DNA from: Botryllus schlosseri
Taxonomy: Eukaryota
Assembly: GCA_051294905.1 (NCBI GenBank)
Contig: CM119372.1
Coordinates: 31,622,001-31,686,000 of the forward strand
Direction: 5' to 3'
Length of the DNA: 64,000 bases
Shown here: in pieces, positions 1 to 64,000 of the stretch
How the letters are laid out: every line of letters starts with the position of its first letter
Numbering within the stretch: position 1 is the first letter of the stretch
Notes under the pieces: generated by a model
What the model was told of the DNA's origin: nothing
The model's input: only the letters and a program-made list of their open reading frames with translations
Databases searched by the model: none
Program-made: the position numbers and the translations under genes

Positions 1-156
1 TATTTTTCTCCTCCACGCTACCCATGGATGCTGAGCGCCTAGCTGGATAGCCGCGGATACCAGTTTTAGAGTCTTTGGTCTGACCCGGACGGGGATTGAA
101 CCCACGACCTACCGATCGAGAAGCTGGACGCATAACCATTACACTATCTCGCTCGG
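1..156 (-). mobile_element. tRNA-derived SINE (MetaSINE-like central domain), runs off the window start
   Basis: Minus strand has a tRNA-like head with A box TAGTGTAATGG and B box GGTTCAATCCC, then GGGTCAGACCAAAGACTCTAAAACTGGTA...GCTAGGCGCTCAGCAT, which resembles the MetaSINE core as I recall it. Confidence 0.8.
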
Positions 157-784
157 AATCATATTGATGGGTCTATGCAGGAGAACTAATCAGTTGTTCA
201 AATCTTCCTCTTGTTGCATCTTGCTTAGAGCAAGAACATCGGACTTGGTCAGTAAGAGCAGGGATATATAGAACTCTCTATATCCCTGAGTAAGAGTAAC
301 AAACTACTGGTACTATTTTAGAGAACTCTATAGATTTTATTTACATTATCCACTTACTCGAGTATCGTTCATTATAAACCACTTCTGCTTGAATGCGTTT
401 TTGGCAAAATTGTTCACTGCTTTACGTTTTCGAAAGTAGAAGGTAGTTATGCAGTGAGTTTGCATGACTTTTCTCAGCGAAATTGTCACCAGCACCGCGT
501 GGCATAGCTCCCGTATTTGTGGTAAATGAAATGGTGTTCAAAAACGATACCTACTTATGGGGGTGACTGCTGGTAGCAGCGTGTGATGGCTTTCGTTGGA
601 AATGTCGCTCCCCCTAAGTAGACCGCAGCAAATTTCGACATCGTATCATGTTATAGCAATCTTGTCAAATAATATGCCGCATCTGAGAAGTTCTATATTG
701 CTTGAGACAGAAGCCTCGTCGTCTCATCGTTTATAAGGCCAAAAATAATAAAGACAATAAATAGTGAACGAATGTATATAAGGC

Positions 785-1480
785 CAGGGGCGGCCGACCC
801 GTTGCCCGCGAGAAAATTTTGACTGGCCCGCGAGATAATTCCCGAAATTAGCTGTAATATCAAATAATAAATATTCCATGTAATTTATAACGTTTATATA
901 TATCGACGCGACAAAGTATGTATTTTTTTGTGAATTTGCAGGGTCGATTTGATTAGATTGCCCGCGAAATTTGGGTTGTTGATAACTTGAAGCATTAGTT
1001 CCGACGCATTGGCGTAGTTCGGGGCTCGCCTTGTTTTTCGTAGATCTTTGTGTATGATCAATTGATCATAAAGTAGAATATTCCGTGGTAAATTCGTTTG
1101 ACCTGATATTTTTCTAAGTACTAAGCGCGATTTATTGTCACTCAATTTCTTGTTTTTAGCACCCCCTCCTGAAAATTTACCGAATTGAGTCTGATATACT
1201 CGCAATTATGAGAGAACGTGTCGTCCAACATCCGACTTCGCATCTGCACTTGCAATTATACACGTGTAAGCAGGAATCTTCGATATTTATATGTGTGAGC
1301 CCCAAATATTCCTGTCCTTGTCAAATGAGCCCAGCGGCAAACACAGGGACATTGGTATTGGCCGAACTCATACATTAACTTTGAAACTCCAATTTAACAA
1401 TACCGATCTTAATCGAAAGCTATTCCGGAAATACAATTTTAAAGCCGACAGTTCAACGGAACCACCAAGAAATATAGCCG
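785..1480. mobile_element. hAT-type MITE (CAGGGG.GGCC-terminus family), truncated near the satellite
   Basis: Starts CAGGGGCGGCCGACC with GGCCCGCG subterminal motifs. The body is the reverse complement of the copies at 14146-15414 and 47663-48990. Confidence 0.75.
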
Positions 1481-1560
1481 TCCAAGTCTGAAATCTGAAA
1501 ATCGGCATTGTTCCGAACGATCGCTCGATAAAATTCCCATTATCATGGTCAATTATTCAT

Positions 1561-4500
1561 TCGGACATGGTGTCTTGGGCGTGTTAGGTCTGTGTTGACA
1601 CTCGGACATCGTGCCTGGGGAGTGTTCGGACATCATGTCTGGGGGGTGTTCGGCCTGTGCTGCCATTCAGACATGGTGTCTTGGGCGTGTTCGGCTTGTG
1701 TTGACACTCGGACACTGTGTCTGAGGCGTGTTCGGACATCATGTATGGGGTGTGGACGGCCTGTGCTACCATTCGGACATGGTGTCTTGGGCGTGTTCGG
1801 CCTGTGTTGATACTCGCACATCGTGTCTGGCGCGTGTTCGGACATTATGTCAGGGGTGAGATCGGCCATTCAAACATGGTGTCTGGGTTGTGTTCGGACT
1901 GAGTTGACACTCATCAGACATCGTGTCTGGGGCGTGTTCGGTCTGTGTTGCCATTCAGACATGGTGTCTTGGGCGTGTTAGGCCTGTGTTGACACTCGGA
2001 CATCGTGTCTGGAGCGTGTTCGGACATCATGTCCGGGGTGTGTTCGGCCTGTGTTGCCAATCAGACATCGTGTCTGGGGCGTGTTCGGTCTGTGTTGTCA
2101 TTCGGACATGGTGTCTTGGGCGTGTTCGGCCTGTGTTGATACTCGGACATCGAGTCTGGCGCGTGTTCGGATATCATGTCAGTGTCGAGATCGGCCATTC
2201 AAACATGGTGTCTGGGTTGTGTTCGGACTGAGTTCAGACTCGGACATTGTGTCTGCGGCGAGTTCGGACATCATGTCTGGGATGTGTTCGGACTGGATCT
2301 GGGATGTGTCCGGACTGGGTTACCACTGGGAAATCGTGCCTGTTACTACAACTGACCTCATAGTGAATATATAACGACTATCCTTATTTCAAACATGACT
2401 ATCCTCATTTCTAACATGACTATCCTCATTTCAAACATGAGACTAACCTTATTTCAAACATGACTATCCTTATATCAAACATGACTATCCTTATTTCTAA
2501 CATGACTATCCTTATTTCAAACACGAGACTGACCTTATTCCAAACATGACTAACCTTATGAACATCGTGTCTGGGGCGTGTTCCGACATCATGTCTGGGT
2601 TGTGTTCGGCCTGTGCTGATATTCAGACATTATGTCTGGGGCGTGTTCGGCCTGTGCTATTGCCATTCAAACATGGTGTCTGGGGCGTGTTCGGTCTGTG
2701 TTGCAATTCGGACATGGTGTCTTGGGCGTGTTAGGCCTGTATTGACACTAGGACATCGTGTCTGGCGCGTGTTAGGCCTGTATTGTCATTAGGACATCGT
2801 GTCTGGCGCGTGTTCGGACATCGTGCCTATGGGGAGTGTTCGGACATCATGCCTGAGGGGTGTTCGGCCTGTGCTGCCATTCAGACAAGGTGTCTTGGGC
2901 ATGTTCGGCCTGTGTTGATACTCGGACATCGTGTCTTGGGCGTGTTCGATCTGTGATATTGCCATTCAAACATGGTGTCTGGGGCGTGTTCGGTCTGTGT
3001 TGCCAGTCAGACATGGTGTCTTGGGCGTGTTCGGCCTGTGTTGATACCCGAACATCGTGTCTGGGCGTGTTGGACATCATGTCTGGGGTGTGTTCGGCCT
3101 GTGCTGCCAATCGGACATCGTGTCTGGGGCATGTTCGGCCATTCAAACATGGTGTCTGGGTTGTGTTCGGACTGAGTTGACATTCGGACATTGTGTCTGG
3201 GGCGTGTTCGGTCTGTGTTGCCATTCGGACATGGTGTCTTGGGCGTGTTCGGCCTGTGTTGATACTCGGATATCGTGTCGGAGGCGTGTTTGGACATCAT
3301 GTCTGGGGTGTGTTCGCCCTGTGCTGCCAATCGGACATCGTGTCTGGGGCGTGTTCGGCCATTCAAACATGGTATCTGAGTTGTGTTCGGACTGAGTTGA
3401 CACTCGGACATTGTGTCTGGGGCGTGTTCGGTCTGTGTTGCCATTCAGACATGGTGTCTTGGGCGTGTTAGGCCTGTATTGACACTCGGACATCGTGTCT
3501 GGGGTGTGTTCGATCTGTGATATTGCCATTCAAACATGGTGTCTGGGGCGTGTTCGGTCTGTGTTGCCATTCAGACATGGTGTCTTGGGCGTGGCCTGTG
3601 TTGATACCCGGACATCGTGTCTGGGCGTGTTTGGACATCATGTCTAGGGTGTGTTCAGCCTGTGCTACCAATCGGACAGCGTCTGAGGCATGTTCGGCCA
3701 TGTCTGGGGCATGTTCGGCCATTCAAACATGGTGTCTTGGTTGTGTTTGGATATGAGTTGACACTCGGACATCGTGTCTGGTGTGCGTTCGGTATGTGTT
3801 GCCATTCAGACATGGTGTCTTGGCCGTGTTAGGCCTGTATTGACACTCGGACATCGTGTCTGGTGCGTGTTCGGACATCATGTCCGGGGTGTGTTCGGCC
3901 TGTGCTGCCAAACGGACATCGTGTCTGGCGCGTGTTTGGACATCATGTCTGAGGTGTGTTCGGCATGTGCTGCCATTAGGACATGGTGTCTGAGATGCGT
4001 TTGGCCTGTGTTGTCATTCAGACATGGTGTCTGGGGCGTGTTCGGACATCATGTCTTGGATGTGTTCGGACTGGGTCTGGCATGTGTTCGGACTGGGGCA
4101 TGTTTGGCCATTCAAACATGGTGTCTTGGTTGTGTTTGGATATGAGTTGACACTCGGACATCGTGTCTGGTGTGCGTTCGGTATGTGTTGCCATTCAGAC
4201 ATGGTGTCTTGGCCGTGTTAGGCCTGTATTGACACTCGGACATCGTGTCTGGCGCGTGTTCGGACATCATGTCTGGGGTGTGTTCGGCCTGTGCTGCCAA
4301 ACGGACATCGTGTCTGGGGCGTGTTTGGACATCATGTCTGAGGTGTGTTCGGCATGTGCTGCCATTAGGACATGGTGTCTGAGATGCGTTTGGCCAGTGT
4401 TGTCATTCAGACATGGTGTCTGGGGCGTGTTCGGACATCATGTCTTGGATGTGTTCGGCTGGGTCTGGCATGTGTTCGGACTGGGCTACCACTGGGAAGT

Positions 4501-4620
4501 CGGGCCTGGTACTGCAACTGACTTTATAGTGAATATAGCGACTATCCTTATTTCAAACATGACTATCCCTATTTCTGACATGACTATCCTCATTTCAAAC
4601 ATGAGACTCTCCTCATTTCA
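1561..4620. repeat. Complex satellite of ~20/40-bp units with higher-order duplications
   Basis: Dozens of degenerate copies of TCGGACATGGTGTCTTGGGCGTGTTCGGCCTGTGTTGACAC. Two blocks of a 20-bp AAACATGACTATCCTTATTT unit (~2375-2560, ~4540-4620). A 389-bp near-perfect tandem duplication gives identical 62-aa ORFs at 3723 and 4112. Confidence 0.95.
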
Positions 4621-4925
4621 AACAAATCTGACCGTATTTCAAACCAATCGAACCAACCCTGTAGGCTGAGACCGGCATACCGTTTGTTTTGATATGTTGT
4701 AACGCTTCGTTGATTACACCATAGATATCCTCGAAAGCACTAGATCGACAGCGACGTGCGTAGGGTAATAAGGGCTCGGATATTCGCGGTGATTGCAGTC
4801 GAGTTCACAATTATGGGATGAGATTCATTACATATTCTCATGAAAAAATCAATTTGTGACACTTAGGTGAATTCAATCATTATAATACTTGGGTATATGA
4901 AAGATGACATCTAATACATCAAATA

Positions 4926-6966
4926 TCAACAATAAAAAAAATTTGATTTTTTTTTCAATTTCTGGGGTAGCCACTTAAGGGGAATCACCCAACTCACGTG
5001 ACTGTAATCACCCGTGAATGTAAGGAAATATTTCGAGCCACCAAGAGACTCGGGAGCAATTGGTCCACAGACATCAGAGTGGATCAACTCCAACACACGC
5101 GTTGCCCGTCGCTCTGAACGTTTAGGAAAAGGCAATTTCGTAGACTTCCCCATTATACAAGGTTCACGAAAATCAAGCTTCAACGGACCATTAAGCTCCA
5201 TACCGTTGACCATTTTGTTATTCGCCATCTTTTGTAAATTATTATGTCCAATGTGGCCAAGACGACGATGCCACAACTCAGCTGAAACGGCTCCAGCCAG
5301 ACAATTTTCAGTAACATTGTCTTTGACAAATTCCTTAACAGTATCCAGCGGCAAATCATCCGCTGTATCACAAGTATTACAATCCGTGCCAGCCATTGAT
5401 AATTTGGAAGGCACTCCTTCTGAGCCACGCGGGATTTGAGTGTCATTGGCAGACCCTACATCACCGACTTTACTGGCTATAACACATGGTTTATCATCTC
5501 TGTATTCAGAACCACGAAAACAGTTAACTTTGTTAGTATTATCATCACTTTTAGGAGAACAATGCTCCTTCTCGATGGGGCATGACATAGACTCGTGCAT
5601 TTCTTTTTCGTTACAAGGGCGAAAATTCAGCATATACAAATTGTCCACGACACTGCCAGTAACAACATTGAGCCCTGCATCTCTATCAAAAATGCGAATA
5701 CCATCCGAATCAAAAACGACTACATATTTGGGATTATCAACAGCGGCATTCACGGAAAACAGTGTTGTTGATAAGTCGGGGACATAAAGTGCGTTTTGTA
5801 AATCGGCAATACCAGTTCTCTCGCCATTTTCATACAGGGCCATACGAAGGGTCCCAATGTCCTCAGCATATATGACTTAACCATCACCTAATTCAATTTC
5901 CACACGAAAAGGTGTCAGTTCAATAAACATCTCAGAAATGCAACTCATATGACTGGTCGCACCACTGTCACAGATAACAGACAGTCTGTGTCGAGACAGG
6001 CAGACAGACGTAAGCATCAGATATTGCATGCTTACTCACGCGAAGACGATCGATATTACCACGATACGGCATACTTAGGTTTCTACTTTCCACAGGTAAA
6101 ACAGCAGATGAATAAAACAGAGAATGTCTCTCTTCTACACGCATCGAATTATTCTCTCGGGATTTATCATTTCCACTATCAGCATAATGAGCAGTTCGAC
6201 GCTGAAAACGTCCTCTGCCTCTATCAGCAGATCTTCCTCGGCCATAACCACGAGGCTCGAATTCCCGACCACGGGGATTACCATCATTTTTCAGATCCCA
6301 ACACATGGACCTTTTATGTCCAACTTTACCACAATGATCACATGTACCAGTAAATTTGGGCTTACCGTACTTTCCTTTCGCCTGATAGGCTTGAACACTT
6401 TGCGGCGGAGAAACCGATATCACGGTTTGCACTCTCAACAGCAAATCTTCCAACGAATAATCCGGTTGACTTTGCATTTCGTTCACAAGATACGAACGCG
6501 TCACATCAAAATTGGACGGCAAATGCTTTATTACTTCGAAAACCTGGTCACTACCACTAACGGCATGACCCATACAAGCCATTCTTTGAAACAGCAATTG
6601 GCATTCTTGAATTTTTTCAATAATATTCGTATCCGTAAAAGTCGGCATCATTCCAATCTGCCGTTTTAGCGATAGAAACATCATCGAATTCTTCGGCTCA
6701 AACTTCTTCTCCAGATCCTCCCATATTTTCTTCGGATCACTATGATGTTCTTCCGGTATAGCCGGCAACACAGAGCCATCAAGATTACGCAGTAATATTC
6801 CGGCTGCTTTAGTCTTCTTAGACCGGGATGCATTCTCTACATCTCCTTCTGCAACGTATTCCCATAAATCGTTTGCCATTAATTCACCTTTAACTTGCAT
6901 CTTCCACGTAGGCCAATTACTCATCCTACCGCACTTCAACTTATCCATATTATTAGCAGATGACAT
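4926..6966 (-). pseudogene. Disrupted copia gag-pol (Gag, zinc knuckle, protease, GAG-pre-integrase, start of integrase)
   Basis: NWPTWKMQVKGEL Gag N-terminus and CDHCGKVGHKRSMC knuckle. Protease CDSGATSHM (~5950-5975) is in a shifted frame, with an in-frame TAA at ~5878. Then WHRRLGH and LELIHSDVCGP...GGSKYFLTF, truncated near 4975. Confidence 0.9.
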
Positions 6967-7004
6967 CGTTGCTGTTGAGCAGATTAGCAAGGGCGCATAA
7001 CCTT

Positions 7005-7268
7005 TGATGAATAACTCAGAATCTAATCCGATTTACCTGCGGCTTGAGATTCTTATTCAAACACCAGTCCAACACACAGAAGAGTATTTTTACAGCGTAC
7101 CTGTTCAATACAGCGAGCGACGTCTCCAAACTTTCTTAAAAAAGTGCCACGAAGTAAGCACACTGGCCAGATATTATACGCGGCATTATGACGACACAAC
7201 ACAATCAATATTCCAAAACACTTCTAACTAGTAGGCCTACAGCGAACATTATTTACAACAGTCTAACA
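7005..7268 (-). repeat. 5' LTR of the copia element
   Basis: Begins TGTTAGAC and ends TTCATCA, 2 nt before the PBS. The outer boundary cannot be confirmed without a second LTR. Confidence 0.65.
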
Positions 7269-7590
7269 ATGTCTCAACCTCAAGCGTTATAAAATTATCA
7301 TTTTCAACAATATGCACTTTTTCGCCTTCTCGGAATCGGGTATCAATGTCAGCGAGTTGCTTCTGATGATGACTAGAAATCACAACTCCGCTGTCGGGTG
7401 GTTAAAACGTGGACTATGAACATACCCGACATTTGCCATCCTGAAGGAATATTTATTCGTAGTATTTCTTACTACAAATTTGAGAAATGTGCTAGATAAA
7501 ATATATGCATTTTTCAATCCATTCTCAGAATTGCTTCGCGTGCCGGATGAATTCATTTGGCGGGTCATATGTTTGACACCCCTGATATAG

Positions 7591-8015
7591 CTATATACAG
7601 TTAATGACGTATTTTATTTGCAGCTCTACGTGTGCGTGAGCGATGCAACGCATTTTTGCACGTATATTTAACTTTGTATTCGTTATTTGATTCAAAATGG
7701 TTGGCCAGTTAATGTCTTTAACACAGATAGCTAAATGTAATGACTTTGAATGATCACTCATACATCGAAAATTCAATTTGACTTGAATTGTGACTTGATT
7801 CGTGATTTGACTTGACTTGATTCGTGATTTGACTTGACTTGATTCGTGATTTGACTTGACTTGACTCGAGTCACCTCCCAAAAACGAGCGACTTGATTTG
7901 ACTCGAGTCACCTTCGAAAATCGATTGACTTGACTTGACTTGACTCGAGTCAAAATTTGTAATGACTCGAGATGAATCATCGTGACTCGAAGGTAGTGAC
8001 TTGATCCCAACACTG
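7591..8015 (-). mobile_element. Partial hAT MITE with GACTCGAGTCAAGTC subterminal repeats
   Basis: Terminus GATCCCAACACTG at 8003-8015; reverse complement of the left half of the full copy at 18200-19131. Confidence 0.85.
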
Positions 8016-8024
8016 CTCCATCAT

Positions 8025-8165
8025 AGTTTCCCTCGACCCTATTCAGCAGTTCTGGGTGTCTAGCGAGAAAGCTGGTGGTTTTAGGTTAGAATCTTTAGTC
8101 TGGCCAGGCTGGCAATTGAACCACATTGAAGAAGCCGGACGCACTACAATTGCATTATATCGTCA
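8025..8165 (-). mobile_element. Degraded copy of the tRNA-derived SINE
   Basis: TTAGAATCTTTAGTCTGGCCAGG...ATTGAACCAC...GAAGCCGGACGCAC aligns by eye with 60-150. Confidence 0.55.
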
Positions 8166-9622
8166 GTTATTGACTTACTGCCAATTAGTTTATTTTTCTT
8201 ATTACAAGCTTCATGCGGCACTGAGGAGCGCGGATACTTCGTATTAGGATGAATATTGATGGCATGGATGCCATCAGAAGGTGGATGAATGAGGCTAATA
8301 CAAACCTGGAATTAACATTGGGTACGGATACCACGCTGCAACTTTCAAGAGGTAACTCCGTTTGCATAGAATTGTTTCGGTTTGGATAATTATTTATTAA
8401 AATTAGAAAATAATTACAAGTTGCGCAAAGTGCCCAAAGTAGAATATAATTTGATCCATAATGACATTATATATATCGGCTTCAAACGTTTTTGTTTATT
8501 GATACGTCGCTACTTATAGTATTATGAGAGGAAATGAGATCGCTCCGTGAAAATTAAATGAAAGTCAGATGTGACATCGTGTTAAAAATAGTGCATTATC
8601 TAAATTCCACATGACGCTGCCTCAGGGATTAGTGTTAATTCATAAAAATGTAATCATGGTGTACAGATAATATGTCATATGTGATGTATTAATTCATTTC
8701 CCTCCATTCCATCGGCGGCTTTATCTGATCATTGGTATACACATTTTCTAAACATCATTTACGAATGAAGTTCAGATGGATTCCGTTGCTAGTGAACACA
8801 TAGCAACCAAGTTCGCCTGATTAGCCCATAGCCTATTACTCTTAAACACAATTATGCTTTTTATTTGTAGTCTCGGTAACCAATAAACATTTTGAATCAA
8901 TAAGCTACGAGCATTGAATAATCTGTGTTAGGTTCCAAACCAGACACTGTGGTCCATTACGTAAGTTGGGTTGTAGGGTATAAGCGACAAATGAATTTGG
9001 TGTAGGTGCGGTGATAATAGAAGTCGTGCCGTTAAAATCTGACAACACAAGCTGGTAAATTCGTTTATTTAGCCTGTACTCTCTCCTTCTCAAACATCAT
9101 GCACAAGTATCGAAGAGCGACCTCGATATCAGGCCGAAAATCGAAGCGGTCGTTCTGCATGCTGAAATCCCGAGCGAAGTCAGATGCTACCCGATATCTT
9201 CGCGGTGAAAATCACACGTACGTGACCAGCAACATGTAACTTATACTTTGCATCTTATGTTTTTCCATGTATTCACTGAAGAGGTCTATACACGAGTGCC
9301 AAAACAAAGAAATACCCTCTGGGTTCGGGTTATTAGTTATTTTTATCAGTTCAATTCACTACAAAATTGCGATACAATGAAAAGATAAGGGGGTGTCGAA
9401 CGACGTGGAGAAGTCTTTGAAATCAAACGCGCACCTTGACCTTGGCCAGGGGTCGGGAACTGTTTTCGTTAAAAGAGCCATATTGATCCAATATTTCCAA
9501 CTGCATTTCCCAAAGAGCTATATGAAAGCCGACCAACAGTTACGTCACAATTGTATATTCGTAACATCACGCAAAATGATATCGAAGTTCACTACATGGG
9601 ATGCGTCATATGGTGTTATTAC

Positions 9623-10172
9623 TAGGGCTGGGCAAAATGATTCGAGTACTCGAATCTGAATCGAGTATTAATTTTAATGATTCGAGTTGAGTAGTGAAAT
9701 ACGATTTTTTCGAGTACTGAAATTGTACGCTCCTCGCCATTGCAAGTTAATTTATCAACGAGAATTGAGGTTTCGGTATGGCACTGTGGAGGCCTTGAAA
9801 CCTTGATTGGCCAATGGCCATATAGCAGCATACGAAACATTGTACAACGCCACGAACGCTAATGGAATTAGCACAATTACGTAGTCATGATCATCCTACA
9901 ACATTGTCACGAATTGCAATGAAATCGGTATGGTCGAAAAAATACCAAAGTATCTTCAATGTAATGCATAACAGGCATTATATTTTTTGTGGTGGCATAA
10001 AAGGCTCATATTTGAACTTGTAGATATTGTACTCTGTTATGACGTCATAATGAGTGATACTCGATTACTCGACTTGACTCGACTCGAAGCATAATACGTG
10101 ATTCAGAATCGAACCACTCAGGTATTCGATTTTGCCCAACCCTAGTTGCCCAGCCCTAGTTGCCTAGCCCTA
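9623..10172. mobile_element. MITE with TAGGGCTGGGCAA TIR and TCGAGTACTCGA subterminal motifs; right end triplicated
   Basis: Left TAGGGCTGGGCAAAAT; right ATTTTGCCCAACCCTA followed by two further TTGCC(C/T)AGCCCTA copies. Confidence 0.75.
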
Positions 10173-10523
10173 TTACACCTGCACCCGCACTAATCCAGCC
10201 GGTTGCCAGACATTTTAGCATGCAAAACTTGCTTAACTATAGCATTTTCCTGAGGGCTATATGACTTATGTAGGATATTCGTCGAAACTCCAGGCAAGAC
10301 ATGTACATTAGAGCAACATCAACAATTGCATACGACAATAAAAGTGTGAATCTGCTGTTTATTTTTCAGTAACACGCTGTTTACATTTAGGCGGCTTTTC
10401 ACGCGGAATTCGTACAGCACGCTCGACGGTTTCCGTATCTCAATTCCGAGGGTTTTCCTACCTCACGGAAAGTTAAATCAGTTTCCAATACCGGGATAAT
10501 AACTTCAGCGACGGAGCACAAGG

Positions 10524-11830
10524 GTGACTGATATCATTTGGTTAACGTTACTACTCAATTCTCACTTTCTTCTGTATTACCGATACGTAGATGATAGTTT
10601 CGTGGTTTTTCAAAACAAGCGGCAGTGTAATGTCTTTTTCGACAAACTGAATCCATTGCACCATTTTCTTAAATTCACCGGGGAAAAAGAACATATTAAT
10701 TCTCTACCATTTCTTGACGTATTGGTAGGGAAACTGGACCATCAATTCGTAACGTCATTTTACCGTAAACCGACATTCACCAGACATTATGTCCGGTGGA
10801 ACTCTTTCTGTCCGAAGATGCGGAAATTAAATTTGATGGGCATTCTTGTCCAAAAATCCCCTATGATTTGCTCCAATGGATAATTGACTTGGGAATTGGA
10901 GTGGATGAGATCTATTCTATCGAAAAAGGGCTATCCTGATAGCATTATACGCTTCGCAATTGGGAAAAATGCGAATATTTAAACGACCGATTAAAGTTGG
11001 AACAAACAAATGCCAAGTCTATATCCACTTTACTTGACTCAGCCCCATTTCGAACAGATTTACTAAATTAATTCGAACAAGTGTTGAATCTTTTTATTAC
11101 ATTGTGAATGGAAGAATTGTTTGCATGACCAAACAAATTTTTTTCCAACACTCAAAAGGATGTGTATCACGCTTTTCATCAAAGTATGGTTATTTATTAG
11201 TACAAATGCCACTGTGACAGTGGGTATGTGCGACGCACATCTCAACGTTTGTTGGAACGCATTAAGCAGCACGTTCCTAAAGTAATACTATATATCGACA
11301 TCACAGCCGCTCGATTTGGAAAATCTGGCACATCAATGCAAAAAGGCATCAAACAGCGCATCATCCAACCAAGTACCAGCGCGCAATTCATCCATCGGTC
11401 GACATTTAATTGATAACCTGGTTTGTGCCCACAACTATTTCGACGATATGTTTTCTGTTCTGTCCAAGGGCAGAACCACGTGCCACTCAACAGCATTGGA
11501 ATCGACGTTCATTAAACTGAACAATCCGGTCCTATGCCGACAGAAAGAATATTTGTACAACCTTAAGATCTCTTACTAGTTGCTGTGTGTCTTGCTATCA
11601 AACACCGTTTCCTGTTCCTGTGTAATATTACATTTGCTATGTGAATTCTATCATTTGTGTCTCACGCTCGCTACGCTACCGTTGCTATACGCCGCATTGT
11701 TGCTGTGTTCCGGCTCCATTGATGTTATCTATAAATTCGACATTATTGCGTCATAATTCTTCATTTGGTTTTGAATTCAAATCTGTTGTATTTCCTTTAT
11801 CGTGCCGGCAGCTCTTGATAAGTGGCACGC
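10524..11830 (+). mobile_element. Penelope-like retroelement fragment (RT C-terminus plus GIY-YIG endonuclease), degenerate
   Basis: YYRYVDDSFVVF, LKFTGEKE..SLPFLDVLV and FYRKPT motifs, then VIY*YKCHCDSGYVRRTSQRLLERIKQH, SSIGRHL and ALESTFIKLNNPVLCRQ. Several stops and frameshifts. Confidence 0.88.
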
Positions 11831-11862
11831 GAGAACTTCCTGGAGTATCAATGAAGTATAGG

Positions 11863-12190
11863 CGGGTTACCACACGTTCTCCTTTAGGGGGATTTATCCT
11901 CCTTTTTCAGGTTTTTAAAAATGTCCTCCGAGGACGCCCAAATGTCCTCCTTTTTGGAAGTTCCTCATCCTTTACAGCTTTTAGAGCTAAGATAGTGGAT
12001 AGATGCGAGAGAAAACGGGCATAAATGACGATAAATAGGAAATTCGTGTTTCGAACGAAAGTGACGACCTTTTTTATTTCAACCGACCACGAAGTCGGAA
12101 AAAAAATCCTGGATTTTCCTCCGGTATTCTAAGTTTGAAAACTTTGAAAAAGTGTCCTCCTTTCCCGATTCCAAAATATGGTAACCTTAC
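11863..12190. mobile_element. Short MITE (GGGTTACCA...TGGTAACC) with TCCTCCTTT motifs
   Basis: Imperfect inverted termini and repeated GTCCTCCTTT; sits in the 3' flank of the Penelope fragment. Confidence 0.6.
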
Positions 12191-12559
12191 AATAAAGGTT
12201 TATCATGAACGTACTTTTGAACGCATCTCTGTATTAGTTGCTGATTCATACACTTCTATCGTTTTATCCACCTTTTAATTTTACAGGATGAAATATAAAT
12301 CATGTTTGAATGATTTAAACATATATTAGAATATCCGTGGCTTGTCTATGTTATAAAACTTATAACATATGAAAAAAGAAGGATAATTTGAAATAAATAC
12401 TTCCATGTTCATTGTACAGCGAATATTTCGAGCTGTGCTATGATGAAACAATTTTGCATGCCATCGTGAATAATATGTACGCATATGTTTAGAGGTTATA
12501 TGGAAGTCATTAAACCATCACTGGGACATATAATTTTCGAAATAACTTTGTAATACTGT

Positions 12560-12724
12560 TCGAGTCGGAGATAGAGTTGGAGTCGGAGTTCTGTGAGGAA
12601 AATAGACGGAGCCTGAGCCGGAGTCGGAGTCGGGGCGTTTAATCGGAGCGTTTAATCGGGCGTTTAATCGGGGCGTTTAGTCGGAGTTGGAGTCGGTACT
12701 AAAATTTGTCGACTCCACAGCACT
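12560..12724. mobile_element. MITE end with GGAGTC/GACTCC repeats
   Basis: (GGAGTC)n array ending GACTCCACAGCACTG; same family as 50076-50238. Confidence 0.65.
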
Positions 12725-14145
12725 GGAGTTTCCGAATAAAGCTCAGAATTGTAAGAATAAATCGCAGTTTTTTTTCGTTCAATTTTACTTCTGTTACGTT
12801 GCTGAGCAGGTCAGCCGAATATAGTGGTTGTCCGTGTTTCCGGTCTCTGAATTAAGCAGAGTAGACTGTATATATGTGTAATAATTTCAACGTTTGCTCA
12901 TCTTGAACGGAGCTTCCTAATGCAGTTGCAAACGCTTGGTCTTTGAAGGATTTAATCGACTGAAAGTCCATCCTACAATATGCAATCGATTTCTCCCTGT
13001 TCTGTATTGAAGTTCCATCATTATCTCCGACATCATCAACAACTTCGCCCAAGCCTGTACGCACGGCCATATGTGGGAAGCTGGAGACTATGTGGGCAGT
13101 TATGGCAAATATGAAATTATGAACTCGTCAACATACGCCTATCAATACTATAGCAACGTATACAGGTATTTTAGAACGATTTATATATCTGTCAAATTGA
13201 AGTAGTCAAGAAGCGCTACATGAAATCCTGCGTCACGCGAAACACAGATATCGATCCAACTTATGTATACTGTGTTAACACGTATGATTGTCATCTCAAT
13301 TTTAGTTTTTCTGAGAAGGGAAATTCCCGTCCAATTGATTTCTATGCACCCGACCGTTTAATGTTCATAGTGACATCGGTCTTAAGTTATAGTAGGTGGC
13401 ACCTTAAAAGGCTCTAGGCCCCATGATTGCCTAGTGGTTCGCATTTCTCAAAGATCGGTTTTAGTGAGCTAATATTTTCAGAAATGAGCCACCGATAGAA
13501 TTCTGTTCATTTGCATTCTCTCATTCGTTACACCAGGCAATATAGGCAAACTACCCGATGCGGGTCTCAACCTCCACATTGAGGTAACTCTGCCTTGGAG
13601 ATTTTGCAATCAGTGGTATGGGCTTTCGACACAATTACATTCCAGCATTGATTACCTCACACGTCGACACCCGACGTTCTTTTTAAGGAACCACAGCTAT
13701 ATTTATAATAGTATATATTTAATGTTCGGATAATCATACTCAACATGACCCGCCGGCGATAACATTCAACTACACAATACACATCATATAGGCCTACTTG
13801 GAAGGTCGTTGTTATTTCTGGGAAGGTTGCGTGTTTGCGAGGTAGGTCTACAGCCTTAGTGCATTATGTCTTGAACGAAGGGGAGTTTGGTTTATTCAAA
13901 GCGGTTCAGTAAGCGGAAGAGTAGCTTAGGCTGATTGACTTAAACTTGGGTGAATTCCTTCACTGATATTGGCCCTGGTCGCTTTTTGCCTAGATGATAT
14001 AATGTTAGCATGTCTTATTAAATATGTAATAGTTCGCATTCCGCAATAACGATATCTTAAACTGTGCGCTGTGCTCTTGCGCAAAGACTGTACAGGAGCT
14101 GTGTAACCATAGATGCGAATAATTATCGACTTATATCAACTAAAC

Positions 14146-15414
14146 CAGGGTTGGTCAACCTCTTTGGCCTAAGGGTCGAATGAGATTTACGAACCGCGGC
14201 GCGGGCCATCTGAATGTTGATGACATTATTTTAGTCATCCGATAGCAGCGAACCGAATTAGGTAGCATTGAAAACAAGACATTCATTACTACGCTTTAAA
14301 ATTGATAACAATTATGTCATAAGACTCTGTGTACAACTGTGCAGTGTGTATTCAGGTCCTGGTCGCGCGAAATTTATTCAAAGGTAAAATGAATGAATTC
14401 GATCAATAAATATGTTACTTGCATATATTGGGGGTCGCCTCTGTATATTACTATGCTCATTTGGCAAAGAAAGGATTATTCGGCGAGTAGCAATATCGAA
14501 AGTTTCGGTGAAATACCTCTATCATTTTGTGCAAATGTTTCATCGCCGACGATCTCGCTCCGAGCGCACAAGCGAATTCGCATGTTGGACGACACTAGGG
14601 TTGCATTTAAAACAAAAATCAATTTAAAACAAACATGGTTTAAACAAGTTTTTTATTGTTTTTTTGTGTTTTATAAGTCATGACGTCACGAATTTTCAAT
14701 TGTACGTCGTAGTGAATTGACATTGACAATTGAAAATATAGGGTTAATATATAGCTCCTTTGACGAAATATATGTGATGTTGAACCGACTATTTTGAGGG
14801 TCCCAACCATCCCATATCGATATACGTCGGCTATATATCGGTTGGTAGTTGTCCGTAGGCTCATACAACATGTTTTTTGGAAAGTATTTACACAATCATG
14901 GCATAATTTTACAACTTGAAAAAACACACTTTTGTTTTTTTAAAAAGGCCTTTGTCTGAAACACTGTTGAAAACATATTTTAAACAAAGTGTTTTAAAAC
15001 ACAGTTTGTTATAAATGCAATCCTAGACGACACGTTATCTCCTAATTGCGATTATAGTTAGATTCAATTCCGTGAATTACGCGTATTTAAAATTTTCTAG
15101 AGGGGTCGCCAATACTAAATGCAAGAAATCGAGTGACGAAAAATCATGCGAAGGGCTAAAAAAAATTTCAAGTCAAATAAATCTGCTACGAAATATTCTA
15201 CTTTATGGTCACATGCGAAGATCTGCGATAAATGTGGCTGGCCCCGAGTTACGCCAATGCGTCGGAACTGATGTCTTAGTCATCATCAAATTTCATGGAC
15301 TGGCTAATCAAATTTTGAATGGCCTTGCAATTTTGCCTGATGTTATAAATAATTTCGAGAATTACCTCGCGGGCCACACAAAGCCTTCTCGCGGGCCACG
15401 GTTGGCCGCCCCTG
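14146..15414. mobile_element. Complete hAT MITE with a nested insertion
   Basis: TIRs CAGGGTTGGTCAACC / GGTTGGCCGCCCCTG; perfect 8-bp TSD AACTAAAC at 14138-14145 and 15415-15422. Confidence 0.92.
14596..15025. mobile_element. Nested hAT MITE (TAGGGTTGCATTTA TIR)
   Basis: TIRs TAGGGTTGCATTTA / TAAATGCAATCCTA with 8-bp TSD GACGACAC. The empty site TTGGACGACACGTTATCTCC is present in the sister copy at ~48101-48120. Confidence 0.93.
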
Positions 15415-16318
15415 AACTAAACCATACATTATTGTATTTTTATTTTCGTTATGAATTCCCACAGCAGAGGTAATATATATTCTGCGCGGTGAAGAGTATT
15501 CTGTAATCCCGTAGGGCGGAAACTGCGATGTGCAGCACTGCCATATCTTGCTTTTATGATGGTGGCTAATGCGTTATTCGTAGAACTTCGTTCATATGAC
15601 AGGTGGAACATATCAACGATCTACTGGTTAGCCAACTAATCTCTTTCGAGAAATTACTCATTTTTAGAGCTGCAAACGTATCGAAATATGTGACAAAGTA
15701 ATTTTACAATAGACTGGATTAGAGGTGCATGCTCTGTAAGTGACTGTTATACTTTCCATCTGAAACTCGCATTGTATAGTCGTTTTACAGCGCGGGGGAG
15801 TGTAAACCACATGCGTCATAACCCTTTTAACTTACATTGACGGCTATATTAAGTGATGGCATAATATAAACCCTTGTTGAAATGCCAAGTGAAATTCACT
15901 TGCCGGCGCTACGTATGGATTGGGTTTTCGAATTTTCGAAACGAAATTAAACGGGCACAACCTCTAGAAGTAGCTAATAATTCTGTAAGTACTTAATTGT
16001 AATATAAACAGGTCAGCGATTATCAGCGATTAGCCTCGAATTATTTCGCGAGAGGTAATGAAGACGGATGTTTCATCTGTGCTCACTGCAGTAAAGAGTT
16101 CACTTGATTAAGGGAATTGTGACTGCATCTCCTATTTACTATGTAAAATTGACTCTCCCAGGAATTACCAGTAAGAAATTCGCTAGCTTCAACGTACCTA
16201 GATCTAGTGACACTGTCACAGTGAATGCTCTCTATCTGAAGATGACGGCTTTGATTGACTATAGTTGTGGGTAATAAATTTATGCTGTAAGCAAACGTCA
16301 AAGATAGACTGTTTGTAC

Positions 16319-17070
16319 CAGTGTTTGGATGACCTGAGTCAACTTTTTCGTATGACTTGACTTGACTCGAGTGACTTTGCCAAAATGACTTGACTTGACT
16401 TGACTCGGCGCTTAAGAAATGTGAATTGACTCGTGACTAAGAGCAAAATTTACGAATCAATTTCAACTCATCAATAAGTAAATGGTGTCGTCTAAATCAC
16501 TGTATCATAGATATGTTCGAATTATTCGCAATACGCCGGTGACACTTGTGAGAGCAACCAGTCATTCACTTATGTACGTTTCACTAGTCCTTCCTTGTTA
16601 AATCACAAATATATTTGAAGAACTTCCTGGAGGTACAGAACTTCAATGTACAATTGAATAGTCTATTCTCATTGAAATGAACCCGAATATTTTCGGATGA
16701 CACTCGTCAGGGGTAATCGTCTGCAACTAGTAGAGAATTGGAAAGAACATTGTATATCAACAATCGACCCTCTATTTTGGCTGATAATAACAGACTGTAG
16801 CATGTAATTATACAGTTACTCACGTATTTTATTAGTAGTTCTAGGTTTGCGTGCGCGATACAACACCTCTTCGCTCGCATATTAAAATTAATATTCGTTA
16901 TATGATTCGAGATAAATTACCAATTAATCATTCTTTCACGCAGCTAGAAAAATGTTATGACTTTTAATCATCACTAATACTTGGAAAGTTAAATTTGACT
17001 TGAATATCGACTTGACGCGTGACTTGACATGACTTGGCTCGACTTGACTCGAGTCACCTCCAAAAATTGA
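16319..17070 (-). mobile_element. Partial GACTCGAGTC-family hAT MITE
   Basis: CAGTGTTTGGATGAC terminus and (GACTT)n arrays; reverse complement of the 18200-19131 copy. Confidence 0.8.
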
Positions 17071-17756
17071 GTGACAAAGGCGGTGACACTGCAACCACAT
17101 AACCGCACCGACCTAACTAGCAGGGCTGTCACACACGAACGGCGGGTCGGATCGTGAAGAAATATGTTGCAGACCCTAGCAATCACCAGAACTCACATTG
17201 GCCAATTTCAATACCTCTGTTCCTTGAGCGGATTTGAAATTTCCATGTCCTAACCCTAATCCTAATCCGATTCAAACTTGGAATTTCACTTGAAAAACTA
17301 TAACCTGCATCTTATACCAATATAATATTGTGAAAATAAATAAAACGCTCAATGAGTGCAAAAGTACATGAAGTAATAACTTGCAAACTTTGTAAAATCG
17401 TTATATGACAAAAACTTTGTCACCACTGACCAATCGGAAAATTCAATCCAAACCCTAATCCATTCAAAATAAAATCTCAAATCCCTATCCAATTCAAATC
17501 CGACCAAATTTCCCAAATCCCGTTTTCTCAAATCCTAATCCTAATCCGTGCTCATCGCTGCTATGTTCCACTCCACTCCTGTACAGGGCTTTAGAGCAGC
17601 CGTAAATTTGCATTGCTCCAGATCCGGAGCTTTATTCTATCATACGTTAGCTCCGGCTCCAGCTTCAGCTCCAGCTCCGGAGTCGCATTATTATCACTGC
17701 TCCGGCTCCAGCTCCGGCTCCGGCTCTGAAAACTATCGAATGGTGTCTGTCTATAT

Positions 17757-19396
17757 CAGGGGTGGGCAACCCGCGGCCTGAGGGCCATATGTGGCCCGCA
17801 AGAAGGTTTTGAGTAGCCCGCGAGCTAATTTCCCATTATATAATCGAAATTCTGTTGTATTATCGAAATTGCATTGCTCAGATTGTGAACTTGCAAGGCC
17901 AACCAAAAATATGATTAGTATGGCCGCGACACCTGTGATGTTGATGACTAAAATATCAGTTACGACGCATTGGCAGACCCAGGGTCCAATCACATTTTTA
18001 GTAAATCGTCGTAAATTACAATAAACTAAAAAAGTAGTAAAATTTTTCTTCACGTTTAGCGTGTTTAATTGTCACACGATTTCTATCTCTGTAGCCTACC
18101 CCACCTGAAAATGAAAAAAACGCCTGATTTAGCCGATGAGTCAAACTATATATTCGCAATTACGAGAGAAAATATTTTCGCGTTTGCGCTCGCAGAAAGC
18201 AGTGTTGGGATCAAGTCACTACCTTCGAGTCACGAGTCATTTCGAGTCAATGCACATTTTGACTCGAGTCAAGTCAAGTCAATCGATTTTCAAAGGTGAC
18301 TCGAGTCAAGTCAAGTCACTCGATTTTTGGAGGTGACTCGAGTCAAGTCGAGTCAAGTCAAGTCAAGTCACGAGTCAAGTCACAATTCAAGTCAAGTTGC
18401 CTTTTCGAAGTATGAGGCATGATTAAGTCATTGCATTTTGCTAGCTGTCTGAAATACAGGTTGAGTGGTCATTGATTTTGAACCGATGACCGAATATAAA
18501 GTTCAATATATACGCAAGAAGGCACTGTATCGCTCACATATAAGTAGGACTGCTAAACCTCTGTTTATAGTTACCAGCCCAGATAGAGAATAGATACGAA
18601 TTGATAAGATGTAATACATTACACATTTATAAATCGATATGATACAATTCGAACCCGGGCCAATGATTGAGGACTATAAACTATATTCGAATTCAGTTTC
18701 AATAAAACAATAGGTTCGGTTAAGGTACAAACAGAGAACAGAATTTTCTTTACTATACTAGTTTACGACAACGTAAGCTGTAAGCTTCGACCACTTCGTT
18801 TGCGGTCAATTTATTCGTGAGAGAACAAGGGAGGCTCAGTAAAACGCACGATCATTGAATGATCGGTCGCTATAACGGGTTACACCAGCGTTTGGCGAAC
18901 AGTTCAAACATTTGCAAGATACAGTGATTTTGATCGACACCGACTACTTGATGACTTGAAATTGACTCGTGAATTTTGCTCCGAGTCACGAGTCAATCCA
19001 CATTTCTGATACGCCGAGTCAAGTCAAGTCAAGTCATTTTAGCAAAGTGACTCGAGTCAAGTCAAGTCACACGAAAAAGGTGACTCGAGTATGACTCGAG
19101 TCAAGTCATGACTCGAGTCATCCCAACACTGGCAGAAAGATCGTCGCCGATGAAATGTAGGCACAAAATGATTATCGTATATTAGCGGAAATCTTCGATA
19201 TCGATAGGTCCAGATCCCGAATATGATACTGTCCTTGCAAACTGAGCCCAGCGGGCGGTATACAGTCGACCCGCAATCTACGCAAGTAATATTAATATTA
19301 ACTTTGAAAATTTTACCCGCCTGGCGCGGATCGTGGGCAACGCACTCGTTCGTCCATTCCTTGTGTCCCTTTAGCCGAAAATAATGGCCACCTCTG
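17757..19396. mobile_element. Complete hAT MITE carrying a nested MITE
   Basis: CAGGGGTGGGCAA...TGGCCACCTCTG termini; 8-bp TSD GTCTATAT at 17749-17756 and 19397-19404. Confidence 0.9.
18200..19131 (+). mobile_element. Complete GACTCGAGTC-family hAT MITE
   Basis: TIR CAGTGTTGGGAT / ATCCCAACACTG with 8-bp TSD GCAGAAAG. The empty site CTCGCAGAAAGATCGTC occurs at ~38372-38388. Confidence 0.95.
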
Positions 19397-19442
19397 GTCT
19401 ATATAGATTACTAATTTACCCGTGGGTTAGTTATCCATATAG

Positions 19443-21963
19443 CAGTGCTTTTCAACCTGTGTGACGGTCCGCGCGAATGAAAAAAATTGCAGTGCGAATG
19501 ACGAACATGGTGCGAACGGTGCGAATGAAAATCCCGGATGAGTGCGAATGACGAAGGTGGGTGCGAACGATGCGAATGAAAATCCCGGATGGGTGCGAAT
19601 GAAAATAGTGAATAAGAATTGTTAATTTTTCTGACCTGGAATAATTCGAATAAACCTAATAGGAAATTCAAGGGCAGTGTAACTTTTGTTGTTGCGACGC
19701 AATTGTAAAAACTTGTTCAACTCACGACGCACCACTAGTCGTAGCTCTCACAAGCCGTAGTCAATTAATATTTTCGCACTATAATTATTATGTCACCAGA
19801 AGCCTGGTTTGGAAGCTGGTGTAGTGGCAGACATACAGTATATCAGCCCGTCTGAGCTTGCAATAGGCTGGGAAATGACGTTAAATTGACTTTCTGCTCA
19901 CTCTCTCTAAACAATCATTATACTTCCGTAATACCTATTCGATTAGTGCGAGGCACGAGGACAGTAGTAAATTCCATCATTTCAGACTCCCATTTGCAAG
20001 TTACTGTAACGCAAATTATACCCTTTCAAGGGTTATTAAAGTATAGACCGCAAAGGGTATAATTTTGGGTCGACACGGTGCCAGAACTGTCGTGTCTGTT
20101 AATATGTATGTAATATTTTTTCAATTTATGGCAAAATTCTGCGATTGTGTTTACAAATCGAAGGTCGCGGTGTTGGGTACTGGAGCGAATAAGCGAGACA
20201 CGCAGAAAATATGTCTTTATCATGAGAATTCGTGATAAGATTTGTCCGATTGGTTTTTCTGGAAAACATGGCCGAAAACCGTTGGGATGAACTACTTTAG
20301 GGACTAGGGATGTGCAACGAGCGACTTCAGGTCTATGATACTCATTCATTTCGAGGCCAACCCCTTCTGAGTCCTACTGTCCAGCCACATTAAGACGGAA
20401 AGTTTTGGCTAACAAACGGCTGATAAAATGCGGTGCCAAAACATAAGCTTCGACAAAACCTTGGCCAAAAATGACCGATACTGGATGGCCATAAACCATT
20501 CGATATGGATATGCGCCATTGTCGGCACGGCATAGTCCCGTTCTTGCTATCTGAGTATAGACAGTAGTAGGCCTACAACTGCGACACGAAAATGAATTAA
20601 ATTCACCCCAATTTGAAATCGCGTGTGTCAGACCTGTAGAACTGTGTTGGATAGAAATGTGGTGTGCGCGTTCTGTATGTCATGCATGTCCATAAAGTCG
20701 TAGCATACTACTGTAATTATAAAAAAATGAATTCCTTTTCTTGGGTGAGGCTCGGGTCGCGAGATGCCACAAAATCTCAGACTTTGGTGGTAGTCTAAAA
20801 AACTGCTTTAACGTTATTAAACTGTCATGAAATTATGAACTTAGATTGAGCAAAAGAGCAGAACACACAGTATCTTGAGTTTATTTGCTCTTCCCACATA
20901 CTCGCGAGATAGTAAATGTGAAATCGAAAAAAAAGTTGCAGCAACGTATCATAAGGTAGCGAGTTCTAATGTGCCTACTCTTCATGATCCTTTCGACCTT
21001 ATTTTCCAAGACAGAAGGCAAAACCCTCAACACAAACAGGTGGGTTTTTCACCCTTCCGACGTACTGGAGCCTTAGACCTTTTCGTCAGCTCTCAAAATC
21101 GATTTCTTCCACCAAGCATTTTTCGCTCGTGAAAAATACGCTGTATGTAGGATAGGAGTGCAGAAAAGACTTTAGGACAGGGGTCGCCAACTCCAAATGG
21201 CTCTCGGGTCACTTTCAAATTTTGTAGAGCCCGCGGGCCGCATGAATTCAATATCGAGAATAAAATAAGGCGTGTCAGTACAACGCTCTGCTTTCTGACA
21301 TGGCGATGGGTATATAGTTACCACGAAAGAAAAAATATTTTATAACTAATAAAAAAGCAACAAAAATATGTTCATTGACTAAAGAATCGATATTGGTGTT
21401 AGCTAGACACGGTATTTGCTGGAAAACTATCTTCTCGTGAAGATTGCTCTCGTGGCGAGGCCCTGAGTCGTTTTCTAATTGCTTCGGTCTTGGCAGTGTC
21501 ACCACCATTGTGCGCCAAGGCAATATGCCCATTGCCCATTTATATCAGCTAATTCTTCCTCCATGGAATGTTGTTATATACCATCACCGAGGCCGTTTCA
21601 GCTGGTGACGAATAGTGGTGTTCGGCACAGGGGAATAGCATATTTTGAATATGAAGTCAGATTACGGGTCGCAAAATATGACCTCATAGGCCTCATGCGG
21701 CCCGCGGCTGTGCTGGTGACCCCGCTTTAAGACCTGGCCATCCGAGCACTAGTAGAAGGGTTTTAGTGAAATAGTTGAAATCAAAACGAGCGAAAATAGT
21801 AGCCTTTTCAATGAGAAACTTGATAGCTTAAGATACATAGTATAGCCAATTTGTTGCACATCTGAGCAAATAAATGGTGAATTTTCAATATTCGGTTAGT
21901 TTGTGCGAATGAAATTTATTTTACAAAAGTGCGAATGAAGCTCAAAACGGTTGAAAAGCACTG
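19443..21963. mobile_element. Non-autonomous hAT element (CAGTGCTTTTCAACC TIR, GCGAATGA subterminal repeats)
   Basis: Perfect 15-bp TIRs and GTGCGAATGA repeats at both ends. The TSD is degenerate, but the element is absent from the paralogous locus at ~38670. Confidence 0.8.
21178..21724. mobile_element. Nested hAT MITE
   Basis: CAGGGGTCGCCAAC...GCTGGTGACCCCG with TSD CTTTAGGA/CTTTAAGA (one mismatch). Confidence 0.75.
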
Positions 21964-23023
21964 CCCTAAGTAATCTAGAGCAGTGGTTCTCAACCACCGG
22001 TCCGAGGACCGGTGCCGGTCCGCGACAACATTCCTGCCGGTCCGCCAGGTATATGACAGTTTTATACTTCAATATCAAGATGCAATGTTGAAGGCTTGTC
22101 CTTTGATAAAATAAATAAAACATCTAATTTTAAACTGATTCAAAACTTCGTGAGGTAACGTTCGGGCTGGAAACATGCTCGATTTGACTTAAAGTTCAAG
22201 ACGTTTCATTTGACGACATGCGAGCGACAAATACAGAACAGATACGAGCTCACTCATCGCTAAACAGCGCAGTTTGATCATTGGTTTTCGATTCATTTAT
22301 TTTGGGCAGGACCGTAACTGGGGCACACCAAACCGCCCAATTGGAGAGGGGCCGAGCTTGAAAAGGGCCCAAAATTATTTCGCAAATGAACATAAATCAT
22401 AGCGTTTTATTTAAAACATTTTCCAACATTTTTCAATTTCTTTTCGGGCTTTGCACGATTTAGTGTCCCTAAATGTCTTGCTTATTAGGTGCCCTTCTTC
22501 GAGAAATACGCATGATTATAGGCATTTCGGCGTCAGCCATTACGGCGCCACGACGTACCAACACATAATGAAGTTTAGGTTAACATAGGGGACTCCGAAA
22601 TTTGGGCCAAAAATTCGGCCGCGAGAAAACCGCTTCAGTCGTGAATGATTGAAAATTTTCGCTATTGTCGCGATAAGCTACGTTAACTCTCTGCTTACGC
22701 TGAGTAGAATGGATGTGATCACAAGTACAGGTGAAAACTTCCACCCAAGTGTAGGATCTTGGGGCGAAGCCCCCGAAAGTTTGGCTTATCGCCCTGTGGG
22801 GGCCCCAAGACCAACATTTTTGGGGTGGGCTGACGAAGTGCTTTTTCGGCCCGGATTTGCGCATGACCGGTATAACTGCTGTAATGTGTTTTCTTGCGGA
22901 ACGCATTGTATTCGCAGTTGCCTGAGTAGCTTGCGTCTGGTGGCAGTGGGCGATGACCAAGGTAGCACGACAAGGTGCCTCGACTCGGCAGACTCACTAC
23001 CATAAAATCACATGGATGCCATC

Positions 23024-26000
23024 AGTAGTATATACGATCGGTCGCGAACTAGCGTTGGTTCTTATGGGCCCGCTCGTGACTTGCCGCGAAAACTCGTGTT
23101 GGTGACCACACCCTTTTAGACCCCCTATCGCTGGTGACTTGCCATTGTTTCTTATGGGATCTCTGGTGACCCCACCCTTTTAGGTATAGTAATCGCTCAT
23201 GACCTGCCGTGAAAACTCGTAGTGATGATGGTACCCTTTCAGACCCCCTATCGCTCGTGATGTGCCAATGGTTCTTATGGGATCTCTGGTGATGTGTCAT
23301 TGTTTCTTACGCGGTCTCTGGTGATGTGCGATTGGTTCTTATGGGATCTCTGGTGATGTGCCATTGTTTCTTATGGTATCTCTGGTGACGGCACCCTTTC
23401 AGGTATAGGCTGCGTCGGTGATGTGCCTGTCATGTATTCTTACGGGATCTGTGGTGATTCGCCATGTGTTCTTATGGGTGCGGCCGTGAATTGTCCTTTC
23501 GGGTAAAGGCATCTCTCGCACGTCGTACTTTCGCATGTCGTGCTTTCGCGTATAGGCTGTGTTGGTGATTCGCCATGTGTTCTTATGGGTGCGGCGGTGA
23601 TTCGTACTTTCGGGTATATACATCTCTCGACCGGTGTTGAATATGTATCAAGTAAATAGTTATGTGAATGAATCTTTGTTAATGTGTATATCGTGCCGCA
23701 CTAACGGAAACGCGGCTTGTTGTGAGGATTAAGCAGTGCGACCTATATTTCGAATGACCTGTGTGTGGAATTGTTTCACGGCCAGCCGCGTGCTACTATC
23801 GATTATTACACTAATCCAGTCAGCACTATTACATTCAGGAGTATTCAGTATTCAGCAGCGACACGAAAAGCGATCAACAAATAACCGCGTTCACAAACTA
23901 ACACTTCAAAAATGTGTGAAATAGTTTACAAAACCCCGCGATCGCTGACAAGATAATGTCTCGGGCATAACCATTTTAGTGACTTGGTGTTACAGACATA
24001 CCGATCGCTCACAAGGTAATATTTCGGTAATTAGTTTGTCACAGAGCCGTCGCAGACGGTGATTCGAAAACCAACAATTTGACACTTTCTGGTGCTTGCT
24101 ATATGTTTTGACACTTCGGAACGTGGTTGACTTTAGTTGTATGATAAGAATCATGTGAATATACAAGTAATGTGTTAATTTGTCAACTTGAAATGAAACT
24201 TACTGCACAAACCAAGTTGATTCGTATCTGAATGTGTTAATTCGGTACAATTCTAATTATTTTGAGAAATCTTTTGATTCGACCGTAACCGAATATTACT
24301 GACACCGACTTTCAGCCGCATCGAATTATTCGCACATTCCGCGCCGCTGTTTTCGCACTTTATTCACAACTCTATTCACGGTCTGGCTTTCCGTTTGTCA
24401 AAGAGATATTTTTACATCTTACCATACTCAAAAGAATTATTCACAACATTACCAATTGTTAAAAATCTAGTTTTCAATTACTTGATTATATCACTGCAAC
24501 TCATGAATTTGAATTAATTCATCCTGGTTGTATTCGTATGCTCGGTCTTTTTTTATTCGATTGTAAAGGTTGTTACTATTCTGAAGACAAAGTATTTACT
24601 AATCGGTGCATATACGTTTTGACTTGGACATATTATATTTTGAGTATACGAGATTTGAATGTCTGAACAATAACTGAGAAATAATTTATCACAATTAAAT
24701 CCGTTTATTACAGCGTAAAAGATATATGAATGTCAGCAACTCGGTAAGATCATAGTTACTACCACATTACCTAATTTACCCGACCAACTCGTCATGATCA
24801 TTCCCGAAATCAACACAAACATGACTACTGACTTGAGTTAACCACAAAACAGCATCAAGTTTTAAATCCACTTGTAGCTTACGGATTATTTGAATGCGGG
24901 TTATGTTTTGTTGTAATTGAGTGTACGGAAATAGTATTACGTCTTGACATCTTACCATCTTACGATATTCAAAGAGTCAACCACGAAAACATTGTCAAGT
25001 AAATCCGTTACCCGACCAACTCAAACAGTATCAGTACGAAAAACAACCGAACATGCACGAGTCCATACAATCACTAAAACCTAAAATCCATAACAAGTTC
25101 GGTTGTATTCATATCCCTACACATCTTTTTTTTTTTTATTCAACTTGAAAAGTCGTTACTATTCTGTAAGATAGAGGAATTACTACGCGGTATATTCTGC
25201 AAGACAAACAAATTACTACTCGGTATATTTTGTAAGACAAAAGTAATTACTACTCGGTGCGCGCAACTTGAGATTAACATATGTTTTGAGTATACGAGAT
25301 TTCAAAGTCCGAGCAACGTAGTTGAGAATTCATTTCTTACAATCGAACGCAGGTGTTATATTGAATATTATCATGATGTAATCATAAGGATTGATACTTT
25401 AGTTTGACATACGAGATTTTGTAATAGTCTATCATGACTTGATTATTGAATCATGACGTAATTAAACCGGTGTTGGTTATTGTGATATCAACAAACTTTT
25501 CAGGGATATTTTTAATTAACGCATCGATTTGTAAAACGAGGACTTGCATGTGCGAAATGTTTTTGATCGGGAAATTAATCCAGGATCGTTCGAATCGTGT
25601 GATCAATATTTAATCCTTTCACACCCACCATTGTACGTGCTAAATGTAAAAAAAATTGTGAAGTCTATAGATCTACACTTCAAGGTTTTGATCAGCACAG
25701 AAGCAATTGTAATATCGTTACCGATGCGTCCTATTCCACAGACTTGGTTAATACAAACTCATATCAATAATAAAATCACAGTATGTGCTACACTGAAATC
25801 TACAGAAAATGTCTTTGTATTGCTGCTCATAGTAGTGATATCGATTTTAACCTCCAGAATAATTGTCATCATCTAACCAAACTACTGAAATTCGTTGTCA
25901 ATTTGTCTGATGTTCTCTGAATGCATACTAGAACTATTTGCGCAACACACACGATCAGAGAAATTGGAAATTTTCCCATCGTCATTCGTCAAAGTAAATG

Positions 26001-29000
26001 TCGTCACAATACTCAATCACTAAAAAAACGATATACTTGTATGTGATTGAATCACCGGTAATTAACTAGCTAAATCAAACCCCTAAGAAATTTCACTCAC
26101 TCATTGGGTATGAAACAGCGTCGCTTAATCGGTCTATATCGTTTTTCTAAAGGTAAATCATATCCATCCAATAGAAAACAATTTTCACTCACTTGATTAA
26201 TGAAACCGAGATCGACATTCGATATTTTGTTTGCGGGAAATACTTTGCAATAAACACACTGGAGTGTTTGAGCTTTAACATCGTCAAGCTGTCATTTGCA
26301 TCGTTTAATTAACCAACATTTAGCGATTGGTGAACATACCAAACGATACACATCCATCTCCGAAATACTGCATTGATCGTAATTTGCATCATCGTGATAA
26401 TCGAAGTACATTTCTTTCGAATTCGTAACTACCGGCGTTTCTACGACATGATAAATTTTTTGACAAGTTATGCTTAGAAGATTGGTTGCATATCGCGAAA
26501 AATAATATACCACTCATATTGATACTGTTACTCCATTGATCGATATTTTCAAACGAGTAAAATTTATTACTTGAGTTTCTCCGCTTAATGTAAATGCAAA
26601 CTCAGCCGTCTTTTAACATCACAAAGGCATTGATAAAAAGTAGACAATCAAACGCTACAAGTTTAACTTTTGTAGGTTGTGTATGATTACCCCACGCAAC
26701 TCATTTCTTACCAAAAGTAGATGAAATATATTCATGGTACACGAAAATACTCGACATTCCCATGCTACGAACCTGTACAATGATTGGTGACGCTTTCAAA
26801 ACTGTTTCGATACCTCAAGGCCTTTATTGTCTGAATGGATGTTCATGTATCTTAATAATCAAATAGTTCAACACAGAACTAGTACGAACAGAAACACCAG
26901 AGTTGTTTACACAAAAGTTTGTATGTGTACAGTATGCGAATACCATGTGCAAGTCCAGCACAATTGTGGTATCCACCCGAGTTTAGTTAACACAATTTAC
27001 GACACCGAGGTCGCGTCATCTTTCGTAAGACAACAAACCAAGGCTTCAGGATATGTCCATGTCATAGCAATAAATCAGCTACTCCAACAACAGAGTACAT
27101 ATGTTTTTAGTTACGGTGCTTACATCTTTCACATAGATCAATCTAGTTTGCTAACGAAAAGTGCTGAGTCATCACATGATTGCCCTCACAACAAAACAGC
27201 TAGAAGATATTATCATACAAAAATATTCCTAACCCTTTGCCCACCAGTGACAAATCATACAACAAACATTTTTTGTGAGTCGAATTGTTGTTCAGTGTCA
27301 AGTCTACCTGTTGAAACGTACATTAAAACAACACAGTCACAATTCAATTAAAACCACGAATCTATTTTCATTTCGTCACATACAGAAAAATAAATTTCCT
27401 TTCCCCAACACATACTTGTAACCAATCGCTTTCATTAAACACACAACTTCATAAAAGTATTTACTTTCTACAACATAGACATTCCGATGTAGTCAAGAAA
27501 TATTTTTATTAATCAAAATCATCGATTTCTGTTCACGGCGTTAGTGTGTGCATGTCATAGCGGCGGGCCCCGTATTAAAACGGACACGACACGACTGAAT
27601 GTAAGGGGGTAGTCTATCGCATCGATTTACATGTGGTCTTCGCTACGGTTTCAAAAAACGAATCATCCATTTTGCATTGATCGAGACCGAGCGAACCAGT
27701 TACATGTATTCGCGGTAATGATTTTGTTTGTCATATGCGAATGGTAGGGTTGCTACTCTGACAAATCAACATACAACAATCTTAATAATAGCAATTTCAT
27801 TTTCCGCCCCTTCATAATTGTATACGCACGAAAAGTATATTGTACAACTCGGCAACTTCGTTTAACAAGACCAATCACACTACCAGCGTTGAACACAAGA
27901 TACCTACCCAAGTCAAAAATATCATACTGGTTTGGACAACTGACGTTTACCTGTGTAAAATTGTCATTTTCACTTGGAGGTCCACCGTTACCTAACTAAA
28001 ATACCATTGTCCTTTGGGGATTTATCGTTAACCCAGTGTAACAAACCCCTTTTCACTTGGAAATATATTTTTACCCTGGATAACAAACCCCTTTTCACTT
28101 GGAAATCTATTTTTTCCCTGGGTAACAAACCTTTTTCACTTGGAAATATATTTTTTCCCCGGGTAACAAACCTTTTTCACTTGGAAATATATTTTTCCCT
28201 GGGTTACAAACCTTTTTCACTTGGTGGTCCGTCGTTTACTTGAGTAAAAATATCATTTTCCTTTGGGGGATCTGGCGTTTACCCAGTGTAACAATACATT
28301 TTCTCTTGGTCATCTAGCTTTTCCTAGAGTAACAAAACCATTTTCATTTTGAAATCTGACAAACACACCTGACAATTTGATATTTTTGTATATTGTTACA
28401 ACGGATAGCGACAAAATATACACCAACAACAACTCCAATACATTTCTGTAATCACATATTCACTTGTGCTGATGCAACCCATCAAAATCATCGGTTACCC
28501 ACATGCAATGTGCTGTTGTACATCGACGTTTATGTTTTTGGAAAATTGGACAATAGGCTTCGATAGTTCTGTGATGTCCGGGTTCGTGCTTCGGATTTTC
28601 CAGAGTCAAAATGTCTGAATAAAACACCTCCTTGACGATGGTTGGTATGTGGATAACGGTGTTCGGAAAACGATTGGATTTATGTCACCCATCGCGATAA
28701 CAAATTCCAGGTCGAGTTTTCCTCCCGCATGTTTACTATATTGTGTCTTTATTGGTCAATGTATGTCTCGACATTCGGTTTGAAATCGGAAACCCTGATA
28801 AAGTATGTAACCGGATCCGGATATCAACTCTGAATCGATAAACCAATGAACAATACTCAAAGTAAACATGTTACACCCTGTGTTTCCACGAAAAAAATAC
28901 CATCCAGACATACGTCGCGCTTGTTTGCCCACATCAGTATACGCGTAAATGGAGGTGTGTGACATTGCATGCAATGTGTTGGTATACAAACATCGATCCA

Positions 29001-29102
29001 CAGACATTATCATAGCCGGTAGTTTTGATGTAGATCGAATGTCATCAAGCACACCCGATAACAATGTCATACCAATAAGCCCCATTGCAATTACTCTGAG
29101 TC
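23024..29102 (+). repeat. Left arm of the giant inverted repeat (6079 bp)
   Basis: Reverse complement of 30090-36633; mirrored ORFs in the track (e.g. 26292- vs 32770+, 23736+ vs 35733-, 23399- vs 36034+). Confidence 0.97.
27950..28350. repeat. ~41-bp tandem array inside the left arm (mirror copy ~30840-31330)
   Basis: Unit GGGTAACAAACCTTTTTCACTTGGAAATATATTTTTCCCT with degenerate outer copies. Confidence 0.9.
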
Positions 29103-30089
29103 AATCTGAAGCATGACATACAGACACACAAACATGGAACCCTAACATGGGTTATTCGCACGACGGTGAAAGTGAACTATACAACACATACCAATTGGGC
29201 GTTCACAGTCGAATATGCGAACCATGCACAATCATATACCCTGATTTTTGTTGGATATGTACGAAACCGATAAATCGATAGATTTCTTTTCCTTCAACGT
29301 CAATAATACAAAGGTCATTCCAATTCATCGCTCGAATGTGAGGTTCGTCTGGTGTAAAATTCATGTCAAATAACACCAAAGTGTGCCTTCCGTGTTTTAT
29401 TATTTCCACCGATGCATCTTGTCTGTGTCGTAACACTATGGTGCGGGGAGTTGAAAAACGGTGAATTGTGAAACGGATTGACATGACCAACAGAATCGAC
29501 GTCAATAGACTTGTGACGATGTCGTTTCAAAATGCTACCGATATGGCAAACTGAGAGCAGCGTCAATAGCCTTGTGGTGATGCCGTTTCAAAATGTTCTT
29601 CGATATGACGAGAGCGACCTCGATCTCTTGTGGTGATGACCGTTTCGAAATGTCACCGGACGAACTGGACCCTTACGAAAGTGTGTTTTATGATTGCGTG
29701 TGAAATCACGAAAGGTAGTGTTCTATTGTGGTGCACGATCACAGTCTTCATTCCACAGAAACATACCTTATTGGATCACAGTATCAGTCCGAGATTTGCA
29801 CGATATTTATCTGGAGTCGTTATGTGGGAGTAGCGACATCCATTGATCGTGACTGAAAGACTGATCGCAATCATTTCGAGCACCGTACTTCGATAGTTCA
29901 CCTTGGTCAAACGCTGCAATCTCAGCAGAAAACTTCGGTGTCGACAACACGACGGATATTGACCGATGTATCCAATTGGTCTGGGTGGTCTGTCCGGAGA
30001 TAGGACCATTACTATCTTGTAATGTTACAACACGATAACACCATCGAGTAAATCAATGAACGGTGCCGAAATATCGATGTAATAGCGCG

Positions 30090-33000
30090 GACTCAGAGTC
30101 ATTGCAATGGGGCTTATTGGTATGACATTGTTATCGGGTGTGCTTGATGACATTCGATCTACATCAAAACTACCGGCTATGATAATGTCTGTGGATCGAT
30201 GTTTGTATACCAACACATTGCATGCAATGTCACACACCTCCATTTACGCGTATACTGATGTGGGCAAACAAGCGCGACGTATGTCTGGATGGTATTTTTT
30301 CGTGGAAACACAGGGTGTAACATGTTTACTTTGAGTATTGTTCATTGGTTTATCGATTCAGAGTTGATATCCGGATCCGGTTACGTACTTTATCAGGGTT
30401 TCCGATTTCAAACTGAATGTCGAGACATACATTGACCAATAAAGACACAATATAGTAAACATGCGGGAGGAAAACTCGACCTGGAATTTGTTATCGCGAT
30501 GGGTGACATAAATCCAATCGTTTTCCGAACACCGTTATCCACATACCAACCATCGTCAAGGAGGTGTTTTATTCAGACATTTTGACTCTGGAAAATCCAA
30601 AGCACGAGCCCGGACATCACAGAACTATCGAAGCCTATTGTCCAATTTTCCAAAAACATAAACGTCGATGTACAACAGCACATTGCATGTGGGTAACCGA
30701 TGATTTTGATGGGTTGCATCAGCACAAGTGAATATGTGATTACAGAAATGTATTGGAGTTGTTGTTGGTGTATATTTTGTCGCTATCCGTTGTAACAATA
30801 TACAAAAATATCAAATTGTCAGGTGTGTTTGTCAGATTTCAAAATGAAAATGGTTTTGTTACTCTAGGAAAAGCTAGATGACCAAGAGAAAATGTATTGT
30901 TACACTGGGTAAACGCCAGATCCCCCAAAGGAAAATGATATTTTTACTCAAGTAAACGACGGACCACCAAGTGAAAAAGGTTTGTAACCCAGGGAAAAAT
31001 ATATTTCCAAGTGAAAAAGGTTTGTTACCCGGGGAAAAAATATATTTCCAAGTGAAAAAGGTTTGTTACCCAGGGAAAAAATAGATTTCCAAGTGAAAAA
31101 GGTTTCTTACTCTGGGAAAAAATAGATTTCCAAGCGAAAAGGGGTTTGTTACCCAGGGAAAAATATAGATTTCCAAGTGAAAAGGGGTTTGTTATCCAGG
31201 GTAAAAATATATTTCATAGTGAAAAGGGGTTTGTTACACTGGGTTAACGATAAATCCCCAAAGGACAATGGTATTTTAGTTAGGTAACGGTGGACCTCCA
31301 AGTGAAAATGATAATTTTACACAGGTAAACGTCAGTTGTCCAAACCAGTATGATATTTTTGACTTGGGTAGGTATCTTGTGTTCAACGCTGGTAGTGTGA
31401 TTGGTCTTGTTAAACGTAGTTGTCGAGTTGTACAATATACTTTTCGTGCGTATACAATTATGAAGGGGCGGAAAATGAAATTGCTATTATGATCGGCAGA
31501 AGATTGTTGTATGTTGATTTGTCAGAGTAGCAACCCTACCATTCGCATATGACAAACAAAATCATTACCGCGAATACATGTAACTGGTTCGCTCGGTCTC
31601 GATCAATGCAAAATGGATGATTCGTTTTTTGAAACCGTAGCGAAGACCACATGTAAATCGATGCGATAGACTACCCCCTTACATTCAGTCGTGTCGTGTC
31701 CGTTTTAATACGGGGCCCGCCGCTATGACATGCACACACTAACGCCGAGAACAGAAATCGATGATTTTAATTAATAAAAATATTTCTTGACTACATCGGA
31801 ATGTCTATGTTGTAGAAAGTAAATACTTTTATGAAGTTGTGTGTTTAATGAAAGCGATTGGTTACAAGTATGTGTTGGGGAAAGGAAATTTATTTTTCTG
31901 TATGTGACGAAATGAAAATAGATTCGTGGTTTTAATTGAATTGTGACTGTGTTGTTTTAATGTACGTTTCAACAGGTAGACTTGACACTGAACAACAATT
32001 CGACTCACAAAAAATGTTTGTTGTATGATTTGTCACTGGTGGGCAAAGGGTTAGAAATATTTTTGTATGATAATATCTTCTAGCTGTTTTGTTGTGAGGG
32101 CAATCATGTGATGACTCAGCACTTTTCGTTAGCAAAGTAGATTGGTTTGTGTGTAAGATGTGAGCACCGTAACTAAAAACATATGTACTCTGTTGTTGGA
32201 GTAGCTGATTTATTGCTATGACATGGACATATCCTGAAGGCTTGGTTGGTTTGTTGTTTTACGAAAGATGACGCGACCTCGGTGTCGTAAATTGTGTTAA
32301 CTAAACTCGGGTGGATACCACAATTGTGCTGGACTTGCACATGGTATTCGCATACTGTACACATACAAACTTTTGTGTAAACAACTCTGGTGTTTCTGTT
32401 CGTACTAGTTCTGTGTTGAACTATTTGATTATTAAGATACATGAACATTCAGACAATAAAGGCCTTGAGGTATCGAAACAGTTTTGAAAGCGTCACCAAT
32501 CATTGTACAGGTTCGTAGCATGGGAATGTCGAGTATTTTCGTGTACCATGAATATATTTCATCTACTTTTGGTAAGAAATGAGTTGCGTGGGGTAATCAT
32601 ACACAACCTACAAAAGTTAAACTTGTAGCGTTTGATTGTCTACTTTTTATCAATGCCTTTGTGATGTTAAAAGACGGCTGAGTTTGCATTTACATTAAGC
32701 GGAGAAACTCAAGTAATAAATTTTACTCGTTTGAAAATATCGATCAATGGAGTAACAGTATCAATATGAGTGGTATATTATTTTTCGCGATATGCAACCA
32801 ATCTTCTAAGCATAACTTGTCAAAAAATTTATCATGTCGTAGAAACGCCGGTTGTTACGAATTCGAAAGAAATGTACTTCGATTATCACGATGATGCAAA
32901 TTACGATCAATGCAGTATTTCGGAGATGGATGTGTATCGTTTGGTATGTTCACCAATCGCTAAATGTTGGTTAATTAAACGATGCAAATGACAGCTTGAC

Positions 33001-36000
33001 GATGTTAAAGCTCAAACACTCCAGTGTGTTTATTGCAAAGTATTTCCCGCAAACAAAATATCGAATGTCGATCTCGGTTTCATTAATCAAGTGAGTGAAA
33101 ATTGTTTTCTATTGGATGGATATGATTTACCTTTAGAAAAACGATATAGACCGATTAAGCGACGCTGTTTCATACCCAATGAGTGAGTGAAATTTCTTTG
33201 GGGTTTGATTTAGCTAGTTAATTACCGGTGATTCAATCACATACAAGTATATCGTTTTTTAGTGATTGAGTATTGTGACGACATTTACTTTGACGAATGA
33301 CGATGGGAAAATTTCCAATTTCTCTGATCGTGTGTGTTGCGCAAATAGTTCTAGTATGCATTCAGTGAACATCAGACAAATTGACAACGAATTTCAGTAG
33401 TTTGGTTAGATGATGACAATTATTCTGGAGGTTAAAATCGATATCACTACTATGAGCAGCAATACAAAGACATTTTCTGTAGATTTCAGTGTAGCACATA
33501 CTGTGATTTTATTATTGATATGAGTTTGTATTAACCAAGTCTGTGGAATAGGACGCATCGGTAACGATATTACAATTGCTTCTGTGCTGATCAAAACCTT
33601 GAAGTGTAGATCTATAGACTTCACAATTTTTTTTTTTTTACATTTAGCACGTACAATGGTGGGTGTGAAAGGATTAAATATTGATCACACGATTCGAACG
33701 ATCCTGGATTAATTTCCCGATCAAAAACATTTCGCACATGCAAGTCCTCGTTTTACAAATCGATGCGTTAATTAAAAATATCCATGAAAAGTTTGTTGAT
33801 ATCACAATAACCAACACCGGTGTAATTACGTCATGATTCAATAATCAAGTCATGATAGACTATTACAAAATCTCGTATGTCAAACTAAAGTATCAATCCT
33901 TATGATTACATCATGATAATATTCAATATAACACCTGCGTTCGATTGTAAGAAATGAATTCTCAACTACGTTGCTCGGACTTTGAAATCTCGTATACTCA
34001 AAACATATGTTAATCTCAAGTTGCGCGCACCGAGTAGTAATTACTTTTGTCTTACAAAATATACCGAGTAGTAATTTGTTTGTCTTGCAGAATATACCGC
34101 GTAGTAATTCCTCTATCTTACAGAATAGTAACGACTTTTCAAGTTGAATAAAAAAAAAGATGTGTAGGGATATGAATACAACCGAACTTGTTATGGATTT
34201 TAGGTTTTAGTGATTGTATGGACTCGTGTATGTTCGGTTGTTTTTCGTACTGATACTGTTTGAGTTGGTCGGGTAACGGATTTACTTGACAATGTTTTCG
34301 TGGTTGACTCTTTGAATATCGTAAGATGGTAAGATTTCAAGACGTAATACTATTTCCGTACACTCAATTACAACAAAACATAACCCGCATTCAAATAATC
34401 CGTAAGCTACAAGTGGATTTAAAACTTGATGCTGTTTTGTGGTTAACTCAAGTCAGTAGTCATGTTTGTGTTGATTTCGGGAATGATCATGACGAGTTGG
34501 TCGGGTAAATTAGGTAATGTGGTAGTAACTATGATCTTACCGAGTTGCTGACATTCAAATATCTTTTACGCTGTAATATACGGATTTAATTGTGATAAAT
34601 TATTTCTCAGTTATTGTTCAGACATTCAAATCTCGTATACTCAAAATATAATATGTCCAAGTCAAAACGTATATGCACCGATTAGTAAATACTTTGTCTT
34701 CAGAATAGTAACAACCTTTACAATCGAATAAAAAAAGACCGAGCATACGAATACAACCAGGATGAATTAATTCAAATTCATGAGTTGCAGTGATATAATC
34801 AAGTAATTGAAAACTAGATTTTTAACAATTGGTAATGTTGTGAATAATTCTTTTGAGTATGGTAAGATGTAAAAATATCTCTTTGACAAACGGAAAGCCA
34901 GACCGTGAATAGAGTTGTAATGTTTCATTACTTGTTTCAAATCAATGTGTGTATAATATCGAAACGGGACTGTGGGGAAGTTGGTAGTCATGTTTGTCAA
35001 TCCTATTTCAATTCACAATATGTCAAAGTCCAAATATTTCATTTTGGATTATCTGGATTTAGCTTTAGTACACCCCGCGAATGGATTCCGACACCGTACT
35101 ATAACGTTTTTGATAATAAGGACTCGAGGATTTTCAATCAACAATACTGGAATTTTTTGATAATGTTAGAGCTGGCAAATGATTAGTTGCGTGTTTTTGT
35201 TAAGAGTTTGATTTCGTGATGATAAAGACAATAACTGTATAATACACATACTTGTGATTCTTGATTCTTGTAGAGTTATAGTTGTATTGATTCTATAAGT
35301 GCGAAAACAGCGGCGCGGAATGTGCGAATAATTCGATGCGGCTGAAAGTCGGTGTCAGTAATATTCGGTTACGGTCGAATCAAAAGATTTCTCAAAATAA
35401 TTAGAATTGTACCGAATTAACACATTCAGATACGAATCAACTTGGTTTGTGCAGTAAGTTTCATTTCAAGTTGACAAATTAACACATTACTTGTATATTC
35501 ACATGATTCTTATCATACAACTAAAGTCAACCACGTTCCGAAGTGTCAAAACATATAGCAAGCACCAGAAAGTGTCAAATTGTTGGTTTTCGAATCACCG
35601 TCTGCGACGGCTCTGTGACAAACTAATTACCGAAATATTACCTTGTGAGCGATCGGTATGTCTGTAACACCAAGTCACTAAAATGGTTATGCCCGAGACA
35701 TTATCTTGTCAGCGATCGCGGGGTTTTGTAAACTATTTCACACATTTTTGAAGTGTTAGTTTGTGAACGCGGTTATTTGTTGATCGCTTTTCGTGTCGCT
35801 GCTGAATACTGAATACTCCTGAATGTAATAGTGCTGACTGGATTAGTGTAATAATCGATAGTAGCACGCGGCTGGCCGTGAAACAATTCCACACACAGGT
35901 CATTCGAAATATAGGTCGCACTGCTTAATCCTCACAACAAGCCGCGTTTCCGTTTGTGCGGCACGATATACACATTAACAAAGATTCATTCACATGACTA

Positions 36001-36633
36001 TTTACTTGATACATATTCAACACCGGTCGAGAGATGTATATACCCGAAAGTACGAATCACCGCCGCACCCATAAGAACACATGGCGAATCACCAACACAG
36101 CCTATACGCGAAAGCACGACATGCGAAAGTACGACGTGCGAGAGATGCCTTTACCCGAAAGGACAATTCACGGCCGCACCCATAAGAACACATGGCGAAT
36201 CACCACAGATCCCGTAAGAATACATGACAGGCACATCACCGACGCAGCCTATACCTGAAAGGGTGCCGTCACCAGAGATACCATAAGAAACAATGGCACA
36301 TCACCATAGATCCCATAAGAACCAATCGCACATCACCAGAGACCGCGTAAGAAACAATGACACATCACCAGAGATCCCATAAGAACCATTGGCACATCAC
36401 GAGCGATAGGGGGTCTGAAAGGGTACCATCATCACTACGAGTTTTCACGGCAGGTCATGAGCGAGCCCTATACCTGAAAGGGTGGGGTCACCAGAGATCC
36501 CATAAGAAACAATGGCAAGTCACCAGCGATAGGGGGTCTAAAAGGGTGTGGTCACCAACACGAGTTTTCGCGGCAAGTCACGAGCGGGCCCATAAGAACC
36601 AACGCTAGTTCGCGACCGATCGTATATACTACT
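30090..36633 (-). repeat. Right arm of the giant inverted repeat (6544 bp)
   Basis: Near-identical to the left arm except scattered substitutions, an extra 378 bp (34919-35296) and two extra ~41-bp repeat units. Confidence 0.97.
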
Positions 36634-38142
36634 GCCATCATGAATATAATTAAATGCGATCAAAACCCTTCAAATGTCACTCTCTAGCACCATTTCATTG
36701 CAAAAAACGGCTGCATACTTTACATTTTGGCTTCATTTCAATTTTGACAGTTCACCGGTCCGCCAGACATTTTTTGAAATTTTACCGGTCCGCGAGTCGA
36801 AAAAGGTTGAGAACCACTGATCTAGAGTCTGTCAGCCGTCAGTAACATCGAATGCAGCAACGAAGACATAGGTGCCGCCGCGCCGGCTTGTGACGACATA
36901 ATGAATACTTGTCGATTGTCGATAACATCATATCGTTGCACTAGAACGCACTTTACTCCATGCCATTTCTGTGTACAGCATTAAAATTCTGATGCGTCGT
37001 TTTAACACTTGCACCGTACTCGTTAACATTAAGCCATACATCTCAATTCAATCTTTGTGCAATCAATGTGCGATTATTATTCAACTGTAACTGTAGTAAG
37101 AGCAATATGGGCGGATATAACGACGTGATCAATAGAAATTCGATTTGTACCAAATGGCCGATTGTTTGACGTTCGATATTGGTGCCCTCGTTACCAGTCC
37201 ATCCGGTGTCGATCAAGTTTATCGGAATATAATATATTCCTGTTGGAACGAGTCGAATAATCGAATTAAACACTGTGCCATGCACACTGCGCCATGCCCA
37301 TAACGAATTAATCTATGCAGTTGCACATTGCACATTTACAAGTCTACGAAACGAATGATTACAAATTGGAAATCGCATATCATATCAGTAATTTGTCTCC
37401 AACATAAAATACCATGGGATTTTGGGCTACACTTCTACCATCCCCTATTTACGCTAGAAAATCCTTACTGGATTGAATGACGATGATGCGCAGAAGGCCC
37501 TAATGAAATCCAATTAGCGTGCATAATTGCATACTCAATAACACTTTCCAATTTCGCGGTCCGATTAAAGAACTATCACGAAAGAACGAGTATTTGCTCA
37601 TCCGATTCATAGCAACGATGAGATGGAATTTCTCGGCTCGTGCTCGTCATATTGACATGTGCAACGAAATCACGATTTTATCCTCTCTCCCATTTCGCGT
37701 AATACATAGTGATCATTATTTTCGAACCGTATACAACTGGCCAACTAGGTTGTGCTGATGATAAAATTGCGGGCATGCCGAATACCCACAATATTCACAG
37801 GCATATTTCGCATACCGAGGCTCGGCACTAATGTATGAAAATTGAACATTGAACATACGACTGCTCTACTGTTAATTTCCCAGGAACATGGTTAGTCGGA
37901 AAAGGTAGCACCAAAGAAGCAAAGATTCTTAATTTCGCGAAGTTCTGCTGTTGAATTATGTGAAATCAGCAAATATGGTTATTGCATATATAATAGCATC
38001 TTATGAAATACGTCGGAGCCGGAGCCACCCCTCAAATAACTGGCTCCAGCTCCGGCTCCGGCTGAATTTTATGTAGAGCTCCGGCTCCGGCTCCAGCTCC
38101 GGTAAAAATGCGCGGCTCTGGGGCTCCGACTGCAAAGCCCTG

Positions 38143-38800
38143 GTTTCGACGCATTGGCAGATCCAGGTTCCAGTCACATTTTTAGTAAATCGACGTACAT
38201 TACAATAAACTAAAATAGTAATAACATTTTTCTTCACGCTTCGCGTGTTTAATTATCACACGATTTCTTTCTTTGTAGCCTACCCCCACCTGAAAATGAA
38301 AAAACGCCCGATTTAGCCGATTGAGTCTAACTATATTCGTAATTGCGAGAGAAAGTATTTTCGCGTTTGCGCTCGCAGAAAGATCGTCGGCGATGAAATA
38401 TAGGCACAAAATGATTGTCCTATATTAGCGGAAATCTTCGATATCGGTATGTCCAGGTGCCGAATAGTCCTGTCCTTGCAAACTGAGCCCAGCGGGCGGT
38501 ATACAGTCGACCCGCAATATACCCAAGTAATAATAATATTGACTTTGAAATTTTCACGCGCCTGGCGCGGCTAGATGGGACTCGTTCGTCAATTTCATGT
38601 GGCCCTTCAACCGAAAAGGTTGGCCACCCCTGGTTTATATAGATTACTAATTTACCCGTAGGTTAATTATCCATAGTAATCCAGAGTCTGTCAGCCGCCA
38701 GTGACATCGGATGCAGCAACGAAGACATAGGTGCCGCTGTGCCGGCTTGTGACGACATAATGAATACTCGTCAATTGTCGATAACGTCATAGTTGCACTA
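38143..38800 (+). repeat. Local duplicate of the MITE plus flank at 17960-19442 / 21964-21980 / 36820-36945, lacking the nested insertions
   Basis: Shares the MITE end and the non-MITE flank AGATTACTAATTTACCCGT...TAATC(C/T)AGAGTCTGTCAGCCG...GCAGCAACGAAGACATAGGTGCCGC. Confidence 0.88.
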
Positions 38801-39766
38801 TAGAGGATGTAGGATGGAGTGACGACCCATTGTTATCTTTGATTGAATGTATTATGACGCTTTAGATAGGTCATGGTCTAGTGCTTAGGGACCGATGCTC
38901 TGTTGCGAATTAAAACTGTGTACGGTAGGTAGCCCCAATGATATATATACAATGATTGGATACTCCAGTGAGCTCTGCGTTTGAGCGCGTCGCGAGTCAT
39001 GCTTCACTACAGGAATGAAATCGATGTAAACAAACGGTTCGCCAGCAATCTTTCTTCAGGAACTGGCGTTAACGTAGTGAAAAGTTTTTTATCGAGACCT
39101 CTTTTGCACGTGAAATGTGTGCATACTGTACAGGTTTTGGCCGATACCAGTAGCATGGCTTAATATTCAGACGAAACTGTTGTACCAGTGTGCCTACGTG
39201 ATGAACATTGTGATCGGAGGTGGTCTCGCAGTATCAAATAAAGGTGGATACTTCATAGTACGAGCTAGAGTTGGGATCAGGTCACTATCTTCAAGTCATT
39301 GCAAATTTTTAATCAAGTCACGAAGTCATTTCTAAATTTTTCAAGTCAATTCAGGCAGGTTCTAAAACTGACTTTGAAGTCAGGCCTTCTGAAGTTGTGA
39401 AAGTAGGCAAAACCTACTTGAGGATATCGCAAAAAGCATCACGTTTTTGAAGTAATAATAGTCATTATTCCTTTGTTACAGAGATTCATCTTGTGATCCG
39501 AATGCTCATATATACAATTGAATAAAAATAAAAATATTTTTATTTGATACATATCAGGAGTAATCGTCAGCAGCTTGTAGATACAGTATACAATTGACTA
39601 ACAGATGTATACAAAGTAAAGTCTAACTCATTTCTTCATACTACTCGAGTACTTTTCAGACCGTTCATTTTCTGCTTCAACAAGTAGATTTCAATATCCA
39701 ATTGACTAAGAAACGTCTGCAAAACCTGGTCTTAACCTACTTTTTCAAACTACGGTACTTCATAAG

Positions 39767-39945
39767 CAATGTTCCCTCTAAGCTGCGGATGTGCGCAAAT
39801 GCGCAGTGCTGAAGCGGTCCCTGCGCACAGAAAATCTAGGTTGCGCACAGAAAATCCGAAGTGATGTTTTTTTGAAGTCGTTGCGCACTGTTGTCCATGG
39901 CACCACGCAGGCGCGCAAACTCGTGAAAAATTAGAGGGAACATTG
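39767..39945. mobile_element. Short MITE with CAATGTTCCCTCTAA TIR
   Basis: Perfect 15-bp TIRs; a second right end of this family lies at ~44580-44613. Confidence 0.8.
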
Positions 39946-40166
39946 CCAGGGGCAAATAGTGTTATCGCTGAAGTCTTACATTGAGGTACAAGTGCGGCCA
40001 GCAAAGGTAAATACTGCACTCCGTGAAGAAATGAGACTTTGCAATCACGAGCTTCTAACGAAAAATCTTTTCTTTTTGTATGGTCTCGTACGCGTGAGCG
40101 ATACTGATATCATTTCAATAGCGCATTATTTTCCGGGAATGGCGAAATAACATGGTTTAACATAGT

Positions 40167-43100
40167 TGTCGTCTCCAAAAATGTCGACGATTGTATTAAG
40201 CTGGCTTTCTTCTGTTTCCCAACTGACACCAAACAAGAACACCAAATGGATGAATCTATTATTTGATGACGTTAAAAAATATCTCGAAACCCTGACAACA
40301 TAATAGAATAACAAATATCAGCAAACCAGTACAACAACAAACATCAAAACAGACGACCTCCATCGCGTCACTCCACATAAAAATGCACGTGCACCGCAAA
40401 GTGCTCGAGGTGGCGAAGGGTGAGCCATAACGAAATAAACCACCGTGACATTGCCGGCCCTGTGACCAACTGGAAACCGTCATGGTCAACCACAAAAGGT
40501 CACAACAAATTGATGAGAGGTGGTTGTGTAAAGAAATATTGCGAAAAATAAATCAGGACAGTTATAAGCGACGCAACTTACGAATGTTACGTTCGTATGT
40601 TCCACATGCAGAACGAGCCCTAACTCTCCTGACTGAGCCAATACAGTCATGGCACATGATTAGGAAACAATCAAGAAATTGCCTTATTGACATGAGTACC
40701 TTAGAGGTCAATTATTTTACGAACACAAAATTGTGCAATATCAGGAGCACAGGCGTCTCCAAAGATGCGAGAAGTCATCTGAAGTCAGAGCTGCTGCCCG
40801 TTGACATTTAAACATTCAAAATTGACATAATGCCCTAACGAGCGACGAATCGGGTATGAATATGATTAAAAATTAGGATCAGCAAAATTGGCATTAAATG
40901 CAGAAAAATATCGTCTCATGAAATTTTCCGCAATAACAGAAGTCTTGTTATTGCAACCAAGGAAAATTAACGTCAGTAGAATACACACAATTTGTTCGAA
41001 GGGTTTTGTCGCAACCCATAAAACAGCCAAGTTATCATAAATTAACTGTTGACTTTGTAATCCAGGAAACGCATAAGAACTTGTTACTAATAATAAGGTG
41101 AAAATCATTTACATCCATAAATGGGTGGAAATTGGACACGGCCTTCAGGTATCATTGTGCATTTGTGCAACAATATCTGCACTTGGGGTAAGATTTACAA
41201 TATCATGAAAGTGACAAGTACATCATTCAAGTTGCTGCCAGTGCTTTACCCAATTCCTTCAACGGACATGGGCACAAATTTAGGCTGACGGGGAAGTATG
41301 GCAGCGGTATTTATCAAACAAGTCAGAGGTTCACCACTGATAACCAATTGGTTAAGGAAAAACAAAGTACACATGCAGTTGGTAGCCCCAGAAATAAGGA
41401 ATGCATGCGTGATAAAACTGGTAGAAACTACCAGACAGGTGATTATCACCAAGGGTGTGGACAGATGTACCGGACAATTTATCTCGGCAATTGCAGGAGA
41501 TAGAGCCGTAATTGTGTTGTTACTGGCAACAACAATCGATTTAGAATATACCGAACATTTGTATGCGTCATGTAATAAAGTGCCTTGAGCACAGCCACAT
41601 CCATGAATTTTGCAATGACATGTAGATGGGTAATAATTGTGATCATGATCACAGAATAAACAATTACGGCGTAACAGACTCTCTTCTACGAGCCCATGAA
41701 GTTGCTGAACTTGCATCTTTTTGAAGTCTTCAAATTTGAAGAGAGGATGAAGGTCTTGAAACAGGATACATGATGAACGTAGCTTCTTTTCAGCAACATA
41801 TCGATGCACCGAGCTTGAATCCATAGATGTAGAATTCACCTCTATTGCAGTTTTGCGCGGATTCTTCGAGTACATCTTGTGCAGTACGTTTAGATTAACA
41901 TCTTCGGGTTCAAGTGAACAATCAGATTCATTGTTGACCGGACCAAATGGTGACCGAGTCCATGTTGTCTTCTTCTTTACAAATTCAACGAAATCGTTGC
42001 AATTTGGATTAACACTGGCTTCTTCCTGGTGAATTACAGGAGATGAAGGTGGAATAACAGGACATTGAGCAGGCTGCAGCAGCTCACAATTGTGAGTGTT
42101 AACTGTTGCAGGGTGCGGAGTACTATCAATGGACATTTCACAAGTGTGAAAGCCTCGATTAAAGTTGGTCGCATCAGCCGCCCCATTACGGGGGATCCTT
42201 GGAGGCTGACCGAACCAAGTATGTGATAGAAGTGGCTGCGAAGCCAGCCCATTACTGGTGGTCGAGTATTGAGAAGTAGAGGACCATTTTGGTTGCACAG
42301 CCGGCCCATTATAGGCTTCTGAGTACTGGCAACTGAATGGCAAATCTGGTTGCACAGCCGGCCCATTACAGGGGGCTGAGTACCGGTAATAAGATGTCTT
42401 TTCTGATAACGAACATCCTTCAACACACGTAGTAGGGCAAGTTGCAAAAATATGACATTGCGTGGGAATGGCCAGAGTATTGAGAAAGTCTTCTGTGAGT
42501 GGTTTATCATTAATAGCATCGCCAACTGGCAGTTCTTTGTTATGGGCGTCATTACTATCGAAGCCGCAGAATCCTTTATGACTGGTCACAGAAGCTAATG
42601 ATCCAAATTGTGACGAAACTGTTGCTTTATACCGTTTAAGTTTTGACTGAGCACTGAAAGTCTCCCGTTCCAACCTTTTCAAATTGTCTTCCCCTTGCGT
42701 CCACAATGTCTCTAAGTTGTCAAGTGACGTACTTACACTTTCAGCAGTAATAAGTTTACGGAATGTGTCGTCAGCAATATTCTTTGTATATAGACATAGG
42801 TCATGAAATGACAAAATTCTTTCTAATATCAATTCGGCATGGACACTGCCCTCGGTTATCTTTTCTTTGATACCGGTAGTAAGTTTGTTCAACTGGGTAT
42901 TTACTCGATAGAATGTCTCGTCGAGACTGTCTTTTGCAGACAGAACAGTTCGGGGAGTAGCTCCGCTCAAACATTCAGTAAAATAGGCATCGGCAGCGTG
43001 GAAGTCTCTTGCTAGACCGGCCAAAATATTGTCAGTGGCTTGCATATCGAAACCACTGAGTGAAATCGCCTGATCGGCATCAAGGTCTTTTCTTGGACCA

Positions 43101-43495
43101 ATAGTAATGTCATTGACTTGCGCATCGAAGTCTTTGACTCTTGATTGGAGAATTTGTAACGTAGGCAACACTCGATTTTGTAACCTTTGTCGTCTCCAAG
43201 TAGAGACTTATGAAGAATGTGATTGGAGTAGGCTGACTCTGGATCTCCTCCCCAACTGGTACGAAACAAGAACTCCAAATGGACGAATATCTTATTAAAA
43301 TACCGTTGAAAAATTGCTGGTAATATCCTGGTAAGACCAAATACTCCAGTAAATAAAACAATAAATGAACAGATCAACAACAGCAAAACAAAGCTGGCTA
43401 CTCTCACCACGTCGCTCACGTAAATGAACACACGTGCGCTACGAAGCAGTATAAGTGGCGAGTGAGCCATAAAGAAAATAATATCCACCGTGACA
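40167..43495 (-). mobile_element. Old, internally deleted BEL/Pao LTR retrotransposon
   Basis: Two diverged LTRs (43495-43188, 40450-40167), both TGTCACGGTGG...TTGGAGACGACA. 5-bp TSD ATAGT at 40162-40166 and 43496-43500. PPT-like AGGGCCGGCAA before the 3' LTR. No RT or integrase seen. Confidence 0.85.
41246..43171 (-). CDS. BEL/Pao Gag(-protease)-derived ORF, 641 codons (first ATG ~43045)
   Basis: Helical-looking N-terminus and a degenerate BEL-type triple knuckle (CILFQDLHPLFKFEDF...RRNCLFCDHDH...CKIHGCGCAQGTLLHD), then a protease-like THAFLISGATNCMCT with the catalytic Asp replaced. Confidence 0.65.
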   Translation of the reverse strand: MLPTLQILQSRVKDFDAQVNDITIGPRKDLDADQAISLSGFDMQATDNILAGLARDFHAADAYFTECLSGATPRTVLSAKDSLDETFYRVNTQLNKLTTGIKEKITEGSVHAELILERILSFHDLCLYTKNIADDTFRKLITAESVSTSLDNLETLWTQGEDNLKRLERETFSAQSKLKRYKATVSSQFGSLASVTSHKGFCGFDSNDAHNKELPVGDAINDKPLTEDFLNTLAIPTQCHIFATCPTTCVEGCSLSEKTSYYRYSAPCNGPAVQPDLPFSCQYSEAYNGPAVQPKWSSTSQYSTTSNGLASQPLLSHTWFGQPPRIPRNGAADATNFNRGFHTCEMSIDSTPHPATVNTHNCELLQPAQCPVIPPSSPVIHQEEASVNPNCNDFVEFVKKKTTWTRSPFGPVNNESDCSLEPEDVNLNVLHKMYSKNPRKTAIEVNSTSMDSSSVHRYVAEKKLRSSCILFQDLHPLFKFEDFKKMQVQQLHGLVEESLLRRNCLFCDHDHNYYPSTCHCKIHGCGCAQGTLLHDAYKCSVYSKSIVVASNNTITALSPAIAEINCPVHLSTPLVIITCLVVSTSFITHAFLISGATNCMCTLFFLNQLVISGEPLTCLINTAAILPRQPKFVPMSVEGIG

Positions 43496-46400
43496 ATAGT
43501 TATAAATAACAATGGGCGAGCTCGAAGTTAATCTGCGAGAAACTAGCGCATAGTCTTCTCCGCGTGTCATGAACATTGCGTAAGATTTCCTCAGGACCGT
43601 ATCTGCCGCACCCAAACCCTCAATTAGGGGGCCGAGATCGAAAGGAACCCAAAATTATTTCGTGAATTAACATAAATCATGGTGTATTTTTTGGGAATTT
43701 TTCAAAATATTTATCGCGCCGTGCGCGAATTAATTTTGTCAAATGTCTTGATTATTGGGTACCCGTCCCACAACAAAAATAGGCGTGATTAAGAGAAATG
43801 GGCACTTGGGCGTCGGCCATTACCTTATGCCACGGCGCACCAAGACATAGATGAAGTTATAGGCTATGTGACATGCGACTCCGAGAAGTGCGCCAAAACG
43901 ATCAGCAGCGAGAAAAGCTTGGCCGAAAAGGACTGCCCTATATGCTGACCGAAAACTTCGATTCATACATATAAGTTTAATTGTCCACAGGTGCGTAAAT
44001 GGCTGGCGCTGAATGTTCATGTGCTGGCGATCCGAGTCCCACAACAAGACAAATGCCATGTCGAGGGAACATTATTTGCCGGTTGAGAAATACCAATTTT
44101 AAATCGTGTTCGTGTTTTAGTTTAGTACGTTTGAGCGATTTCAATGTCTTTTGACATAGCCGATGGGAGGTCACGACATAGCATCATATAACCAAGTCAT
44201 TATACCAACGAGTGCGCGCGAAGATGTTTAATTAATATTTAGAGGACCTACCTTTTCTAACACACATCACTTGATCAGCTTTATCGGTAAATCTGATTAT
44301 GTGAGCAGAGAGATGATAAAAATGGATAGCAATAGATATATGCTATGTAATTCCCGATCATATTGACCGATTCAATCATGAATCATATAGAATTTTCACG
44401 CTTCGCGCGTTTAGGCGAGATAGCCACTAAGCCCCCCGATGTAGATGATATCGGCAAAAAGCGCAGAGCCCGATAGGGGGTCTGGGGGACTTCGCCCCCG
44501 ATAAGTTCGGTTTATCACCTTATGTGGGGGGCTGGTTGCGCACTATTGTCCAAGGGCCTGCGCAGTGAGTTAACGTGTTTGCGCAGACTCGTGAAAAATT
44601 AGAGGGAACATTGTTCATGAGTACAATTTAACATGATATGATGGTATATCTTATAAGTGTATGTGTGCGCAAGAGCGACCCACAATAGGTAGAAAGTTCC
44701 TGCCACTGTCCATGTCAGGTTTGATAGACTTGTGCACAGCCAATGATCTATAAATGATTGTTCACAGCATATACTTTGTATGGTCATTAAATTGTAATGT
44801 TGTCCATGTCCAGTCCAGTTTGTCAACTCTTACAATCATAGTTGACTTGCAAGATGGTGACTTCGAAGAATGGGACGGAATAGAGACTATCCAACAATCC
44901 CCTTCACTTACAAATCTCCGAACTTACACATCACCATCTATTCCCTCAACGGTCGAGGTGATCATGGAAGAAGTTGGTCGAATCCGAGCATCATAACAAT
45001 GTGTCATCGCATGGGTATTACAGAAGAAGGATTTTGAACAGCTTAAATACCTCACCTCTTCATGGACTCCTAAATGCTCTGATACTAGTCGTGTCTAAAT
45101 TTCATCAACACCATAATATCATTGAGAATTTTATACAGGGTATGGATATTTCATTTACTATAACACTTGAAAACTGCATAAACAACTTTTGTTATCATGT
45201 CAGACTTGTTGTCATCTAAATTCAGAATAACAAGAACCAAAATCCTAGTCAACGGAAAGCATTTAAGTCAAGTGAATATGTAGCAAAAGAGGATTTTCAT
45301 GTTTATGCAAATTACAATATCAGATGTACCTATGTTTAAGCCACTCGATAAATGTACTGTCTGCATCTATTTTTGTTGTAATTTATGAAACTGTGCTGTG
45401 CTATTATGAACAATCGAATAACTGTGCCTAGTAGGAGTTGATAACGTCAATGTTTCTTGTCACGTAACAAAAATATATATTCTCAAATGTTATTTATTCT
45501 AGCATTTTTATCCTCTCTTAATGACAATGACAGGACGGCAGTTGGATGGTAGAGCAGCGATCTCACATGACGTTGAACATCGGAGGGCATTCAATCATCA
45601 AGTACCATGGCATTTGAACACTAGTATGTTTCAAGCCGTTCAGTCAGTTCATAGTCTTTCAGCAAGATTATTTTTCTCTGCATCAATCGATCCAATGAGT
45701 ATCGATCCAATCCGGCACCATTCGTCAAAGTATTATTCATTTTGACTACAATCTTTGGAAATATCTCAATGTCTGAAGCAAAGTGGAACATGACATGGTT
45801 GCTTCTCATGGACGGCCTGGCGTGCCGAAATCCCATAAGATAATGATTTGCACTTTTATTAAGATCCCTGAATCCTTTTCAATTTCCTCGCGGCTGTGGG
45901 TTGCTTTGCGGCTGTTTCAATACACGAACAATCTTTTCTTGAAAGTTTGAATGGACTATAATTTATAAAAAATGTTAACGATCCTGTAAAAAATTTATGC
46001 ATTAGACATTTACAGAATGGGAATTTCTTATTTCACAGTTTTGCCAGTCAACTACAATTGAAATCAAGTTATTTATTCAATCCGTCAAGTATTTTCCGTA
46101 CTGCCACATATGCAATATATATGAGCAATATGCATATTCAAGAGAGATTTTGCATTGGATGATTGTGGAGTTACATTGCTGGAAAAATAACCTGAGTATT
46201 TGAGGCAGCAGCACATACAATGCAAGTTGATGCTCATGCTCAGGTCTTAAAGCGTGATGCAAATGGCGAAAAGTTATGAAGGTTATACATAAAAAACCAT
46301 AGACGTACACACTATACAATGACGAAGGTTACAAAATCATTTCCTAACCTTTCAATGAATAAGACACCATAGAATGTTGCTCGCAAATGCATAAATCATC

Positions 46401-47662
46401 TATTTTGTACAATCCGTCCAGCTATCAATCTTAACGAGTACTCCATGTTAATTTTCAAGGTTTACAGGCAATTCATGGGGAACACTTCACAACGGGTAGT
46501 TCATATCAAATAAGTGCAAAAACGTTTACCAGGTATATTTTGAATAAATGGGCATTGGTAGACGCTTTCGGACACCCCGGTGTGAAAGATTCAACTATTG
46601 AGAGTAGTCACATATCACGCCAGGTCGATGTGCACAATACCAACTATGGAGTGATTATCCTCAATGTCATTCTAGTGCATTGTTTTGCCGATGGAATATT
46701 GTTTGGAACAATGCCGATTCTCATCATTCATGTGGAATGTGGATTGAACAGCCTGACCCGGTAAAAAGTTATATCTGTTAGCATTTTACCAATCAGTACA
46801 ATGTTAGTTCCCGGTTAGTTCCGATTTTATATTATATTATGAAGGTACAATCGCAATACTGATACCATGGTTGCCAGTGAACTCGGCCCTACAATATTAC
46901 AACATATACTATATAAAACAACTTAGTTGCTCACACAATTATCGTAATCAACCCTTCTCTTTTAAAATATCAGGTGACATAAATGCTGCCAGAATATTTT
47001 AAAATCCTCTTTTAACAATCCTTCTAGGTTCTGCACATCTATATTGACGCTCACCCACAGTATCTATTAATTTTTTTGGCTGTGTCGTACATGCATGGTT
47101 GCAACCGATGCTAAAATGCCTCACAGCTAGTCGGTATTTTGATAAAATTAATGTGCATTGTTAAAAGTTATATTAGATCCTAGTATGCAGCACTGCCTCA
47201 CTATGCTCAAGAATCCAACAAAAACTAAACCAATTGGGGAAAAGCAGTGAATTAGTACCCCAGAAAGGTCGATTGCAGCACTCCCCCACAGTCGACATAC
47301 GCAATTCCGTACCTCTACTCAAGCATATCCCGCGACGGACTGATTTCGCCGGGAATCTATCTTATAGCGTTAAGGGGCGTGGCAGTTTCCAATCATTGTA
47401 TATATATCATTGGTTCGACCCAAACAGCTAAGCTACACAACAAATATTTTTAATTTTGTCAAGTGGGAAGCATCGTTTGGTCAAATTTACATCATTTTTA
47501 CAATTTTACAAAACCAGCCGATGCATTTACTTTGTCACAGTATCATGGTATAATTCCAAAAATTGCATCAATTTTGACTGCATCGCGAAAATGCATATTG
47601 CGATTTTCTTCCCCTGTGCAACTGAGTTGTAATTTGCAAGTAATGTCTAATTTTATCTATAT

Positions 47663-48990
47663 CAGGGGTGGGCAACTTTTTTGGCCAAAGGGACACATGA
47701 GATTTACGAACCATTGCGCGGACAACTGGAATGCTGATAACCTATTTTTAGTCGTCCGATAGGAGCGAATCGAAGTAGGTAACTGCAAACAAAACTTATA
47801 TTAATACGCTCTAATATTGATAGCAATATATCATGCAAATGTGCAGTGCGCAATCAGGCCGTGGTCGCGCGAAGCGCGAATTTTTTTTTGGCAAGATAAT
47901 GACTGAATTATATCAATAAATATGTTGGTAACATACATTGGGGGTCGCATCTGTATACCACTGGGCTCATTTGGTAAGGACAGGATTATTCGACGTTTAC
48001 ACATAGCAAAATCGAAGGTATCAGTGAACATATGCCTCTATCATTTTGTGCAAGTGTTTTGTCGACGATCTCGCTGCGAGTGCACAAGCGAAGCCGCATG
48101 TTGGACGACACGTTATCTCCTAATTGCGAATTAGCCAGGTTCTGTTGACGTGGTCGAACGCAGAAGAGAGATCGACAAACAAGGCATATGTTCGTTTATC
48201 AGTTTTTTCAGCAATGATTTGAGACTGCTTTGTGACATATATATGCAGTCGGTGGTTCCCTTCCCTTTTCTAAAACCACATTGGAATTCGAGAATTTGCT
48301 GGTTGTACCATTCTTCTATTCTTGATATGAATATTTGTATTAACAGTTTGCAGAATACGCTTCCAACATGAATAGCGCGATATGTTGATGGATCGGTTCT
48401 GCTTCCTTTGTTCTTCCATATGGCAGCTAGCTTGCTGTGGCCGAATGATTGGGGTAATTTTTCAATCTCCCATATAGTTTGGAACAATTCTGTGATTTTG
48501 TCCATGATCAATTTGGATGACGCCATTGCTCTCAAAATCTCCGGTGACACGTCTGAACTGGATTTCTTACGCTTCAGCTTTTCAATAGCTCGTTTAATTT
48601 CCTCGAGTGTTAGACTCAATTCTGTGAATAGTACGTAGGCCTATTTATACTTGTCAGAAGGGGGCTCAAATACTGAATGCAAAAAATCTAGTGACAATGA
48701 ATCATGCGAAGTACCGAGAAAAATTTCAAGTCAAATAAATCTGCTATGAAATATTCTACTTTATGGTCATATACGAAGATCTGGGATAAATGTGGCTGGC
48801 CCCTGGATACGTCAATGCGTCAGAAGTGTTGTTTTAGTCATCATCAAATTTCGCGGTCATGCTAATCAAATTTTGGTTGGCCTTGCAATTGTACCTTATG
48901 TCATAAATAATTACGAGAATTACCTCGCAGGCCCCACCTAACCTTCTCGTGTGCCAAATTTGGCCTGCGTGCCCCGGGCTGGCCGCACCA
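47663..48990. mobile_element. hAT MITE (sister of 14146-15414) interrupted by a LINE fragment
   Basis: CAGGGGTGGGCAAC start; collinear with the 14146 copy on both sides of ~48132-48640. Confidence 0.8.
48131..48625 (-). pseudogene. Non-LTR retrotransposon RT fragment (N-terminal RT subdomains)
   Basis: TLEEIKRAIEKLKRKKS, IWKNKGSRTDPSTYRAI and QCGFRKGKGTTDCIY motifs. Confidence 0.88.
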
Positions 48991-49997
48991 GTCCATGAGT
49001 GGACGGCCCAGAACAACCTTTGCATAAACGCCTCGAAATCGCAATTGCTGACAGTAAATTCAAAAAATAACCTAACCGTTAATATCGCTGGTCAGCCCGT
49101 TTCCAACACAGATAATGCCAAATATCTCGGAGTTTTGCTGGACTCGAACATGTCCTGGAAGAGTCATATTCAGTCCCTAGAAACTAAATTATCACCGAAG
49201 TGCGGCCTGTTCTACAGCCTTGGGCGCTTCATGCCAGCATGGGTTCTTCTGATACTCTTTAAATCCTTAATCCAATCGAAGTTACATTATGGCCTCCTCT
49301 GTTGGGGGGCTGCCAGTAAAACTGCACTCAAGCCACTGCAGAAACTACAGCATAAAGTACTCCGAATCATAGCTAGGGCTCCAAAAGGGCCTGGCTGCCC
49401 ATCCAATAAGTCGCTGCTGAAGAGATTTGGCGTCCTAAACATAGAAGATATGCGGAAACTAGAAATCGCCAAGTTTATGTATCAGTTTCACTGCGGTCGT
49501 TGCCCCGAATATTTCAATGACTTCTTTACCTCTGAATCAAAAGCGCACAAGTACAACACACGCGCGTCCACGTCGTCCAAATATCATATGATCGACCGAA
49601 AAGATCATCGCTCCATCAAATACTGATGTGTGGAACAGTATCCCGCCGGCCATCAGACAGTCGACGAGCATGTCCACATTCAAGTCGAAATACAAACAAT
49701 TACTACTAAATAAATACAGTCCATCCTCAAGATTACCGGACCACGACTGACCTATCGATCTCGCTTCCCTTGACATGCCGCCCTATTTCTTGTCGCATCC
49801 TTTTTCTATACTATCTTCTTTACTTTCATTCAGTGTGCATGCCTCCTCTTTACATCGCCTAGGCCAAGGTGGGTGTCAGATTCCATAGACTACTCCTTGT
49901 CGCTTCGACATCTTCCTGTCTTTTCATTGTATCGCATTTTTTGTGGTGTATTGAACTGATAAAATTGCTAATAAACCAATGATGATGATGATGATGG
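48991..49997 (+). mobile_element. 5'-truncated CR1/L2-like LINE 3' end with (ATG)n tail
   Basis: WTAQNNLCINASKS, KYLGVLLDSNMSWKSHI, LHYGLLCWG and HKYNTR motifs; 3' UTR ends AATAAACCA followed by (ATG)n. Confidence 0.88.
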
Positions 49998-50075
49998 TTA
50001 TTAATAACAGTGATTGGTGGTACATGAAAATGATATTGAAAATTCTTTGAAAGCAAATGTTTTCATGATAGAGAA

Positions 50076-50238
50076 GTTGGAGTTGGAGTCGGAGTCGGAG
50101 TCGAAGTCAGGGTCATTCTCACCAACTCCGACTCCAGTCAGTATTTTCCCCACGACTCCGACTCCGACTCCATCAAGCGAAAAATACCCAGACTCCGACT
50201 CCGACTCCACCGACTCCGACTGTGACTCCACAGCCCTG
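50076..50238. mobile_element. GGAGTC/GACTCC-family MITE end
   Basis: (GGAGTC)n and (GACTCC)n arrays ending GACTCCACAGCCCTG. Confidence 0.7.
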
Positions 50239-50593
50239 CTACTACGTGCTGGCATATTGGATATAATCCCAATGGCTTTGTTTTGTAATACCTGGAGCTT
50301 ATTTGATATGCTTCTTGTGAGAGCAACCCCAGTGGGGTTACCTCACGCTGGTATTCCATATGTAAGATGGCAGTGGATGAGGTGGGTGTATGATTTCAAA
50401 TACTACTCGAAGTCGTTTCGACACCTTCCTATCATTTATTTGTATCGCAATTTTTGTGGTGAATTGAACTGATAAAAATTGCTTATAAACCGAACCGAAC
50501 ATCTTCAGTTGCCACGACAAGTAAATTTCTGTGAGACCAACTTCACTGTTCAGTGTTCAGACATGAACGAGGATAGATTGATAGTGCTCTATG

Positions 50594-50602
50594 GTCACGT
50601 GG
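50594..50602. promoter_or_regulatory. Candidate CLEAR/E-box motif (GTCACGTGG) upstream of ATG2
   Basis: Matches the TFEB/MiT core GTCACGTG ~1.55 kb upstream of an autophagy gene; a single short motif, so weak support. Confidence 0.35.
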
Positions 50603-52149
50603 TGTAATTTGGTGAGCTAAACAAAGGAGGGGAAGCGCAGTTTTTAATGTATTATGTCATTTCGTTATATGTATGTTGCTTAAATGCCTATTCCAGTTGG
50701 ATTCGAGGTGCGTATGTTGGCGAGTGCTATTTGTCCTGTTCTTTGGCAGGGTGTGATCAGTTGAATATGAAATGTAACTTCGTTATCATGTTTTGGAAGC
50801 AACAATACCGGTACACAGTTTCAATATTTCTATGAAAAGCGTTTAAAAAATCGTCGGATAAAAGATCTCTGAATTTAAGCAGTTTCATGCCCGTTTCCCG
50901 AGTATTATTCTTGGGATGCAGTACTAAACTTCGAATCTTACCTTACTTTTCGTTTCCTGTTTGTCGTCTGGTAGTGTAAATATATTTTTTCATCCACAAC
51001 AACGGAGCTATCCTACCAGCACGATGAAAAGAACGTGTCGATATTTTTAGCGTTAACTTATATTTGCATTCTATATAGGGCTAGGGTAACACGGGAGTAT
51101 TTATTAGCATTACCCGCCCTATTTTTCATGGTACTCCAAGTCTCCAACCAACTCAATAGTTCGCAACGTTTTACTCAAGACTCGAGAAATCATCAAATCA
51201 CGGCACTCTCAGAATCAAAAACAGGGTTCACGTTCACGGCACCCTAACTTCGAGTAGACCTACACTAATTGCAAGATTCAAAAAGCGGATGACTATGTAA
51301 AAAGGTCACCAACTTCCTTTATATGTCATATCAGATCACTGTTCAAGTTCAGGCCCAGATTGTGATTGTGGTTGGTTGGTGGTGACTAAATATGTTACCG
51401 AAAGGTTTCATGTACGACTAGATCTACCGTATGTATTTATTTACAGCAGATTATAAAGATGACTAAGAAACGATTCTGTATCACATAAGCTACTCAACAC
51501 TGACAAAAGATGTTGTCACACTTAAACTTTATTGGTAGGCCTACAAGATATAATCATACCATTATCGAAAAATCACTTTGCCCTAATTCATGGGGAACAA
51601 GGTCTGAATGGTCACAAAACAGGGCATGATGAATAGGCTATGACAAATTTGTACCAAAACTTGTGAATGAGAATTCAGCTACTGGTACCGTTTTGTTCAG
51701 ACGTGTCTACATTCTATTGACAGACTTATATACTTATAGAAACGATAAATCTGTAAATTGCAAGCAAGGTATAATATTTTTGATTGCTGAATGCCAGGAT
51801 ATTTTTGATAAAGTGTAACTGTCGTGATTTCATCTGTATGTGTGAAACCATTAGGGAAGGAACTTAGTTACCTTCCTCTTTATGTATGACCTGTTTGCAA
51901 ATGTTATTCGCTACACAGCTATAGGCCTCTTTAGCCTGAATCTGGGCACATCATCATCTGGATAAAATACTCCATTTTATTCAGACATTGGTAGTATCTT
52001 TATATGCGTTATCATAGTGAGCTGAACTTTACAACAGAGATAATTATTATTAATTTATTTTCATAATAATCCTTCGTTAGTATATGTCATACTTGCAGAA
52101 CCATAGACACGTAGATCCTTGCCTAATTACGTGCTAATAAACATTGAAA

Positions 52150-55100
52150 ATGCCGAGGTGGTTCAAAATCCTTCCGGATGCATTCAAAGAAAGGGTTTGC
52201 CAATACCTCCTACAGCATTACCTCGGGCGGTTTCTCAAAGAGAAACTAAGACTGGACCAGCTCAGTGTAGATCTATATAATGGCACCGGTAGAGTAGAAG
52301 ATGTGGAAGTTGATGTTTTTGCGATCAACGACATGTTGAGTAAAGTGGGATCACCGTTAGAAGTCGTCAGTGGATTCATCGAAAGCATAACCATTACGGT
52401 GCCGTGGTCTTCCTTGTTGACTGATCATTGCGACGTTCAAATCAAAGGGCTGGAATTTATGGTGCAGCCTAAATGCCACATGCCCGAGGATGTGAGCGAT
52501 CCTCTTGGCTCGATTTACCGATCGTTCAGTGAAATGACAACCTCGATGCAGTTGGCGGAAGAGTGCCTTCGAGAAGCAGAAGATACGACGGAATCGTCAT
52601 CTGGCGGACTATTTGACGGCCTTGATGTCTTTGCAAATTTGCTTGAGACTGTTCTCACTAAAGTTCAAGTTTCTCTCACAGATACTATGGTACGTATTGC
52701 ACAGTTGCCAGATGCGGATGGAAACCGTGTTTTGGTCGATATCTGCATCGACAAAATCGATTGTTTTGATGAAATCGCATTAAACGACAATGACAGTAAA
52801 GATCCAGACACTTCGTACTCGAAAAGCGAAGTCTTAACCTGTAAATGCTTACGGGTAACAGGAGTCAGCGTACTCGTAGGTGAAGAAAATGTTGCCGGTG
52901 AATTGCCGAACAGTTACTCGCCAGACGTCTGCGATGTTAGTGGTGCAAAACATGAGTCGTATTCTTCCCCATCCGTGGACACAGAATCTTGCCATGAAAA
53001 ATCTAAGCCTGTTTTAATCGCGAAGTTCTTCGGAAATCATGAATTGAAACTGCGTCTGAGACAAAACGAGTATGCCTCGGTCCCGAAAGTAGACGTTGAA
53101 TGCTTCTTGGGAACTTTTGGAATGATGGTCACGCCACATCAAGCACACCTAATCGCCAGATTTGCTAGTGGTTTATCATCAATGGCCGGCGCTCATGAAC
53201 GCAAAGAAAACGAATTCAATGACATGGTCACGTCAGGAGATTATGAATCGTGCAAATCAACTTATCATGTTCCGTTAGATACCCAAAACATGGCCAAAGC
53301 CAATCCGAAAAGATATGGGAGTGTCACGGGTAAGACTGATATATATTCGGATGTTGAGACCACCACAGTGGGTACCCTTATTGGTCACACCGAATCCAGT
53401 CAGGATAACACAGAAAGTGAATACGCCACATCTGTTAACAGCCGTTTCACCACAGGCTTCACAGATATATTCAACCCACATTTGAACAATCCTATCTTTC
53501 GTAAGAGAGAAGAGGGTAAGCGTGTATTTTCTACATCAGCTGACGGTAACCAATATGACCATTCGGACACTCACCGTGCACGTGCAACGACGCTTGATTC
53601 TCAATTCCAAATTCACATCGGTGGCTTGGCGATCACAATATTACACTCCGACCCACTAGAAAATTCCAGCAGTGATTTAGATTCCTATGTTGGTTATGAA
53701 AAACAGATTAAAGACGGCCGAGCAATGGCTCTTTCGGAACACTCTGCTGGCGTTTGTGAGTATTTTGAGGCATGTGAGCTCATTTTGGGCTCTATTAAGG
53801 GAAATATGAAATCCTTAACCAAAACCAGAGATCCGTTCGCGCAAGTTTGTTCTGTGGATCACCTTCGATTGCTGATAAACGGCGTGCACTTCAATGCCGA
53901 TGTCAAGTCGAGACTGTTAAATGTGGACGTGTCTTTTGGCAAGGCTGAGCTAACAGAGTGTCTGTTTTCCGCTCAAAGTCCGTCGTCTTCTGACGAGCTG
54001 GGTAAAAACACTGAACTAACGCCTAGCAATTTTCGAAAGAAATATGTACACTCCGAGATATTGACATTCTTCAACGACCAACACGCATCTCACTCGAAAC
54101 TGCCGCAATCCGCAATGTCACCTCATGTCCGAATCCATGTTAAAAGCGAGACTACGAAAGAAAAGATTCACACGACGCTATTTGTCCATTTGGCTGCTTG
54201 CGAAACTGAAATCGATGTCAGTATTGTAGACAGAATCAGTGCGTTGCTGTCTTTCACAGGCACCCAAAACGAAACCGTGTCGAATCGGACTAGCTTGCTG
54301 AAACCCACGTCATATGAAGACAAGCATTTTCAAAATGACATTTTCAACGAAGCTCTCAGTGAAGATCATAAAGACAATCGAATCGACACAACCGTATCGA
54401 CTTCCTTCTTTCGAGTGAATTTCAGATTTCCAGTTGCGGATTTACGTCCTGAAACGCACCGCACTGCTTGGTACGCCAGAGTATTGCGCGAGGAGATACT
54501 GACTCTCGAGGGCCACGACGTCGCATTTTCTGCCGAGTTTTCACCGAGTGAAAAGTCCGTGCAAACTTTGCCAAAACTGGGTCATACCCCGACGCAGTCG
54601 TTTCAAGAACTTAACGTCAGTGTACGCATGAAAGATTTACACGTGCTATTCTCGGAAACTCCAAGCCAACCGAAGTCCTTCCTGCATATCAGCCAAGCGC
54701 CTGCTGAGATGTCCTCCCTGACAGACGATAAAGATAGTGTCAGCGACTTAGACTATCCCTTGATCCGAATCAAATTCAACCCAGCTCAAGACATCGGTCA
54801 TAACGTACTGGAGGATATCGATTGTGATAAGGACGGTGGAGACAGCCCGGCCAAGTCAGAGTTTGATAAAGTATGGTTCGATCAAGTAATCGATTTCTCT
54901 GTCGACGATGACCGAACTGACGCCGAGGTGTCACCTTTTTCTCAGAAGAAAGTCATGTACAACGATAAGGAAGTGATATTACCCGGGGACGCGAACGAAT
55001 TATCTGAATTTTCCGAACACTGCGTTTCGCGTTCTCGCGCAGCCATTTCAATCCAACTGCCCGCCGTGAATATGTTTCTGGAATCGCACTCGTTCTTCGA

Positions 55101-58100
55101 AAACCTTTACAACCGCATCAACAATGATATCTTGCTTTGGACTCCGGCGGCTCCCGCTATGCAGTTACCCACTCAATCTTCGGACGCAAAGTCCACGCTT
55201 ATGCTTGGCAGTTGCCATCCGCTTTACAAAAACGGGCTTGATGTCGCCAGTCATTTGTTAAAAGACCGCGACGATGATACACTTTCGTATGAATCAGATT
55301 CGGATGATTCCATCGGATACAGGATGCCTTCACTGCATGGCGGGTCACCTCGGAGAAGAATCGGTTCGAAAGAACAGTGTCTCGTTTCTATCGTGACAAA
55401 GATAGGATACGGCAAAGTCGTAACAAAGTGCATCGTTTCGGATGAATCCGAGTCTAACCACGGAGAAGTTTTGCTGATGTTGGAAAACGCAAATGTTTTC
55501 TACGTCGTGAGTTATTGCGGCGATCCCAATTTGGATTACGTCTGTGTTCAAATCGGAGAATTTGACTTGTTCCACAAATCGTCTGTTCCGTCACGTGACA
55601 TTCTATCTAACATCGGTCCGTACACTGCAAACCAACCGTCACATCTCGACAAGGTTTTAACACAATGTCCCGGAGAGATTTCAAGAGTGTTCACGAGGCC
55701 GGTGACTAATGACGGCGGCCGGCATATGCTTGACCTCGTCATTAAAATCAAAACCGATGAGAAATGCGCCAGACATTTTTTGATAGCGACTTGCCTCAAC
55801 GAAGTCTTGCTTGCCCACAGGTTCTCTAAATCCGGACAAAATTGGTTCGAACAAATCATGCAATTCTTTGACGCTGCTGACGATCAGGTTTTGGGTTACG
55901 AACCACCTCCTTATATCACAGAGATTCATTTGAACGTCGCAAATTCGGCGATTCAGTACAAACCGATATACATGTCGCCTGCTGTGAATTCAGTGCTGAC
56001 GCTGAGTTCATTTTCTTTTTCGTCAAATATCGTGTCAAGCGCACCAAAATCCGTGTTTCACATGATGCTAGACGATGCGAAGTTTTATATCTCCCCCGTA
56101 TCGGGCCTTTCTTATTTCAATCAGGATTACATCTGCGTTTTGGAGGTAAATGTTTTGGAGTTGGTATTGCAGCTGTTGGGTGACTTTGAAGATATCTCCG
56201 AGCACCCTGCCGTTGAATTGAATATTTCTAACAACTTGGTGACCATTCGCACTTGTACGGATTCGTGCGTACTGCTTTGTTCTTTGATCAAACACATCGC
56301 TGCAGGCGGTGATTTTGGCCAAGAAATCGTAAACTCTGATGACTCGACTACCTGCAACATCCCGGCCAGGCGCCCGTCAGATGCAATGGACGATAATCAG
56401 AACGAAAACATCATGAATCTGATCGCAGATGCAATGTTGGATGATGATGGAAACACCAATCAAGACGCTGCGGAATCCAATTTCGAAAAAAGGCCGCACG
56501 CTTTCGGTAACGCTGACATCATGGCGCAATCCATGTTTGTTTTGCCCAATTCGAAACAGACCGGTGACTTTGGAGGTCGAAATTTGCGGCACATGACTTC
56601 TTCCGTCAATTCCCTCCCTTTAAAAACATCCAATTTTATAAACGACGATGATTTCTGCATTATCGGCGAAGAGATGTTAGATTCGAGCTGCGATAGCGAG
56701 CCTGTCATCAATTATCTTTTCCCGAGAGACAAAACCGATATTCAGACTGACGTCCTGATTGTTGAGAATCACTTCGAACCGTCTTACGGCAAGATCGATC
56801 AGCTTCAAGCACCCAAACACTTCCCCACTCCGGTATCCCTGTACTCTTTAAACGAGCTGTCGGTTATCTGGTGCATGTACGGCGGCAGAGATTTCGACGA
56901 TGTTAAGTCTGGAACTTCTTCATCTCCGGGCAAAGCGAGATATCGCGGTCAAAACACGAGGCAGGGTTCAAATCGCGATTCTACCATGATGATGGAGTTT
57001 CAGTTGTCGAAAATCAGCGCCAGGTACGAGGAGTATCCTGATGTGACTTACGAGGCGAAAAGGCTTGTGCTGGTGATCAACGAGTTGGAGGTGCGCGATA
57101 AATTACGGACGTCTCAGATCAATAAGTTTCTGTACCGATTTCACAGCGAAGAAAGCCCGCGGCAAACCCACGCTAAAGCCGTCCTGATCAAAATACTGCA
57201 GATACGCCCGGAAGGCTTGGACGCGCCCACGGAGAATAAGCTACGGGTTTCGTTACAGCCTCTCCGGCTTAATGTGGATCAAGACACGCTGTACTTTGTG
57301 AGCAACTACTTTGCTGAGATTCAAGAGGGATTGTCTGGCAGTTTTGAAAACGCGTCTGAGGTCAGAGACACTAACTCATCGCCGGCGTTCGATAAAAATC
57401 CGCAAACCACGACCAAATCATCGAACCAATCTCCGAGCCATTCGAAACCTTACGAGCCAATATATTTCCGAGAGCTGATCTTTTCGCCTGCAGTACCAAT
57501 ACGCTTGGACTATCACGGAAAGCGTATCGACACAGAGCAAGGCGCAATTTCCGGCTTACTTATAGGTATAGTACGGCTAAACGGGTCGCAATTACGGCTA
57601 AAAAGAATCGTTCGAAAGCAAGGACTCTTGGGTGTCGAGAGGCTTGTGTCTTTTCTGATTAACGAGTGGGCCACTGACATCAAAGCCAATCAGTTTCCTT
57701 CCATTCTAGGAGGAGTAGGGCCTCTGTATTCGGTCGGGCAATTTTTCGGAGGAATCCGAGATTTTTTCTATTTGCCCATCGATCAATACCGCAAAGACGG
57801 CCGTATAGTACGTGGTATACAACGTGGCGTGACTTCGTTTGGCACGTCCACAGCCATGTCTACCTTAGAATTGGCCAACAGCGCCGCCGGGGCCGTTCAT
57901 TACGCGGCAGAGACCACGCGTGAATTGATATCGCCGGCTCACCCGCGTGACCTGAATGATCCAAACTGGCGTTCCTCGGCTAAACCTCGTCTAAACCAGC
58001 CTGCTGATATACGAGAAGGCGTCAGCAACGCCTATACGGTTTTAAAACAAGGTCTGGAGGAAGGAACATCGTCGCTGGTGCAGATGGCACAGAAAGAACA

Positions 58101-58278
58101 TGAAATGAAAGGTACCACTGCGGCTGTCGGAGTCGTGCTACGGCATATTCCACTTGCTGTTGTAAAGCCGTTGGTTATGGGGACGGAGGCAGCGTCGAAT
58201 TTGCTGAGCGGTGTTAGGAACCAAATCAGGCCTGATGCGAAACAGCAAGACGAAGATAAATGGAAGAACAACGATTGA
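52150..58278 (+). CDS. ATG2: Autophagy-related protein 2 (lipid transfer protein), 2042 aa, single coding exon
   Basis: Chorein_N start (KERVCQYLLQHYLGRFL...LDQLSVDLYNGTG), CAD-like RTCTDSC, LIR-like DDDFCII, and C-terminal PIRLDYHGK, ILGGVGP and QPADIREGV motifs. An in-frame TAA at 52138 makes ATG 52150 the start. Confidence 0.97.
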   Translation: MPRWFKILPDAFKERVCQYLLQHYLGRFLKEKLRLDQLSVDLYNGTGRVEDVEVDVFAINDMLSKVGSPLEVVSGFIESITITVPWSSLLTDHCDVQIKGLEFMVQPKCHMPEDVSDPLGSIYRSFSEMTTSMQLAEECLREAEDTTESSSGGLFDGLDVFANLLETVLTKVQVSLTDTMVRIAQLPDADGNRVLVDICIDKIDCFDEIALNDNDSKDPDTSYSKSEVLTCKCLRVTGVSVLVGEENVAGELPNSYSPDVCDVSGAKHESYSSPSVDTESCHEKSKPVLIAKFFGNHELKLRLRQNEYASVPKVDVECFLGTFGMMVTPHQAHLIARFASGLSSMAGAHERKENEFNDMVTSGDYESCKSTYHVPLDTQNMAKANPKRYGSVTGKTDIYSDVETTTVGTLIGHTESSQDNTESEYATSVNSRFTTGFTDIFNPHLNNPIFRKREEGKRVFSTSADGNQYDHSDTHRARATTLDSQFQIHIGGLAITILHSDPLENSSSDLDSYVGYEKQIKDGRAMALSEHSAGVCEYFEACELILGSIKGNMKSLTKTRDPFAQVCSVDHLRLLINGVHFNADVKSRLLNVDVSFGKAELTECLFSAQSPSSSDELGKNTELTPSNFRKKYVHSEILTFFNDQHASHSKLPQSAMSPHVRIHVKSETTKEKIHTTLFVHLAACETEIDVSIVDRISALLSFTGTQNETVSNRTSLLKPTSYEDKHFQNDIFNEALSEDHKDNRIDTTVSTSFFRVNFRFPVADLRPETHRTAWYARVLREEILTLEGHDVAFSAEFSPSEKSVQTLPKLGHTPTQSFQELNVSVRMKDLHVLFSETPSQPKSFLHISQAPAEMSSLTDDKDSVSDLDYPLIRIKFNPAQDIGHNVLEDIDCDKDGGDSPAKSEFDKVWFDQVIDFSVDDDRTDAEVSPFSQKKVMYNDKEVILPGDANELSEFSEHCVSRSRAAISIQLPAVNMFLESHSFFENLYNRINNDILLWTPAAPAMQLPTQSSDAKSTLMLGSCHPLYKNGLDVASHLLKDRDDDTLSYESDSDDSIGYRMPSLHGGSPRRRIGSKEQCLVSIVTKIGYGKVVTKCIVSDESESNHGEVLLMLENANVFYVVSYCGDPNLDYVCVQIGEFDLFHKSSVPSRDILSNIGPYTANQPSHLDKVLTQCPGEISRVFTRPVTNDGGRHMLDLVIKIKTDEKCARHFLIATCLNEVLLAHRFSKSGQNWFEQIMQFFDAADDQVLGYEPPPYITEIHLNVANSAIQYKPIYMSPAVNSVLTLSSFSFSSNIVSSAPKSVFHMMLDDAKFYISPVSGLSYFNQDYICVLEVNVLELVLQLLGDFEDISEHPAVELNISNNLVTIRTCTDSCVLLCSLIKHIAAGGDFGQEIVNSDDSTTCNIPARRPSDAMDDNQNENIMNLIADAMLDDDGNTNQDAAESNFEKRPHAFGNADIMAQSMFVLPNSKQTGDFGGRNLRHMTSSVNSLPLKTSNFINDDDFCIIGEEMLDSSCDSEPVINYLFPRDKTDIQTDVLIVENHFEPSYGKIDQLQAPKHFPTPVSLYSLNELSVIWCMYGGRDFDDVKSGTSSSPGKARYRGQNTRQGSNRDSTMMMEFQLSKISARYEEYPDVTYEAKRLVLVINELEVRDKLRTSQINKFLYRFHSEESPRQTHAKAVLIKILQIRPEGLDAPTENKLRVSLQPLRLNVDQDTLYFVSNYFAEIQEGLSGSFENASEVRDTNSSPAFDKNPQTTTKSSNQSPSHSKPYEPIYFRELIFSPAVPIRLDYHGKRIDTEQGAISGLLIGIVRLNGSQLRLKRIVRKQGLLGVERLVSFLINEWATDIKANQFPSILGGVGPLYSVGQFFGGIRDFFYLPIDQYRKDGRIVRGIQRGVTSFGTSTAMSTLELANSAAGAVHYAAETTRELISPAHPRDLNDPNWRSSAKPRLNQPADIREGVSNAYTVLKQGLEEGTSSLVQMAQKEHEMKGTTAAVGVVLRHIPLAVVKPLVMGTEAASNLLSGVRNQIRPDAKQQDEDKWKNND

Positions 58279-59583
58279 CTTGAAATATGTGGTACCGTAC
58301 TGAACCTTTTTGTGGAACTGTGTTTGCGTAATCAGGACTGGGCAGAAGCATTACTCCAGTCTCAATTGGGTATTAATTATATAAAGTCGAGTAGAGTAGC
58401 GAGAAACAATTTTTTTCCAGTTTAGAAATGGTGCTCCCCTCGGGTCCTTGATTGATCAAATTGTAGACTCTGAAACATGTAGCACAATGTCACGTACGTT
58501 AGAAGAAATGGACATTTCGGTGTGTAACGAGAGCTATTTTCTTTTTGGTCGCCTAAAAGATAATATTTGATTTCTCCAAATTATCCATAATATCATAACG
58601 TCATGATAATAGATAGTAGTCACAGCCTTATGCTAAATTCAAAATATAATCACTTGCGTACTTGATTTTGCCTACTCCTGCTCTTAATGGTTGCAAGTTT
58701 TTCATCATGTTGTGCCCGGAATAAGGATATGTATATCGTACTTGAAATATAATAACATTTCCGCTTAGCAGCCACAAAATTTATGAAAATATTGAAATTC
58801 ACCGCGTATAGGACGCATCTCTTTCTCCGAGAAACGAGACTCTTGGAAGAAAAGCGTGTTCTGCCTGAGTATATGCGATCTTTGTTACGTGCAATTACCG
58901 ACGTCTGGTCGTGATTTTTTAACGACTGTGATATTCTCTGTCGTTTGCAGCCATTCTATGCACCATTTGCATTGCGTGTATGCTGTATTTATTTTTATCC
59001 TGTCTGTATAAGTGTTCTTGGACTATGTATTTTTTGTCACATGATCTATTTCTGTTTTTGTTAATACCTGTTTTTTTTCAAACAGTGTTTGAATTGGTGT
59101 ATAGATATCTATTACCATTGCTGTTTGGTATCATAATCAATTTGTTGTTGTATCAAGGTGGGCTGAGTGTTGCTTACCTAGAAATACAACTACTTTGTGA
59201 CTCTAATGGTCATTTTGATTCACTTTACAAGACTGGTACCGAAGAGCAGTAAATTTTTGATGGTGGCTGCGTCGAGATAAAGATTTTGTGTGTGATTTTT
59301 CCTCTGTTCTGCCGCTTTGCTTGTACTTGCTTCAACACGCTGTTCTGTGTAGTCTCGCTACATTCTGCTATCCTGTGATATATTATACAACTTCTTTGGT
59401 AATGACCACACTGTGCAAGCGGCGTGGGTCTGTGTGCACTTTGGCGTCTTGAATATTTGGCGAAATTATTCGCAATTATTGCTTTTTAAATGTTGTGGAT
59501 TTGATTGTGGTATCGTGTTGCGTACCTTGTTGATATTTCCACGCATGTTTTCCAGATTTTACCTTTAATTCATAATTTATATA

Positions 59584-60875
59584 ATGTCTGTGCACAGCGT
59601 GGACCATATGGGCCCACCGTTGGATGACGACGGTTATCGCGGGTATGACATCGACGCCAAAGGCCAAGTGATCGAATTCTACGATCACACCAACGATTTC
59701 AGTGATCACGGCGGACATAGTGGGATCAGCGCATCCAGACGACTGTTATCTGAAGCCCCGAGTGGGTCGCGAAGACACTTAGAAGACGCCCCTAGCGGGT
59801 CAAGGAGGGTTTTATCGGAAGCGCCAAGCGGTTCAAGACGGATTTTAACGGAGGATGTACCGTCAAGACGACCGACGAGAAATGAATTGAAAGCAACGGC
59901 CGGGTGCTGCTCGTGCTGTGTCGATTGTTTAATCACAATTGGACGGCTTCCCCTTGCTTCTATATTTTGTTTCATCTTGATGTGGATAGGCACCGGGCTG
60001 TTTATCGGAGCGGGCTGGGCCGTGCTTGACACCACGCAAGATCTTTTCACGCAGTACGGTCCCAGCATACACAACGGAAACCCTGCTATGGACCCGCCTC
60101 CCGAGTATTTTCTAGTGAGAGACGGAGTCCAGTCTAGTATCGGCAGTCATTACGAGTTGAGAGACCCGCGCAACCCAGGCAACAGAGTGCCGGAAGTGTT
60201 TTTGGGCATTCAGAGGTCGTTCTACGGGATAATACCGTTTATGGTGTTGTTTTCCTTCATCGTAATCGCAGATGGAGCCGCCAGCACTACAGAGCTGCAA
60301 CGAAGAAGGAGAGGATGTAAAACGTCGAGCGCCGGTATATGCTGCAGTGTTTTCGTGATACTTTGTTCCTATTTATTGCTCTTGGCTTGGGTGTTCTGGC
60401 TGGCTTTCGCCACGCTCGGAGTGTACTACTATCGTATGGTGATATTGCGGTGTGAGGATTTGCGCAATCCGATTAGATCCGAAGGAGAAACGAAGGATAT
60501 CTGCGTGGATTTGGTACAAGTCGGGCTGATCATGTTCCGTAGCACGACGGATGAATATTTCGGCAAAATCTGCGGGCCTGGCACGTCAAGCCGTAGCGTA
60601 GGCGATCTGGACGGGTACTGCAACAGCTATCAACACGCGTGGCAGCTGATGCTCGTCTGCTGGGCTGGATTGCTTATCAATATCATCGCCATGATGCACT
60701 CGCTGACGATTTCGGCTTCGAATTACCGGGCGTTGCAGTTGAGGCTTACGAATCGCAGACAGCGTGTCGCGCACGCAAACAGGTCTCCGGCTGTGTCGCA
60801 CAGGACTGAAACCACACATTTGAGCACAGTGCCGTCGCGGCCGCCCGTGGTGGTCGGCACGAATGGAGATACGGG
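59584..60875 (+). CDS. Proteolipid / M6 (GPM6/PLP-DM20 family) tetraspan protein, coding exon 1
   Basis: GCCSCCVDCL...LPLASI before TM1, four hydrophobic segments, ICVDLVQVGL...GKICG loop motif and SASNY after TM4. In-frame TAA at 59566; donor GG|GTAGGG at 60876. Confidence 0.88.
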
Positions 60876-60966
60876 GTAGGGGATTTGTTCACTTTACCGT
60901 GGTGCGCTTTTATGCATGGCACACTTATCTACTTATCTGTCACGGAAATGTCACAGGGTGTGAGGG

Positions 60967-61460
60967 TAGGGTTGTTCAAAAATAACTTTTTTTCCGGACC
61001 ACACCAAATTTGGTTCAATTCTAACAAGTATAAGCCGCTGCAGAGCCAATTAAAACTTTTAATTTATTAAGAAATATGGAAAAAAAATTCACAATTTTTC
61101 TGTCAACCCCGTGAAATTGTCGAGTTGTCTTCAAAAACGATGCAAAACAAATTTGACTCAATTCCAACGAATAGAAACGGAGTTATTTGAGTTTTATCCT
61201 TGATTGGTGGATAATCCGGGAATTATCAACGAAAAACTCAAACCTGTTTATGCATTTGAGAATGAAATCTAAATCTGAATCCAAACTTCATCTCAATGAC
61301 AGTAATTTGGTCAAAAGTCACAGGGACATTATTTTCGATTTTGTATCGTGTCCGAACCCTGCAACGAAGAAACGCCACTTGAAAAAAAAGAGCCTGGTTT
61401 AGGATCGGACCGACCCAAATCATTGACTTCAATTTTTTAAATCCAAATCGATGCTCAATT
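60967..61460. mobile_element. Probable degraded MITE within the intron
   Basis: TAGGGTTGTTCA start and AATCCAAA / GGATCGGA motifs resembling the repeat at ~17120-17560; boundaries uncertain. Confidence 0.4.
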
Positions 61461-61500
61461 GTTCACGTTAGCCGCCCTAAACAGCCTTGCTCTTTTGCAG

Positions 61501-61645
61501 CCGCAGATACTCTCGGGATTACGAGCTGGATGAAATGAATCGAGACAGCGACTTTGTGAGCTCGAGTGTGTCGTACAATCCCAGAAAGCGGTTCGCTAAT
61601 AACGATTCCCATGCCGGCGTGGATTACTATTACAAGGATCACTGA
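61501..61645 (+). CDS. Predicted coding exon 2 of the proteolipid/M6 gene
   Basis: Branch-like CCCTAAAC and acceptor CTTGCTCTTTTGCAG|. The phase-2 join reads G-RRYSRDYELDEMNRDSDFVSSSVSYNPRKRFANNDSHAGVDYYYKDH*; AATAAA at ~61979. Confidence 0.78.
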
Positions 61646-63750
61646 AACTGGTCAAGTTTTACTAACAAACTGTTAAAGACTGCCAGACATATTTCACTCA
61701 CTTTATATAGCATTGACTCGTTTTTTTTGTAAAATAGAACAATTTTTCATATTTATCACCTTGGAACTCTGTTATACTAAGGTACCAACATGAATTACTT
61801 GAACCTCATATTACTACTCTACGTTTGTAGACCCACCCAATTCACATGGCTTCTATATTCATATATTGCTGATATACATGGTACTGACATGGACCAAATT
61901 TTAACTGATATCATTGTTGCTCTTTCTATATCGATTCATTGTGTTTGTGAATACTGGTGCACAGCTATTTTTATGATTAATAAATATTTTTTAAGCCTTT
62001 GACTTCGACCATCGGTTCTATTGTGATTTCAATTTTCATATACTTAATGATTTTTGTTGCTATAAAATATTAATGCGTGAACCTGTTTGCCATCTGGCGT
62101 TTTATGTTATTGATATGCATAATATGGTGCGCATTTGGTTATGACTCCTGCACCGTGCCCCGAGATACAAAGTTCATGTGGGGGTTACATTCTTGCGTCT
62201 GATTTAATGCGTTGATCTTGGTCTCGTTACATTGCTGAACGAAGGCTAGCCGTTTTAAATCAGAACTGTTTCGGCACCCATCTCTAACACGTCTATAAAA
62301 ATATAAAATAAATGGTACACAATAGACCTACTTATTACAGACTCCTTCGTGGGAGACAAGAAACTTCAATATTTTCAAATCGAAGTTGCGCTCCTGATTT
62401 GAGTCTCAAATCTAATTCCAGATGCAATCTCCATTACGTGACATGTCCGAATCTGATAGCCTGCTACCCCGAACTCTGCCAGTCGCATAAGAATTTGAAA
62501 TTGTTGAAATTAGAAGAAAAAAAAATGTAGCCGACTGCAGTTCGAATTCGGCCAAAATGTCTGAATCCCTTTTTTTTCGATCCTTTCTCATCCCTGGTCC
62601 TCAAGCTGGAATACGCTTACAGATGCTGTGCGGTAAATTTGCAATATTGAACCGAGCTCTTGTTCTATCCTTGCAGCTATTATCGATAAGATGAAGCGTT
62701 AACCCTTTTATTCTATTGTTTAATCATTGGAATTTCGAACCATCCTCTCTTTATATTTGAATAAAATAGGCCTACAACCCGCACATCATGAACTGTTTAC
62801 TAAACCGCCCTGTAACATTGTGACTGACACTCAACACAGTCATACTCTAATATTCTATTTTTCCCGCAACCGCGCATTGCATATCATTTCCGCTTATGTT
62901 GCACCTCACACTTACGAATTTTTGTAGTTTGCCGAGTTTTATTTGGGGTTTCTGACTCACCCGTCACATTTGTGACGACTGGATTATTGCTATCATTGTT
63001 TCATTACTGATTGTAGTTGGATTACATATTGCATAGTTCTATTGTGACGTTTGTGTGTTCGTTGCTTGAAAGCATGGTTGCTTGGGCGAAGTTGAAGGAA
63101 TTGTGAAAATCAAAGTGGGTTATTTAGAGGTGGGAGAAGTCCTCTCATATAGGCCTACTTTGACGGTAAATCAACAGTTCTTGATCAAGATAAATGCCAA
63201 ATTATAATATCGCTGTCACGCATTGTTCACATCGCCAAGTCGTGGTGGTTTTATTTGTGAAAGCGATGCAAAATCTTCACAAAAAAAAACTGTGGAGTTG
63301 ATACCAGTCTAAGCCGAGAATATATTTCATCAAGAATACAACATTTTCGCACAGTTCCATCATCGATTCTGTGGGAACTACCAGCTATCCCACCTGGCCC
63401 TTACAACAGCATTCACAAGGATATTGCACAGTGAAAACAGATTGCTCAGTATAGGTGCCGAAATGAGTCTTGTATCAATAACGATTTTGATGTCAAAAGG
63501 ACACGCTAGTCGATGGTCTTCCTGTTGATTTCATATTCAAAGCCTCTACTTGTTCAAAAGCTCCGATATAAATGTGCGTCCTATGCCGTAACACATAATC
63601 GGTTCAAATAGCATGCAGGGAATTGCAATACTGCCATATTAATATGACGAAAGTCAACAAGACAGCTGCCTATCGTTCTTTGACGAGTGATTGCGCAAAT
63701 GCTCATGCTTGCAAAGATGTATCAGCTATTACCATAATATTACTGATTCA

Positions 63751-63999
63751 CTATAAAAGCGGTATCTCAAAGCATTGAAACTGTGCGTTAGACTGTATTG
63801 GGGTTGTTACTGCGATAGGATTTGACTTTTCATTAGAATCGAAAGTGTCAGGTCCGTGAAGTTGCTGCCATAATTTCTCTCTTGTCTGTCCCGGCATAAC
63901 ACCAAGAATGCATTCGCTGACATTTGGCTCGAATAGCTGCCAGGACGCTGAAGTAACAGCATTCGGGTCAGGGGTGTCCTTATCGGCATATTTTTCAGG
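63751..63999 (-). CDS. C-terminal coding end of an unidentified convergent gene (runs off the window)
   Basis: Frame open from the window edge: PEKYADKDTPDPNAVTSASWQLFEPNVSECILGVMPGQTREKLWQQLHGPDTFDSNEKSNPIAVTTPIQSNAQFQCFEIPLL*. Minus-strand AATAAA candidates lie downstream (~63250, ~62940, ~62710). Confidence 0.5.
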   Translation of the reverse strand, partial: PEKYADKDTPDPNAVTSASWQLFEPNVSECILGVMPGQTREKLWQQLHGPDTFDSNEKSNPIAVTTPIQSNAQFQCFEIPLL

Positions 64000-64000
64000 A

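Follow-up and report, generated by a model that had tools for sequence, protein, structure and literature searches.

In the vertebrate Mavericks described in PMC8097293, the elements end in 5′-(AGT)2//(ACT)2-3′ and are flanked by a perfect 6-bp target-site duplication (TSD). The terminal inverted repeats (TIRs) of Polinton/Maverick elements are given as 46–1,447 bp in that account and as 100–1,500 bp in PMC10748475, and a preprint on butterfly Polintons describes TIRs of ~2 kb that carry genes (10.1101/2025.02.07.637071). A polymerase together with an integrase is taken to define a Polinton, and the same source describes transpovirons as parasites of a related or larger virus, whose machinery for replication and packaging they exploit (PMC5499653).

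We analysed a window of 64,000 nucleotides from Botryllus schlosseri (contig CM119372.1, positions 31,622,001 to 31,686,000), which holds a 13,610-bp insertion with AGTAGT...ACTACT ends. Its length is inside the range reported for Polintons, and it shares with them the end motif, the 6-bp TSD, the termini and the subterminal repeats. Unlike a Polinton, it has no polymerase, integrase or virion module, and its arms of 6.1–6.5 kb compare with TIRs of roughly 0.05–1.5 kb. With a probability of about 0.8, we regard the element as a copy of an abundant group of non-autonomous palindromic derivatives ('fold-back satellites') of the genome's own Polinton/Maverick elements.

Structure and target site of the window element

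The left junction reads GGAT GCCATC|AGTAGTATATACGATCGG (23018–23029) and the right junction CGATCGTATATACTACT|GCCATC ATGAAT (36617–36645), and the features between and around them are collected in Table 1. The host of the insertion is itself another repeat, with 40 scored matches at 92–100% identity and 1,880 first-look candidates in a genome search. Two paralogous copies of this repeat, on C16 and C3, run uninterrupted through the site as CACATGGAT GCCATC ATGAATATAATT. Since GCCATC occurs only once at both of these empty sites, the element boundaries and the 6-bp duplication are proven.

Together the arms make up 93% of the element and align in three blocks of 98.4%, 99.5% and 98.4–98.6% identity; an inverted repeat of 6 kb with 99% identity lies far outside what chance would produce. 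They differ in length chiefly by a stretch found only in the right arm, with a smaller contribution from the copy number of a 41-bp tandem array. As a near-identical sibling keeps the 375 bp in both of its arms, the difference reflects a deletion in the left arm of the window copy. Close to the termini lies an array with periodic repeats of 32 and 123 bp. The motif TTCTTATGGG matches 22 times in the window against 4.3 expected, with 16 of the 22 within the two ends of the element, and these subterminal motifs are candidate binding sites for helper proteins.

The window element encodes nothing. Its longest stop-to-stop frame is 186 codons, no tRNA or Rfam match was found in it, and none of 22 ORFs of at least 70 codons (left arm, spacer, spacer/right-arm border and right-arm extra stretch) reached a Pfam cut-off. 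A tblastn search with 12 ORFs of putative helpers, the polymerase included, gave no match, and across tblastn, ORF and Pfam scans the element showed no integrase (rve), no polymerase and no capsid/ATPase/protease module. The preliminary description, which had recognised the ends, the GCCATC duplication, the long inverted arms, the 987-bp spacer and the want of a long ORF, is borne out on each of these points; its reading of the ends as Polinton/Maverick-type also stands, as the motif and the perfect 6-bp TSD are those of vertebrate Mavericks (PMC8097293).

Table 1. Features of the window element and its insertion site (window coordinates)
Feature	Position	Strand	Evidence
Older dispersed repeat, insertion target	22560..23017, resuming 36640-36783 and beyond	.	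Paralogous copies
Left TSD copy, GCCATC	23018..23023	.	Junction read; single GCCATC at two uninterrupted paralogous sites
Left arm, non-coding, 6,079 bp	23024..29102	+	98.4–99.5% to right arm; no ORF >186 codons; 0/22 ORFs at Pfam cut-off
Terminal 471 bp, AGTAGT start, exchanged relative to 99%-identical sibling	23024..23494	+	Sibling has a 70%-identity variant in both arms
Subterminal array, 8 TTCTTATGGG motifs	23059..23589	+	Motif count and 32/123-bp periodicity
Site of 375-bp deletion, private to left arm	24360..24362	.	375 bp kept in right arm and both sibling arms
41-bp tandem array, left arm	28038..28357	+	Mirror copy at 30967-31237
Spacer (loop), 987 bp, family-conserved, missing from coding elements	29103..30089	.	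83–94% identity in 7/9 fold-backs
Right arm, inverted copy of left, 6,544 bp	30090..36633	-	Arm alignment
Right-arm-only stretch, 375 bp	34922..35296	-	Arm alignment and sibling comparison
Mirror of exchanged terminal 471 bp, ACTACT end	36163..36633	-	Sibling comparison
Right TSD copy, GCCATC	36634..36639	.	Junction read and empty paralogous sites

A family of fold-backs and the coding Polintons that share its ends

A search with the terminal 601 bp gave 40 scored matches, from which we fetched ten end-pairs; nine of these proved to be fold-backs with arms of 3.8–7.0 kb. The AGTAGT...ACTACT motif is present in all ten, and perfect 6-bp TSDs, all mutually different, flank nine; among the fold-backs, eight of nine carry a TSD of their own. 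The family has thus been mobile. The spacer is conserved in seven of the nine fold-backs, and a spacer search, in which 40 of 1,007 candidates were scored, gave 45 matches in the genome, 34 of these matches spanning the whole spacer. A search with the arm core returned 17 inverted pairs, on many contigs, and six singles among 40 scored matches of 2,128 candidates. Arm candidates outnumber spacer candidates 2:1, in keeping with a fold-back architecture genome-wide, and the candidate counts, which are unscored, point to a copy number in the hundreds and perhaps near 1,000. The window element is no one-off but a member of an abundant gene-less family.

Elements that code for proteins and have near-identical ends are Polintons, with an rve–chromodomain integrase, a polymerase of the pPolB family, an ATPase of packaging type and a capsid protein of the double-jelly-roll kind, and Polintons were the only coding elements found with such ends. 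The copy at C11:4.49M is 13,196 bp long, with a ~1-kb TIR and the TSD CACGTA; the TIRs of coding relatives measure ~0.4–1 kb. It has matches to rve (E 4.2e-15) and Chromo (E 4.2e-9), both above the Pfam cut-offs, and A32/AAA-like packaging-type ATPase matches below the cut-off. Its 432-aa ORF gave a confident structure model (pLDDT 85.3), with which Foldseek matched 265 PDB chains at E <= 0.001; the chains listed include the double-jelly-roll capsids of iridovirus, PBCV-1, Sputnik and mavirus (E 1.8e-16 to 1.9e-12), and the modelled fold confirms the ORF as a double-jelly-roll capsid protein. A protease is presumed from motifs, no tool having confirmed it.

The polymerase ORF at C11:4.49M has lost an internal part relative to a 1,131-aa ORF at C7:25.1M, which belongs to an element ending in AGTAGTATATATGATCGGTCGCGAACTAGCGT and identical to the window element at 31 of 32 terminal bases. 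The longer ORF has 5,205 relatives, and seven of the 30 scanned, including the three closest, pass the Pfam cut-off for DNA_pol_B_2 (PF03175). As the 1,131-aa ORF itself has no match in PF03175, PDB sequences or PHROGs, its assignment to the pPolB family is transitive. A six-frame genome search with PF03175 found nothing, and the same search was silent in control genomes too. Coding copies are numerous: open frames of 1,100 codons or more contain 50 of 67 polymerase matches, and 76 of 97 capsid matches retain an intact frame of 432 codons. The preliminary description had pointed to further palindromes with the same spacer and different TSDs, and to autonomous elements with the same termini, as what a mobile family should show, and had held that a lone palindrome would mean a one-off rearrangement. 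Both kinds of element exist in this genome.

Concerted evolution of the arms

Within each sampled fold-back the arms are 98.3–99.97% alike, against 66–95% for aligned segments between copies. We compared the four arms of the window copy and its sibling at C11:4.93M, which is 99% identical and the sole close sibling compared in full, over ~5,600 aligned columns. At 12 sites the two copies differ from each other while both arms of each copy agree, and there are no arm-specific sites common to both copies; private changes in the four arms number 22, 12, 8 and 7. The terminal 471 bp diverge by 30% between window copy and sibling, with an identical breakpoint in both arms. The window version of this terminus is common to the coding Polinton lineage with the 1,131-aa polymerase, and the type carried by the sibling recurs on an element of 20.8 kb with a capsid gene and a polymerase in a 1,295-aa frame. 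A tree built on 739 bp of the inner arm joins the two arms of a copy with strong support in four of nine copies, and it has no strongly supported fork against such pairing. Three copies are unresolved, one arm of the C7:23.82M copy groups with another copy (support 89/99), and the window right arm lies nearer the sibling than its own left arm with weak support. The arms within each copy evolve in concert.

The most likely route, at somewhat better than even odds, runs through replication: the displaced single strand would fold back into a hairpin or panhandle, and its other arm would serve as the template for repair or extension. One arm would then be copied from the other, giving mirror images of substitutions, of indels and even of the exchanged 471-bp terminus. 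Gene conversion or fold-back repair between the nearby inverted arms in the chromosome, as in other genomic palindromes, is the less probable account, at roughly one chance in three, and both routes may operate. A fold-back at C10:8.87M is easier to explain by arm copying within the chromosome than within a free, replicating molecule: it lacks a TSD, its inverted repeat extends beyond both AGTAGT ends for a further 1,126 bp (99.8% identity), its left flank runs into a homologue of another member's arm, and its right flank repeats the left in inverted orientation. This is the expectation of fold-back priming at a chromosomal break. The unmirrored private changes and the unmirrored 375-bp deletion, which indicate that homogenisation is discontinuous, also count for the chromosomal account. 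Against it, the differences between copies are large and mosaic, and they are mirrored in both arms. Moreover, a mirrored 471-bp terminus from another helper lineage would take two steps in the chromosome, an ectopic conversion and then one from arm to arm across 30% divergence, whereas a replicating panhandle would achieve it in one.

Origin of the family and relation to known systems

The subterminal array and the termini are common to fold-back and coding elements. Between the window copy and the C11:4.49M element, homology is limited to ~0.8 kb at the outer end of each arm. Three relatives go further: the outermost 1.7–1.8 kb of both their arms, with one small intact gene, is co-linear with one end of the coding elements at 83–95% identity. 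The remaining 4.3–5.3 kb per arm has no match in the Polintons compared (one whole coding copy and 7.7 kb of a second), and the spacer is missing from the coding copy compared. The preliminary description had supposed that one Polinton end was copied back over the other; this is not borne out in so simple a form, the match with the coding elements being confined to the outer part of each arm. A polymerase that switches strands while copying a full Polinton end, followed by integration, would give each palindrome afresh, with the symmetry seen in the snap-back defective genomes of PMC13506859, and the co-linear outer arms of the three relatives speak for such an event. We nevertheless consider it improbable and largely refuted. 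The window copy shares only its outer ends with the coding element, tblastn with the helper ORFs was empty, and the spacer with its junctions recurs across fold-backs (seven of nine, with the full-length genome matches). Conserved spacer and junctions mean one palindromic ancestor and then a lineage, not recurrent defective by-products, and the short shared outer segment likewise indicates a heritable satellite.

A fold-back transposon of another superfamily, such as Drosophila FB or a Galileo-like element whose ends merely resemble those of Polintons, is very unlikely. FB makes 9-bp and Galileo 7-bp TSDs, with a partner transposase of FB or P type. The TSD here is 6 bp in nine of ten copies, no transposase of any kind was found in ten fold-back copies, and 31 of 32 terminal bases and the subterminal array are common with elements coding for integrase, polymerase and capsid. 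Membership of the Foldback/Galileo type is ruled out by this TSD length and by Polintons being the only coding elements with such ends, even if FB-like elements typically have long arms with tandem repeats inside them (PMC3573991). Artefactual assembly, or one local inverted duplication, is refuted for the family and deserves next to no weight. Nothing positive favours it beyond palindromes being a known assembly hazard and no read that could be placed spanning the window copy; against it stand the same architecture at nine of ten sampled loci and in the inverted arm pairs on many contigs, the individual TSDs at nine of ten loci, the exact empty site of the window copy, and family sequence in all 30 bins of the stretch compared in contig sets from three studies.

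The fold-backs thus have a partner's termini and TSD, lack enzymes of their own and have inserted independently many times, as non-autonomous derivatives do. That they are mobilised in trans as satellites, as the preliminary description proposed, is the best reading, and it draws on common ends and TSD length. The element retains the parts required in cis, namely the (AGT)2 end motif and about 570 bp of subterminal TTCTTATGGG repeats. Since the element encodes nothing, integration would be carried out in trans by the rve–chromodomain integrase of coding Polintons, giving the 6-bp duplication, and copying presumably by their protein-primed family-B polymerase, initiating at the common termini. 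The family descends from one palindromic ancestor, whose outer arm derives from the terminal part of a Polinton with a small OB-fold-like gene (o217).

Adenoviruses use protein-primed replication with panhandle intermediates, and in the 1970s Daniell reportedly described defective adenoviruses whose genomes carry one end as a long inverted duplication. Like snap-back or copy-back genomes, the fold-backs are symmetric palindromes with like ends that miss essential genes and need a same-ended helper. Unlike them, they are integrated in the germ line in hundreds of copies with one ancestor and a conserved loop, and the family evolves and exchanges termini; their arms hold helper sequence only in the outer parts. 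They resemble MITE-like, Foldback and Galileo elements in sharing a partner's termini and TSD length, lacking transposase, outnumbering the partner and having long repetitive inverted arms. Unlike MITEs they are not miniature, and unlike all three they have as partner a virus-like element that replicates itself instead of moving by cut-and-paste, and their TSD and ends are of Polinton type. Transpovirons and virophages are also linear, have inverted ends and parasitise the replication or packaging of a related or larger virus, but they have their own genes and are known as free or virion-borne DNA, whereas the fold-backs are known only as integrated, mostly gene-less copies. The agreement in length between fold-backs and helpers hints at packaging.

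If the arms are maintained in the chromosome only, they would be uninformative on Polinton replication, and the identity of the family as a Polinton-derived satellite would be unaffected. On either route the element is a gene-less, hairpin-shaped hitch-hiker about as long as the Polintons whose ends it uses, its two halves almost identical.

Boundaries and structure of the fold-back element

The left junction of the window element (23018-23029) reads GCCATC then AGTAGTATATACG and the right junction (36621-36639) reads CGTATATACTACT then GCCATC, which delimits an element of 13,610 bp with the same perfect 6-bp repeat on either side. The left flank is part of an older repeat that is dispersed in the genome, with 92-97% identical copies (40 scored matches out of 1,880 first-look candidates). 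Two paralogous copies of this repeat run uninterrupted through the empty site as CACATGGAT GCCATC ATGAATATAATT, with a single GCCATC, so that the boundaries and the 6-bp duplication are proven, beyond inference from a repeat. An (AGT)2//(ACT)2 end motif with a perfect 6-bp target-site duplication (TSD) has been reported as the signature of vertebrate Mavericks (PMC8097293).

Self-comparison resolved the element into two inverted arms and a spacer, with arm-versus-arm identity of 98.4-99.5% by blocks; the surplus length of the right arm is mostly an extra stretch of 375 bp and a copy-number difference of a 41-bp tandem array. The longest stop-to-stop frame in the element is 186 codons. From the left arm, the spacer, the spacer/right-arm border and the right-arm extra stretch, 22 ORFs of >=70 codons were compared with Pfam, all of them falling below the cut-offs; tRNA and Rfam searches of the element also found nothing. 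Self-comparison, junctions and empty sites together confirm the structure reported in the preliminary description, namely AGTAGT...ACTACT-type ends, a GCCATC TSD, long inverted arms, a 987-bp spacer and no long ORF. No RNA run was listed as containing the stretch; in the one bulk RNA run compared, 62 reads touch it, 60 of them only partly, from which nothing is inferred on expression. Contigs from sequencing runs gave short pieces only, none of which proves the two arms of this locus at read level.

Each element end carries eight TTCTTATGGG motifs in ~570 bp. The motif has 22 matches in the window versus 4.3 expected, 16 of them in the two element ends, and we regard these arrays as candidate binding sites for proteins of the coding Polintons (helpers). 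The innermost ~150 bp of the arm, beside the spacer, are invariant in the four copies compared. A frame of ~110-114 codons at the inner arm end is open in four copies and was set aside as a gene, since it lies in an invariant DNA block where coding is not demonstrable; the block may be a cis element instead.

Coordinates of the features, in the window unless a contig (C) or a stretch taken from the genome G000 (L) is named
Feature	Location	Strand	Length or remark
Fold-back element	23024-36633		13,610 bp
Left arm	23024-29102		6,079 bp, self-comparison
Spacer	29103-30089		987 bp, self-comparison
Right arm	30090-36633		6,544 bp, self-comparison
Extra stretch of right arm	34922-35296		375 bp
Inner-arm segment with invariant block	28756-29100 (mirror 30090-30434)
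Host repeat around element	22560-23017 and 36640-36783
GC-rich segment	2001-4000		GC 0.52, above rest of window; strong GC and AT skew
o217	L041:7016-7669	+
o217	L050:1203-1853
o217, fold-backs	both arms of L035/L036, L046/L047, L048/L049
1,131-aa polymerase ORF	L051:287-3682	-
C10:8.87M fold-back	G000 C10:8866643-8882452		L038/L039, L016/L018

A family of fold-backs and its coding partners

The terminal 601 bp have at least 71 matches in the 495-Mb genome (40 scored of 2,213 first-look candidates). We sampled ten places where plus and minus terminal hits face each other 8-15 kb apart, and nine proved to be fold-backs whose arms measure 3.8-7.0 kb and are 98.3-99.97% identical. Perfect 6-bp TSDs, each different, flank nine of the ten sampled elements. 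The window spacer was found at 83-94% identity in seven of the nine sampled fold-backs, and neither in the other two nor in the coding copy; genome-wide it has at least 45 matches, 34 at full length (40 scored of 1,007 candidates). A 1.2-kb arm core gave 17 inverted plus/minus pairs and six singles (40 scored of 2,128 candidates), and the arm:spacer candidate ratio of ~2:1 is consistent with a fold-back architecture. The nine fold-backs in ten samples, their different TSDs and the inverted arm pairs rule out, at the level of the family, both an assembly artefact and a one-off rearrangement, and the further palindromic copies that had been proposed as a check, with the same spacer and different TSDs, do exist. 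The shared spacer indicates a single palindromic ancestor. As the candidate counts are unscored, the family size of hundreds, perhaps ~1,000 copies, is a rough estimate only; if these counts hold, the family may occupy some 10 Mb by order of magnitude, a few percent of the genome, and its long hairpins are a potential source of double-stranded RNA and chromosomal instability.

Seven of ten TSDs (window and nine sampled) start with CAC on one strand (CACACA, CACATT, CACGTA, CACAAC and CACGTC, with GGCGTG and GACGTG via the other strand), which may reflect a target preference. Spacer orientation relative to the chromosome varies among copies and, the element being symmetric, is uninformative.

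The tenth sampled element, C11:4.49M (contig:position), is a coding Polinton of 13,196 bp with ~1-kb terminal inverted repeats (TIRs) and TSD CACGTA. One ORF contains an rve integrase core and a chromodomain, both above Pfam cut-offs, and one has AAA/A32-like ATPase hits below cut-off. A 432-aa ORF has 26 diverse relatives, and its structure model (pLDDT 85.3) matches in Foldseek the double-jelly-roll major capsid proteins of an iridovirus, PBCV-1, Sputnik and mavirus (E 1.8e-16 to 1.9e-12 among the chains listed; 265 PDB chains at E <= 0.001); viral capsid models likewise predominate among its matches in a viral structure library. With the capsid alignment as query, a profile search of PDB yielded chance hits only, and the capsid fold came from structure comparison. 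From motif reading we presume a putative protease and penton-like paralogues in the helper.

The 658-aa ORF of C11:4.49M is a version, shortened by an internal deletion, of a 1,131-aa ORF at C7:25.1M, a coding element whose end matches that of the window element at 31 of 32 bases and continues with the same subterminal repeats. The 1,131-aa ORF has no family match in Pfam, PDB sequences or PHROGs; the shorter form has none either, and a further search returned unnamed relatives only. The longer form has 5,205 relatives at E <= 0.001, and seven of 30 scanned, the three closest included, pass the Pfam cut-off of DNA_pol_B_2, the family of organellar and viral protein-primed polymerases. A six-frame search with PF03175 gave no match in this genome and likewise none in the control genomes, which makes its negative outcome uninformative. 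Near residues 220-240 the 1,131-aa ORF also shows a C2H2 zinc finger below threshold; among its relatives, many possess clear C2H2 fingers or, at the C-terminus, a NADAR domain. Coding elements with the same termini, which had been suggested as a source of mobilisation in trans, are thus present with integrase, capsid, ATPase-like and polymerase-family ORFs.

This coding population is large and looks young, with 50 of 67 polymerase matches in open frames of 1,100 codons or longer and 76 of 97 capsid matches in intact 432-codon frames at 95-98% identity. The polymerase lineages of the same population, in open frames of ~1,130, 1,212 and 1,295-1,300 codons, are just 72-86% identical, and the contrast with the capsids suggests that lineages exchanged modules or that constraint is very uneven.

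Between the window element and C11:4.49M, homology is limited to the outer ~0.8 kb. When 12 helper ORFs were compared by tblastn with the window element and 17 fold-back loci, one gene only was found, o217, a frame of 211-217 codons adjoining one end of coding Polintons. Three of nine fold-backs keep it intact in both arms, and the window copy lacks it; the arms of these three follow the o217 end of the helper co-linearly for 1.7-1.8 kb before diverging. The remaining 4.3-5.3 kb per arm and the loop had no match in the two coding copies compared, one in full and the other over 7.7 kb. The preliminary description, sound in its observations, is therefore supported in part in its interpretation: that one end of a Polinton was copied back over the other agrees with the outer arm (~0.8 kb; 1.7-1.8 kb in three copies) and not with the remaining arm or the loop. 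The dN/dS of o217 (0.09-0.29, from small counts) indicates purifying selection. The protein has no match in PDB or Pfam and a single homologue outside this genome. A language-model search returned RPA-like OB folds (score 0.95) and, because the AlphaFold model was unusable (pLDDT 38.9), an OB-fold protein is a lead from that search and motif reading only.

Concerted evolution of the arms

While arms are 98.3-99.97% alike within copies, homologous segments are 66-95% alike between copies, and the mosaic indels between copies are mirrored in both arms. Over positions 472-13139, the window copy and the closest relative obtained, the fold-back C11:4.93M, are 98.5-99.5% identical. In a four-arm alignment of these two copies (~5,600 columns), 12 sites separate the copies with both arms of each agreeing, no arm-specific site is common to both copies, and the individual arms have 22, 12, 8 and 7 private sites. 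The 375 bp are present in both arms of C11:4.93M, so the window left arm has lost them in a deletion of its own. Over the terminal 471 bp the two copies are just 70% alike, with the switch point the same in both arms, and the two ends of C11:4.93M are 100% identical. Its type of end is common to most other members of the window copy's closest clade and also lies, at 90% identity, on a 20.8-kb element with a polymerase (1,295-codon frame) and a capsid gene. The window copy has therefore acquired the ends of another lineage, in a change that was mirrored. In a tree of a 739-bp inner-arm block, own arms pair with strong support in four of nine copies and weakly in C11:4.93M; three copies have no clear placement, one arm of C7:23.82M joins another copy with support of 89/99, under the tool's threshold, and the window right arm is closer to C11:4.93M than to its own left arm, with weak support.

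The fold-backs integrate precisely with a 6-bp duplication, share their ends with coding Polintons, carry no enzymes of their own, have inserted many times independently and undergo arm-to-arm copying. We infer that the helper integrase integrates them and that the helper polymerase copies them from the shared ends. For the copying between arms, we somewhat favour a model in which a single strand snaps back and is repaired or extended in the course of protein-primed, strand-displacing replication. A single step of this kind would suffice to mirror a new terminus; in adenovirus, the ends are known to correct one another by such a panhandle route. Gene conversion or fold-back repair in the chromosome is a less probable but serious alternative, and the copy C10:8.87M speaks for it, since it has no TSD and its inverted repeat extends 1,126 bp past both AGTAGT ends at 99.8% identity. 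We dropped a reading of this extension as host flank: it is a module of the family's own arms, located ~2.2 kb inside both arms of C3:13.65M and present in 40 of 40 scored genome matches. At C10:8.87M the module continues in the left flank only, and the copy looks like an insertion into another member's arm followed by fold-back extension of the palindrome.

Length conservation and a possible satellite lifestyle

Polintons are defined as encoding both a polymerase and an integrase (PMC5499653); the window element has neither and is therefore a non-autonomous derivative, not a Polinton. Its arms are 4-100 times longer than reported Polinton/Maverick TIRs, which are 46-1,447 bp (PMC8097293) and 100-1,500 bp (PMC10748475), with search bounds of 100-2,500 bp in corals (PMC11131425) and gene-containing TIRs of ~2 kb in butterflies (preprint 10.1101/2025.02.07.637071). 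In the open full-text literature, we found no fold-back, defective or non-autonomous Polinton described except for a remark on Tlr1.

The ten fold-backs measure 13,610 (window), 14,258, 14,711, 14,001, 8,601, 13,558, 13,840, 13,751, 14,857 and 14,394 bp, and further end-pairs lie mostly 12.3-16.2 kb apart. Among the helpers, C11:4.49M has 13,196 bp with a 473-codon deletion, the full-length C7:25.1M is ~14.3 kb as judged from its capsid-gene and right-end positions, and the capsid-bearing C11:3.63M spans ~14.7 kb. The non-coding fold-backs thus hold the length of their helpers, as expected under a packaging limit, and this hints, in a way that can be tested, at packaging into capsids; the sample is small and common descent alone could also produce the likeness.

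Taken jointly, these data allow a tentative reading, with a probability of about 0.3, in which the fold-backs are true satellites (defective-interfering genomes) of endogenous polintoviruses. The terminal-protein/polymerase machinery of the helper would replicate them, a snap-back intermediate would rebuild one arm from the other in every cycle, and helper capsids would package them, the non-coding 'stuffer' arms keeping the length at the helper's ~14 kb. The terminal ~0.5 kb would be exchangeable, allowing a fold-back to track different helper lineages. Defective adenovirus genomes with long inverted duplications are known, and the fold-backs are functionally similar to them. They also resemble in function the snap-back defective genomes treated in PMC13506859; unlike both, they are an inherited, evolving family.

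A large family of gene-less palindromes dependent on Polinton ends would be the first well-documented Polinton parasite, and its mirrored mutations and terminus swaps offer a natural experiment on communication between the two ends of a genome. Many eukaryotic DNA viruses are believed to descend from Polintons, whose replication and virion formation, to our knowledge, have never been directly observed. If the satellite reading is true, the single-strand panhandle step that has been proposed for Polinton replication could for the first time be read from sequence, in the fold-backs, which would also be indirect evidence of virion formation by these Polintons.
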